A stretch of DNA of 63,981 bases, filler included, from Octopus bimaculoides (GCF_001194135.2; 5 parts of 5 records of this genome joined end to end with filler, not necessarily neighbours in it); one strand, 5' to 3'; counted from the first letter of the whole stretch, positions 1 through 63,981 are shown. Numbers and translations are program-made. Notes: generated by a model not told the origin, from the sequence alone.

Positions 1-5
1 ATATA

Positions 6-44
<39 letters not shown>

Positions 45-190
45 GCGTTCGTGTGTGCGTGCACGTACCTGCAAGCGTGCATGAGCTTGCCTTCATGCGT
101 GCCTCTGTGTGTGTGTGTGTGTGTCTGTGTGTGTGTGTCTTTCTGTCTGTGTGTGTGTGTGTGCGTGCGTGTGAGCGTGTGTGTGTCTTT
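1..190. repeat. (AT)n followed by degenerate (GT)n microsatellite
   Basis: Directly visible dinucleotide runs. Confidence 0.95.
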
Positions 191-570
191 TTGACTATGC
201 TTGTCCCAAAAACAATCACTTAACCGATATTCATTTTGTTTAAGACCCCGTAACATAGCGGTTCGATGCATGCATTCGATAAAACATGTACCAGACATAA
301 AACAAGACTCCATCGGTCCGTGGAAAGACTCTTCAAGACAGTGCTCCAGCATGGCCGTAGTTCAATGATTGACAGAAATAAAAGGGGTGAAAAATTACGT
401 TCACCTATCGATTTACGTCGTTCAGAGAGTTATAAATTGTCATGGGAGACAACTCTTCAAGGCCTTGTTAATTAACATATGTAAGTCACCTCCCTTGAGA
501 AAGTCCAGAAAGATAATTTTTATGCGTGTGAATCTAACGATATTGCATTCATCAATATTTAATGTCACAT

Positions 571-632
571 CGTATTCAGTATAAGTTTTTTTTTCCTTAT
601 TCTGTTTATTATAATGTGTTTGTCAAGTCATT
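571..632 (+). repeat. about 61-bp direct repeat, copy 1 (copy 2 at 2810-2870) flanking the ACGT satellite
   Basis: cgtattcagtataagtttt...tgtttattataatgtgtttgtcaagtcatt occurs at both sites; copy 2 runs into an N gap. Confidence 0.9.
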
Positions 633-689
633 CAATGATATTTCGTTACAATTTGCTGTACNNNNNNNNNNACTTCGCAACTATGTGTT

Positions 690-2810
690 TGTGTGCACAA
701 AAGAACGAACGAACGTACGTACGTATGTACAAATGAACGAACGTATATATGTACGTACGTACGAACGAACGTACGTACAAATGAACGTACGTACGAACGA
801 ACGTACGTACGTACGAACGTACGTACGAATGGCCGAACGAACGACGGAACGTACGTACGAACGAGCGAAAGTACGAACGTACGTACTTCCGAAGGAAATA
901 ACGAAAGAACGTATGGACGAACGAACGTACGTACGAACGAACGTACGTACGAACGAACGTAATTACGAACGAACGTATGTACGCACAAACGAACGTACGT
1001 ACGAACGAATGTACGTATGTATTACGAAAGAACGTACTTACGTACGAACGAATGAATGAACGTACGCACGAGCGAGTGATCGAACGTACAAACGTACGTT
1101 CGTACGGTCGAATTTACGTACGTACGAACGAACGAACATACGTACGAACGAACGTACGTACGAGCGAACGTACGTACGAACGAACGTACGTACGAACGAA
1201 CGTAATGTACGTACGTACGTATTAAGAAAGAACGTACCTACGTACGAACGAACGGACCAGTGAAAGAACGAACGAATGAACGTACGCACGAGTGAATGAT
1301 CGAACGTACGAACGAATTTACGTACGTACGAACGAAAGACCGAACGAATGAACGTATGTACGTGCGTACGTACGAACGAGCGAATGAAACAACGAACAAA
1401 CGAACGTACGTTTGTACGTACGTTCATACGTACGAATGAACGAACGAACCAAACAACCAACGAACGTATGTACGTACGTATGTACGAACGTACGAACGAA
1501 CTAACGAATGAACTTACGTACGAACGAACAAATATCGTACGTACGTAATTACGTATGTACGATCGAACGAACCAACCAACCAACCAACGAACGTACGTAC
1601 GTACGAACGAAGGAGCGATCGAACGCAAGAACGAACGGAGGAACGTACCTTCGTACGAATGAAATTACGAACGAACGTACGTACGAACGAACGTACGTAC
1701 GAACATACGTACGAACGAACGTACGAACGAGCGTACGTACGTAAGCACGATCAAACGAACGTACGTACGTACCTACGAACTAACGATCGAACAAACAAAA
1801 GAAAGAACGGATGAAGGAACGAACGAACGAACGATTGAACGAACGAACCAACGAACGTACGAACGAATGTACGTATGTATTACGAAAGAACGTACTTACG
1901 TACGAACGAATTTACGTACGTACGAACGAACGAACGTACGTACGAACGAACGTACGTACGAACGAACGTACGTACGAGCGAACGTACGTACGAACGTACG
2001 TACGAACGCACGTACGAACGTACGTACGAACGAACGAACGTATGTACGTACGTACGTATTAAGAAAGAACGTACCTACGTACGAACGAACGGACCAGTGA
2101 ATGAACGAACGAATTAACGTACGCACGAGTGAATGATCGAACGTACGAACGAATTTACGTACGTACGAACGAAAGACCGAACGAATGAACGTATGTACGT
2201 GCGTACGTACAAACGAGCGAATGAAACAACGAACAAACGAACGTACGTTTGTACGTACGTTCAAACGTACGAATGAACGATCGAACGTAAGTACGTACGA
2301 ACATACGAACCAAACAACCAACGAACATATGTACGTACGTATGTACGAACGTACGAACGAACGACCGAACGGTCGAAGGCACGAACGAAAGGACGAACGA
2401 ACGATCTTACGTACGTACGTACATACGAACGAACGAACGAAAGAACTAGCTAACGAACCTACGTACGTAGATAAGTGCGTATGAACCAACGGTCGAACGA
2501 AAGAATGTACGTACGAACGTAAATACGTACCTAAGTACGTACATACGAATGAACAAACGAACGTACATACGTACGAATGAACGAACGAACGAACTAAAGA
2601 ATGAACCAACGAAAGAACCAACGAACGTACGTACGTACGTACAAATGAACGACCGAACGTACGTACATACCTACGAATGAACGAACGAAATAACGAACGA
2701 ATGAAAGAACGAACAAACGAAAGAGCGAAAGTACGTAGGTACGAAAAAACGAACGAACGTACGAATTAACGAACAAACGTACGTACGAATGCACGTTCGT
2801 AAGTACGTAC
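690..2810. repeat. ACGT/ACGA tetranucleotide satellite with about 840-bp higher-order duplication
   Basis: Continuous ACGT/ACGA/ATGA variants. Marker strings recur at offsets 837-858 (1003/1861, 1221/2058, 1287/2124). Confidence 0.95.
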
Positions 2811-3818
2811 GTATTCAGTATAAGTTTTTTTTTCTTATCCTGTTTATTATAATGTGTTTGTCAAGTCATTNNNNNNNNNNNNNNNNNNNNNNNNNNNNNN
2901 NNNNNNNNNNNNNNNNNNNNNNNNNNNNNNNNNNNNNNNNNNNNNNNNNNNNNNNNNNNNNNNNNNNNNNNNNNNNNNNNNNNNNNNNNNNNNNNNNNNN
3001 NNNNNNNNNNNNNNNNNNNNNNNNNNNNNNNNNNNNNNNNNNNNNNNNNNNNNNNNNNNNNNNNNNNNNNNNNNNNNNNNNNNNNNNNNNNNNNNNNNNN
3101 NNNNNNNNNNNNNNNNNNNNNNNNNNNNNNNNNNNNNNNNNNNNNNNNNNNNNNNNNNNNNNNNNNNNNNNNNNNNNNNNNNNNNNNNNNNNNNNNNNNN
3201 NNNNNNNNNNNNNNNNNNNNNNNNNNNNNNNNNNNNNNNNNNNNNNNNNNNNNNNNNNNNNNNNNNNNNNNNNNNNNNNNNNNNNNNNNNNNNNNNNNNN
3301 NNNNNNNNNNNNNNNNNNNNNNNNNNNNNNNNNNNNNNNNNNNNNNNNNNNNNNNNNNNNNNNNNNNNNNNNNNNNNNNNNNNNNNNNNNNNNNNNNNNN
3401 NNNNNNNNNNNNNNNNNNNNNNNNNNNNNNNNNNNNNNNNNNNNNNNNNNNNNNNNNNNNNNNNNNNNNNNNNNNNNNNNNNNNNNNNNNNNNNNNNNNN
3501 NNNNNNNNNNNNNNNNNNNNNNNNNNNNNNNNNNNNNNNNNNNNNNNNNNNNNNNNNNNNNNNNNNNNNNNNNNNNNNNNNNNNNNNNNNNNNNNNNNNN
3601 NNNNNNNNNNNNNNNNNNNNNNNNNNNNNNNNNNNNNNNNNNNNNNNNNNNNNNNNNNNNNNNNNNNNNNNNNNNNNNNNNNNNNNNNNNNNNNNNNNNN
3701 NNNNNNNNNNNNNNNNNNNNNNNNNNNNNNNNNNNNNNNNNNNNNNNNNNNNNNNNNNNNNNNNNNNNNNNNNNNNNNNNNNNNNNNNNNNNNNNNNNNN
3801 NNNNNNNNNNNNGGGGGG

Positions 3819-3920
3819 GGGCGATAAAATAAGTACCAGTTACGTACTGTGGTCTATGCAATTGACTCAACCTAACCCCCCCTCCCACAATATTGCTGGC
3901 CTTGTGCCGAAATTTGAAAC
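3819..3920 (+). mobile_element. SINE family B 3' fragment
   Basis: gataaaataagtaccagtt...ggccttgtgccgaaatttgaaacc matches the 3' part of the units at 24.2-30.1 kb. Confidence 0.65.
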
Positions 3921-4304
3921 CGATATTTCCACTTGCTGTTTGCGCGTTAGCTGATCGCATTCTTTATCGAAATATTCTGGCTTCTCAATATTTCTATTTC
4001 GACCAACATTTTCCCAGCATTTTTACGCTTAGGTAACATTTGAAATATCTTCCACGTTTGATGGAAAGCCGCCCCCATAGAAGCTAAGTTGTATCTCTAT
4101 TATTCCTTTTCTGCCTCTTTCACGAAATTAAATTTCGCAGACGATTAAACGAATCATAAAACTGGAAATGAATTTAACGAGAATGGAGAATGTCAAGGTT
4201 AATTAATTAAGATCCTAATTGCTTCATGGTGTGCTTTTGTTTATTTTCTTACTCTTAGTTTTAATTAAGGTGGGAGAAGTTGCATATTCTTCCGGGAGTC
4301 TTTT

Positions 4305-4495
4305 ACGAGTTTATTGATATACTTAGGCGCAGACGCATGTATGTGTGTGTAGAGTTAAGAAGCTGGCTCCCCAGCCATGTGATCTTGAGTTCAGTCCTAC
4401 TGCGCGTCACTTTGAGCAAGTGTTTTCTATTATAAACCCGAGTACAGCCTTGTGAGTGGATTTGGTAGACGGAAACTGGAAGAAGCCTCTCATAT
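4305..4495 (+). mobile_element. SINE family A, 5' half
   Basis: Matches 30961-31135 (B-box-like gagttcagtcc; ccttgtgagtggatttggtagacggaaactggaagaagcc). Confidence 0.8.
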
Positions 4496-6329
4496 GTGTG
4501 TGTGTGTGCTTGCATGTGTCTGTGTGTGCACGCGTTTGTGTGTGCTCGCGTGCATGTGTGTGTATGTGTGTGTGTGTGTCCGTGCCTGTCTGCGTGTGCA
4601 TGCGTGTGTGTGTGTGTGTGTGTGTGCTTGTGTGCGTGTGTACGTGTATATATGTGTGTGAAAGTGTGTGTGTGTGTCTGTTCATCTGTATGTGTGTTCA
4701 TGCATGTATGTATAATCGCGCAAATAATTAGTGCAGCAAACTATCTCATTGTTATACATGTGCAACAAGACTGCAAATTGCTAATTAGCTGGTCAGTTCT
4801 AATTGATGACACCTCCAGTTACACACCTACCACCGACACATGCATACACACACTCACACACACACATACATACACACACAAACAATCACATACTACTCCT
4901 ACTCACTGTACTCACCTACCACACCCACACCCACACATACACACTTGCATACACACACACACATGTATTTGATGACATACAGCCAACCACCTCACCATCC
5001 GTGCAGCCAGCCAGTCAATTAATGAACCAATTAACTAGAAAACCATCCATCTCGGCAAACAGACAAAACGCTGTTCGCACACGCGCTCGCGCGCACACAC
5101 TCACGCACACACACGCACGCACACATACGTACAAATACACAGACATAATCATATATATATATATGTATATATATGTACACACACACACGCACAAACGCAA
5201 ATACACACACATACTCATATATATATATATGTATATATATGTACACACANNNNNNNNNNNNNNNNNNNNNNNNNNNNNNNNNNNNNNNNNNNNNNNNNNN
5301 NNNNNNNNNNNNNNNNNNNNNNNNNNNNNNNNNNNNNNNNNNNNNNNNNTATATAAATATGTAGATGTATGTATATATATATACACACACACATACGCAC
5401 CCGTACACATATGCACATACATACAAACACAAATGCGTTCACACAACAGATACAAACAGATATTCATACAACTTTTATACCTGTTAGACAAGAATGACCA
5501 CCACTGATGAAAAATTACTTTTCTTCCTGGATCTTCCCTTCTTAGCATTTTTCTTTTAAATCCAGCCTCGGATTTACTATTTTCGTTTTGTTTTCTTCCC
5601 GATACGGCATTCATTATCACACAATGCCATCGGGTGATCGATCTATACAGAACTTTGATTGTGTATTTCTATATGCCGAGTGAATCCGGATCGGTTGGAA
5701 ATGGATTAGCAACTGTGAACTGATTGTTTTCAACTTGAGGCCTTTCAGACATACATATATACATACATGATGGCTGCAAGCTCGTGTTCGCGTTTGACCA
5801 CCGCCTGATCGAAAGTCCCACACATGTGAAGGCTACGTCCACCAATTTTGGTAATGGGTCTTACTTTTAACCCCCCCCCCCACACACACACACACAAGCG
5901 ACGCCTGTACATAATGATTGTTTATAGTGGGAAGGATTTGCACAGATCCAATCCCATTCTCCGAACATGAACAACACAAACTCGGAAAGAAGATCTAATC
6001 TGCATCATCGAATATGCTCAGTGTTGCAGGTTTTCTCTCAGAGTTTATCTCTCCTAGAGAGATGCTGTGACAACAACAGAGGGATCTCCCTCTCCCAAGT
6101 GAGCTATGGCGTATGGTCTGGGGAACGTGCAGGAAATTCAACGCTACCTCTCCTCCCAATCCATTTGTTTGGATTTGTTGCATCGAGGTAAGCCGGTACA
6201 TCACAAAAAAGAACAATACATTAGTAATCGTCTGTCAAAGTGTGAGTACATCTTATTGGGAACACCCTGTATATACCAAGCTAATGCCCTAGTATGGCCA
6301 CAGTCTAACGACTGAAACAAGTAGAAGTT

Positions 6330-6361
<32 letters not shown>

Positions 6362-6826
6362 GTATGCATGTCGTTAATATGCGTTCAGTGTCAGCAAAGT
6401 CCGAGTAAAGTTACGTTTAAAACCGGTTTCCTATCAATCAACACAATGTGACTTAAGAAATATTTTATTATCTCAGCTAAGTACAAAAGAAACTTACGAA
6501 AAGATGTGACCTATTTCGCTTTCCTTTTGTCTATACATGCCGAACCAAACAGGTTTTTTTTTGTTTGTTTGTTTGTTTGTTTTCCTTATTTTTCAAGTTC
6601 ACGCGTGAGTTCATCGGAATGGATTCTAGTAAAACGAACGATAGTAAACGAACGAAAGGTTTTTGTCACTAAAATAGTACAAGATTCCTATCAAATATTG
6701 ATTTTTTGCATTGAACTGCCTTCATAGAATAATTCTTATCTTTTTTCTCACCGCAAGGACTCAAAATGCCTGCATACGTAAGTATGTATATCCTCTTCTT
6801 TTCTTTTTTACCTTGAATGTGAAATA

Positions 6827-6942
6827 CTTACAGCAGCTAGGTTTCTCAAACGGTCACCCATATAAAAACTAACTCAGCTCTATGTTGCTTTATTTGGGTT
6901 CTCGGACGAACATGGTGCATTCAACGTGATATGGCCATGTGC
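6827..6942 (-). pseudogene. 5S rRNA pseudogene
   Basis: Reverse complement ggccatatcacgttgaatgcaccatgttcgtccgagaacccaaataaagcaacatagagctgagttagtttttatatgggtgaccgtttgagaaacctagctgctgtaa aligns over full length to the metazoan 5S consensus as I recall it, with many substitutions. Confidence 0.85.
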
Positions 6943-7029
6943 ATATATATATATGATAAAGAGATAAATAAATTGGAAATGAATTACAATCTTTACAATC
7001 CTATGACCCCACCATGCTCTATGGCTGCG

Positions 7030-7139
<110 letters not shown>

Positions 7140-7469
7140 CAAAATTTTAATTTAAAAGAGAGTTTTGACGCTGATATCCATTATTATTGTAATTTATTCC
7201 TATGTCAACATTTCTGTATAAGGCTATATTCAACTGTCAAATTCAAGTCAAACATATAATTTACCTTACACATCTTCAGGAAAAAAAGTTAAAGAACAAA
7301 TGTAAACACCAAAAACATCGTCTCTAAGTCCAGTTCATATTCAAATTTCCCCTTAAATAACTCGTTAAATAAATTCCTCCTTNNNNNNNNNNTCATATGA
7401 ACAAATATATATATATATATGTAGGTATGTATGTATATACGTATGTGTGTGTGTGTGTATCACTATATG

Positions 7470-7665
7470 CGTGTGTTTGTGCTTGTCCACGTATTACTGC
7501 TTGACAACTAGTGCTGGTGTGTTTACGTTCCCGTAACTTTGCGGTTCAGCAAAAAAGAAAGAGACTAGGTTAAAACAAATTAGTCCTGGGAGCGATTTGT
7601 TCGACTAAAACCCTTCAAGGATGTGCTCCAGCATGGCCGCAGTCAAATGCTGAAAGAAGTAAACG
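7470..7665 (+). mobile_element. SINE family A, 3' half
   Basis: cttgacaactagtgctggtgtgtttacg...gtgctccagcatggccgcagtcaaatg matches 31177-31335. Confidence 0.8.
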
Positions 7666-8034
7666 AACAATCAAACGACAGCTAGTGCTAAGCCGTGCTT
7701 CAAATTCCAATCATATCGATCGGGCAGCCATTTATGATAGCCTCTGTTAATAATTGGTTGACTGTGGTTTAGGACAGAACCATATCGATCCGAACATTTT
7801 ATTCCCGATAGCGTGGTGAACTAATTTATGAACTTTGACCTGAGACTGGCCGACACTGATCTGGTAACATCTGGTTCTATGCATTACAATCTAATTATTG
7901 TTAGCGTTGGTTCGGAAATCAGCTCTTTATGAGAGGGCGCCATATCATGACGGACACGTATTACATACAACACCCTCTTGCGTAGTAAACTCACTATGTG
8001 GACAACCCCATTCACTAGATGTCTGACACGCGCA

Positions 8035-8231
8035 CACTTGTTTCAGTCATTTCACCACGGACATGCTGGAGCACCGCCTTTAGTCGAGCAAATCGATTCC
8101 CAGGACTTATTCTTTGTAAGCCTGGTACTTATTCCATCGGTGTCATTTGCCGGACCACTATGTTATGGGGGCGTAAACAAATTAAATCGGTTGTCAAGTG
8201 ATGGTGGGGGTACAAACACATCCGCACAAAC

Positions 8232-8276
<45 letters not shown>

Positions 8277-8434
8277 TACGACGAGCTTCTTTCAGTTTCC
8301 GTCTAGCAAATCCACTCACAAGGCTTTGGTTGGCCCGAGGCTGTAGTAGAAGACACTTACCTAAAGAGCCACGCAGTGGGACTGAACCCGAAATCATGTG
8401 GTTGGGAAGCAAGCTTCTTACCACAGCAACGCCT
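8035..8434 (-). mobile_element. SINE family A, near full length
   Basis: Reverse complement of 30961-31359, with internal (TA)n. Confidence 0.9.
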
Positions 8435-8564
8435 TGAACATATTACAAAGGATCAAGGAAATAAAAACACAAAAGTCGTTAGACTTTCAGTATCTGTAAA
8501 GATATTTTATTTAGCGAATATATTTATTGAAAATAATAATGAATATGATGATGATGATGGCGGC

Positions 8565-8606
<42 letters not shown>

Positions 8607-9059
8607 NNNNNNNNNNNNNNNNNNNNNNNNNNNNNNNNNNNNNNNNNNNNNNNNNNNNNNNNNNNNNNNNNNNNNNNNNNNNNNNNNNNNNNNNNNNNNN
8701 NNNNNNTTCTATCTAGACGTTTCGAAGACAAGACAGAACGTACTCTAGAATAGTATATGTGGGCAGGCGTGGCTGTGTGTAAGCACCGTGCTTCCCACTG
8801 TGTGGCACCTTGGGCAAGTGTCTTCTACTATAGCCCTAGGCCAATCACTACTAACCATTACTAGTACTATTACAACTACCACCATCATTACTACTACTAC
8901 TACTACTACTACTACAACCACCACCAGCACTATCACTACCACTAACACCCCAACAACAACTACCATAGCACCACCACCACCACTACAACCGCTACCATCA
9001 CCACCACCACCACCGCTGCTACTACCACCACCATCACCAGCAACAGCAAATATTTTCTT

Positions 9060-9150
9060 CCGGTTTCCAGATTTCTGACAAGCTTCCTATTAACTACTTC
9101 CGGCTACTTCCGGTTTACGAGAATAATGTCTACCATATTTTTAACTTTAC
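9060..9150 (+). repeat. about 90-bp diverged direct repeat, copy 1 (copy 2 at 10383-10470)
   Basis: cggtttccagatttc(t/a)gaca...actacttccgg(c/t)tacttccg(g/a)t(t/c)tacgagaata at both sites. Confidence 0.85.
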
Positions 9151-9630
9151 GCAAACGATGGAGTCTCTGTGTGGACGCCCGATGTGCTAGAAATATCAAC
9201 CAAATCTCCACCACGCTATTATATTATTATTATTATTATTATTTTGGTTTTTCTTTTAATGATACATTTGTTGTTGTAGTCCATGGTACATAATGCCTGA
9301 ATCAGAAACACACAACAGCTACGACTACTACCACCACCACCACCACCACCACCACCACTACTACTAGTACCACTACCATCACCACTACTACTACCACCAC
9401 CAATTACTACTACCACCACTATCACTACTACTACAACCACCATCACTACTACTACTACTACCACCACCACCACCACCACCACCATCACTACTACTATTAC
9501 TACTACTACTACCACCACCACCACTACCACCATCACTACTACCACGACGACGACCACCGCCACCACCACCTGTAGCACCGAAACAACTAACCTTTGGCAC
9601 GATTATTACAACACCTAACCCCACTGTCAC

Positions 9631-10165
9631 CACTACAGCTAATAGCAACACTACGACTGCTACTACTACTACTACTACTACCACTACTACTACTATTATT
9701 ATTATTACTACCACCACCACCACCACTACCACCACTATCACCGCCACCACTACAGCTAATAGCAATACTACTACCACTACCACCACTACAGCTAATAGCA
9801 ATACTACTACCACTACCACCACTACCACCGCCACCACTACAGCTAATAGCAATACTACTACTGCTACTACTACTACTACTACTACTATTACTACCACCAC
9901 CACCACTACCGCCACTACCACCGCCACCACTACAGCTAATAGCAATACTACTACCACGACCACTACCACCTCCACCACTACAGCTAATAGCAATACTACT
10001 ACTACTACTACTATCACCACCACCACTACCACCACTATCACCGCCACCACTACAGCTAATAGCAATAACTACCACTAGCACCACCACCACCACAGCTAAT
10101 AGCAATACTACTACTACTACTACTACTTCCACCACTACCACCGCCACCACTACAGCTAATAGTAC
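9631..10165. repeat. minisatellite: nine ACAGCTAATAG(CAA) units embedded in ACC/ACT triplet runs
   Basis: Units start near 9631, 9748, 9784, 9835, 9928, 9976, 10048, 10091 and 10148. Confidence 0.9.
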
Positions 10166-10521
10166 TTTCTTCTATCCGTCTTACCACCAACAGCATCGGC
10201 AACATTCACAGTAAATTTTTAAAGTCACATTCCTCGAACACATTTACATCTAAAATTAATTAAATAGATAAATACGCGAAAATAAACAGATTTCCGCTGC
10301 GTGTTTTATTTTATTTATTTATTTTTTTTGCTGCGGTTGTTGTTGTTGGTGTTGTTCTTTTTTTTTTCCTTCATTTCTCCCTCGGTTTCCAGATTTCAGA
10401 CAGTTTTCCCTATTGACTACTTCCGGTTACTTCCGATCTACGAGAATAGAAGTCGGCCATATTCTTAGCTTTGTTACACAAAACATACATTAGCTGCAAT
10501 AAATACTTTCACTGCACCACC

Positions 10522-10620
<99 letters not shown>

Positions 10621-11508
10621 AATAGAACCGCTAAGCAAGTGATATGTATAACTATAAGACTTGTTACCAGTCCAAATATTCTTGCGACATATTCGAACCC
10701 GTAAGAATCTATTCNNNNNNNNNNNNNNNNNNNNNNNNNNNNNNNNNNNNNNNNNNNNNNNNNNNNNNNNNNNNNNNNNNNNNNNNNNNNNNNNNNNNNN
10801 NNNNNNNNNNNNNNNNNNNNNNNNNNNNNNNNNNNNNNNNNNNNNNNNNNNNNNNNNNNNNNNNNNNNNNNNNNNNNNNNNNNNNNNNNNNNNNNNNNNN
10901 NNNNNNNNNNNNNNNNNNNNNNNNNNNNNNNNNNNNNNNNNNNNNNNNNNNNNNNNNNNNNNNNNNNNNNNNNNNNNNNNNNNNNNNNNNNNNNNNNNNN
11001 NNNNNNNNNNNNNNNNNNNNNNNNNNNNNNNNNNNNNNNNNNNNNNNNNNNNNNNNNNNNNNNNNNNNNNNNNNNNNNNNNNNNNNNNNNNNNNNNNNNN
11101 NNNNNNNNNNNNNNNNNNNNNNNNNNNNNNNNNNNNNNNNNNNNNNNNNNNNNNNNNNNNNNNNNNNNNNNNNNNNNNNNNNNNNNNNNNNNNNNNNNNN
11201 NNNNNNNNNNNNNNNNNNNNNNNNNNNNNNNNNNNNATATATATAATGTATGTATATGTAATATCAATAATATATATATATATATGCATATATACATACA
11301 TATATATGTTTATTTACATGCAAATATGGGTACAGAACGTCAAAACAAACGTGAACAAAAGGAAAAACGAGAACATAAAAAAACAAAAAACATGGAAAAC
11401 GAACTTCTTTGGACAACGAAAGAAACAAACAGAGAAACGAGACAGGCAACATAAAGAACAATCCCTTCATCAGTTGTCCCCTGTTTTATCTACTCCGCGT
11501 TTCGAAGG

Positions 11509-11539
<31 letters not shown>

Positions 11540-11768
11540 CGAAGGTATATATGTGTGTGTGTTTATACATAGTTATATGTATGTGTTTGTGTGTGTACGT
11601 ATGCATGTGTGTATATAGATAGATGGACAGTTAGACAGAGATAAACAGATAGAGAGACAGATAGATGACAGAGAAATGAATGTTATGTTAGTGATAAGAC
11701 ATCTAATACAGAACAAAATGCTAAGTCGAATTAAATGTGTTTTTTATCTTCTAATAACCACACACACA

Positions 11769-11874
<106 letters not shown>

Positions 11875-11996
11875 ATATTTATGTTATAATTCTGAAAATA
11901 TATCAGGAATGTATTGCCAAGTGAGAAATTCACGGGAGTGCAAAACAAACTGGGGGCTAATCTTAGATAACCTGATATACGAATTTAGACATAACT

Positions 11997-12040
<44 letters not shown>

Positions 12041-12225
12041 AAACACACAAACACACAGATACACACAAGCGTGTATGTAATGTATGTAGGGCAGTTTATC
12101 AATGAACGTTATTAACCTAATTAGTAAGACATTGTATCGACACAAAATCATGTTCAAAGGTTTTTTTTTTTCAGCCTATTCATCATCACCAGCACCATTA
12201 CTATTGTCACTATCATCATCAGCAC

Positions 12226-12273
<48 letters not shown>

Positions 12274-12369
12274 CATCATCATCATTATCATTGTCAATGT
12301 TATTGAGGGAAAGATCAAAGCATGCCGTCAAATGACGATGTGGTATAAACATACGAAGCCCAATATACC

Positions 12370-12630
12370 CGTCTGATAAGGGTACACAGACATGGTGATT
12401 TCATATCAAGGTACACAGCGCATCACCTTGCAGGTGGGAGCCCAGTGAGAATTTTCCTCGGGTCGAGTAGCCCCATCCTGCTCAAAAGGTTTCTGAATAA
12501 AGGTTGTTTAAGGACGTTGAACGAAACACTCATGTTTCCAAAGGTGAATTATCCAAACACCAAAGAATTCCGCTCAACACATGGCTATGATGCTCCCCCA
12601 CTTCTGCTCATGATCAGAGATGTCACATAT
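12370..12630 (+). mobile_element. unclassified interspersed repeat (related piece at 38460-38585)
   Basis: Shared tacccgtctgata(a/c)gggtacac and catggtgat(t/c)tcatatcaag motifs. Confidence 0.55.
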
Positions 12631-12639
12631 TGTCAGTAC

Positions 12640-12730
12640 TGGGGGTCGATATAATCGATTAGCCCCCCACCACCAAAAATTTCAAGCCTTGTGCTTTTAG
12701 TAAAATGGATTATTATTATTGTTAATATTA

Positions 12731-12762
<32 letters not shown>

Positions 12763-13029
12763 GTAAGACGGTGAGCTTGACGGAATTGTTAGCACGCCGA
12801 GCACGATGCTCAGCGGTGTTTCGACCGTCTTTGCGGTCTAGGTTCAAATCTCGCCGGGGTCGACTTTTGCCTTTCGTGCCTATCGTGGATTGACAAAATA
12901 AGTACCAGTTGAACACTGGGGTCGATTTAATCGAGTCGATCTCGGCGGAATTTGAACGCAGAACGTGAATACGAACGAAAAACCACGAAGCATTTTGTCC
13001 GGCGTGCTTAATGATTCAGCTATCTTGCC
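12640..13029. mobile_element. SINE family B cluster: 3' piece + (ATT)n + plus-strand copy (12764-12935) + inverted head (12938-13029)
   Basis: A/B-box-like ggtgagcttgacgg and ggttcaaatc, then reverse-oriented ctcggcggaatttgaacgcagaacg. Confidence 0.8.
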
Positions 13030-14594
13030 NNNNNNNNNNNNNNNNNNNNNNNNNNNNNNNNNNNNNNNNNNNNNNNNNNNNNNNNNNNNNNNNNNNNNNN
13101 NNNNNNNNNNNNNNNNNNNNNNNNNNNNNNNNNNNNNNNNNNNNNNNNNNNNNNNNNNNNNNNNNNNNNNNNNNNNNNNNNNNNNNNNNNNNNNNNNNNN
13201 NNNNNNNNNNNNNNNNNNNNNNNNNNNNNNNNNNNNNNNNNNNNNNNNNNNNNNNNNNNNNNNNNNNNNNNNNNNNNNNNNNNNNNNNNNNNNNNNNNNN
13301 NNNNNNNNNNNNNNNNNNNNNNNNNNNNNNNNNNNNNNNNNNNNNNNNNNNNNNNNNNNNNNNNNNNNNNNNNNNNNNNNNNNNNNNNNNNNNNNNNNNN
13401 NNNNNNNNNNNNNNNNNNNNNNNNNNNNNNNNNNNNNNNNNNNNNNNNNNNNNNNNNNNNNNNNNNNNNNNNNNNNNNNNNNNNNNNNNNNNNNNNNNNN
13501 NNNNNNNNNNNNNNNNNNNNNNNNNNNNNNNNNNNNNNNNNNNNNNNNNNNNNNNNNNNNNNNNNNNNNNNNNNNNNNNNNNNNNNNNNNNNNNNNNNNN
13601 NNNNNNNNNNNNNNNNNNNNNNNNNNNNNNNNNNNNNNNNNNNNNNNNNNNNNNNNNNNNNNNNNNNNNNNNNNNNNNNNNNNNNNNNNNNNNNNNNNNN
13701 NNNNNNNNNNNNNNNNNNNNNNNNNNNNNNNNNNNNNNNNNNNNNNNNNNNNNNNNNNNNNNNNNNNNNNNNNNNNNNNNNNNNNNNNNNNNNNNNNNNN
13801 NNNNNNNNNNNNNNNNNNNNNNNNNNNNNNNNNNNNNNNNNNNNNNNNNNNNNNNNNNNNNNNNNNNNNNNNNNNNNNNNNNNNNNNNNNNNNNNNNNNN
13901 NNNNNNNNNNNNNNNNNNNTACACAAAAGTATACTATTCATACATATACATAAATATACAAACATATGTATATATACATACATACATACATACATACATG
14001 CATACACATACATACATGCATACATACACACACACATATATGTATAAAATGTACACGGATATACACAACGTAAGCTCACATGGATACAGTAACATACACA
14101 AGTAAACACGTACATATATGCATATATGTATGCATATACGTATGTATGTATGTATGTACGTATGTATGTAGATATGTATTTATGTACGTTTGTATGTATG
14201 TATGTATGTACACATGTATGTACGTACACATGTATGTATGTATGTATGTATGTATGTACACATGTATGTACGTACACATGTATGTATGTATGTGTATGGA
14301 TGTATGTACTATGTATGTATTTCTGTATCTGTATGTATGTATGTACGCACATATTTATGTGTGTATGTATCTATGTATGTATGTGTGCATGTATGCGGGC
14401 GTGTGAGTAGGTATGATGGTAGGGTGGCTGTGGAAGTGACGATATAGGAATCTATTTAATATGCTCGAAACATCTCCCAAACTATTTTAATTATTCATCT
14501 AAAAATAGATCATGTGACCTTCGAATGACTCTGTTTTGCCACCATCATAATGTGTGTATGCATGCGTGCCTGTGTGTGCTTGTGTATATGCATA

Positions 14595-14629
<35 letters not shown>

Positions 14630-14744
14630 TCAATATAGGTAAACATACCGGCTAAAGGTTTGCAATAAAGAGTGACGTGTGTCTCTGTGTGTACAGTTAT
14701 ATATGTATGTATACATATACATATGTTTGTATGTGTATATGGTG

Positions 14745-15064
14745 GTGGTTGTCTACTCCTTAAACAGAGTTTGACCACCTCCTGCACCTACACCTTAGCC
14801 CTTTCATGGCGTCTGATGTGGCTTTTTAAACCAGACAGTGTTTTGAAAAAACACCCACACAGATTGCACCTCTGATTTGCACTACCAATACCTGCAAGTA
14901 AGTTCTGCTCAGTGTGGATCCTAACATGTCTTTTAAGACCCCCATTGGATTTGCAAACCCTCTGGCACACACCACATTCAAACGTGTGCACAGACATATA
15001 ATCAGAATAGCTGGGTGAGGTTTGTTTTCCATGGGTTCGCAGGTGTATAAATATGTATAAATAT
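14745..15064 (-). mobile_element. probable LINE 3' end encoding tandem C2H2 zinc fingers (ORF open from gap edge 15063 to stop 14788)
   Basis: Translation ...IHLRTH...CGVCQRVCKSNGGLKRHVRIH...CNLCGCFFKTLSGLKSHIRRH*. Short 3' UTR gtggtcaaactc...gacaaccaccacc is echoed at 5770-5810. Confidence 0.6.
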
Positions 15065-15959
15065 NNNNNNNNNNNNNNNNNNNNNNNNNNNNNNNNNNNN
15101 NNNNNNNNNNNNNNNNNNNNNNNNNNNNNNNNNNNNNNNNNNNNNNNNNNNNNNNNNNNNNNNNNNNNNNNNNNNNNNNNNNNNNNNNNNNNNNNNNNNN
15201 NNNNNNNNNNNNNNNNNNNNNNNNNNNNNNNNNNNNNNNNNNNNNNNNNNNNNNNNNNNNNNNNNNNNNNNNNNNNNNNNNATCTCCTCCAGCTGGCTTA
15301 TCGACACACGACTGTGTCCTGTTTGCCAAGGGAAGTTATCCCTCTCACCTCGATCTGCAGCACGAACGTATCCGGATTTCAGGGTTATTTCCCTTCGTCG
15401 GCGTCCGACAGCTGCTGACCTTGGTGAGAGAGACAAAAACCTGGCAATCTTATATCTTCTTTTCCAGTGAAATTCTTCACTGATATCGAAAAGGTGAAAA
15501 CAAGCAATGTTAATTCTCTAAATGAAGTATTAACAGTAACTGCACGATAAAGTGTAGTATATTGCCACTTAAGTGTGGCTGACCCCTAGGGGTGGATGTT
15601 ACTGTTGCTTTTAGCCCCAGGAGGACATCTCCTCCAGCTGGCTTATCGACACACGCGCGCGCACGCACACACACACACACACATTCATAGTGGTCGAACG
15701 GAGTAATACGAAAGTCACTTGATCTCTTTTGAGATTAATCATTCAGCTGGCAAACTCGAGTTTCTGTGTTACATACACAGTGGGATTGAACCCAAATCCT
15801 CGTGATTCGTGCTTCCAGAGCGAGTTTCTTAACCACCCAGCCGCACCAGCGTCTATCAATATTTTTAAGAGATTCAGTTCATGCGCGCTTAACTTTGTAC
15901 GTGTACACATATTTCTGGGCCGATGTATACATGCATAGTTATCGCTTTGCAAACAAAAA

Positions 15960-16250
15960 GGCGCCGGGTTCGATCCTCCGTGGCATCTTGGGCAAGTGTT
16001 ATTGTTAAAAAAAAAAAGAACCCTATCTTGTAAATGAAATTCGGTGAACAGAAACTGTACAGAAGCCTGTTTGGTGGACTATATTTTTGATTCTACCTCA
16101 TCACACGCACTGTCACGCTAATTCTGATTGAGAATATACGCTGAGGGAACGTATGTCCGTGGAACACTCAGCCTATTAGAGACAAAATTCAGTTAGCGAA
16201 GTAATTCAGTTGATCGATGCCTGAATCCTTGTCGTCGAATAACGGAGATC
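15960..16250 (+). mobile_element. chimeric SINE: family A-like head with family C-like 3' part
   Basis: gggttcgatcc...cttgggcaagtg...gaaactgtacagaagcc (A-like) then tgtcacgct...gagaatatacgctgagggaacgtatgtccgtggaacactcagcc (resembles 21260-21330). Confidence 0.5.
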
Positions 16251-16527
16251 CACCTGACCATATTGCCCCGGGAGGGTGACCACGGGCCAAGTGTCGACAT
16301 CATCAATGACCTCCTTGATGACGACACTCTCTTTCTTCCTACCTCTGTCGCCCCTCACTCATATAAAGCCTGTTATTATATCACGTTACCTCTCTAATTC
16401 ACTCTATATTATAAAGCTCTGGATTCCTCTTCCTTTCCCTCACTTACACACCCTATACCTTTCTCTTAAATTTTTAATTGTAATCCTAGCACACGTAAGG
16501 GACTGACTCGCTTGCCAGCTGACTGAT

Positions 16528-16528
<1 letters not shown>

Positions 16529-16566
<38 letters not shown>

Positions 16567-17300
16567 TCTTCTTCTTCTTCTCCTCTCTCTCTCTTCTTCT
16601 TCTTCTTCTTCTCCTCTCTCTCTCTCTTCTTCTTCTTCTTCTCCTTCTCTCTCTCTCTCTTCTTCTTCTTCTTCTTCTCCTCTCTCTCTCTTCTTCTTCT
16701 TCTTCTTCTCTCTCTCTCTTCTTCTTCTTCTTCTTCTCCTCTCTCTCTCTCTTCTTCTTCTTCTTCTTCTTCTCCTCTCTCTCTCTTCTTCTTCTTCTTC
16801 TTCTCCTCTCTCTCTCTCTTCTTCTTCTTCTTCTCCTCTCTCTCTCTTCTTTTTCTTCTTCTCCTCTCTCTCTCCCTCTTCTTCTTCTTCTTCTCTCTCT
16901 CTTCTTCTTCTTCTTCTCCTCTCTCTCTCTTCTTCTTCTTCTCCTCTCTCTCTCTCTCTTCTTCTTCTTCTTCTCCTCTCTCTCTTCTTCTTATTCTTCT
17001 TCTCCTCTCTCTCTCTCTTCTTCTTCTCCTCTCTCTCACTCTTCTTCTTCTTCTTCTCTCTCTCTTCTTCTTCTTCTTCTCCTCTCTCTCTTCTTCTTCT
17101 TCTTCTCCTCTCTCTCTCTTCTTCTTCTTCTTCTCCTCTCTCTCTCTTCTTCTTCTCCTCTCTCTTCTTCTTCTTCTTCTCCTCTCTCTCTCTCTCTTCT
17201 TCTTCTTCTTCTCCTCTCTCTCTCTTCTTCTTCTTCTCCTCTCTCTCTCTCTTCTTCTTCTTCTTCTCCTCTCTCTCTCTCTCTCTCTCCCCCTCTCTCT
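16529..17300. repeat. compound (CT)n/(CTT)n polypyrimidine minisatellite
   Basis: About 770 nt of almost only C/T in alternating CT and CTT blocks. Confidence 0.95.
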
Positions 17301-17604
17301 TGCTCTCATTCTCTCTATCGCTCTCAATAACTGACCTTACGATTATCTGTCTCCTTCTTGCACCACTCTCATCACAGCCACAGCGTTCTACTTTCCGCAC
17401 ACGTTCTAATCGCCGCGTCAGAAACATGGAAACTATCATGCGTAAGAGAGACACGTGACTAGGCAATTATCATATTCATATTTATAAATATATTTATATG
17501 TGTGTGTGTGAGTGTATGCGTATGTGTATGTGTGTGCGTGTGTATGTATGTACGCACACATCCACAGATACCTCTCCTTCTCTTGCTATAAATGTGTCTC
17601 TAGG

Positions 17605-17916
17605 TCCCGGGTTCAGTCCCACTGCGTGACACCTTGGGCAAGTGTCTTCTGCTATAGCCTCAGGCAGACCAAAGCCTCGTGAGTGGATTTGGTAGACGGA
17701 AACTGGAAGAAGCCCGTCGTACATGTATATATATATATATGTATATGTATGCGTGTGTATATGTTTGTTTGTCTATTTGTCCCCCCCCCCACACACACAC
17801 ACCCCCAGCATCGCTTGACAACCGATGTTGGTGTGTTTACGTCCCCGTAACTTAGAGATCGATAGAATAGTTACTAGGCTTGCAAAGAATAAGCTCTGGG
17901 GTCGATTTGCTCAACT
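17605..17916 (+). mobile_element. SINE family A (to gap); inverted 5' half follows at 18035-18201
   Basis: Matches the family A copy at 30961; the second copy is reverse-complemented. Confidence 0.85.
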
Positions 17917-18211
17917 NNNNNNNNNNNNNNNNNNNNNNNNNNNNNNNNNNNNNNNNNNNNTTAATTAATTAANNNNNNNNNNNNNNNNNNNNNNNNNNNN
18001 NNNNNNNNNNNNNNNNTATATATACACACATACATATACGACGGGCTTCTTCCAGTTTCCGTCTCCCAAATCCACTCACATGGCTTTGATCGGCCCGAAG
18101 CTATAGTAGAAGACACTTGCCCAAGGTGCCACGCAGTGGGACTGAAACCCAGGGCCATGTGGTTGGTAAGCAAGCTACTTACCACACAGCCACTCCTGCG
18201 CCCTATATACA

Positions 18212-18283
<72 letters not shown>

Positions 18284-19240
18284 TCAACAAGTGAGATCTA
18301 GAGATGGTCAATATAGAAAACACTTAGTAGTGCTCACATGATTTGAACTTACACTCTGAAGTCCTTATCAAGGATTATGTCCGTAGAGTAAAGAGTGACT
18401 ATAAGAAAAATCCAGGGGAGCTGGCATGGAGATAGTGATGCAGATAAACAAAATTAGGCATGATATATACAAATATACATACATGTGTATGTATTGTATG
18501 TATGTATGTGTGTGTATATATATATATATATATATAAGGATACATATAGAGAGAAACAAAAACAAGTATTCAGAAGATAAACACTTACGTACAAGCATAT
18601 AGATATTTATATTTATTGGTTTGAAATTTTGGCATAAGGTCAGCAATTTTGACAATCGATGTTAGTGTACTTATGTCTCTGTAACTTACCAATTTGGCAA
18701 AAAAGACCGATAGAATAAGTACAAGGTTTACAAAGAATAAGTCCTGGGGTTGATTTGTTCGACTAAAGGTGGTGCTCCAGCATGGCCACAGTCAAATGAC
18801 TGAAAGAACCTGAAATAAAATTTAATCCTAACATATTTTTTCTAGAAAAACTTGGTTTTTTTTTTAATCTCTTTTTGAAAATACTTTACTAATTAATAAC
18901 ATCATTAAGTTAAGCTGACTTTAACTAAAAGCATGACCTGAAACTCCATCCATTGCTAATTTACTTAATTATGTAAATGACGTTATTTTCTAGTCAGTAA
19001 CTGCTTGCAGTGCTTTGCAATGTGCAACGTTAGTTTTTCTAAGAAAAAGGATAACATAGAATATTCAAAAAATAAGATGGTACCCCTATGTTAAATTTCA
19101 GCCATCTTCGTGAAAAACTATAGCCTACAACTGGGAACAAACGCACATACTCATATATACTTGCCCAAGGTGTTGTACAGAGGGTATGAACCTAGAGCTG
19201 CATAATCGTAGAGTGAGTTTCAAAAACACATACCCATGCC

Positions 19241-19540
19241 TGACTGGCTCCCGTAGGATTTTCGAGTGAGATCGTTGCCAGTGCCCCTGGACTGGCTTGT
19301 GCGGGTGGCACATAAAAGACACCATTTCGAGCGTGGCCGTTTTCGTGCAGGTGACACGTAAAAGCACCCACTACACTCTCTGAGTGGTTGGCATTAGGAA
19401 GGGCATCCAGCTGTAGAAACTCTGTCAAATTAGATTGGAGCCTGGTGTTGCCATCCGGTTTCACCAGTCCTCAGTCAAATCGTCCAACCCGTGCTAGCAT
19501 GGAAAGCGGACGTTAAACGATGATGATGATGATGATGATG
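19241..19540 (+). mobile_element. SINE family D with (GAT)n tail (other copies 21571-21791, 21916-22110, 26747-27120)
   Basis: Shared gtaaaagcacccactacactctcggagtggttggcgttaggaagggcatccagc core and gcatggaaagcggacgttaaacgatgatgat end. Confidence 0.85.
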
Positions 19541-19734
19541 CATACACATATATCATGATGGATTTATAATACTATTAGTTTTGGTGTTGCTGGTGTAATT
19601 TTAATTAAAAAACATTATTTTCACTACATTATGTACATTAGCATCTGTTTAGTTATATGTTCTACTTGCAGTGGTATCCCTGGGAAGCTTTTTTCCTGGT
19701 CTCTAACTGATGTATGGTTTACTGGTAATACCCG

Positions 19735-20131
19735 TTTACTTGTTTCAGTCATTTGACTGCGGCCATGCTGGAGCACCGCCTTTAGTCGAGTAAATCAACC
19801 CCGGGATTTATTCTTTGTGAGCCGAGTACTTATTCTATCGGTCTGTTTTGCCGAACCACTAAGTGACGGGGACATAAACACACCAGCATCGGTTGTCAAG
19901 CAATGCTAGGGGGACAAACACAGACACACAAACACACACACATATATATATACATACATATATTATATGACGAGCTTTTTTCAGTTTCCGTCTACCAAAT
20001 CCACTCACAAGGCTTTGGTCGGCCCGAGGTTATAGCAGAAGACACTTGCCCAAGGTGCCACGCAGTGGGACTGAACCTGGAAGTATGCGGCTGGTAAGCA
20101 AGCTACTTACCACACAGCCACTCCTGCGCCT
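19735..20131 (-). mobile_element. SINE family A, full length
   Basis: Reverse complement of 30961-31359. Confidence 0.9.
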
Positions 20132-20453
20132 AGAAATTGTTGTTTAACCCCAAGTCATCCCCATCTATAATGCTGCTCTAGTTGAGATCATTTTAGTTTT
20201 GTTATTCATGGATAGTGTATCTAGAACTACATTATCCAGAGTTTCCTTCCGTTTTTTAAGATGGTAGAAAACTGATTTAAGGGAGATATAGCTGTTATTT
20301 CCAGCAGGGTGAGCAACAACAGAGAGTCCCTCAGGGTCTTAAGTAGTAATAGAACATTGGAAGCAATGTACCTAATACACCCATGTAACATTCAACATCC
20401 CCAAAAAATCATATACCATAACATACTACACAGTCCAATTACATAACAGGAAT

Positions 20454-20498
<45 letters not shown>

Positions 20499-20915
20499 AA
20501 GAGGAGAAAGATTTGTATTGTTTTATAGTTACTGAAGTTATTAGAACAAGCATGTACAGTGTTATTTCTTTTTATTTTATTATTTTGTAAGTAACAAGCT
20601 GGATACAGAGGGAAGAGATATCAACACACAAGTCCAAAGTGTTTTGCAATATGTCTGTATACTCTGGATGAATTGTATCACATGGTATATTCGACCAACT
20701 CAACTCGGTTCAAAATAAACTCCATATCACTGCAGTTGACAGAGAAGAGGCTGCTGAAAAAAATTTCATTACGATTAGCTTACATCACAAGTTGTTGAGC
20801 AACAGTTTTCTACAAAAACCATGCAGGTGGTAACCATTCAGAACCCAGAGCTATGCTGTTACTACAGCAAAAAATAATATCATTGTACAAAGCCTAATGT
20901 TTTCACATATACATC

Positions 20916-21875
20916 AGGCATAGCCAAGTGGTTATGAAGCCCACTTTGCAGCCACATGGTTGCTCTTGGGTACATCCTACAGTGTCGTACCCAAGGAAAG
21001 TGTCTTCTACTATATATAACCTTGGTCTGGTGGAGGCCTAATGGCCTAGTGGTTAGGGCAGCGGACTCGTGGTCATGAGATCGCGGTTTCGATTCCCAGA
21101 CCGGGCATTGTGAGTGTTTATTGAGCGAAAACACCTAAAGCTCCATGAGGCTCCGGCAGGGGGTGGTGGTGAACCCTGCTGTACTCTTTCACCACAACTT
21201 TCTCTCACTCTTTCTTCCTGTTTCTGTTGTGCCTGTAATTCAAAGGGTCAGCCTTGTCACACTGTGTCACGCTGAATATCCCCGAGAATTATGTTAAGGG
21301 TACACGTGTCTGTGGAGTGCTCAGCCACTTGCACGTTAATTTCATGAGCAGGCTGTTCCGTTGATCGGATCAACTGGAACCCTCGACGTCGTAAGCGACT
21401 GAGTGCCAACAACAACAAACTTTAGGCTGGCCGATGCCTTGTGAGTGAATCTGATAGGTGGAAATTGTGTTTGTACCTCAACTGCTGTTGATTTTGTTTA
21501 TGTCCCTCTAACTTAGTGGTTTGGCAAAGGGGAGCCAATAGAGTAAGTATCAGACTTAAAAATAAGTATTGGTGCCATGTAAAAGATATTGTTGTGGGAG
21601 CTGGTGCCATGTAAAAAGCACGAGGTACACTCTGTGGAGTGAGTGGCATGAGGAAGGACATCCTGCCATAGAAACCAAGCAAAAACAGACTATGGAACCT
21701 TGTGTGGCCCCTGGCCTTGCCAGTTCCAGTGAAGCCATCCAACCAATGTGAACATGGGAAACATATTAAAGGTTGATGACGATGATGATGACTGGGATTG
21801 ATTTGACCATCTAAACCATTCAATGTAGTGATCCAGCATGGCTGCAATCCAAAGACTGAACCCAACAAAAAGATA
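20916..21875 (+). mobile_element. old family A SINE interrupted by a family C (21031-21420) and a family D (21571-21791) insertion
   Basis: The family A sequence resumes in register after each insert. Confidence 0.75.
21031..21420 (+). mobile_element. SINE family C, full length, tRNA-like head, (CAA)n tail
   Basis: Head tggcctagtggttagggcagcggactcg...ggtttcgattccc (A/B boxes); matches 28468-28807 and 36300-36495. Confidence 0.9.
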
Positions 21876-22896
21876 AATGATATGATAAAAGATGTCTGAT
21901 TCCAAAATAGGCCTTTGTGCCGGTGGCACGTAAAAGCACCCACTACACTCTCGGAGTGGTTGGCGTTAGGAAGGGCATCCAGCCATAGAAACCATGCCAA
22001 ATCAGATTGGAGCCTGGTGTAGCCATCTGGTTCACCAGTCCTCAGTCAAATCGTCCAACCCATGCTAGCATGGAAAATGGACGTTAAACGACGACGATGA
22101 TGATGATGATTCATTGAATAGGAGCTTAATACACTTGTGTATTAATAAATAGAACAAACTTTTAAAAGCTGCACTTGAAACAATCTTAGTAGATGGAAAG
22201 CAAGCTTTCAAAGGTTAAGTTGTCCAAATACAGCTTACCATTCTCAAAGTTCTTGATACAGTAAACGATTAATTCGTTGTTGGACCTTACTTTGAGTCCT
22301 TACATCCAACAAGGTAATTGTTCCTAAATGCATCTAATATTAAAATAATATTTCTTCTGACGATATGAAAGTCTTTCATCATATCCTTATGATTTGGTCA
22401 CTGATGTTTTACATAACAGTATCGTCTACAACTGTGCTCTGATTCTATGTTGGGGTTATAACATCTCTAGAGTTCCAAATGCACTGAAGTGAATAAGACT
22501 CAATTAGGTCAACATCATTATACAGTTCTATTTTCTAGGCTGTGTTCATTTGAATTACAGAATGATCTATATTCTCAACGGGGGCCATAGTACCAAAGTT
22601 ATTTTAGTGCAAGGCTAGATATATATTAATACAATGAATTATATAAACAAATTGCAGGTGCAGCATTTCAGCTAGAATAGATGAGACTATATCACAGCAT
22701 AACACATACACACTTGAAGTGCAGGCATGGCTGCATGTGTAAGTTTATTTTGCAACCACATGACTTCAGGTTCAATCCCACTTTGTGAGGGTTGCACAAT
22801 GCCTAGTGAGTGAAATTTGAGCAACAGAATCTCTATAGAAGTCTCCATATATATATATATATATATATAAAGTGTGTGAGTGTGTGTGTGTGTGTA

Positions 22897-23075
22897 AGGC
22901 TGTGAGCTGGCAAAATCGTTAGCACTTCAAGTGAAATGCTTAGTAGTATTTCACCTATCGTTACATTCTCAGTTCAAATTCTGGTGAAGTTGACTTTGCT
23001 TTTCATCCTTTCAGGATCAATAAAATAAGTACCAGTTGAGTACCGAGGCTGATATAATTGATTTAATTACTCCTG
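22897..23075 (+). mobile_element. SINE family B
   Basis: aaggctgtgagctggcaaaatcgttagc...cagttcaaattctgg...ataagtaccagttgag. Confidence 0.8.
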
Positions 23076-24006
23076 GGTTTCTGTATAAAAAACTGTACCC
23101 CTCTGCCAAGCCATATCGAACCAGTGTGGAAGAGTCGGCTCATCAAACCAGTGTGATCTCAACCTCAAATTCATGGCCTCCACAACAGACCGAGGTTGTA
23201 CGTCTTTGTCCTGCAGTGGACTGTAAATGAGCAATCCATTCAATTCTCTGTGTGTGTGTGTGTGTGTGTAGATGTAGGTATGGTTTATAGGCACAGGCAT
23301 AGCTGTGTCATTTAATAAGTTTGCTTCACAACCATATGGTTTTGGGTTTAGTCCCACTGAGGCAAGTGGCCTGTGGCCAAGTCTTCTACTAAAGTCCTTA
23401 GGCAACCAATGCCTACTTTTAGTAAAATTGGTAGATAGTGAAGTATTGGCATAGAATAAAGTATTTTATTTGAAAACAAAGGTTAGCACCAGGAAAGGCA
23501 CCAGGCCATAGAATATTATTTCAAGAAGTTTCTTCCAACCCATGCTAGTATGGGAAAAGCAAATATAAAGATGATGATGGCGACAATGATGACTTTGTTG
23601 GATTTTGAGCTAACCAGTTTCAGTCAGAGGGCTGTGGCCATGCTGGGACATCATCTTAAAGAGTTCAGTCAAACAAAATAACCCCAGTACTTATTTTTAA
23701 GTACTGGTACTTATTTACTCAGTTGCTTTTGCAAGGAGAAAAAATCTTCTAAATTTTACTTGTTTCAGTCATTTGACTGTGGCCATGCTGGAGTATCAAC
23801 TTAAAAGGTTTCAGCTGAACAAATCACACATACATGCACATACAGGTTTCCACACAGTTTCTGTCTACAAACTTAATTGACAAGGCATTGATTGGTCTGG
23901 ATCTACAGCAGGGGATACCTACTCAAGGTGCTGTGCATTGTGACTGATCCCAGAACTATGTGGCTGCAAAGCCTTAGCTAATAAGTATGAAAATACAAAA
24001 TGTTAG

Positions 24007-24454
24007 TAATAATAATAATAATCCTTTCTACTATAGGCACAAGGCCTGAAATCTTATGGGAAGGAGACTAGACAATTACGTCAACCCAGTACTCAACTGG
24101 TACTTAATTTATTGACCCCGAAAGATGAAAGGAAGAGTCACTCAGTGGAATTTGAACTTAAAACAAAAATACAGGTGAAATGCTGCTAAGTATTTTACCT
24201 TGCATACTAATGATTCTGCCAACTCACCACCTTAAATAATAACAGTTTCAAAGTTTGGCACAAGGCCAGCAATTTCAGGGATGGGAGTAAGTTGATTACA
24301 TCGACCTCAGTGCTCGACTTATACTTATTTTACTGACCCAAAAGGATAAAAGGCAAAGTTGACCTCAGTGGAATTTGAACTCAGAACATAAAGATAGACA
24401 AAATACTAGTAAGTATTTTGCCCAGTGCAATAACAATTCTGTCAGTTCACCATC

Positions 24455-24486
<32 letters not shown>

Positions 24487-25720
24487 CCTTTCTACTGAAG
24501 GCACAAGACCAGAAACTTAGGGGATGAGATAGTCAATTACGTTAACCCCAGTGTTTCACTGGTATCTAATTTATCGACCCCAAAAGGATGAAAGGCGAAG
24601 TCAACCTTGGCGGAATTTGAACACAGAATGTAGCGACAAGCAAAACACCGCTAAGAATTTTGTCCAGTGTGTTAACGAGGCCTGAAAGTTTCAGGAAGGG
24701 GACTACTTGATTACATAAACCCTAGTGCTCAACTTGTACTTATTTCATCAACCCCGAAAGGATGAAAGGCAAAGTCGACCTCAGCAGAATTTGAACTCAG
24801 AATGTAAGGACTGACAAAATACTTGGCATGTTAACGATTCTGCCAGCTTGCCATCTTAATAATAATAATCCTTTCTACTAAAGGTACAAGGCCTGAAATT
24901 TGGGAGAGGAGACTAGTCAATTACATCAACCTCGAAAGGATGAAAGGCAAAATCAACTTCAGTGGAATTTGAAGTTACAGCATAGCAGCAGATGAAATAT
25001 CGCAAAGCATTTCACCTGGCATGCTAACGATTCTGCTAGCTCACCTCCTTGATAATGATAATGAATAATCATCCTTTCTACTATAGGCACGAGGCCTGAA
25101 ATTTTTGGGGAAGGGGTAAGTCGATTACATCAACCCTGGTGTTTAACTGGTATTTATTTCATTGACCCCGAAAGGATGAAAGGTAAAGTTGACCTCATTG
25201 GAATTAGAACCCAGAGCATAAAGACAGGCAAAATGCAGCTAAGCATTTTGCCTAGCATGCTAATGATTCTGCCAGCTAGTGGCCCAAATTTTGGTATAAA
25301 ACCAGCAGTTTTAAGAGGAAGGAAATAAGCAACGCATTTCACCCTAGTATTTATTCCATTGATTTCACCACTAATTTTTGTTTCTAACTTAGGCAGAAAG
25401 CTAGTAGTTTTGAAGAGAGGAGATAGCGATAGGTAAATCCAAGTGACCCCAGTAATTGACTAGCACTTTATTTTTATAAACCCCAGAAGGAATGAAAAAC
25501 AAAGTTGACCTGTATAGGAGTTGAGCTCAGAATGCAAAGAACTGCAAGAAATACTGCAAGGTAACTTTTCTGACACTAACAGATTCTGCCAGCTCACTTG
25601 CTTTCATAATAATAATAATGGTTTCAAATTTTGCCACAAGGGCAGCAATTTTGTGGGAGGGGATGGGTTGATTACATTGACCCAGTGTTCAACGGGTACT
25701 TATTTTATTGAACTAAGAAG
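24007..25720 (-). mobile_element. head-to-tail array of about 9 diverged family B SINE units (about 210 bp), mostly joined by (TAA)n; further units at 26300-26730, 27125-27340 and 29488-30153
   Basis: Each unit carries gaaaggatgaaaggcaaagtcgacctc...ggaatttgaactcagaa...ctaacgattctgccagctc; all share one orientation. Confidence 0.9.
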
Positions 25721-27440
25721 ATAGCGAGAGGCGAAATACCAATTTCTTTATTGCCCACAGGGGGCCAAACATAGAATGGTACAAAACAACTGATTGGGAT
25801 CAGTAATGCGAATGGTTTACATAAATATGACTTTAAAAATTTTATAAAATATAAAAAAATCGAATGATATTAACAGTACGTTAGACAACACAAATGAAGC
25901 GATGATCAGGCCACGNNNNNNNNNNNNNNNNNNNNNNNNNNNNNNNNNNNNNNNNNNNNNNNNNNNNNNNNNNNNNNNNNNNNNNNNNNNNNNNNNNNNN
26001 NNNNNNNNNNNNNNNNNNNNNNNNNNNNNNNNNNNNNNNNNNNNNNNNNNNNNNNNNNNNNNNNNNNNNNNNNNNNNNNNNNNNNNNNNNNNNNNNNNNN
26101 NNNNNNNNNNNNNNNNNNNNNNNNNNNNNNNNNNNNNNNNNNNNNNNNNNNNNNNNNNNNNNNNNNNNNNNNNNNNNNNNNNNNNNNNNNNNNNNNNNNN
26201 NNNNNNNNNNNNNNNNNNNNNNNNNNNNNNNNNNNNNNNNNNNNNNNNNACCTCTTTCGCTATTGCTACAACCGTGAGAAAACAATTCTTACCTTCGTTT
26301 GTTAAAACTCCCCAAGCATTTCATCTGGCACGCTAACAATTCTGCCAGCTCGCTACCTTAAATAATAGTAATAATGATCCTAAAGCCTTGAAATTTTGTG
26401 GGAGAGGACTAGTCGATTACATCGACCCCAGTGTTTCACTGGTACTCAATTTATCGACCCCGAAAGAATGAAAGGCAAAGTTGGCCTTGGCAGAATCTGA
26501 AGACGGACGAAATAATTTTTTTAATGTAGGTAAAAGGCCAGGAATTTGACATGGCGGGATAGGTCAGTTACATTGACCCCAGTATATGACTGGTATTATA
26601 TTTTATCAACCTCAAATGGATGAAAGGTAACATTTTGATCTTGGCTGGATATGAGCTCAGTAGGTAGCTAACTGGAAGAAGTACCACAAAGCATTTTTCC
26701 TTGAACTCTAATGATTCTATAAGCTCGCAATAAGAATAATTATTAGTGGTCTCGCTCCCGTGCCAGTGGCACTTAAAAAGCTCCATTTGAGTGTGATTGT
26801 TTCCAGCTTTGCTTTACTGGCACTTGTGCCAGTGGCATGCGGACAAAACATTGGACTAACTCCTGTGCAGGTGGCACATAAAAAAACACCATTTGAGTGT
26901 GGCCGTTGCCAGTACCGCTGGACTGGCCCTCGTGCCGGTGGCATGTAAAAAGCACCCACTACACTCTCGGAGTGGTTGGCGTTAGGAAGGGCATCCAGCT
27001 GTAGAAACTCTGCCAGATCAGACTGGAGCCTAATGCAGCCATCTGGATCGCCAGTCCCCAGTCAAATCATCCAACCCATGCTAGCATGGAAAGCGGACGT
27101 TAAATGATAATGATGGTGATGATTATTATTTCTGTTGTTAAGTACAAGACTTGAAATTTATGGAGAGGGTGCTAATTGATTATATCAATTCCAATGCTCA
27201 GCTGGTACTTATTTCATCAACCCCAAAATGATGAAAGGCAAAGTTGACCTTGGCAGAATTTGAACTCAGAACGTAAAGGCAGATGAAATATTGCTAAGCA
27301 TTTTGTCCTGTATACTAACTATTCTGCCAGCTCACTGCCTTCTTCTTCTTCTTCTTCTTCTTCTTCTTCTTCTAACAACAACAAGAATAATAACAATGTC
27401 AACAAGGATATTATATCAGTTTTATTTTTTATTTTTGCAG

Positions 27441-27561
27441 GTGCTATGTATTACATGCATGCATTTACCAAAAATGTCCGAAGAAAACAGGAGTACAACT
27501 CATATAAAAACTGAAGCTGAAAGCACTGAAGGCGTGGAATCTCATGCATCTAGCCAAAATG
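27441..27561 (+). CDS. probable first coding exon of an unidentified gene (ATG 27474; MSEENRSTTHIKTEAESTEGVESHASSQN-G, phase-1 donor)
   Basis: Strong acceptor tttttatttttgcag|, AAAATG start context, open frame, consensus donor G|GTAAGT. Contains IKTE (SUMO-consensus-like). Downstream exons not resolved. Confidence 0.65.
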
Positions 27562-28467
27562 GTAAGTTCACATCTTATTAAATTCAATTTTACCCAGGGT
27601 TCATAATAATAATAATAATAATAATAATCATAATCCTAACAATGTTTGTTTCTCGGTGCAAAAGTAGGTTAAGCAGGTCTATAGCATAACGTTTCTCTTT
27701 GCAATTTGATCCCATGTCATTTCTTCATTTCATCTGAGATCCAAATGTTTGCAGACCTGCCCTAACTATTTCTTCCTAAGTCTTCTTTTGTCAGCATTAA
27801 CCATAAACACCTTCTCTTACCAACTTCTTACTCAGTCTTTCTCCCTTTCTCAAGGAAAAAAAAAAAAAGAAAAAAGAAAAGAAAAACAATTCTCTCAAGT
27901 TTCTAGTCTGGAAATTAGCTTCAGTTCTAGGATTGAACTGTTTGGCATTGATTGTTTTGAAAAATAGCATGAATGTCATTCAATCTCATTAGCATTTCCA
28001 CCATAAATATGAGGGTGTCACTCTGTGTGTGTGTGTGTCAGGGTGTAAGTGTGTGTATGTTTGGGGTGTAAGAGTGTGTGTATGTATGCATGTGTGTGTG
28101 TGTGAGTGAGTGAGTGTGCATATATCTCAATATATTGTGCAAGCAGGTACCCATCAAGGATCAGTTTTCAGCATAGATTTGTCCACCAGGCCATAAAAAA
28201 AATATTTAAGATGAAGTGTCTTGAATTTGTTGGTGATTTAGTCAAGAAATTCCAAGCATGGAAGTAAGACCAAGAATTGAGGGGCTTTAAATTAAACCCA
28301 ATTATGAAAAAGTTCTAGTTTGCAGGAAAGAAGACAAATTTTTTCGCATCTAGGAAGTTCATATTTTTATCACAGCCAAAAAATTGTCTCATCCCCCAGA
28401 AGATAGAAGACAGAGACAAGAGGTGGCGGTGAGAGAAAGAGGATGATAGAGAGAGGAGCACCAGAGT

Positions 28468-28807
28468 TGTTGTTGGCACTCCATCGCTTATGACGTCGAG
28501 GGTTCCAACTGATCTGATCAACGGAACAGCCTGCTCGTGAAATTAATGTGCAAGTAGTTCTCGGGGATATTCAACGTGACAAGGCTGGCCCTTTGAATTA
28601 CAGGTACAACAGAAACAGGAAGTAAGAGTGAGAGAAAGTTGTGGTGAAAGAGTACAGCAGGGTTCGCCACCATCCCCTGCCGGAGCCTCGTGGAGCTTTA
28701 GGTGTTTTCGCTCAATAAATACTCACAACGCCCAGTCTGGGAATCGAAACCGCGATCCTATGACCGCGAGTCCGCTGCCCTAACCACTGGGCCATTGCAC
28801 CTCCACT
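28468..28807 (-). mobile_element. SINE family C with 13-bp target-site duplication
   Basis: GGAGCACCAGAGT at 28455-28467 and 28808-28820. Confidence 0.92.
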
Positions 28808-30960
28808 GGAGCACCAGAGTAATAGATATAAAAGAGTAATAGAGCAAGTACAGGAAGAGACCGAGAGTGTGTAATAGATGGCTACATGATAATTGTTGGT
28901 AAGGGGATTCAATAGCAACAATGTGGATGTGTGTATTATGTACATTATATATTAACATAGGTTTCACACACATGCATATACATACACGCACGCATATAAT
29001 CATCATTGTTTTAAGTCCACTTGGACTGGATGTAAATAAGTAAATTAAGTGTGTGCAAAATATACAATAATTTATTTTAAAAAGACCAAAAAAAAAAAAG
29101 AATGCTGCTCCAATAATGGACAGAGTCAACATCCATTGATAAGGTTGCAAATGCAACAAAAATTTTGGAAGAAAATATATGAGTAATAAATGAGTGGAAA
29201 TCGAACCAGTGAGTGTGTTAGATAATAAGGCATTATGACAATATGACTCTCCCCAGACACAACATAATTTGCTTCAACACACAAATTCACATAAAGAATC
29301 TTGCAAACCTGATACAAAAATGAAGTAAAAAAAAAAACAACTATTCTTTTAGCATACAATTCATACTTGTGTGCAAGATAGCCACAACAGCTAATAGATA
29401 TATACTGAAATCACTTAATTTATCACAAAATTAATTTATAAGTAATTTAGTCACCAAGAGTTCTCAACTGAGTAGAGTCAGCAAATAATGGTTTCACACT
29501 TTGAGACATAACCAGCAGTTTTTTAAGGGGAGGGGGAAGTCAGTCACATCAACTGCCATACTTGACTGGTACTTATTTTGTCAACCCCGAAAAGATGAAA
29601 GACAAAGTTGACTTCAGCGGAATTTGAACTCATAACGTAAAGATGGACGAAATGCCACATTTGACCTGACATGCTAACGATTCTGCCAGCTCGCCACCTT
29701 AATAATAATAATCCTCAAATTTGTGAGGAGGGGACTAGTTGATTACATCACCTCCAGTGTTTCACTGGTACTTAATTTATTGACCATGAAAGGATGTTAG
29801 GCACAGTCGACCTCAGCAAAATTTGAACTTGAAACATAGCGATGGGCAAAATATTGCTAAGTATTTCGTCCAGCATGCTAACGATCCTGCCAGTTCACCA
29901 CCTTAATAATAATAATAATGATAATAATAATAATAATGGTTTCAAAATTTGACACAGGACCAGCAGTTTTTGAGTGGGGAGAAGAAGTCAGATACATCAA
30001 CCCCTGTACATGACTGGTACTTAGTTTATCAACCCCAAAAAGATAAAAGGCAAAGTTGACTCCAGTGGAATTTGAACTCAGAATGTAAAAACAGACAAAA
30101 TGTTTAGCAGCATTTAGTCTGATGTGCTAATAGTTCAGCCAGCTTGCTGCCTTAGAATCAACAAATAGTATTCAACATGTGTTGTTTCATTATCACTGAT
30201 TCAAGACTGCTTGCCTGCTTTGGAAATAAAAAAAAGGAAAAGGAAAAAGAAACCTCTTGTCCCAGTTTATGAATTCATTTATATAACAGTCCTTCTTCTT
30301 GACTTAAGAAATGTTTTTTTTAAATCTCCACAAAAGTTTTTGAGAGAACATCTACATCCTAAGTTTTTAGGCTTCCTAGACGATAACTTGTTCACCTATC
30401 AGATAAATATAAATAAATGAGTAAGCTTTTATTTATAATTTACTCCTCTCTCCCACTCACGCTTGGTATCCTGTTGATTCAGAATAATAGCTAAGTAAAT
30501 CAATTACTATATTTTAATCTATTTCATAGATTTACAATAATGATAACATGAAAATTTGGTCAACCAATTACTCAGTTAAGAGAATAGCTCTATAGCATGT
30601 AGGTAAATGACTGAGCAACCAGGTGCAATCAACAGATCCAGTGCAGCAAATATATTATGCCCCTATCATACTGCATATTCTGACTTGCAGTGATTTATCA
30701 TATGAGATTTATCATTGCTATCTAAGCAAGTTGCATTTCTGTTTCTATATGATTGCATGTTCTCATATTGGCCAAAATAAAGGTTAGCAAAATGAATTCA
30801 ATCAGAATGCATTAATTGATGCATTCTTGCATTATTTTTGTGGTGTGCAACCTAATTCAGTGCTTGCTGCTAAGAAAGTTATTGAATGCTGCAATGTTTA
30901 TGCAAGATTGAGATAATCCATGATGGATTTTAGATGACGTAGCTAAGTTTTGACAATTTT

Positions 30961-31359
30961 AGGCGCAGGAGTGGCTGTGTGGTAAGTAACTTGCTTACCA
31001 ACCACATGGCTTCAGGTTCATTCCCACTGCGTGGCACCTTGGGCAAGTGTCTTCTACTATAGCCTCGGGCCAACCAAAGCCTTGTGAGTGGATTTGGTAG
31101 ACGGAAACTGGAAGAAGCCCGTCGTATATATGTATGTGTGTTTGTATGTCTGTGTTTGTCCCCCCCCCCCAACATCGCTTGACAACTGATGCTGGTGTGT
31201 TTACGTCCCCGTAACTTAGCGGTTCGGCAAAAGAGACCGATAGAATAAGTACTAGGCTTCCAAAGAATAAGTCCTGGGGTCGATTTGCTCGACTAAAGGC
31301 GGTGCTCCAGCATGGCCGCAGTCAAATGACTGAAACAAGTAAAAGAGTAAAAGAGTAAA
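30961..31359 (+). mobile_element. SINE family A, full-length reference copy
   Basis: tRNA-like head (gtggctgtgtggtaag; ggttcattccc), body, and GTAAAAGA-repeat tail. Further copies at 31960-32230, 33050-33420, 35570-35775, 39415-39905 (-) and 56775-57021 (-). Confidence 0.92.
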
Positions 31360-33212
31360 TTATTGGCCTGAGGGTAGTCATATTTCAGGGCATCATAACC
31401 CACTCTAGTACAGAGCTGCTGTTTGCTGAGATGTGTCCACGTATCAGTGGTTTGGTATTTCTTGGAGGAATTTGTCCAGGTACCTTCTGAAATGTTATGA
31501 AGTGTTTTTTCTTCTTGAAATTTTTTTCAGAAAAACGTTGAATGAGGAAGGACCAGTTGAGGTAAAAAAGATGTGTTACAAATGACATGTGATGTGAGCT
31601 TGAATCTTGTAGGGTTTGTATGGCATGTAGGCCAAGACTTGAGAGATTTGTGAACTTAGTAACAGCATCATTTAGACAATGTTGAAGAAATATTGTAAGG
31701 TTTGTAAGTTTTATTACAGTTGTAGCCCTTGTTTAACCTGAGGACTGATCTAAGGCTAAACAACAGCAGTAAGGCTAACTGAGTAGATCAGGTGTATCTT
31801 TAATCAAAAGCCATCCAGCCATGACCACTTCACTTCTTTTCAAGAATAGTGTACCTTGGATTATGTTAATGTATTCAATGTTTCTTTTTGAAATAATTAT
31901 GATAGTGGTGAAGGATTAACTGGGGCTATTTTTAAATGTAGAATGCTCAAATTACGCATAGGCATGGCTGAGTGGTAAGAAGTTTTCTTTCAAACCACAT
32001 AGTTCCAGGTTCAGTTTAACTGTGTGGTACCTTCTACTGTAGCTTCGGGCTGACCAAAGCTTTGTGAATGAATTTGGTAGACAGAAACTGAAAGAAGCCT
32101 GTCATATGTATGTATATATGTGTATGTATATATATGTGTGTGTGTGTCTTTGTCCTCGCCGCCACTTGACAGCTGGTGTTGGTTTGTTTATGTACTCATA
32201 AACAAGCAGTTCAACAATAAAGAGACCAATAGAATAAATAAAACAAAAAAAAAATAGCATATGTAAAACCAAAATAAAAATGAAAGATAAAGGACATGCT
32301 GGAAACAAAAGTTTGTCTATTGTGGAAATAAATACATTTTATTTTCTTCCTGTTCTACATCATTGAGAAACAAGAGATTCCATTGTTTTAATAACTCTGT
32401 TATTTAATTTGATTTTACCTTCTTATTCTCTCCTACTACTACTATTACAACTAATTACTAATGTATATCTATAATACATTAAAAGTCAGCTTGAATCTTG
32501 CTTCCTTACTTGCAATGTTACCCAGCCAAACTGGTGCATAATGAGGAAATACTATAAATTAAGTTTACCCTGAAATGTTAATATGAACAGAATGAAACAA
32601 CTTTCATGTAAATCAGAGTAGTTATTGAGATATTCAGGTTTGTGGGTATAAATTCCCAAAACGGTGCATAATGGGAAAATGTTCCGAATATAACTTCATC
32701 CTGAAAGGGAAGAAACTTTACTGTTTTGATTAGATAGTGATTTAACAAAGAAAAAATACAATTTGTTTTTTTTTACAGTAAATGTTTCTATCTTAATCGT
32801 TTAGAAATATTTTTAAGTGAATGTGATTTCAAAAATGTAAGTTCTTTGTACAGTAAGTATTTATATTTTAGCTTTCTTTAAACAGACAATATTTCAATGT
32901 TTTTTTAAAATTATTTTCAAGTGAATACCATTACAAAAGGTTTTTTGGCATATTTAAAAAAATGTTTTAAAGTGAAAATGACTTTAAAAGTACGGTAAAT
33001 ATTTCATAAATTGCTAGCCTTGTACAAAAATTTGAAATAATTATTACTAAGGTGCCGGCATGGCTGTATGGTAAGAAGCTTGTTTCCCAACCATTTGGTT
33101 CCAGGTTCAGTCCTACTGTGTGGTGCCTTGGGCAAGTGTCTTCTACTATAACCTCGGGCCAACCAAAGCCTTGTGAATGGATTTGGGAGACAGAGACTGA
33201 AATAAGCTTGTC

Positions 33213-33248
<36 letters not shown>

Positions 33249-34442
33249 TTATTTATTTATTTATTTATATACATATATGTCTGTGTGTGTGTATTTGTCT
33301 TTGTGTCTGTGTTTGTCCCCACTTCACTGCTTGACAACTGGTGTGTTTACATCACCATAACTTAACAGTTTGGCAAAAGAGACCGATAAGTACCAGGATT
33401 AAAAAAAAAAGTCTTGGTAGTGGTGGTTATAGTAGTAGTAGTAGTAGTAGCAGCAGAGTTATCATTATCATTGTTACACTCAATGAAGTCAGAAAATATA
33501 ATCTTCATGGAATTCTGTTGTTCTTTTTTTACTTTTAAACTGAAAGGTTTTCATTGTTATAATAGAGAGAGAGGAGGGAGAGAGAGAGGAGGGAGAGAGG
33601 GAGTAAATGGAGAGAAAAGAAAGAGAAAGAGTATGTGTAAGTGTGTTCAGGAGCAAATATTATAAGAGAGAAGGAGATAAAGAGAGAGTGTCCATTGGCA
33701 GGGTGGGTAACCATTTTGCTAGCTATTTTAAGCTCATTTTTAATCCTACTTTAGGTATTACTTCTAAATTAAGAAATTCTTTTGCATGAGATCCCAAGCA
33801 AAAAAGAAAATATAGAGTGTGGAAAAAAGAGATAAACACTGAAAAAAGGAGTAGAATTACGGATAAAGGGGTTAATATACTCATATATATTAATTTATTC
33901 CACTCACCACCACCATCACTACCAAATATGACCAGCACAAGTCAAGTGGTTAACTTTATTGTACAGTCTGTTGGGTCAGATTTAAACAGTGCAGTGAGTC
34001 ACTGGTTTGGAAGAATGAATCCATTCAGCTTGAATTTCCTTAGATAAATGAATGAGACTGAGAGGGGAGTGAAAAGTTCTATTATGTAAAGTTAGCAACT
34101 GTATGGTTATAATGTGTATACAATCCACACATTCACACACAAACACACACAACTTCCTTTTCACCAACTATGTTTTATGATAGGGATTTTATGGTGTGGA
34201 AGTCTAATAACTGAACCAAGTAAAATAATAACACTGGCAGTTGTTAGGCTTTCCAACCAACCTTGACCATTTACTGACTTTAAAACTGGTCCTGACCATA
34301 TAAGCTTGGATGGTCCTATGGGTTCCAATTTTTAAATAGCCAACTGCTCCTCCCCAAAATGCTACAAGTTGTACAAAGCATTGTTCCTATTCACCAGAGC
34401 TATAACATATAGGTGTAAGTGAGGGACTATAGTCAGACTTAT

Positions 34443-35095
34443 ATCTATACTAGCAAATGCACCCGTCCTTTGGATGGTTTAAGTTGCTTTGGTGGTATTT
34501 TTTCACCAAATAATTCAACTACTGAGAAGGTTTATGAGTAGCACAGCAATGTAGGTTTCTGATTAACCTAGGAACGGACCAAATTGAAGGCTGGTTATTG
34601 TGGAGGTCATTACACTTTAATGATCATAAAACATGTAAGTTTGCAAGTGAAGCGAAGTAGAGCTACTGAAGTGTTTTGGGAGTAGATTATGGATAATGAC
34701 TACAAAATATAGTTGTTTTACATGAAAGTGAAATTTCTTGTGATTGTTAAAAATGGCTAGAACGACAATGCTAGAACGTATTTGAAACAATAGACACCAG
34801 TCGAAATATCATAATGGATGGATAAATATGCATCCTTAAAGTGAAACAATGCCACTGGTAGGTAAACAAAGGTATCAACAAATAGAAGAGAGGCGGGACG
34901 GGAACATCACCTTTCAAGTAACTCAGAATAGGTAAAGGTAAGCTTGCCAAAGTTTAATGCAGTTTAAATATGGAGATTAAGATTGTTTGGTATTGGATAT
35001 TCATTGCATATAGTGTTCCCGGTCAATTTAATCACTGCTGCAGGTGGACAGTCAAAATAAATAAATAGACAAAATCCTTTCACTTTTATAATATT
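34443..35095 (+). mobile_element. possible non-autonomous Helentron/DINE-1-like element
   Basis: 5' tctatactagcaaatgcacccgtcc and 3' ggacagtcaaa...cacttttataatatt resemble the ends of such elements; weak. Confidence 0.35.
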
Positions 35096-35539
35096 CTCTA
35101 ACCAAAACACTCAATACACACCAATACACGTAAAAAATATAGAAAGTAATAATACACAATTTCAGCATATAAATAAATAATAAATAAGTAAATTGTGAAA
35201 ACCACTAAAAATATTCTCTAATGCCAATATATGACCATATAGATTAAAAAAGTATGGAAGATCCTTCATACAAAAAAAACTATGTACATACAACGAATTA
35301 GAGAAAAACCTATGTAAACAACCGTTTTTCCCAGTTTGTCCATTTATGCAGGAGCTTTGGGCAAAGTGTTATAGTGCATGACCATCCTTGGGACATAAGT
35401 AATGTGTGTATGTAAAGTTTGTTGAAAATTGGTTGAGAATTGTATATTGACTAATGTATGCATTAGTCAATATGCACACACATACTGTGATTTATATATA
35501 CTATATATACTAGATATGTAATTCCTCAGGCAACAAAAA

Positions 35540-35571
<32 letters not shown>

Positions 35572-36227
35572 GCTGTGTGGTAAGAAGTTTGCTTCCCAAC
35601 CACATGGGTCTGGGTTTAGTCCTACTGTGTGGTACCTTGGGCAAGTGTCTTTGGACCAACCAAAGCCTTGGTAGACGGAAACTGAAAGAAGCCCATCATA
35701 TATGTGTGTGTGTGTGTGTTTGCCACCACTTGACAACTGGTGTTGGTATGTTTATGTCCCCATAACTTAGTGGCTTGCCTCCCGGCTTGCCAGTCGTCAG
35801 TCAAACCATCCAATCCATTCCAGCATGGAAAGCGGACATCAAACAATGATGATGATGATGATATCTTACTGGTTATAATGGCCCCAAGTATACATACAAA
35901 GAAAAATTAAAACAGGAAAATATACTTAGTAATTATATTCTTATAATCTATACTCCCTTACATGCATTTCAGTTACAATTACAAATTGAAACACATGTTG
36001 TAAGATATGTTATAAAAAAGTATTTTCAAACTAGTCTTGTCTTATTTGTGTGTGTGTGTGTGTGTGTGTGAGATCATCATAACCATCACTATTAAATTCC
36101 ATCTATGCTGGCATGAGTTGGATGACTGTGTCAAGTTCCAGTGTTTATTTTGATTTTGGTACGGTTTCTACAGGTGAATGCCCTCCCTAACACCAACTAC
36201 TTTACAGAATATACTGGATGCACACAG

Positions 36228-36267
<40 letters not shown>

Positions 36268-36595
36268 CGTATGCAACTAATTTTTGTATATCTAAACAAA
36301 TGGGTTGTAATGGCCCAGTGGTTAGAGCAGTGGACTCGCGGTCGGAGGATCGCGGTTTCGATTCCCAGACCGGGCGTTGTGTATGTTTATTGAGCGAAAA
36401 CACCTAAAGCTCCACAAGAGGCTCCGGCAGGGGTTGGTGGTGACCCCTGTTGTACTCTTTCGCCTCAACTTTCTCTCGCTCTTTCTTCCTGTTTCNNNNN
36501 NNNNNNNNNNNNNNNNNNNNNNNNNNNNNNNNNNNNNNNTTAATTAATTAANNNNNNNNNNNNNNNNNNNNNNNNNNNNNNNNNNNNNNNNNNNN

Positions 36596-36648
<53 letters not shown>

Positions 36649-36866
36649 ATAAACACGTTTCTGCCAAACAAAGTTTTAGCTATCTTGTGTATCGCTTTGT
36701 GTGCATCGTTCATTGAATTTTAAATATAAATATACGAAGGAGACATACAAATTGTCGCTCAATGTCTCACTTTTACATCCCATGCTGTTTTTCCATCTCC
36801 TCTTCCTCTCTCCCTCCCTCCCCCTTTCTCACTATCAGTTTCTCCATTTCTCACTATCTATTACTT

Positions 36867-36897
<31 letters not shown>

Positions 36898-37748
36898 CTT
36901 TCTCTTTCTCACGTTACCTGTTCCATATTCTATTATTCAACATGTTTAAACAAACGTAAGTACATTTACGAACACACATATTCGTGCACACGTAGACACG
37001 CTAACAAGGCATCCGCTTGAGGCACACCATGCACTGAACTACACATACAGATATATTCATATAAATCAACCGCACCAGCACGCGCACGTTTACACACAGA
37101 AACCTGCGGGTACTTGCACAGGTGCACATAGGCATACACTCACAAAGCACACAGGTAAAATAACTCTTACTCTAACACTAATTTCAAATTCATATATATG
37201 CTTCCCTGGATTTATATATTTATATATATATATATATATATNNNNNNNNNNNNNNNNNNNNNNNNNNNNNNNNNNNNNNNNNNNNNNNNNNNNNNNNNNN
37301 NNNNNNNNNNNNNNNNNNNNNNNNNNNNNNNNNNNNNNNNNNNNNNNNNNNNNNNNNNNNNNNNNNNNNNNNNNNNNNNNNNNNNNNNNNNNNNNNNNNN
37401 NNNNNNNNNNNNNNNNNNNNNNNNNNNNNNNNNNNNNNNNNNNNNNNNNNNNNNNNNNNNNNNNNNNNNNNNNNNNNNNNNNNNNNNNNNNNNNNNNNNN
37501 NNNNNNNNNNNNNNNNNNNNNNNNNNNNNNNNNNNNNNNNNNNNNNNNNNNNNNNNNNNNNNNNNNNNNNNNNNNNNNNNNNNNNNNNNNNNNNNNNNNN
37601 NNNNNNNNNNNNNNNNNNNNNNNNNNNNNNNNNNNNNNNNNNNNNNNNNNNNNNNNNNNNNNNNNNNNNNNNNNNNNNNNNNNNNNNNNNNNNNNNNNNN
37701 NNNNNNNNNNNNNNNNNNNNNNNNNNNNNNNNNNNNNNNNNNNNNNNN

Positions 37749-37780
<32 letters not shown>

Positions 37781-37785
<5 letters not shown>

Positions 37786-37948
37786 GAGAATATACGAAAA
37801 AACAACAACAGACGAGGACAGGTGGTGTAAATAACAAAAGTATATATTAGTATGACGCTCGGGAATACGGAAAGTCTTTGACGTTTCGAGCTACGCTCTT
37901 CAACAGAAAGAATACGGAGACAAGGAGAAAAACACAGAGAAAAAAAAA
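37781..37948 (-). mobile_element. short repeat with minimal hammerhead motif (37875-37911), inserted in (TA)n; second copy 57401-57570
   Basis: Minus strand UCUUU-CUGUUGA-A-GAGC-GUA-GCUC-GAAA-CG-UC-AAAGA; the two copies are nearly identical. Confidence 0.65.
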
Positions 37949-38045
37949 TATATATATATATATAGTATGTCCCTTATATGTCGGTCCTAGTGGGCAATAA
38001 ATGAAATAATAATAATACTAATACTAATAATAATAATAATAATAT

Positions 38046-38417
38046 TTATTATTATTATTGTGTAAAACGTCGCACAGTATCTGACATCGTGATGTTGTTG
38101 ATTGAAGATATTGTGTCTACCAGGGATTTGTACTGTTTGTCAAGTCACAAGGGTCTCAGAATTATAGTGCTTTACGCAATATGTGTGCAGTTTCAAATAA
38201 TGCCGATTTTTTGCAATACCCCTAGATTGCAGGGTATTTCTAAAGTTATCAGATGATTCTTCAGTTTGGGTGGTATTGAACCCATTGCTCCGATGACAAT
38301 AAGGACAACTTTTAGGTTTGACTCTCGTAGCTGCCACATCTTGGCGATCTCAATTCTCAGGTCTCCGTATTTATCAATTTTTATTTCCCTGCTACGTCGT
38401 TTATTGGGCACTTTCAT
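38046..38417 (-). mobile_element. 5'-truncated R4/Dong-like non-LTR retrotransposon (restriction-like endonuclease C-terminus, 3' UTR, (TAA)n tail)
   Basis: KIDKYGDLRIEIAKMW...IVIGAMGSIPPKLKNHL...QK, then frameshifted ALFETAHILRKAL*; homologous to 48742-49002. Confidence 0.8.
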
Positions 38418-38645
38418 TTGTCCCTCCTAATGGTTACACGCTTATGTATGTATATGTAAGATAGTAACACTAGGGTAAAGATATACGACTCTCAATATAT
38501 CCACCATGACTACCCGTCTGATACGGGTACACCAAGCACATGCATCACAACTATATGTGCTCGTCATGGTGATCTCATATCAAGTCATGCTTCAAGAACT
38601 CTGCAAAGAACTCTTGTAGTTCCAAGCAATGGTAATTTTTTTTGC

Positions 38646-38682
<37 letters not shown>

Positions 38683-39557
38683 AGAAATATTTTATTTTAT
38701 GAAATTTATTTTTCCAAAAACTAATGAAACATACAAAACAGAACGTCAAAGCTTAGGCGAAGCCGATCACAAACAAAATATACATGTCATTGAGAATTTT
38801 GGGTTTAAAAGCCAGATAGACTCCCCACCACCACCAGAGTCTTATTAAGCCCGTTTGAGAACCATTGCTCTAGATACAAGGTGGGGAAGGCGGAGAGAAA
38901 CGGATGGTTGGTGAATACATAGACATCTAAAACATTTAGGGAAAGCGTTGTACAAAGGAGCCGGCCATCCTCGCTTGCGAGTGACGGCCAAGAGACTTAT
39001 ATAAGCATACAATACTCATATACGTTCCTACTCTCTCAGTCACTGTCTGTCTTTCTCTGCCTTTCATATACACGCCCACACACACAAACTCTCATACACA
39101 TAGGTACATACACAAACACGCACGCGCACACACACACACATACACACACACACACACACATATACGCACAGATACGTCAGGCACTCAAAATTATATTGAC
39201 TGAGACACAATTATTGAACACAGAAAATAAATATTTGACAGAGTGGTAAGAAGGTAGGTAGGTAGGTAGGTAAGCAAGCAGGCAGGCAGGTAGGTAGATA
39301 GGTAGGTAGACATTATAGATGGATGGATAAATATAGACAAGACTGACAGATAGACAAGATAGATACATAGATGTATAGACAGACAACTATATAGATATAG
39401 TTGTTATTTTACTTTTATTCTTTTGCCGAACTGCTAGGTTACAGGGTCGTAAACACACCAACATCGGTTGTCAAGCGATGGTAGGCGGACAAACACAGAC
39501 ACAAATACATACACACACAAATATATATATATATACAACGAGCTTCTTTCAGTTTCT

Positions 39558-39773
39558 TATTTCTTTATTGCCCACAAGGGGCTAAACATAGAGGGGTCAA
39601 ACAAGGACAGACAAAGGGGTCAAGTCGATTACATCGACCCCAGTGCCTAATTGGAACTTAATTTATCGACCCCAAAAGGATGAAAGGCAAAGTCGACCTC
39701 GGCGGAATTTGAACTCAGAACGTATGGACGGACGAAATGCCGCAAAGTATTTCGCCCGTCGCGCTATCCTTTC
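39558..39773 (-). mobile_element. family B-related SINE nested in a family A SINE, 17-bp TSD
   Basis: agcttctttcagtttct (39541-39557) and agcttctttcaatttct (39774-39790). Confidence 0.8.
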
Positions 39774-39957
39774 AGCTTCTTTCAATTTCTGACTACCAAA
39801 TCCACTCACAAGGCTTTGGTTGGCTCGAGGCTATAGTAGGAGATACTTACCACGCAGTGTGACTGAACTCGGAACCATATGGCTGGTAAGCAAGCTTCTT
39901 ACCTCACAACCAGATAGATAAAAATAAATATGGATAGAGAGATTAAAAAGAAAGACA

Positions 39958-39992
<35 letters not shown>

Positions 39993-40326
39993 TATAGATA
40001 GATAAATAAGGAGATAGATATCTTTTTATTATAGCCACACAGGGCTAAATACAGAAAATGGACAAATTACAAAGTAGAGCTTTGGGGGGGGGGTAATTTG
40101 GATCAAAAGGGATCGCGGGAAGAANNNNNNNNNNNNNNNNNNNNNNNNNNNNNNNNNNNNNNNNNNNNTTAATTAATTAANNNNNNNNNNNNNNNNNNNN
40201 NNNNNNNNNNNNNNNNNNNNNNNNTATATATATATATATATATATATGTTTATATAGATATGTACTTATATGCATATATATCTACATATAGATATATAAG
40301 TATTTATATATATGTATGTGCATATG

Positions 40327-40361
<35 letters not shown>

Positions 40362-41188
40362 ACTTTTTTGTTGAAATATTGGTCCATCGTAACACAAAGA
40401 AATAGGTTTACAAACAAGAATAATGATAACTGGATACCTTGTTAAATTTGGATTTTCAATGAGTGGAGCACAAATATATGTTTGAAGTTATTGTCATATC
40501 AATTAGCAAGAGAATAATTGAGACACTTACCAATTAAGAGAAGCAGAATAAACGCAGTAATTTTCATATTGATTTTTCCTTTTTACAGCCGATTCGTTTT
40601 GGTACATCAGTCTTAAATGTGTCTTACTTTGTTTTGAAATATAACGCATCAGATGTTGCATCTTGGACGTTTATTTATTATGAACTCTTTAAATATTTAT
40701 TCTACACGATGAAATATCGTGTTTGCACGTCAGCTATTTAGAATTCATATGTATAAGAAGAAACGCTTCTATAGATTTTGTCTTTTAACATATGTATTAA
40801 ATAAAACGTTAATGCCCAGCTTGTACCTCCAATGCAAAGGCATACACGAGGTCATACGCACAATACACATTGTTTCATATTATCCATCTTTTTTAGGTTA
40901 GGTTCGTGGCCCTGCACGACTTATGCAATTGGTTCTGTTTCTGGATTACCGTTAATGATTAATGACTAAGGAAGATTGATACCTCTCTCAACGAAACCGT
41001 ATATGGCATGATCGGGCATTCTTTTAGGATATATTACTGATAAATTGATGTTTATTGAATCTATACTCTGAATTTTAGGTTTCTTCGGTTTTTAATACAC
41101 ACACAACTGCTACATATCTGTTTGAAAGGAATCTTTGAGAGGAATGTGACAAAGCCAGTTAGGCTGTTGAAGTGTGTTGAAGTATGTT

Positions 41189-41268
<80 letters not shown>

Positions 41269-41289
41269 CAGACACGCACGTATTTATAT

Positions 41290-41539
41290 GCATATTGGAC
41301 GTCTATGGAACGATATATCGAACACTTGGTTTAAACGTGCCGATGTTGCACGCTCGCAGCAAAAATCCGCACGTAAGAACATCATTTTTGGCCAGAGTCG
41401 GAGAACCTATGCCGGACAGGTACACGGCGCTTACTCTGTAATCGTAGTTGATACCTGTACTAAGTGGCCGGAGGTTTGCAAGTGCGATAAACCAACCACT
41501 AACACACCTGTAAATTTCTTATATGAATTCTTTGCGTAA
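41290..41539 (+). mobile_element. decayed Ty3/Gypsy integrase fragment
   Basis: YAGQVHGAYSVIVVDTCTKWPEVCKCDKPTTNTPVNFLYEFFA resembles the (F/Y)AGP..G..YLIVVD..SKWPEV integrase core start. Confidence 0.8.
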
Positions 41540-42551
41540 TGCACTGACCCTCAAACGCTTGTTTCCGACGACGGAAGGTAGTTCTCTGGGTATGATTTTA
41601 AGAACGTCTGTAAAAGGTGGGGGATATGGTCTGAGAAAGATTGTAGTTCCGCCTTGTTGATGAATTTGCTCTGTTAGGGGCAAATATTGCAGATGTTATT
41701 GGTATTGTCTATGATGCGGTGGTACTTAATATTGGTGTATTTTTTTCTGTTTAATTGAACTTCTTCCATTGTTATTGTTGTCCGGGCTTTCGACATTGCA
41801 ACTGTAAATGCGGAAGTAAATTTTTAGATGTGAGCGTGTGGGAGGGTGAATTCGCGTGTGAATATCTGTGTGAATGATTAATCATGTGCCATTAATATTT
41901 AGGTCTTGTAATTGCTGTAAAAACCATCATTAGAAAAAGTTATTTGAAATTGATACACTTGTAATAGATGGTGGATATCCAGCAGCAAAATTAATGATTA
42001 ATCTTGCATCATTTAACAACTAGTGAATTGTTCAATCGATGAACCATTATATATTCTTTCTTCACATTGTGTGAACTATCAACGACTATGTCTACTTCAT
42101 TACTTCTTCTCTTCATTTGTTGACCGTGTACACATCCTATCCTCTGGAAACACATTCCATTTAAATACATGGGTAACATACGCCTGCTCGTGCTTGTGTA
42201 TATCTTCGGGTTAACTTAGCAATCTGGTTGTTTCAGTTTGAATGTTCGCATGTGTAATATGTGGAAACAGTTTTTAATCTTCTCACTGGAATTTGTGTTT
42301 ACTTTTGTATTTCGTATGTGTGTGTGTGTGTGATACTTTGTCGTGTCTTTTATTTCTGACATTACTGCTCTTTGTGATTTATCATGTCTCTCATCAACGA
42401 GCGTCTAATAATAATCCGCCGCATTAACAGTAGCGATGTTGATGTTCCTGTTCTAATCTCACATATTAATTGAAAGCTTGAGTGAAATACATCATATTGA
42501 CACACGTGCCTTATTTGTTTTTTGATTTTGATTCTGTCTGTATATTGCATG

Positions 42552-42582
<31 letters not shown>

Positions 42583-44384
42583 NNNNNNNNNNNNNNNNNN
42601 NNNNNNNNNNNNNNNNNNNNNNNNNNNNNNNNNNNNNNNNNNNNNNNNNNNNNNNNNNNNNNNNNNNNNNNNNNNNNNNNNNNNNNNNNNNNNNNNNNNN
42701 NNNNNNNNNNNNNNNNNNNNNNNNNNNNNNNNNNNNNNNNNNNNNNNNNNNNNNNNNNNNNNNNNNNNNNNNNNNNNNNNNNNNNNNNNNNNNNNNNNNN
42801 NNNNNNNNNNNNNNNNNNNNNNNNNNNNNNNNNNNNNNNNNNNNNNNNNNNNNNNNNNNNNNNNNNNNNNNNNNNNNNNNNNNNNNNNNNNNNNNNNNNN
42901 NNNNNNNNNNNNNNNNNNNNNNNNNNNNNNNNNNNNNNNNNNNNNNNNNNNNNNNNNNNNNNNNNNNNNNNNNNNNNNNNNNNNNNNNNNNATATATATA
43001 TATATATATATATATACATTTCAGTATTTTCTAACGAGCGGCTGTGCAGTTCTCCAGTTGTATAGTACCAATGAAGGTATTCTTTTAAAGCATATCGAGT
43101 TTCTTTCATTATTTATCCTATACTTCGAGCCGATTCCACGAAATATCTTATTTCAGGGTTTCTTTATTGTCATGCCATGTAAAATCTTTGGTACACTTTC
43201 TCTCTCATTTCATCCTTTATGTGTATGTTTCTTTTCCAGTTTATGTTTCTAACGACGCATACACATCAACATTGACAAGAGTGGAATTTTGTTAGAAAAA
43301 CAGGTAGACAATACATTTTATTAAATTATGTCTTTCTCGGTATAAATTTGAGATGTGTAACGAATTACGCAAACGGCTGAAAAGATACAAACGGTGAAAA
43401 CTTACAATTTTACAAATACGCAGAAGTGAAGTTTCTTCTGTTAGCAACTTTAATAAATGCCACCAATTGAATAAGTTTATATCTTCAAAACTACTACATT
43501 CACACAATTATACATATATTTGTATTTTTATATACATACACGTTCATATATATATATATATATATACACAGTCCTTCAACACACACACACATACACACAT
43601 ATATATATATATACACATTCGCGCACACACATACAGTCGCGGCCACATTAAAAGTATTACAATTGGCATAAAAACGCGTTTATCTACCAATAATATTATC
43701 ACTAACAATATATGAACATTTTCTTGCTTGTGTTTTAACGATTCGATTATTTTGAAAAGTGTCACGTGTAGATATCGATTATTCAAAATTTCAGAACGTG
43801 TGAAACTTATATGAAAGAATAATACTCATTTGTTAATATTTTCCCATTACAACACGTTTTAAATATTTAAGCTTGTTCTACAATTGTGAATTACAGAATA
43901 ACGCATGCATATCATTGTTTCAGCACTGCATTTACTTTTGCATTAATAATTGAACCACGAGTGAATGAAGGAATACTGCTTGTAAGGAGATCTGGAATGA
44001 GAATTGAAAAAAAGGATATATATATATATACATGAATAAATCTTGAATCCACGTATATTCAAATTAGTTTGACGTGAATTATACAAGAAACTTTTTGATT
44101 ATATTCCTCCTTTCATTACCAAATGTGAGATTTAAAAGATCTGTGACGTACTTGCTGATGTTGATTCGGTTTAAAAGCTAGAAAAATTAAGGCTGTACCA
44201 GGGTGTCACAGACTAGTGACTTCAATGCGGTGCACTTTTCAGAAGAGACACCGGGTTCAAACTTTCAGTAGGAGATGACTAACTTATTTCTTGCTGTTTC
44301 TCTCAGGCGAGGTGTGTTGGTTATGAGGCGAGGCAATCGGTGTTATGTTATAGCTGTTCAATATACAGGACAAATACAAATATT

Positions 44385-44540
44385 CTTTTCTACTTTAGGC
44401 ACAAGGCCCGATATTTTTTTGTGGGGGGAGCGGGCCTGCCGATTTGATCGACCTCTGTACGCAATTGATACTTAATTTATCAACCACGAAATGATGAAAG
44501 GCAAAATCGACCTCGGCGGGATTTGCACTCAGAACGCAAA
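44385..44540 (-). mobile_element. SINE family B fragment
   Basis: gatgaaaggcaaaatcgacctcggcgggatttgcactcagaacg. Confidence 0.8.
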
Positions 44541-46275
44541 GGTCCAATACAAATATTACAATAACTTCCTTCACCTTAACGTAACTCTTCAAGTCTTATC
44601 GGAAGGTGTATCACCTTCATTATTAATTTCCCCTTGACAAAATGTTGCGAAACGTACTATGAATTTAACGTCTGCATATTAATGAGATTTCGAATTCCTT
44701 ATTTTAGAGGTATCTTAGTTATTTATATAATAATATCAAAATAATTATGTAATTAGTAATAAGTGTATTGATATTGTAATATTCCCGTAGTCTTTAACTC
44801 GTAAAGATCCCATGTTATTGGACCGCTATGTAATAATAAATTTTTTTAAATGTTTGAATCCGTGTTGCTATGATGTTATTTTAATAATGTCAAAAGCATT
44901 CTGTATTTATATTTATAATAATATTCCTGAAGAAAGTACTGAAGTGAAATGGAATTCGGTCATAGATATTACACTATAAAGAGGTTGCTGGAGGAATTGT
45001 TAGAATGAAATCACTTACCTTAACGCTGGAAGGCTTGCCTAGGTTCTAAAAAGAAATAACATATATCTTGAAAAATAAAGAATTTTACAAACCTGAACTT
45101 AATCTATCTACCCCCCCCCCACATACACATATATATATATATATATTTATGTATGTATTTATATGTATTTATGTATATTCTAAGGAGGTGGATATAAAGT
45201 TTATGATGCTAGATCTCTTAAGAGAAAAATGCAACTATATTAGGTCTTATACTACCTGTAATTCTAGCTCCAGCAATATTGTAGATTCAATAGGAATGCA
45301 TGAAAACATATGCGGCGCTGCTTTTTTGAAAACTATACCTGGAAAATCGATTCTCAGGAATGGCACTAATACTAGAGAGTTATGTTTGCTAAAATTTAAT
45401 TTTTCGTTTAATTTTGAATAGTCTCTTTCTCTTTACAGACAATTAGTTAGGAGGGAGTTCATAAAATGTATTTAATGAATTAACGAACTTCATTGAATTT
45501 CCTAGTGATACATGAGCTTTATAAAAATGGAAGCCTTCTGGCGGCGTTTCGAAATATACACTACACCAGTCACAACCACAAATAACGAAGCGTTTTGTAG
45601 TGACGCCTGGAGCTTTAATTGAAGCCTTTTGTTCGACTTAAAAATTAAGTGTAGTAAATTATCTTGTTTCCGTGTTAAATAAAGCTCACATATATACTTC
45701 ACAGCAGTTATTGTCTGTTCACGAATTTTCATTCACATCTAGATGTATCGATTCGACTCATGATGATAGAAAACATTCTGAAGTGTTTTCTGCTATCAAC
45801 GTCAGCAGTATTATCTAAAACTTGTATGTATGGTATATTGTTTCTGTATTGAAAAGTTAATAGCGATGCAAAAGGATGTCAGTGCTGTCAGGATTAATTA
45901 AATAGTACAGACTGTTTATTTTTCCTACGCATACCTCGCAAACAAATTTAAAATATATCACGAGGATAAAAGTTAAAAGTGATCATTGGTCAAAATTCAA
46001 AGATATTTCAAGGCGAATTCTAAGTCTGAACGGCAAAATACTTCGAGAAATTCTATCAATTTTGTAATGACAAGATAACTTACGACGCATCTATGATGGC
46101 CTTCAAACACTCTATAGCAATAAGGTGTGACGTAATAATAAAAGCATTCCAGAAAACTTTTGTAACCGCTGGAAAAGAAAGTTAATGAGGAAATTCATTT
46201 GCAAGTTAGCCACCGAAATATACAGAACACGGATACGCGCACAAAATGCACACGCAGATAAATACATGAATATAC

Positions 46276-46326
<51 letters not shown>

Positions 46327-46519
46327 NNNNNNNNNNNNNNNNNNNNNNNNNNNNNNNNNNNNNNNNNNNNNNNNNNNNNNNNNNNNNTGTATTTAAGGTC
46401 GCTGGAAGCCACTTCATGCGTCCACCGGTAGAGTAGAGTCGTTCTACCATGTGGTGCGTCTTTGTTTTACAGTCTCGCCCCTGTTCGGCGATTTTGAGAT
46501 GGCTAAAGGAAAGAAAAGC

Positions 46520-46680
46520 TTGCTTCCGTGACCATATTTCGAAGGTCATCACTGGTGACGAAAGGTGATGCTAAGGAATTCACAGTTGATGAAGAGGTGA
46601 AGAAAAAAGTAGATGGGGCGTTAAAGCGTATAATTTCCTACGAGTTCCACCAATGCTTCGATTTGTGGAAAACACTATTT
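46520..46680 (+). mobile_element. internally deleted mariner transposase remnant
   Basis: DHISKVITGDE (first catalytic Asp motif) directly followed, in another frame, by EFTVDEEVKKKVDGALKRIISYEFHQCFDLWK (mariner C-terminal pattern). No TIRs found. Confidence 0.6.
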
Positions 46681-48186
46681 TATATTGAGAATATGTTGTC
46701 TATTGACTTTTTATACATGCTAGGCCACTAGTAGTGAAATTTCCACCCCCCCAAAAAAAACAAAAAAAATCACTACCATCTATATATTTTACGTATATAT
46801 ATGTATATCTATAAATTAGATTATGTAAAGGCTTTCAGTTGAGCCATACCTTTCTTAAGTTAGCTGCATTGCTTCAGCTTTCGCATGATATATTGTGGTA
46901 CAGCTGTGGTTGCGTAATGGAAGTCTGACCTCAATTTTATGTCTTGTGTTACAGTCTTTCCCTTCTCGACAGTCCAGATCTCATCTCTACATCTATTGCG
47001 TCTACTGGAAACTCATTGACGAGATCGACGATTGGCAACATTCGAAGAAGCATCGGAAGCTGCGCAAATAAGCAAAAACAGTCTTCACCGATGGATCAAG
47101 CTATTTGTGGCCCGTTAGAAGAGGTGCATTGAAAAGCAAGAAAATTATGCCGATAAATACCATTCGATTCTTTGTAATAAATTATAGAAACAAGATTTTA
47201 TTTAGAAGTTGATAAATTTAGTTGTTATATTAATACTAGTATTTATATGGAACATACTTGCAGTTGCCACTCTTTCTTTTATAGGCATCAAACTCTTTGG
47301 GGCACACGGTTTCTGCTACGCCTTCGCATGCTGTGTCCCAGCCACCGGTTACAACACCTAAAACGTGAAAAATTCCTACTTTATTCTTAAATGCTTCACA
47401 ATAGGGAAATATTACATTGTTAAATACAACTCTGACGAAATAATATGAAGATGATTTACTGCTATTTCCAGTAAATATTAGTACATTGTTGTACCACTAT
47501 CCTACGTTTATATATATCTGTGTGTGTGTGTGTGTGTGCGTGTGTGTGTGTGCGTGTGTATGTGTGTGTGTGTATTTTTGCGCATAATGAAGATGTGAGG
47601 AATGGGCAGATAAACTATTAACATATGTATATCAGAATAGATTTCTAGATAAATTAATAGATAACCAATTAGGTAATGTAATTATCAAAATATCTACTTA
47701 CCAAATATAAGAAGCAAAATATATATGAAGAATGCTATCAAGGTTTTGTCGCCCCTCATATTCCACGTCTGATCATGTATATGTGAATACGTCACATACA
47801 ACATAATTTATATTATGTACTACACATTGATGTAACACCTGCATTTCCTAGAAGAACACTATGTATAAATTTCATTTATGTTATTTTCCCTGCTTTTGTT
47901 TTAATTATTTGACAATTCATATTTTTATGTCTGACAAGTTTTATGTGTATGGAATGATATATTTCAATCACCGTGTATAAATTTTTGCAAGGCCTGCGAC
48001 AATTTCATACTCTCTAAATGCACAAAGCATAGAACTTTGGTAGATGTACCTATTCAAAGGAACGATTTAGTAATATGACAGTATATTATAGTTGAGATAC
48101 ACGAAATTTCAAAAATACATTCAATTTCATGTAATTCAATAAACAGATACGACCAAACCGACGTTACTTAGTACACATTATTTATG

Positions 48187-48222
48187 ATAATAATAATAAT
48201 AATGATAATAATAATAATAATG

Positions 48223-48299
<77 letters not shown>

Positions 48300-48302
48300 A
48301 AT
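48187..48302. repeat. (TAA)n microsatellite
   Basis: Directly visible. Confidence 0.95.
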
Positions 48303-49048
48303 AAACAGAGGGGTTTATCATAGCAGCCCAAGATCAATATCAGAAACAGAGGGGTTTATCATAGCCGCCCAAGATCAATGCCTACCTATACAGAACTACC
48401 AGGCCAACATGTTAAAGAACGGCAGCTCCCCATTATGTCGTATATGCCAACAACAAAATGAGACCATCGATCATGTTGTCTCCATGTGCAGTTTGCTTGC
48501 GCCTACAGAGTATCTCAACAGGCATGATAGAGCTGCACAATACATTCACTGGGTAATTTGCAAAAACCTGGACTTGCCCCATAATAAAAACTGGTGGGAA
48601 CACAAACCACCCTCAGTACTTGAAACTGATCACATCGCACTCCTCTGAAACTTCACCATTCAAACTGACAGGAAGATAAATGCAAATAGGCCAGACATCA
48701 TACTGAAAGACTTCAGACAAAAATCATGCCTCCTCATTGATATGACTATCCCAATCGATATAAACGTATCGGTCAAGACCTACCAAAAACTGAGCAAATA
48801 TAAAGATCTTGAAATAGAAATTAGCAGAATGTGGAATCTGAAGACGAAATCAATACCTATTGCCATAGGTGCCCTGGGAATGACAGCGAAACGGGCTGAT
48901 TACTACTTAGCTCAGATACCAGCAAACCCCAAAATGGCTGAAGTTCAAAAGATAGTGCTCATGGGAACTGCCCATATCCTACATAAAATACTGTCTATAT
49001 GATCTCAAATTTTAAAACAAACACACAAGTTTCTTATGGTTTCTTAAA
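48303..49048 (+). mobile_element. 5'-truncated R4/Dong-like non-LTR retrotransposon: CCHC knuckle plus PD-(D/E)xK endonuclease, one premature stop
   Basis: One frame 48341-49002: ETEGFIIAAQDQ...CRICQQQNETIDHVVSMC...RHD...LL*NFTIQTDRKINANRPDII...IDMTIP...KLSKYKDL...GTAHILHKILSI*. The TGA at 48646-48648 replaces a likely Trp. Confidence 0.9.
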
Positions 49049-50834
49049 NNNNNNNNNNNNNNNNNNNNNNNNNNNNNNNNNNNNNNNNNNNNNNNNNNNN
49101 NNNNNNNNNNNNNNNNNNNNNNNNNNNNNNNNNNNNNNNNNNNNNNNNNNNNNNNNNNNNNNNNNNNNNNNNNNNNNNNNNNNNNNNNNNNNNNNNNNNN
49201 NNNNNNNNNNNNNNNNNNNNNNNNNNNNNNNNNNNNNNNNNNNNNNNNNNNNNNNNNNNNNNNNNNNNNNNNNNNNNNNNNNNNNNNNNNNNNNNNNNNN
49301 NNNNNNNNNNNNNNNNNNNNNNNNNNNNNNNNNNNNNNNNNNNNNNNNNNNNNNNNNNNNNNNNNNNNNNNNNNNNNNNNNNNNNNNNNNNNNNNNNNNN
49401 NNNNNNNNNNNNNNNNNNNNNNNNNNNNNNNNNNNNNNNNNNNNNNNNNNNNNNNNNNNNNNNNNNNNNNNNNNNNNNNNNNNNNNNNNNNNNNNNNNNN
49501 NNNNNNNNNNNNNNNNNNNNNNNNNNNNNNNNNNNNNNNNNNNNNNNNNNNNNNNNNNNNNNNNNNNNNNNNNNNNNNNNNNNNNNNNNNNNNNNNNNNN
49601 NNNNNNNNNNNNNNNNNNNNNNNNNNNNNNNNNNNNNNNNNNNNNNNNNNNNNNNNNNNNNNNNNNNNNNNNNNNNNNNNNNNNNNNNNNNNNNNNNNNN
49701 NNNNNNNNNNNNNNNNNNNNNNNNNNNNNNNNNNNNNNNNNNNNNNNNNNNNNNNNNNNNNNNNNNNNNNNNNNNNNNNNNNNNNNNNNNNNNNNNNNNN
49801 NNNNNNNNNNNNNNNNNNNNNNNNNNNNNNNNNNNNNNNNNNNNNNNNNNNNNNNNNNNNNNNNNNNNNNNNNNNNNNNNNNNNNNNNNNNNNNNNNNNN
49901 NNNNNNNNNNNNNNNNNNNNNNNNNNNNNNNNNNNNNNNNNNNNNNNNNNNNNNNNNNNNNNNNNNNNNNNNNNNNNNNNNNNNNNNNNNNNNNNNNNNN
50001 NNNNNNNATATATATATATATATATATATACCTACGTAGCTATCTCACTCTGTCAGTCTGCTTCTCACTTCATATAAATATATTTGTGTGTGTGTATGTG
50101 TGCGTGTATTTATGGTCGAATGGAGAATCAAATAAAATACGTGTAAATGAACACAGATACCAGGTTTATGCATATATAAACTAAATTTGAGATAATATGA
50201 TTGATAATATTATCTAATTATAGATCTATCCTCTTACTAAATGTTGGAAGCAAAAACAAAATGTTGAATTTTCCGTCATCTTTTCTCATATTCCACAACC
50301 TATATTACAGATGTCGCCTACACAAATATCTTTCTTGCACACTTCTAAATAATGTAACACATGTTTTGCCTAACTTCACACTATGTGTTATCTTAATTTA
50401 TTTGTCTTTTTAATGTCACTGTTGTTGATATCTTATATCTTATATGGTACATCCGACATTTTAAATATATGTATAAATTGATCTATGTGAATTGCAAAAA
50501 AGATATATTTCATATTTCATATAATCTATCATGAAATTCGTGTGATAAGCACTGCAACGATTACATGGCCGTTAAAGGCATAAAGGAGAGAATAATCTCT
50601 GCGGTTTCTGTTGGGAGAGCAACCGATTACATTTTTTTTCTTTCCAGTAGAGCGATTAGAATTGTTTTCTATAGATGATTGGTTCGTGTGGTCTGTTATC
50701 CCCATTGAAGGAATGGTGATGAAGAGACATGTTAAATATGAAACTGAAATATGACGTATTATTTTTAATGTAACTCGGAAACGATTACTATTTCTACTAC
50801 GATAGTACTGTTTGTAAACTATATTGTAGTTGAT

Positions 50835-53600
50835 AGGACATCTGATAAGTACTTCTAAAATCTGTTCATAGATTGTCATATGTGAAAGATGAATTTGTAA
50901 TTGAGACAATATGTGCCAATCTATAAAATAATGAATAGTAAAGCTAAAATATTAAGTAAATATATTCATGTAAGCGCATTTCAAAGTAATATAAGGAAAC
51001 ATAAATATTCTGATTGATATTAAAATCTTTATTTTCAATTATTAGTCACCATTTGGTATTGAAAGTTAAAATTATGGGAAACTTGCAAAACAAATATATA
51101 CGTTTAAGTTTCAGATGCTTAATAATTCCAGGTATTGATATATTTCAAACGTTCAAGACCGAACCATCAAAAATACTAAGTTAATAACGCATGCACATTA
51201 TCATTGCAACCATGTATCTATATTCATTAATGAAACCACACATGCAGAAAGAACAACCGGTATGTAAAAGGTCACCTGTAAAATGAATAGGAAAAAATGT
51301 TAAACATAAACATTGAAAGTAGTGTCATGTGAATTACAGAAGTATGTCGATGTGTATATATTTCTATTTATCAACATTTTTTGTGTTGCACAGTATTTCG
51401 CCGCGGATATTTTAGGTTTGTTGAAGGAATGAGCGACGAACATAAACTACTAAAATGGACCACCAGAAAGATGCCGATGGTGTCAATGACCAGTCTGCAC
51501 TGATTTAGATTTAAATGAAAACAGAAAGAGAATTATTGCGTAGGTAAAAGTTGAGTCTGTGCTACTCTTCTCATGAAATGATAGGGACTATATTGCTTAG
51601 GACTTTTGGCTACTGAATATATATGAAGGTTAACAAATTTACGATGAATGAAATCACATTCAGGAGACCTTTTTTTTTCTACCTTATACAGTACCAGATC
51701 TCTCTATGCAGGGTAAAAATATTTTAATAGGTAGTTCATCTCCTTTCTATATCGATAAATGTGTTAGCATTATTAATGTATTTTTATCGTAGTGATATTC
51801 AATTTCTCATATTCAAATTATTTTGGCAGAACTATCATAATAGTCTATCAATTACAAATGGATATATTAAAATAAATTATATTACTACAGTAATCCCTCA
51901 TAATATCGTGGTTCACCAATCAGAGTTTATTCTTTTAAGATAACGTCGATTCCTCCATGGTGTTGTTTTGCATTTATAATAAAATAAATATGTGCAGATT
52001 ACAAAAGAAAAAAATTAATATACAGTACTGTACTGTTTTTAACTATCTTCATGTTTTGGAACATAACCCTGCGATAGTCGAGGGATTGCTGTCCTCCAAT
52101 TATTGACAAAGCTGTTACACCGCGATGTCATTACTGATGAATATGTGAGAGATCTGCATTCGAGTGAGTGAGTATTGAAAAACACTATTGTAATTAAGAT
52201 TGTAATAAATTGTTTTACATGCGAATACTGGAGTAGATTGGAAATAGAATCAGAGAAAATACAATAATTACTTATGAATGTCTTAACATGAAATCACGTA
52301 CCTTGTCTGGACTTCCATTATACTGAAAGCAAAAAGTGTCATGAATGTGAGAGTGTCACAACAGGGAATTCAATTTATCTGCACAGATATATCTTAATTA
52401 CGATGATATGTTTTCCATCTTACAACGATCGTTATATAAAATATCATCATTATATATTTGAGTGATCAGTAATAACTGAAGCGAAGAACTAATCTTTGTC
52501 GTTACCTGTGTGTTTTAATAATAGTAGTTGATTAAATGCGATGGAATAAAAGTATCACAGATTGTTGGCATTATTTTACCGATTTGCTGACCATTATTTC
52601 GAAGCACAGGAATAATCTGAGTATTGCTAAAATGAAGTATTAAATTACTTTCCGATCGTCAGTTTATAGAAACTAAATTTCAGCGAAATACTATCGTTGA
52701 ATTATATTTAGTAAAACTAATAAAATACATTTTTTTGATTTAGACTCTGTCCTCCCAATAAAATGAAAATTATAAAAAGTTATCCTATAGCATTGTTGTT
52801 GTAATTACGTTACACACCACATAAATCTTCGACACACTCTAATAGCTACTGAATCATTTTGTAAATTCTGCAGTATAATATACTACAAAATGATTCAATG
52901 CAAAATGGAAATTTGAAATATTTTTGAATTCGTTATGACGATATATATTTGATTACGTACCATGTTTATGGAACATATGGCTTCTTTTCTCCTCGTGTTT
53001 ATAACTATACAGACGATATCGAAAGGTTGGCTGTCTATTTATGATGCTTTTATTCTCATTCATGTCTGTCGGTTGCAATCGTTCTCCGTATCAATCATAA
53101 TCTTATATTTTTGGTAACAACAGTATACATTCAGAAGCTATATGTCAGATATTACTGCTATATAAAATGCAATTATAATAGTATCATGTTAATGCGTGCG
53201 ACTGCTATATTCCCCAATTAAACACCAAGCTCCTTGCTTCCAATGTCATTTCACAGACAATTTTTAGATACGATAGAAACGTATTTTTCCGAAGGGAAGC
53301 ATTACTTCGAGGGAGGTCAAATTTAATTTACAGTAGTATTAAATACAATTACAATAATAGTTACAATTAACTTACGCGACACGAGTGAACCACTTTAAAT
53401 AGGTTGTAACAATCCGGTGCAATTTTATTTTCCAAACATATCAATAAGTTTTTGTAGTTCCTGGAAAAACCAAATATCTTTGGGAACATCATTTAAAACA
53501 CGAACATACAATTTCTACGTGTAAACTAAATGAACTATACAGAAACTAAATTCTATTGAATATATATGAATTATAAGACGTGAATATCTCTACTCATGCT
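50835..53600. repeat. diverged tandem segmental duplication, copy 1 (copy 2 about 59788-62320)
   Basis: Colinear blocks throughout, e.g. atctgataagtacttctaaaatct (50840/59794), ttgaaagtagtgtcatgtgaattacaga and cctggaaaaaccaaatat; roughly 70% identity by eye. Confidence 0.9.
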
Positions 53601-53714
53601 ATAGCACGCATAGATACACACACAAACTCTCGCTCTCTTTATCTCTCTCCCACTCAAACGCTCAAACGCACTCACACACAAATGTACACGCACCACATAC
53701 TTATTCGTATGTAA

Positions 53715-53750
<36 letters not shown>

Positions 53751-53856
53751 TCACACCTGCAGTTTTGCTTCTTTTCCACATAAAGTTTTAATTCACCATC
53801 GCAAATTTTCTCTGCTATATGTGTACAACTCTGCCAATTGGGCGCAGTCACTCTAT
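51201..53856 (-). CDS. predicted multi-exon Cys-rich, probably GPI-anchored protein, paralog 1 (exons 53856-53757, 53460-53376, 52322-52302, 51703-51683, 51275-51201; N-terminus not found)
   Basis: Canonical AG/GT at each exon, consistent phases 1-2-0-0-0. Translation xRVTAPNWQSCTHIAEKICDGELKLYVEKKQNCR-NYKNLLICLENKIAPDCYNLFKVVHSCR-YNGSPDK-RDLVLYK-VTFYIPVVLSACVVSLMNIDTWLQ*. Confidence 0.6.
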
Positions 53857-55338
53857 CTGGAATGTAAAAATAAAATCACTTTTTCTTTTTGTCTATGCCT
53901 CTGAACATTTCCATAACCGTAGTAAACTATTTCACAAATTAAATTCATGTATTTAACCATTATACACACAAAAAAACCGATATCGTGGAAACGGAAGTAG
54001 AAGCAGGTGAAGTGCTTGGTTCCATTTATTTTTGGTGATTTGTTTTGATTTTTTGAAAATAGAAGTTATATTTTTTATGCTCGTTCCAATATCTTGTACA
54101 AAATCGACAACGGTTTGATCCAGTCGGATATCCTTAGTATTATAGCTATACAGGCCGTTTTATCAATGACACGCTCTTAATGACATCTAAGCCATAACTC
54201 TGTTACAGTTATTTACAATTGCGCTTCAATAATCAACGGGAATTTTCTACATTGCTTTTACTGTTTCATAGTGTGACGCAAATGAACGGAACAATTGCAT
54301 AGTTAGAATTTATAGCCATAAATTTTGCATGTCAGGTGTCTCGTAAAGATTTGAAGTTTCGGTCTTTTTGAGGGGAATGGGAGAATATTTTTAATGCGGT
54401 TTGTACGATTTTGAGAATTTCATGCCACAATGGGTGTTGTTTTAAAAAGCATTCTCTGTATGGCATTTAGGTATGCAACTAAATGTATGCATTGTGAATA
54501 AGTTATGATAATCTGAAATCTTGATAAACCGAAATTAGTTAATCTTGATAAACCGATTTAAACAGCATCTAAATCTGGTTGCAGAAATCTCAATTAAATC
54601 AGCTGGTATAAATCAAAATGACAGAATATACGTCAATATCTGTTAAACCACAACTCAATCGGGAGCGCGTGCTTCCGTTGTTCTGCAAAAAAAATGTATA
54701 TGCCTGCACTTCCTAAGATTATAAGATTTGGATTTAAGCAGCGTGTTCCAATTATTGGATCAAAGAAATATACGGTGTTATTCTCCTCCGCAGATGCTGC
54801 GTTACTTAGATCCATTAACATATGGGTTAGATTTATCCACGATTCTCAGCTTGATTGTATCTGTTGTGTAGTTGGTCTTCAAACTTAATACGTGACTAAC
54901 CAACACAGTTGCATTACTTTTGTGGCTGTATCGGAAAATAGATAGGGAGTGTGCATAACGTCTTTTGAAACCGCATTACACGATGTACTTCGTCTATTCA
55001 ATTATATCTTGAATGGTTGCTGTTATTTCTGACTGCTGCATGAGGAGTTTTATAATACACACCTGGCAAAGTAGGGAAGCTTCAGAGTCTCGAAAGATAT
55101 TATAACAGAAATACAAGGCACACAAAAAAAAAATGACTGTATTATGTTTCCACTCAGGCACAGGTCAGACTAAAAATATTTTGATACGCTGTGAGCATAT
55201 GAAGAGATGGCGATATTTAAAATTTGTGAGAGAAAAAGAAAGTATCCATTACACTTTCACGGCATATGTACGTCTTCTTGTCTGTCTGTCGTTTTCATTA
55301 TTCTTATGAAGAACGAATGAGATAGATTATCTTATAGG

Positions 55339-55408
<70 letters not shown>

Positions 55409-57400
55409 TATATAAAGGGGAAAAAGATACAGAGAGATAAAAAGAAAGAGAGAAAATGATTAATGATATTTCGATAAATATGTAAGGTGATAAAAAGAAC
55501 GATAAGAATAAATTTTGATGTATTATGATAACTCTACAATTGAAATGCTACAAGGATATATGTCCAGGTTCATAGAATCATTGGTATTTTGATGTTACTA
55601 ACCAAGCTGGTGGAACGCTTAAGATATATACTTACTAACAAGAAGTAAAAAAATGAATAAGTAAAATTTCATCATGCCGTATTAATAAATATGATCAGTT
55701 AGAAGTCATCTGCAAATAGTTTCATCTTAAATAACTATGAATCATGTAATACATGTTTTGCCTTAAATATAATTATACGTTAACAGTAATTATATTTTTC
55801 GTCCAGCAGTAATATATTTGACATAGAATAATTTATATGTGATTTTTAAAAGAATGTTTGTACATATTCTATTTTTGTTGCGCCATACTGTTTATTAAAA
55901 AATAATTGCTGGGTCAACTCCATCACATTTCAGACATATCATGTACCACGTTTCACTAGCCAGATGTACTATTTGAGTTAGATTTTATAGGAAATGAGAA
56001 AGAGATCCTCAAAAGTTTGTGGTTGATTGTATTTCCCAAACCTAAATTTCCGAGATCTTTCGTCTTTTCATCGGAAACGGACATGAACAGTATTCCTCTA
56101 TTTGGTCGGCTTTAATAAAGATATATANNNNNNNNNNTATATATATGTTGTGTCTAGGGAGAGTCATATTGTCTTAATTTTACTAACACAGTCGCCGATG
56201 TGCAAATCGTACAGGTGAGCGTGTTAGTTAGTAAGGCATTAAGTCATTATGGCTCTCCCCAGAGACAATATAATTTTCTTTGACCCCTGGGAGCCACCAC
56301 AGTATCTGCCCGTTTAATGTATCCCTCCGCACTCATATTAATATATGTGCATATGTTTATATGTATAGATATATGTGTGTGCGTGTCAGTAGCTATGGTA
56401 TGTACATATCAAAATGTGTGCTCAATACATAATTGATGAATAAGATATATTAATATCTTAACAATTCTTCAAGGCGACCAAATACAGGAAATGTGTTCAT
56501 CTCCATTCCCGATGAAAAGACGAGATTCTTGTGGCATTCAGAAAAAATGTATTGAAAAGAAAAACATAAATTTCCTGTTTGCTACTCTTGCTTCACAACT
56601 TTTAAATGATTATCGCATGTGGGCCAGCCTTGTATATTTGTGATCATAAATATTGTGGAATAAATTATGAATATCAAGGAGAGGTACAAACGGCGTAGTA
56701 GGAAAGGAAATGGAGCATATATGTATTGCGTTCGCGTAAGCGCACCAATTTGTACATTCAGCTATACTCTTTTACTCTTTTACTTGTTTCAGTCTTTTGA
56801 CTGTGGCCATGCTGGAGCACCGCCTTTAGTCGAACAAATCGACCACAGGACTTATTCTTTGTAAGCCTAGTACTTACTCTATCGGTCTCTTTGCCGAACC
56901 GCTAAGTGACGGGGACGTAAACACACCAGCATCGGTTGCCAATCAATGTTGGGGGGACAAACACAGACACACACACACACACATATATACATACATATAT
57001 ACAACGGGCTTCTTTCAGTTTNNNNNNNNNNNNNNNNNNNNNNNNNNNNNNNNNNNNNNNNNNNNNNNNNNNNNNNNNNNNNNNNNNNNNNNNNNNNNNN
57101 NNNNNNNNNNNNNNNNNNNNNNNNNNNNNNNNNNNNNNNNNNNNNNNNNNNNNNNNNNNNNNNNNNNNNNNNNNNNNNNNNNNNNNNNNNNNNNNNNNNN
57201 NNNNNNNNNNNNNNNNNNNNNNNNNNNNNNNNNNNNNNNNNNNNNNNNNNNNNNNNNNNNNNNNNNNNNNNNNNNNNNNNNNNNNNNNNNNNNNNNNNNN
57301 NNNNNNNNNNNNNNNNNNNNNNNNNNNNNNNNNNNNNNNNNNNNNNNNNNNNNNNNNNNNNNNNNNNNNNNNNNNNNNNNNNNNNNNNNNNNNNATATAT

Positions 57401-57570
57401 ATATGGGAGAATATACGAAAAAACAACAACAGGCGAGAACAGGTGGTGTAAATAACAAAAGGATGTATTAGTATGACGCTCGGGAATACGGAAAGTCTTT
57501 GACGTTTCGAGCTACGCTCTTCAACAGAAAGAATACGGAGACAAGGAGAAAAACACGGAGAAAAAAAATT
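57401..57570 (-). mobile_element. second copy of hammerhead-bearing repeat (motif 57496-57532)
   Basis: Motif identical to 37875-37911. Confidence 0.65.
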
Positions 57571-57899
57571 GAATAGTGTTCAGTCAACGGTCAATCATAA
57601 TAATGGCTGACCATAACAATGGCTGACCGGAAGTTAAAAATTCTTTTTGCAGGAGAGCTAATGAAAGGGGGAGATAACAAACGGTGATCGAAGAACGAGG
57701 GGCTGTGTGTGGGAGATAGAATGCTGGTGATCTTGACGTATGTAGTGTGAAAATGGGGAAGGGAGAAAGGAGTTGGTCAGTTGTAGTGTGTGCGTGGTGT
57801 NNNNNNNNNNTGATCTTGACGTATGTAGTGTGAAAATGGGGAAGGGAGAAAGGAGTTGGTCAGTTGTAGTGTGTGCGTGGTGTGATGCGAGGGTATTGG

Positions 57900-58626
57900 T
57901 GTGGTGTGATGTGAGGGTGTTGGGAGGTGGGGAAGGCATGGGTGGCGTAGAGGTAGGGGTATGTAGGTAGGGTGGGGTATGTGGGTAGGTGTGGGTGGTG
58001 GATGTAAGTAATTGGATGGGGTGGAGTGGGAAGGTAGCGTAGGAGTGTGTTGGGGTGTGGTGGGATGAGCTTATGAGGGGTGTTGACGATGAAGGCGGAC
58101 GGGGAAGGCGGATGTAAGAGAGGGGGAAGATGGGTATGGGAGGGGAGAGAAAGAGAGGAAGAGAGGAGAGAGGGTGGGTATAAGAGAGGGAAGGTGGATT
58201 GAGAGAGGGGGATTGTGGGTATGGGGAGAGAAAGAGGGGGAAGGTGGGTATGGGGGGAGAAAAGAGGAAGAGAAAGAGAGTGAGAGAGAAGAGATTGAGA
58301 GAGAGGGAAGAGGGGTATGGGCGGAGAAAGAGAGGAAGAGAAAGAGAGTGAGAGAGAAGAGAGTGAGAGCGAGGGATGGAGAGAAGAGAGTGAGAGAGTA
58401 AGGGTGAGAGAGTAAGAGAGTAAGAGTGTAGAGAGTAAGAGTGAGAGAGAGTGAGAGAGAGGGAAAGAAAGAAGAGAGTGAGAGAGTAAGGGTGAGAGAG
58501 TAAGAGTGTAGAGAGTAAGAGTGAGAGAGGGGGAGTATGAGAGAAGAGAGTGAGAGAGAGTAAGAGAGAGGAGAGAAAGATTAGGGGTGAAGAGAAGTGG
58601 GAGTGAAGAGAAGTAGGAAGAGAAGT
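57900..58626. repeat. G/GT-rich then GA-rich low-complexity tract
   Basis: Strong purine bias with internal GAGAGTAA repeats. Confidence 0.9.
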
Positions 58627-60168
58627 ANNNNNNNNNNNNNNNNNNNNNNNNNNNNNNNNNNNNNNNNNNNNNNNNNNNNNNNNNNNNNNNNNNNNNNNNN
58701 NNNNNNNNNNNNNNNNNNNNNNNNNNNNNNNNNNNNNNNNNNNNNNNNNNNNNNNNNNNNNNNNNNNNNNNNNNNNNNNNNNNNNNNNNNNNNNNNNNNN
58801 NNNNNNNNNNNNNNNNNNNNNNNNNNNNNNNNNNNNNNNNNNNNNNNNNNNNNNNNNNNNNNNNNNNNNNNNNNNNNNNNNNNNNNNNNNNNNNNNNNNN
58901 NNNNNNNNNNNNNNNNNNNNNNNNNNNNNNNNNNNNNNNNNNNNNNNNNNNNNNNNNNNNNNNNNNNNNNNNNNNNNNNNNNNNNNNNNNNNNNNNNNNG
59001 AGAGACGGGTGGTAGGAGGGAGGGTGGGGGAGAGAGACAGGAGGAGGGGGTTAGATGAAGAGGGGAGGGGAGTTGAGCCCATGTGACGCAATATATGCAA
59101 GTTCTCGTCAATAAGTATCCACACTGTTGCCATAGTAATAAAGCAAAATCAGGCACAATAAACCCACTTGAAAAAGATTGAGTATGAACTCTTCTTTGCA
59201 CGAGGACTACGTATAGTGCATGATTGTTGCACTGACCATGACAGCGAATATTGTCTTGGACATACCTGTTCACAGGTCCACACAACGTTGCAGAAAAAGT
59301 AAGGAGAGAAGTGTCTGAGTCGCACAAAATTGTATAAGTGGTTCAGATGTTTCCATGTTGGCCGAAATATGCCGATATTGACGACGTTCTGGGAGACTCG
59401 CAACCTGAAAACTGAGAAAAACATCGCACAGATGCGTACAACTATGAAGGGAAATGTTTGAATAACCACCAGTGAATTATCAGAGGATGTGCAATTTCGT
59501 TACGGTTCAGTTCAGTGCATTATCGCGGTTGTCACGGTTGATGTCCTCTGTATTGCTGGTGTAAAATTTTCTGGTCAACGTGTACTCTATATTACGATGC
59601 AAACATTCTTGTTGGCATTAAATAAAATTGAAGTAAAACGGCAGTCGTAGAACTTAAATGCTACTTATGTTTATATTTTATAAGTACGCCGCATCATTGA
59701 TTCACTTATTAACCGAATCTATAGTTGAATTGTATTTTGTATGTTCGTATCTAAGTGTTCAATGCTGTTAATTTATAATATAATGTACAGGATATCTGAT
59801 AAGTACTTCTAAAATCTATTTCGACATTGTTAGTTATTAAGCATGAATATGTAATTGAGATGAAATTGTGCATATCTACAAAATTAGGAATAAACTGGTT
59901 AAAAAGTCAAACAAAAGTATTAATCTAAGCACATTTTAAAATAACATAACAAATCATAAATATTCAGATTGATATTAAAATCTTTATTTTCATTTGTAAT
60001 CACTATTTCATATCGAATATGAAATTTATGGGAAATATTCAAATCAAATATATATGTTTACATTTCAGATGTTTAATTATTCCTAGTACTGATACATTTC
60101 AAATGTTCAAGACCGAATCATTGAAAAGATTTATTTAACACATTTAAATTATCATTGCATTCATGCAT

Positions 60169-62191
60169 CTATGTAAATAATGAAGCCAGAAGTGCAGAAA
60201 GTATTGCTGGTGAGAGAATAGCCACCTGCAAAATGAATAGGAATATATATTAGACATAAATATTGAAAGTAGTGTCATGTGAATTACAGATGTGTGTCAA
60301 TGTGAATTACAGATGTGTGTCAATGTGAATATATTTCTATTTATTAAAAGTTTTTCTTTTTCTTACAGAACATAAGAATGCGGATTATTTTGGTTTATTG
60401 AAAACAGGCAGTGAACTGAAACAAATATGCAAGACGACCACTAAGATACTGATGCCGTCCACGACGAGTTTTCACTGCTTTACATTTAGAGGAAAACAAA
60501 GAGAGAATTATAATGTAGGTGAAGGTGCAATCTTAGCTATTCGGCTCACGAAGAGATAGGAACTATGTTGCGTAACAGTTTTGGCTGCGTACCGCTATTA
60601 CGGGACTTTCCAAAAGTTTTCATAAATGCAATCTCTTTAAGGAGAGCCGTTTGTGCTAACCTTATATAGCACCACCAGTTTCTTTGCAGGGTAAAATTAT
60701 TTTAATAAGTATTGTACTCTTTCTGTATCTTGATAAACGCATTAGAATAGTTGAAACATGTATGTCACAGAGATACTGAATTCTTCATCATATTCTAATT
60801 ATTTTTGCAGAGCTATCATAATATCCCATCAATTACATATGGATATATTACAATTTATACTCTCATTATTGTCAAAGTTTTTAGGCCGTGGTATCATTAC
60901 TGAAGAATATGTAATGAATCTGTAGTACAGTGTGTATTTTTATACATGTTATTGTAATTATGGTTGTAATAAGTTTTATTATATGTAAATACTGAAGCAG
61001 ATTGGATGTGGAATCAACGATAATACAATAATTGCTATACAGCTCATAGCATAAAATTGCTTACCTCATGTCGACTGCCAGCGGTCTAAAAAACAAAACA
61101 AAAAAAAACGAAGAACAATAATTATATCAGGAAAGTGCCAAAACAGCGAATTTATTTTATCTTCACAAATATATGTTAGGTAATATGGATTCCATCTCAC
61201 AAAGATCGTTATATTTTTGGTGGTCAGTGATAACTGAACAGAACTAATCTTTAAAGTTACCTGTGTGCATTAGTAATTGTAGTTGATTAAATGTGATGTA
61301 ATCAAAGTATCACAAGCTGGGAAATTTATTTTACCGATGTGCTGACCAGAATATCGAAATACACTGATAATCCGAATATTGCCAAAACGAAGTATATTAT
61401 ATTATATTCTTTCATATTTTCAACCGTGAATAACTATTATTTTATTTTTCATCCGATAATGAAACTAAACTTCAGCCAATGACTGTCGTCAAATTATATT
61501 AAGTAAAACCTATCATAAATATTTGTTTATCCAGGCGCGTCCTCCCAGTAAAATGAGAATTATGTGAAGTTACTTTACTCCATTGTGGTTGTTCTTAAGT
61601 TATAGACCGCATGAACATAGGACGCAAAATGTACTCCGAAAGAATTCAATGAAAAATGGGCATTGAAAATATTTTTGGATTGTTATGACTATATATATTT
61701 GACGGCGTAGCATGTTCATCGAAAATCTGCTTGCCTTGCTCCTAGTGTTTATCTTCTATGTAGAATGTGTCAAAATGTATGTTTATTTAAGATATCTATA
61801 TTTACAAACAACTTTGTCGGTTATAATTGTTCTCTATATCAATGTTAACCTCATAGTTTGCCATAACAGGAGTATACATGGTCAGACCATATAGTAGATA
61901 TTAGTACTATATCATAACAAATTTAAAGAATGTGACTGTTATATTCCCCAAGTAAACGCTGTGTTTGCCATGTGCAATGATATTCCACACTCACTTTTAG
62001 ATACAAAATAACAGTGCTTTCGGAGGAAAGCTATTCTCTGATAGAGATCAAATTTAATTTAATACAGTGACAAAGACAAATGCAATAGGAATTACAAATA
62101 GCTTACGAGGCACGAGTGTTTCTCTTTAAATATTTCGTAACAATCCGGGTCGATTCTAGGTGTCAGACATAAGAATAACTGTTTGTAGTAC
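60169..62191 (-). CDS. predicted paralog 2 (exons 62191-62107, 61085-61065, 60681-60661, 60225-60169; upstream exons not found, possibly in gap)
   Basis: Same exon sizes (85, 21, 21) and splice positions. Translation YYKQLFLCLTPRIDPDCYEIFKEKHSCL-TAGSRHE-KLVVLYK-VAILSPAILSALLASLFT*. Confidence 0.6.
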
Positions 62192-62542
62192 CTGGAAAAA
62201 CCAAATATATTTAAAAATGAACTTTCAAATTTTACGTAGAAACTAATCGATTTGTGTAAATTCAATTCGATGTATCCAAAATTCACAAATCTTAATACGA
62301 GTATATTTCTACTCATCTTCCTTTACTATTCTCCCCGCCACACACACATACATACACACACATGCTCTCACAAACACAAACATACAAACACAAACACGCA
62401 CGCACACATACAGAGACATGCATATATATATATATATATATANNNNNNNNNNNNNNNNNNNNNNNNNNNNNNNNNNNNNNNNNNNNTTAATTAATTAANN
62501 NNNNNNNNNNNNNNNNNNNNNNNNNNNNNNNNNNNNNNNNNN

Positions 62543-62651
<109 letters not shown>

Positions 62652-63849
62652 GTTATTATTATTTAACATGTTTTTTTTTTCTTGTTCCTAATATTAATGG
62701 AAATTGAATTGTTAAAATTGTTCTATGAGAGACATCTGAAACATCTTACATATCTCGCGTATAGATCATTGTATACATTGCTCACTTATTTAGTAATATC
62801 TGATTATATAATTTGCTCATATATTTAGTAACATCTCACATCATATGCATTACATATATTATTTAGTAAACGCTTATTATATACATCAAATATATTGCGT
62901 ATATATTTAATAACCGCTCATTTATTTGTTCCTCATTTATCGAGAAAAAGCTCATATGATAATACCTCGTTTACTTAACGATATATCATGATAGTTTCAA
63001 TATGAATCGTAAATATATTACAATATAATGTTTTTCAAAAATAAACATTATTCAGATATGTCCAAATGGAGTTATGCATTTGGTAGATTGTAGCTGAAAT
63101 AATTGTATAGTGCGTCACATTATCGTTTCATTTTAAGTTATCCTGTAAGACTAATCTTTATAATGAGCTATTATGCTTTTAATATAATTAATGCTGACAG
63201 AAGCAGTGTTGATACTAAACAGTAATATTTATCTCTTAAAGCGGATACAGCGTTCGAACACAAAACATGGTTATTTACCATAAGAGAACCACTCATAGCG
63301 TCTTTAGGTGTATAAAAGCCAGCGTGTTTATATTGTGTGCAGGTAATAACATCCCCTAAGCCGCAGCTACTGCAAGGTCACGTGATTTCCGCCTTATTAT
63401 TGCTAGATATAGCAGCTGATTTCCTCGTCAATGGTATATTTAGAATCACAGTGTCTCTTCAGGCATTGGGGCCGTAAAAAAACAGTAAAATAAATGCTTT
63501 TAGTATATTTTTTTTGTTATTTATTCAGATATGTCATATATTGGAAGACTAACAGATTTTCATGGCCTGCATATATCGACTGGTTTGATTTTACGCATTC
63601 TGCAAGAGATCAGTCTTGGCTTCTACTTACATATACACATGCTTTACAGTTTTAACTATTGATTTCGTGAGGTTCATATTTTGTAGCGATTTTTTAGAAG
63701 CGTCTCATTTTCTTTAGTTTTTCAGATTATATATTTATATGTATGTATATATGTATGTGTGTATGTATATACGTATGTATGTATGTATGTATGTATGTAT
63801 CTATGGATGGATGGATGGATGGATGGTTGGATGGATGTATGTATGTTTG

Positions 63850-63960
63850 TAGACCCTGACACTTCGTCGGTTACGATGACCAGGGTTCCAGTCGATCCAT
63901 GAAAACGTGCTCGTGAAATTAACGTGTAGTGGCCGTGCACTCCAAAGGACATTCAGCGTA
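63850..63960 (-). mobile_element. degenerate family C SINE 3' part
   Basis: agggttccagtcgatcc...tgctcgtgaaattaacgtg resembles 28498-28550. Confidence 0.6.
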
Positions 63961-63981
63961 TATATATATATATATATATAT

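What the first reader, a model, noticed from the sequence alone, without database searches (positions are those of the whole stretch)
51201..62191. Tandem paralogs of a hidden minus-strand gene with two 21-nt micro-exons (candidate Cys-rich GPI-anchored protein family)
Seen: two about 2.7-kb segments about 9 kb apart, roughly 70% identical. Both keep minus-strand acceptors and donors around an 85-nt exon (53460-53376 / 62191-62107; three Cys conserved, PDCY..FK..HSC). Both also keep two 21-nt exons (52322-52302 / 61085-61065 and 51703-51683 / 60681-60661) and a hydrophobic terminal exon (from 51275 / 60225). Phases chain without stops in both copies. The first micro-exon body is only 11/21 identical while its AG, GT and pyrimidine tract persist, which suggests selection on splicing with a variable payload. 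Paralog 1 has a further 100-nt Cys exon (53856-53757) in matching phase. Inference: NGS/AGS, then a spacer, then a hydrophobic tail fits a GPI signal. Symmetric micro-exons could be skipped to tune stalk length, reminiscent of schistosome micro-exon genes. Substitutions in the 85-nt exon are mostly non-synonymous, which fits either rapid evolution or drift. I do not recognise the family.
Basis: partly seen in the sequence, partly recalled or inferred. Interest (0 to 1): 0.78.

Follow-up and report, generated by a model that had tools for sequence, protein, structure and literature searches.

The report
Unannotated octopus six-cysteine surface-protein gene array
The flagged repeat is real and belongs to a tandem row of at least four small, apparently unannotated octopus genes, each predicted to make a tiny six-cysteine protein tethered to the cell surface by a lipid (GPI) anchor; this is a new gene family of a familiar type, and whether it is expressed is untested.

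Summary
Two ~2.7-kb segments (50815-53737 and 59769-62442) are same-strand copies. Every claimed minus-strand exon has AG/GT at the stated coordinates and the frames chain.

Comparing only those two copies gives an ambiguous answer. Exons are no better conserved than introns (71% vs 76%) and dN/dS is about 1. The conserved exon chain is improbable by chance at roughly the 1% level.

A third, much older paralog (P0, 47759-43932, minus strand) decides the question. It has no detectable DNA similarity to the other two but the same six-exon build: a phase-1 signal-peptide exon, Cys exons of exactly 100 and 85 nt in the same phases with all six Cys in place, two symmetric micro-exons (27 and 18 nt), and a hydrophobic last exon. 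BLASTP of P0 against P1 gives E = 2e-17 across all six exons. A fourth first exon lies at 40567-40531.

The family is therefore a real protein-coding tandem array. The precursors (113-115 aa) read as signal peptide, 58-aa six-Cys domain, and GPI-attachment signal. The micro-exons encode the ω-site and the spacer.

No relative was found in the protein collections, Pfam or PDB. Transcription, GPI anchoring and micro-exon skipping are untested.

The parts
40531..40567 (-). Paralog P-1, exon 1 only (MKITAFILLLLI + 1 nt, phase 1, donor TTG|gtaagt). The rest of the gene lies beyond the left edge of the piece.
   Evidence: It has the same phase and donor context as the first exons of P0 and P1, and 15/19 nt identical to the end of P0 exon 1. 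It lies 7.2 kb from P0 exon 1, which is the array period.
47702..47759 (-). P0 exon 1 (58 nt): MRGDKTLIAFFIYILLLIF, the n- and h-regions of the signal peptide. Phase-1 donor TTG|gtaagt.
   Evidence: The collinear BLASTP alignment with P1 begins in this exon.
47258..47357 (-). P0 100-nt Cys exon (ttttag|GT...CAA|gtatgt): (G)VVTG|GWDTACEGVAETVCPKEFDAYKRKSGNC, phase 1 to 2.
   Evidence: Apart from P1's own exon, it is the only open AG|100|GT segment in the piece with Cys at all three P1 positions.
46084..46168 (-). P0 85-nt Cys exon (ttttccag|C...GTC|gtaagt): (N)GYKSFLECFYYYVTPYCYRVFEGHHRCV, phase 2 to 0.
   Evidence: Nine of 28 residues are invariant in P0, P1 and P2.
45019..45045 (-). P0 micro-exon 1 (27 nt, NLGKPSSVK), with a strong acceptor (tttctttttag) and donor (AAG|gtaagt), phase 0 to 0. 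Holds the predicted ω-site region.
   Evidence: It is one of only two loci of symmetric small exons found downstream of the P0 85-nt exon. The BLASTP alignment with P1 runs through it.
44615..44632 (-). P0 micro-exon 2 (18 nt, GKLIMK; an alternative acceptor at 44656 would give 42 nt), phase 0 to 0. Predicted spacer. This is the least certain exon of the P0 model.
   Evidence: aligned with RDLVLYK of P1.
43932..43991 (-). P0 terminal coding exon: ISLQAVFLHSLVVQLLMQK*, the hydrophobic end of the predicted GPI signal.
   Evidence: A 16-nt motif, ATATGCATGCGTTATT, lies 19 nt after the stop and is shared 15/16 with P1.
55636..55675 (-). P1 exon 1 (40 nt): MMKFYLFIFLLLV + 1 nt, phase 1, donor TTA|gtaagt.
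   Evidence: Weak on its own, because signal-peptide-like starts occur at about 0.3 per kb. Corroborated by the homologous first exons of P0 and P-1.
53757..53856 (-). P1 100-nt Cys exon: (N)RVTA|PNWQSCTHIAEKICDGELKLYVEKKQNC, phase 1 to 2.
53376..53460 (-). P1 85-nt Cys exon: (R)NYKNLLICLENKIAPDCYNLFKVVHSCR, phase 2 to 0.
52302..52322 (-). P1 micro-exon 1 (21 nt, YNGSPDK). Holds the predicted ω-site N-G-S.
51683..51703 (-). P1 micro-exon 2 (21 nt, RDLVLYK). Predicted spacer. Its donor is weak (AAG|gtagaa).
51201..51275 (-). P1 terminal coding exon: VTFYIPVVLSACVVSLMNIDTWLQ*.
   Evidence: Hydrophobicity retention test.
51011..51038 (-). P1 3' UTR block, a 26-nt stretch identical in P2. It contains AATAAA (51033-51028) about 170 nt after the stop. 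Predicted poly(A) signal.
62107..62191 (-). P2 85-nt Cys exon: YYKQLFLCLTPRIDPDCYEIFKEKHSCL. The upstream exons lie beyond the right edge of the piece.
61065..61085 (-). P2 micro-exon 1 (21 nt, TAGSRHE). Predicted ω-site A-G-S.
60661..60681 (-). P2 micro-exon 2 (21 nt, KLVVLYK). It has the weakest splice sites of the set (caaag|AA, AAG|gttagc).
60169..60225 (-). P2 terminal coding exon: VAILSPAILSALLASLFT*.
   Evidence: A 1-nt indel relative to P1 moves the stop earlier.
59983..59988 (-). P2 AATAAA, inside the same perfectly conserved 26-nt block (59992-59967).
50815..53737 (.). Copy 1 of the young duplicated segment, as far as it can be compared before copy 2 runs off the piece.
59769..62442 (.). 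Copy 2 of the young duplicated segment.

Best explanation
The piece is octopod DNA and holds a head-to-tail array of at least four small genes on the minus strand, spaced 7.2-9 kb apart. I call them P-1, P0, P1 and P2. P-1 has only its first exon in the piece. P0 and P1 are complete. P2 has only its last four exons in the piece. The finding covers P1 and P2.

Each gene has six short exons.
- Exon 1, ending in phase 1, encodes the start of a signal peptide.
- A 100-nt and an 85-nt exon encode the signal-peptide cleavage region (VTA|P in P1, VTG|G in P0) and a ~58-aa domain with six cysteines spaced C-7-C-13-C-8-C-8-C-9-C.
- Two symmetric micro-exons follow (21+21 nt in P1 and P2, 27+18 nt in P0), then a last exon. 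Together these three encode a C-terminal GPI-attachment signal: the first micro-exon carries the small ω-site residues (N-G-S, A-G-S, N-L-G), the second carries most of the roughly 10-residue spacer, and the last exon carries the 17-19-residue hydrophobic stretch.

Inferred mechanism: the precursor enters the ER, the signal peptide is removed, three disulfides form, GPI transamidase replaces the C-terminal signal with a GPI anchor, and a ~58-residue disulfide-bonded mini-protein is displayed on the cell surface.

The family evolves fast outside a fixed framework of Cys, aromatic and Pro residues. P1 and P2 come from a more recent duplication (about 24-30% DNA divergence). P0 is much older (47% nucleotide identity in the Cys exons).

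Shown here: the exon structure, the reading frames, and protein-level conservation among paralogs. Inferred: transcription, secretion, GPI anchoring, the fold and the biological role.
For: (1) P0 has no blastn-detectable similarity to P1 or P2. It nevertheless carries exons of exactly 100 and 85 nt with canonical AG/GT and the same phases. Its translation aligns to P1 without a gap, 21/61 identical including 6/6 Cys, at 47% nucleotide identity.
(2) Across the whole piece and both strands there are 23 open AG|100|GT and 22 open AG|85|GT segments. Only those of P0, P1 and P2 have Cys at all three P1 positions.
(3) Full-length spliced P0 against P1 gives BLASTP E = 2e-17, 31% identity over 107 aa, collinear from the signal peptide to the tail with 2 gaps.
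(4) Three homologous first exons exist (40567, 47759, 55675). All are phase 1 and all have a gtaagt donor.
(5) Site-specific constraint: 9 of the 10 P0=P1 identities in the 85-nt exon fall on positions that are also conserved between P1 and P2 (hypergeometric P = 0.005; excluding Cys, P = 0.03).
(6) P1 against P2. A conserved in-phase chain of three internal exons arises in 0.13% of null replicates built from real octopus DNA and in 0.27% of replicates where copy 1 drifts neutrally. Across thresholds a fair figure is about 1%. Under drift, the tail stays hydrophobic with P~0.01, and the three Cys plus the open frame are kept with P~0.03.
(7) An AATAAA lies inside a 26-nt perfectly conserved block about 170 nt after the stop in both P1 and P2.
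(8) The C-termini fit the published definition of a GPI signal: small ω and ω+2 residues, about 10 hydrophilic residues, then about 20 hydrophobic ones (PMC7125958).
(9) Octopod origin: the LINE tail at 48409-49002 has its best hits in Octopus bimaculoides UniRef proteins, at 79% identity.
Against: - No transcript evidence could be obtained.
- No deposited protein contains the P1 or P2 exons, although the O. bimaculoides proteome is in the database. None of 18 spliced or read-through models exists as an exact sequence.
- Between P1 and P2, dN/dS is 1.03, differences are spread 18/14/14 over the three codon positions, and exon identity (71%) is not above that of aligned non-exon columns (76%). 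One or both young copies could therefore be decaying.
- The splice sites of micro-exon 2 are weak, especially in P2.
- The acceptors of micro-exon 1 do not fall in the same alignment column in P1 and P2.
- P1's hydrophobic stretch is followed by 7 polar residues (NIDTWLQ), which is atypical for a GPI signal.
Confidence: 0.78

Rival explanations
1. The family is real, but P1 and/or P2 (the copies in the finding) are recently dead or dying pseudogenes that drift neutrally. Only older members such as P0 would be functional.
For: dN/dS between P1 and P2 is 1.03 and differences are spread evenly over the codon positions. Exons are no better conserved than introns. The intron ends at the claimed acceptors are not specially conserved. 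Micro-exon 2 has weak sites in P2. A 1-nt indel alters the C-terminal end. Neither copy is present in any protein collection.
Against: Both copies keep every splice dinucleotide, the reading frame and an open ORF at 24-30% divergence, which happens in only 0.27% of neutral simulations starting from copy 1. The three Cys plus the open frame (P~0.03) and the tail's hydrophobicity (P~0.01) are retained. The positions conserved between P1 and P2 are the ones also conserved in P0. This pattern fits a fixed framework with a freely or positively evolving surface better than it fits decay.
Confidence: 0.12
2. The genes are real but the product is not GPI-anchored. The C-terminal hydrophobic stretch would act as a single-pass or tail-type membrane anchor, or it would be removed so that the protein is secreted.
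For: P1 ends with 7 polar residues after the hydrophobic stretch, and P0's tail contains Q, H and Q. No GPI predictor was run. The ω assignment in P0 (N-L-G) is shifted by one residue relative to P1 and P2.
Against: The hydrophobic stretches are 17-19 residues long with no basic stop-transfer cluster or real cytoplasmic tail. Small ω and ω+2 residues sit 10-12 residues upstream in all three paralogs, with an invariant Gly. P2's C-terminus is a textbook GPI signal by the published criteria.
Confidence: 0.2
3. There is no gene. The splice-like sites, open frames and Cys are chance features of a neutrally evolving AT-rich segmental duplication, picked out by eye.
For: Conservation is flat across 'exons' and 'introns'. 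dN/dS is about 1. The chain statistic depends on thresholds and rises to P = 0.2 at the loosest setting. The gap-free state of the 85-nt exon is part of a 188-column gap-free block that extends into the intron. No database relatives were found.
Against: The P0 paralog reproduces exon lengths, phases, all six Cys, the signal peptide, the micro-exons and the tail without any DNA-level similarity. Chance cannot plausibly produce this.
Confidence: 0.02
4. This is a schistosome-MEG-like system. The symmetric micro-exons would be alternatively included to generate protein variants, for example to switch the GPI ω-site on and off or to change the length of the linker.
For: Both micro-exons are multiples of 3 and phase 0-0 in all three paralogs (21+21, 21+21, 27+18 nt), so skipping one or both keeps the frame. 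Micro-exon 1 carries the predicted ω-site, so its skipping would plausibly change the anchoring. Micro-exon 2 has weak sites, as cassette exons often do.
Against: There is no expression data. Any exon lying between two phase-0 introns is necessarily a multiple of 3, so the symmetry is inherited rather than independent evidence. Only 12-13% of the coding sequence is in micro-exons, against 10-20 micro-exons per gene in MEGs. There is no sequence relationship to MEGs.
Confidence: 0.1

Closest known systems
Ly6/uPAR (LU, three-finger) family of small GPI-anchored proteins
   Same: The precursor is about 110 aa, with an N-terminal signal peptide, one small disulfide-rich domain and a C-terminal GPI signal. 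From my own knowledge: the genes are small and multi-exon with a phase-1 intron after the signal peptide, they sit in tandem clusters, and they diverge rapidly outside the Cys framework.
   Different: No match to PF00021 or any related Pfam model at E<=10. There are six Cys, not 8-10. The spacing C-7-C-13-C-8-C-8-C-9-C lacks the N-terminal CxxC and the C-terminal CCxxxxCN hallmark (from my own knowledge). The GPI signal is split over three exons, two of them micro-exons.
Schistosoma micro-exon genes (MEGs)
   Same: The products are secreted and have a signal peptide. The exons are short, symmetric and multiples of 3. The genes are lineage-restricted, fast-evolving and hard for annotators to find (PMC4350168, seen).
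   Different: MEGs have 10-20 exons of 6-81 bp that make up most of the coding sequence. Here only 2 of 6 exons are micro-exons, and the Cys exons are asymmetric (phases 1 to 2 to 0). There is no sequence similarity. Alternative splicing has not been shown.
Generic GPI-anchored protein precursor (Kinoshita 2020, PMC7125958)
   Same: An N-terminal signal peptide. Small ω and ω+2 residues. About 10 hydrophilic and then 17-19 hydrophobic C-terminal residues.
   Different: P1 carries 7 extra polar residues after the hydrophobic stretch. Anchoring is predicted by rule only.
Venom- and toxin-type accelerated gene families (conotoxins, three-finger toxins)
   Same: A conserved signal peptide, Cys framework, introns and UTR, with a hypervariable mature sequence. 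Here exon identity is 71%, non-exon identity is 76%, and the 3' UTR reaches 80-85%. The comparison with toxin families rests on my own knowledge.
   Different: There is no evidence of venom or secretory-gland expression. A GPI signal argues for a cell-surface product rather than a secreted toxin.

Membership tests
GPI-anchored protein precursor | N-terminal ER signal peptide | tested here: met
   Judged by inspection only. P1: MMK-FYLFIFLLLV-NRVTA|P. P0: MRGDK-TLIAFFIYILLLIF-GVVTG|G. Both have n-, h- and c-regions and small residues at -3 and -1. P-1 begins MKITAFILLLLI. No SignalP run was possible.
GPI-anchored protein precursor | Small ω residue and small ω+2 residue | tested here: met
   P1 has N-G-S, P2 has A-G-S and P0 has N-L-G. 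The Gly is invariant in the three-way alignment. Criteria taken from PMC7125958.
GPI-anchored protein precursor | About 10 hydrophilic residues followed by about 20 hydrophobic residues running to the C-terminus | tested here: inconclusive
   Counted from ω+1, the spacer is 12-14 residues and the hydrophobic stretch 17-19. P2 fits cleanly. P1 has 7 polar residues after the hydrophobic stretch, and P0's stretch contains Q, H and Q. Hydrophobicity is retained beyond the drift expectation, P~0.01.
GPI-anchored protein precursor | GPI actually attached (PI-PLC sensitivity, ω-site mass spectrometry) | not testable with these tools
   This needs an experiment.
Ly6/uPAR (LU domain) | Match to the LU-domain profile, with 8-10 Cys in the three-finger spacing including CCxxxxCN | tested here: not met
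   No Pfam family at E<=10 for P1, P2 or P0 apart from noise. Six Cys, and no CC or CN motif.
Ly6/uPAR (LU domain) | Three-finger beta fold | not testable with these tools
   Structure prediction refuses spliced peptides. PDB sequence and profile searches found nothing.
Schistosome micro-exon genes | Most of the coding sequence built from 10-20 symmetric exons of 6-81 bp | tested here: not met
   Two micro-exons out of six exons. They hold 42 of 342 coding nt in P1 and 45 of 348 in P0. Definition.
Schistosome micro-exon genes | [quoted passage not shown] | not testable with these tools
   No RNA data were available. Skipping would keep the reading frame.
Twin CX9C / CHCH proteins | Two CX9C motifs in a helical hairpin, no signal peptide, mitochondrial intermembrane space | tested here: not met
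   Only a sub-threshold Pfam CX9C hit (E = 0.074, 13.4 bits against a cut-off of 26.4). The domain has one C-x9-C, and a signal peptide is present.

The most novel reading that the evidence does not exclude
This is a cephalopod-restricted, rapidly diversifying family of GPI-anchored six-Cys mini-proteins with a disulfide fold unrelated to any known domain. The GPI-attachment signal is modular at the exon level: ω-site, spacer and hydrophobic tail each lie on their own exon. Regulated skipping of the ω-site micro-exon would then switch the product between GPI-anchored and non-anchored forms.
Probability: 0.12. Interest if true: 0.62.

Novelty: new variant of a known kind. Interest (0 to 1): 0.42.

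Why it matters
It adds an apparently unannotated, lineage-restricted gene family to an octopus genome. The case also shows how such genes escape annotation: the exons are tiny (18-100 nt), there are no homologues, and the young copies have dN/dS near 1.

Small GPI-anchored Cys-rich proteins such as the Ly6/uPAR family act as modulators of receptors and ion channels, in gamete recognition and in immunity. A fast-evolving octopus family of this general build is therefore a reasonable candidate for cell-surface recognition functions in an animal known for lineage-specific expansions of surface molecules.

The exon-level partition of the GPI signal makes one hypothesis directly testable, namely that micro-exon skipping controls anchoring.

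Methodologically, the pairwise comparison of the young duplicates was ambiguous. The older paralog settled the matter.

Tried and rejected
- Pfam on P1, P2 and P0 peptides and on every stop-free stretch of at least 38 aa in the tandem unit, both strands: nothing.
- PDB by sequence and by a three-sequence profile: nothing meaningful.
- Word-indexed search of 5.8 billion protein clusters with P1 and with P2: no hits.
Two hits, both artefacts of tandem-repeat proteins that match 14-19 profile positions many times over.
- Exact look-up of 18 spliced or read-through models: none deposited.
- The look-up of encoding contigs with two window ORFs, to reach another assembly of this locus: not on record.
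- Rfam: only microsatellite 'miRNA' noise far below the gathering scores. No tRNAs.
- Transposon hypothesis for the 2.7-kb unit, rejected. It has exactly two copies in the piece, placed head to tail, with no TE domain. A gene structure explains it.
- Exon-specific sequence conservation and conservation of intron ends: not present.
- My first acceptor PWM (16-nt pyrimidine tract) scored true-looking sites poorly, so I replaced it with a simple pyrimidine count.
- A terminal-exon candidate at 45636 in P0 (SNKRLQ...LFVVVTGVVYISKRRQK...): set aside, because the exon at 43991 aligns with the P1 and P2 tails.
- Literature searches found no description of such a family or of micro-exon genes in cephalopods.

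Full report
**What the piece is.** The usable piece is 40225-62442. It is 66% A+T, about 10% N, and full of microsatellites. A LINE-tail remnant at 48409-49002 has its best protein hits in Octopus bimaculoides UniRef entries (79%, 71% and 69% identity). The DNA is therefore octopod, and that species' published proteome is present in the protein collection I searched.

**Checking the observation.**
- The two segments are real, same-strand copies. blastn aligns 50835-51873 to 59789-60854 (72.5%) and 52099-53481 to 60865-62212 (66.9%).
- A gapped alignment runs from 53737/62442 down to 50808/59765.
- Copy 2 begins at 59769, which is 50815 + 8954, so the units abut head to tail. Copy 2 is cut by the piece edge just before the position of the 100-nt exon.
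- Every claimed exon has AG and GT where stated, and the frames chain.
- None of the four assembly gaps inside the finding touches an exon. All lie in the spacer between the two genes. The 10-N gap at 57801-57810 is an unmerged 73-nt contig overlap.

**The two young copies alone give an ambiguous picture.** Several results argue against a gene.
- Identity is flat at about 70% along the whole unit.
- In ungapped columns the claimed exons are 71% identical and the remainder 76%. The best-conserved blocks (80-85%) lie in introns and in the 3' flank.
- dN/dS is 1.03, and differences are spread 18/14/14 over the codon positions.
- The 20 nt upstream of the claimed acceptors are no better conserved (15-18 of 20) than those upstream of other conserved AG look-alikes (12-17).
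- The gap-free state of the 85-nt exon is part of a 188-column gap-free block that extends into the intron.

Other results argue for a gene.
- With thresholds set at the weakest claimed site, the minus strand yields exactly the three claimed internal exons, and the plus strand yields one.
- When real octopus DNA from this piece is 'duplicated' in silico with the observed mismatch and gap pattern, a conserved in-phase chain of at least 3 exons appears in 8 of 6000 replicates. When real copy 1 drifts neutrally, it appears in 8 of 3000.
- This statistic is threshold-sensitive, ranging from 0.0008 to 0.2. I take about 1% as a fair value.
- Independently, with 18 of 51 nt changed, the tail stays fully hydrophobic with P~0.01 under drift. 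With 23 of 84 nt changed, the three Cys and the open frame survive with P~0.03.

**The decisive evidence: an older paralog.** A tblastn of the spliced peptides against the piece hit one locus to the left of the duplication, on the same strand and in the same exon order. blastn had seen no DNA similarity there. I call this gene P0.
- It has a 100-nt exon (47357-47258, ttttag|GT...CAA|gtatgt) and an 85-nt exon (46168-46084, ttttccag|C...GTC|gtaagt).
- Their lengths and phases (1 to 2 to 0) are exactly those of P1.
- The translation aligns to P1 without a gap, 21/61 identical with all six Cys in place, at only 47% nucleotide identity.
- Among all 23 open AG|100|GT and 22 open AG|85|GT segments on both strands of the piece, only those of P0, P1 and P2 have Cys at all three P1 positions.
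- P0 also has the remaining parts of the gene: a phase-1 first exon (47759-47702, MRGDKTLIAFFIYILLLIF, TTG|gtaagt); a 27-nt micro-exon with strong sites (45045-45019, NLGKPSSVK); an 18-nt micro-exon (44632-44615, GKLIMK); and a hydrophobic last exon (43991-43932, ISLQAVFLHSLVVQLLMQK*).
- The spliced P0 and P1 proteins align collinearly from signal peptide to tail (BLASTP E = 2e-17, 31% over 107 aa, 2 gaps).
- A fourth homologous first exon lies at 40567-40531 (MKITAFILLLLI, phase 1, TTG|gtaagt). Its gene continues beyond the left edge.

These paralogs also validate the P1 first exon I had found at 55675-55636 (MMKFYLFIFLLLV, TTA|gtaagt, phase 1). Alone it was weak evidence, because signal-peptide-like starts occur at about 0.3 per kb.

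**Gene models.**
- P1 (113 aa): MMKFYLFIFLLLVNRVTAPNWQSCTHIAEKICDGELKLYVEKKQNCRNYKNLLICLENKIAPDCYNLFKVVHSCRYNGSPDKRDLVLYKVTFYIPVVLSACVVSLMNIDTWLQ.
- P0 (115 aa): MRGDKTLIAFFIYILLLIFGVVTGGWDTACEGVAETVCPKEFDAYKRKSGNCNGYKSFLECFYYYVTPYCYRVFEGHHRCVNLGKPSSVKGKLIMKISLQAVFLHSLVVQLLMQK.
- P2 (partial): ...YYKQLFLCLTPRIDPDCYEIFKEKHSCLTAGSRHEKLVVLYKVAILSPAILSALLASLFT.
- Introns are 296-1779 nt.
- P1 and P2 share an AATAAA inside a perfectly conserved 26-nt block about 170 nt after the stop.

**What is under selection.** In the 85-nt exon, nine of 28 residues are invariant in all three paralogs (.YK....C......P.CY..F...H.C.). Nine of the ten P0=P1 identities fall on positions that are also conserved between P1 and P2 (P = 0.005; excluding Cys, P = 0.03). 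So the overall dN/dS of about 1 between P1 and P2 hides two classes of site: a fixed framework, and a surface that evolves freely or under positive selection. Splitting the sites after the fact is biased, so I do not claim positive selection.

**How it most likely works (inferred).** The precursor has a canonical signal peptide with n-, h- and c-regions, cleaved after VTA in P1 and VTG in P0. A ~58-aa domain follows, with Cys spacing C-7-C-13-C-8-C-8-C-9-C. The C-terminus fits the published definition of a GPI-attachment signal: small ω and ω+2 residues, about 10 hydrophilic residues, then about 20 hydrophobic ones (PMC7125958).
- The ω candidates are N-G-S (P1), A-G-S (P2) and N-L-G (P0), with an invariant Gly.
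- The hydrophobic stretches are 17-19 residues long.
- The three parts of the signal are split by exon. Micro-exon 1 carries the ω-site, micro-exon 2 carries most of the spacer, and the last exon carries the hydrophobic stretch.

The predicted product is a small, disulfide-bonded, GPI-anchored surface protein. P1's seven polar C-terminal residues and the Q, H and Q in P0's tail leave room for a different kind of membrane anchoring.

**Comparison with known families.**
- No relative was found for P1 or P2 among 5.8 billion protein clusters.
- The 85-nt-exon profile found none among 1.84 billion representatives; its two hits were repeat-protein artefacts.
- Pfam gave nothing and neither did PDB.
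- None of 18 alternative models is deposited as an exact sequence.
- In general build the family resembles Ly6/uPAR genes, but it fails their defining Cys pattern and profile.
- It is not a schistosome-type micro-exon gene. Only 2 of 6 exons (12-13% of the coding sequence) are micro-exons, against 10-20 per gene in MEGs.
- Skipping either micro-exon would keep the frame. That follows simply from both flanking introns being phase 0, and there are no expression data.

**Limits.**
- Transcription is not shown.
- No signal-peptide predictor, GPI predictor or structure predictor could be applied to the spliced models.

**Verdict.**
- The finding is part of a real, apparently unannotated tandem array of at least four genes for six-Cys, probably GPI-anchored mini-proteins.
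- It is a new sequence family of a familiar kind. It is of moderate interest to cephalopod genomics and to people who annotate small fast-evolving genes, but it is not a new kind of system.

Noticed in passing
window 48409-49002 (+): Remnant of a non-LTR retrotransposon C-terminus. It gives a weak Pfam zf-RVT hit (E = 0.0011, below the cut-off). Its best protein hits are Octopus bimaculoides UniRef entries at 79%, 71% and 69% identity, followed by many marine invertebrates at 45-59%. It lies in the spacer between P0 and P1 and was used to identify the host lineage.
   Followed up: yes
window 57728-57800 and 57811-57883: An exact 73-nt direct repeat flanks the 10-N gap at 57801-57810. The two contig ends overlap, so the gap and one repeat copy are assembly artefacts. 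The true sequence is 83 nt shorter.
   Followed up: yes
window 43897-43912 (P0) and 51183-51198 (P1), minus strand: A 16-nt motif just after the stop codon, AT(A/G)TGCATGCGTTATT, is shared 15/16 between the otherwise unalignable P0 and P1 3' UTRs. It contains TGCATG, which I recall as the Rbfox-type hexamer. P2 has diverged at this spot. It may be a conserved 3'-UTR regulatory element.
   Followed up: partly
window 51011-51186 and 59967-60138: The best-conserved stretch of the young duplication (80-85%, including a perfect 26-mer around AATAAA) is the 3' UTR rather than the coding sequence. This pattern is typical of fast-evolving secreted-protein families.
   Followed up: partly
window 59150-59650 (+): By eye, this is a decayed mariner/Tc1-like transposase N-terminus (KLYKWFRCFHVGRN...TSELSEDVQFRYGSVQ) next to the boundary between the two duplication units. 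Pfam did not confirm it; the only hit was a spurious Phage_spike match at E = 0.019.
   Followed up: partly
window 41174-41539 (+): By eye, an integrase-core-like fragment (VIVVDTCTKWPEV) preceded by a (CA)n run. There was no Pfam hit at E<=10, so it is unconfirmed.
   Followed up: partly
window 58100-58600: GA-rich degenerate tandem repeats with a period of about 29 nt border the gap at 58628-58999. On the minus strand they give long spurious Ser/Leu/Pro-rich ORFs (for example 57658-59133).
   Followed up: no
window 51692-51712 (+): The only conserved exon-like AG...GT segment on the plus strand of the duplication is a 21-nt stretch antisense to P1 micro-exon 2. It is most likely a chance by-product of that exon's conserved ends.
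   Followed up: no
window 56060-56118 and 56465-56523: A 59-nt inverted repeat (83% complementary) straddles the 10-N gap at 56128-56137, in the spacer upstream of P1.
   Followed up: no
window 45636-45502 (-): Inside P0 intron 3, an AG-preceded open frame encodes SNKRLQLKLQASLQNASLFVVVTGVVYISKRRQKASIFIKLMYH*. It has a short hydrophobic stretch followed by basic residues, so it could be an alternative terminal exon giving a differently anchored isoform, or it could be nothing.
   Followed up: partly
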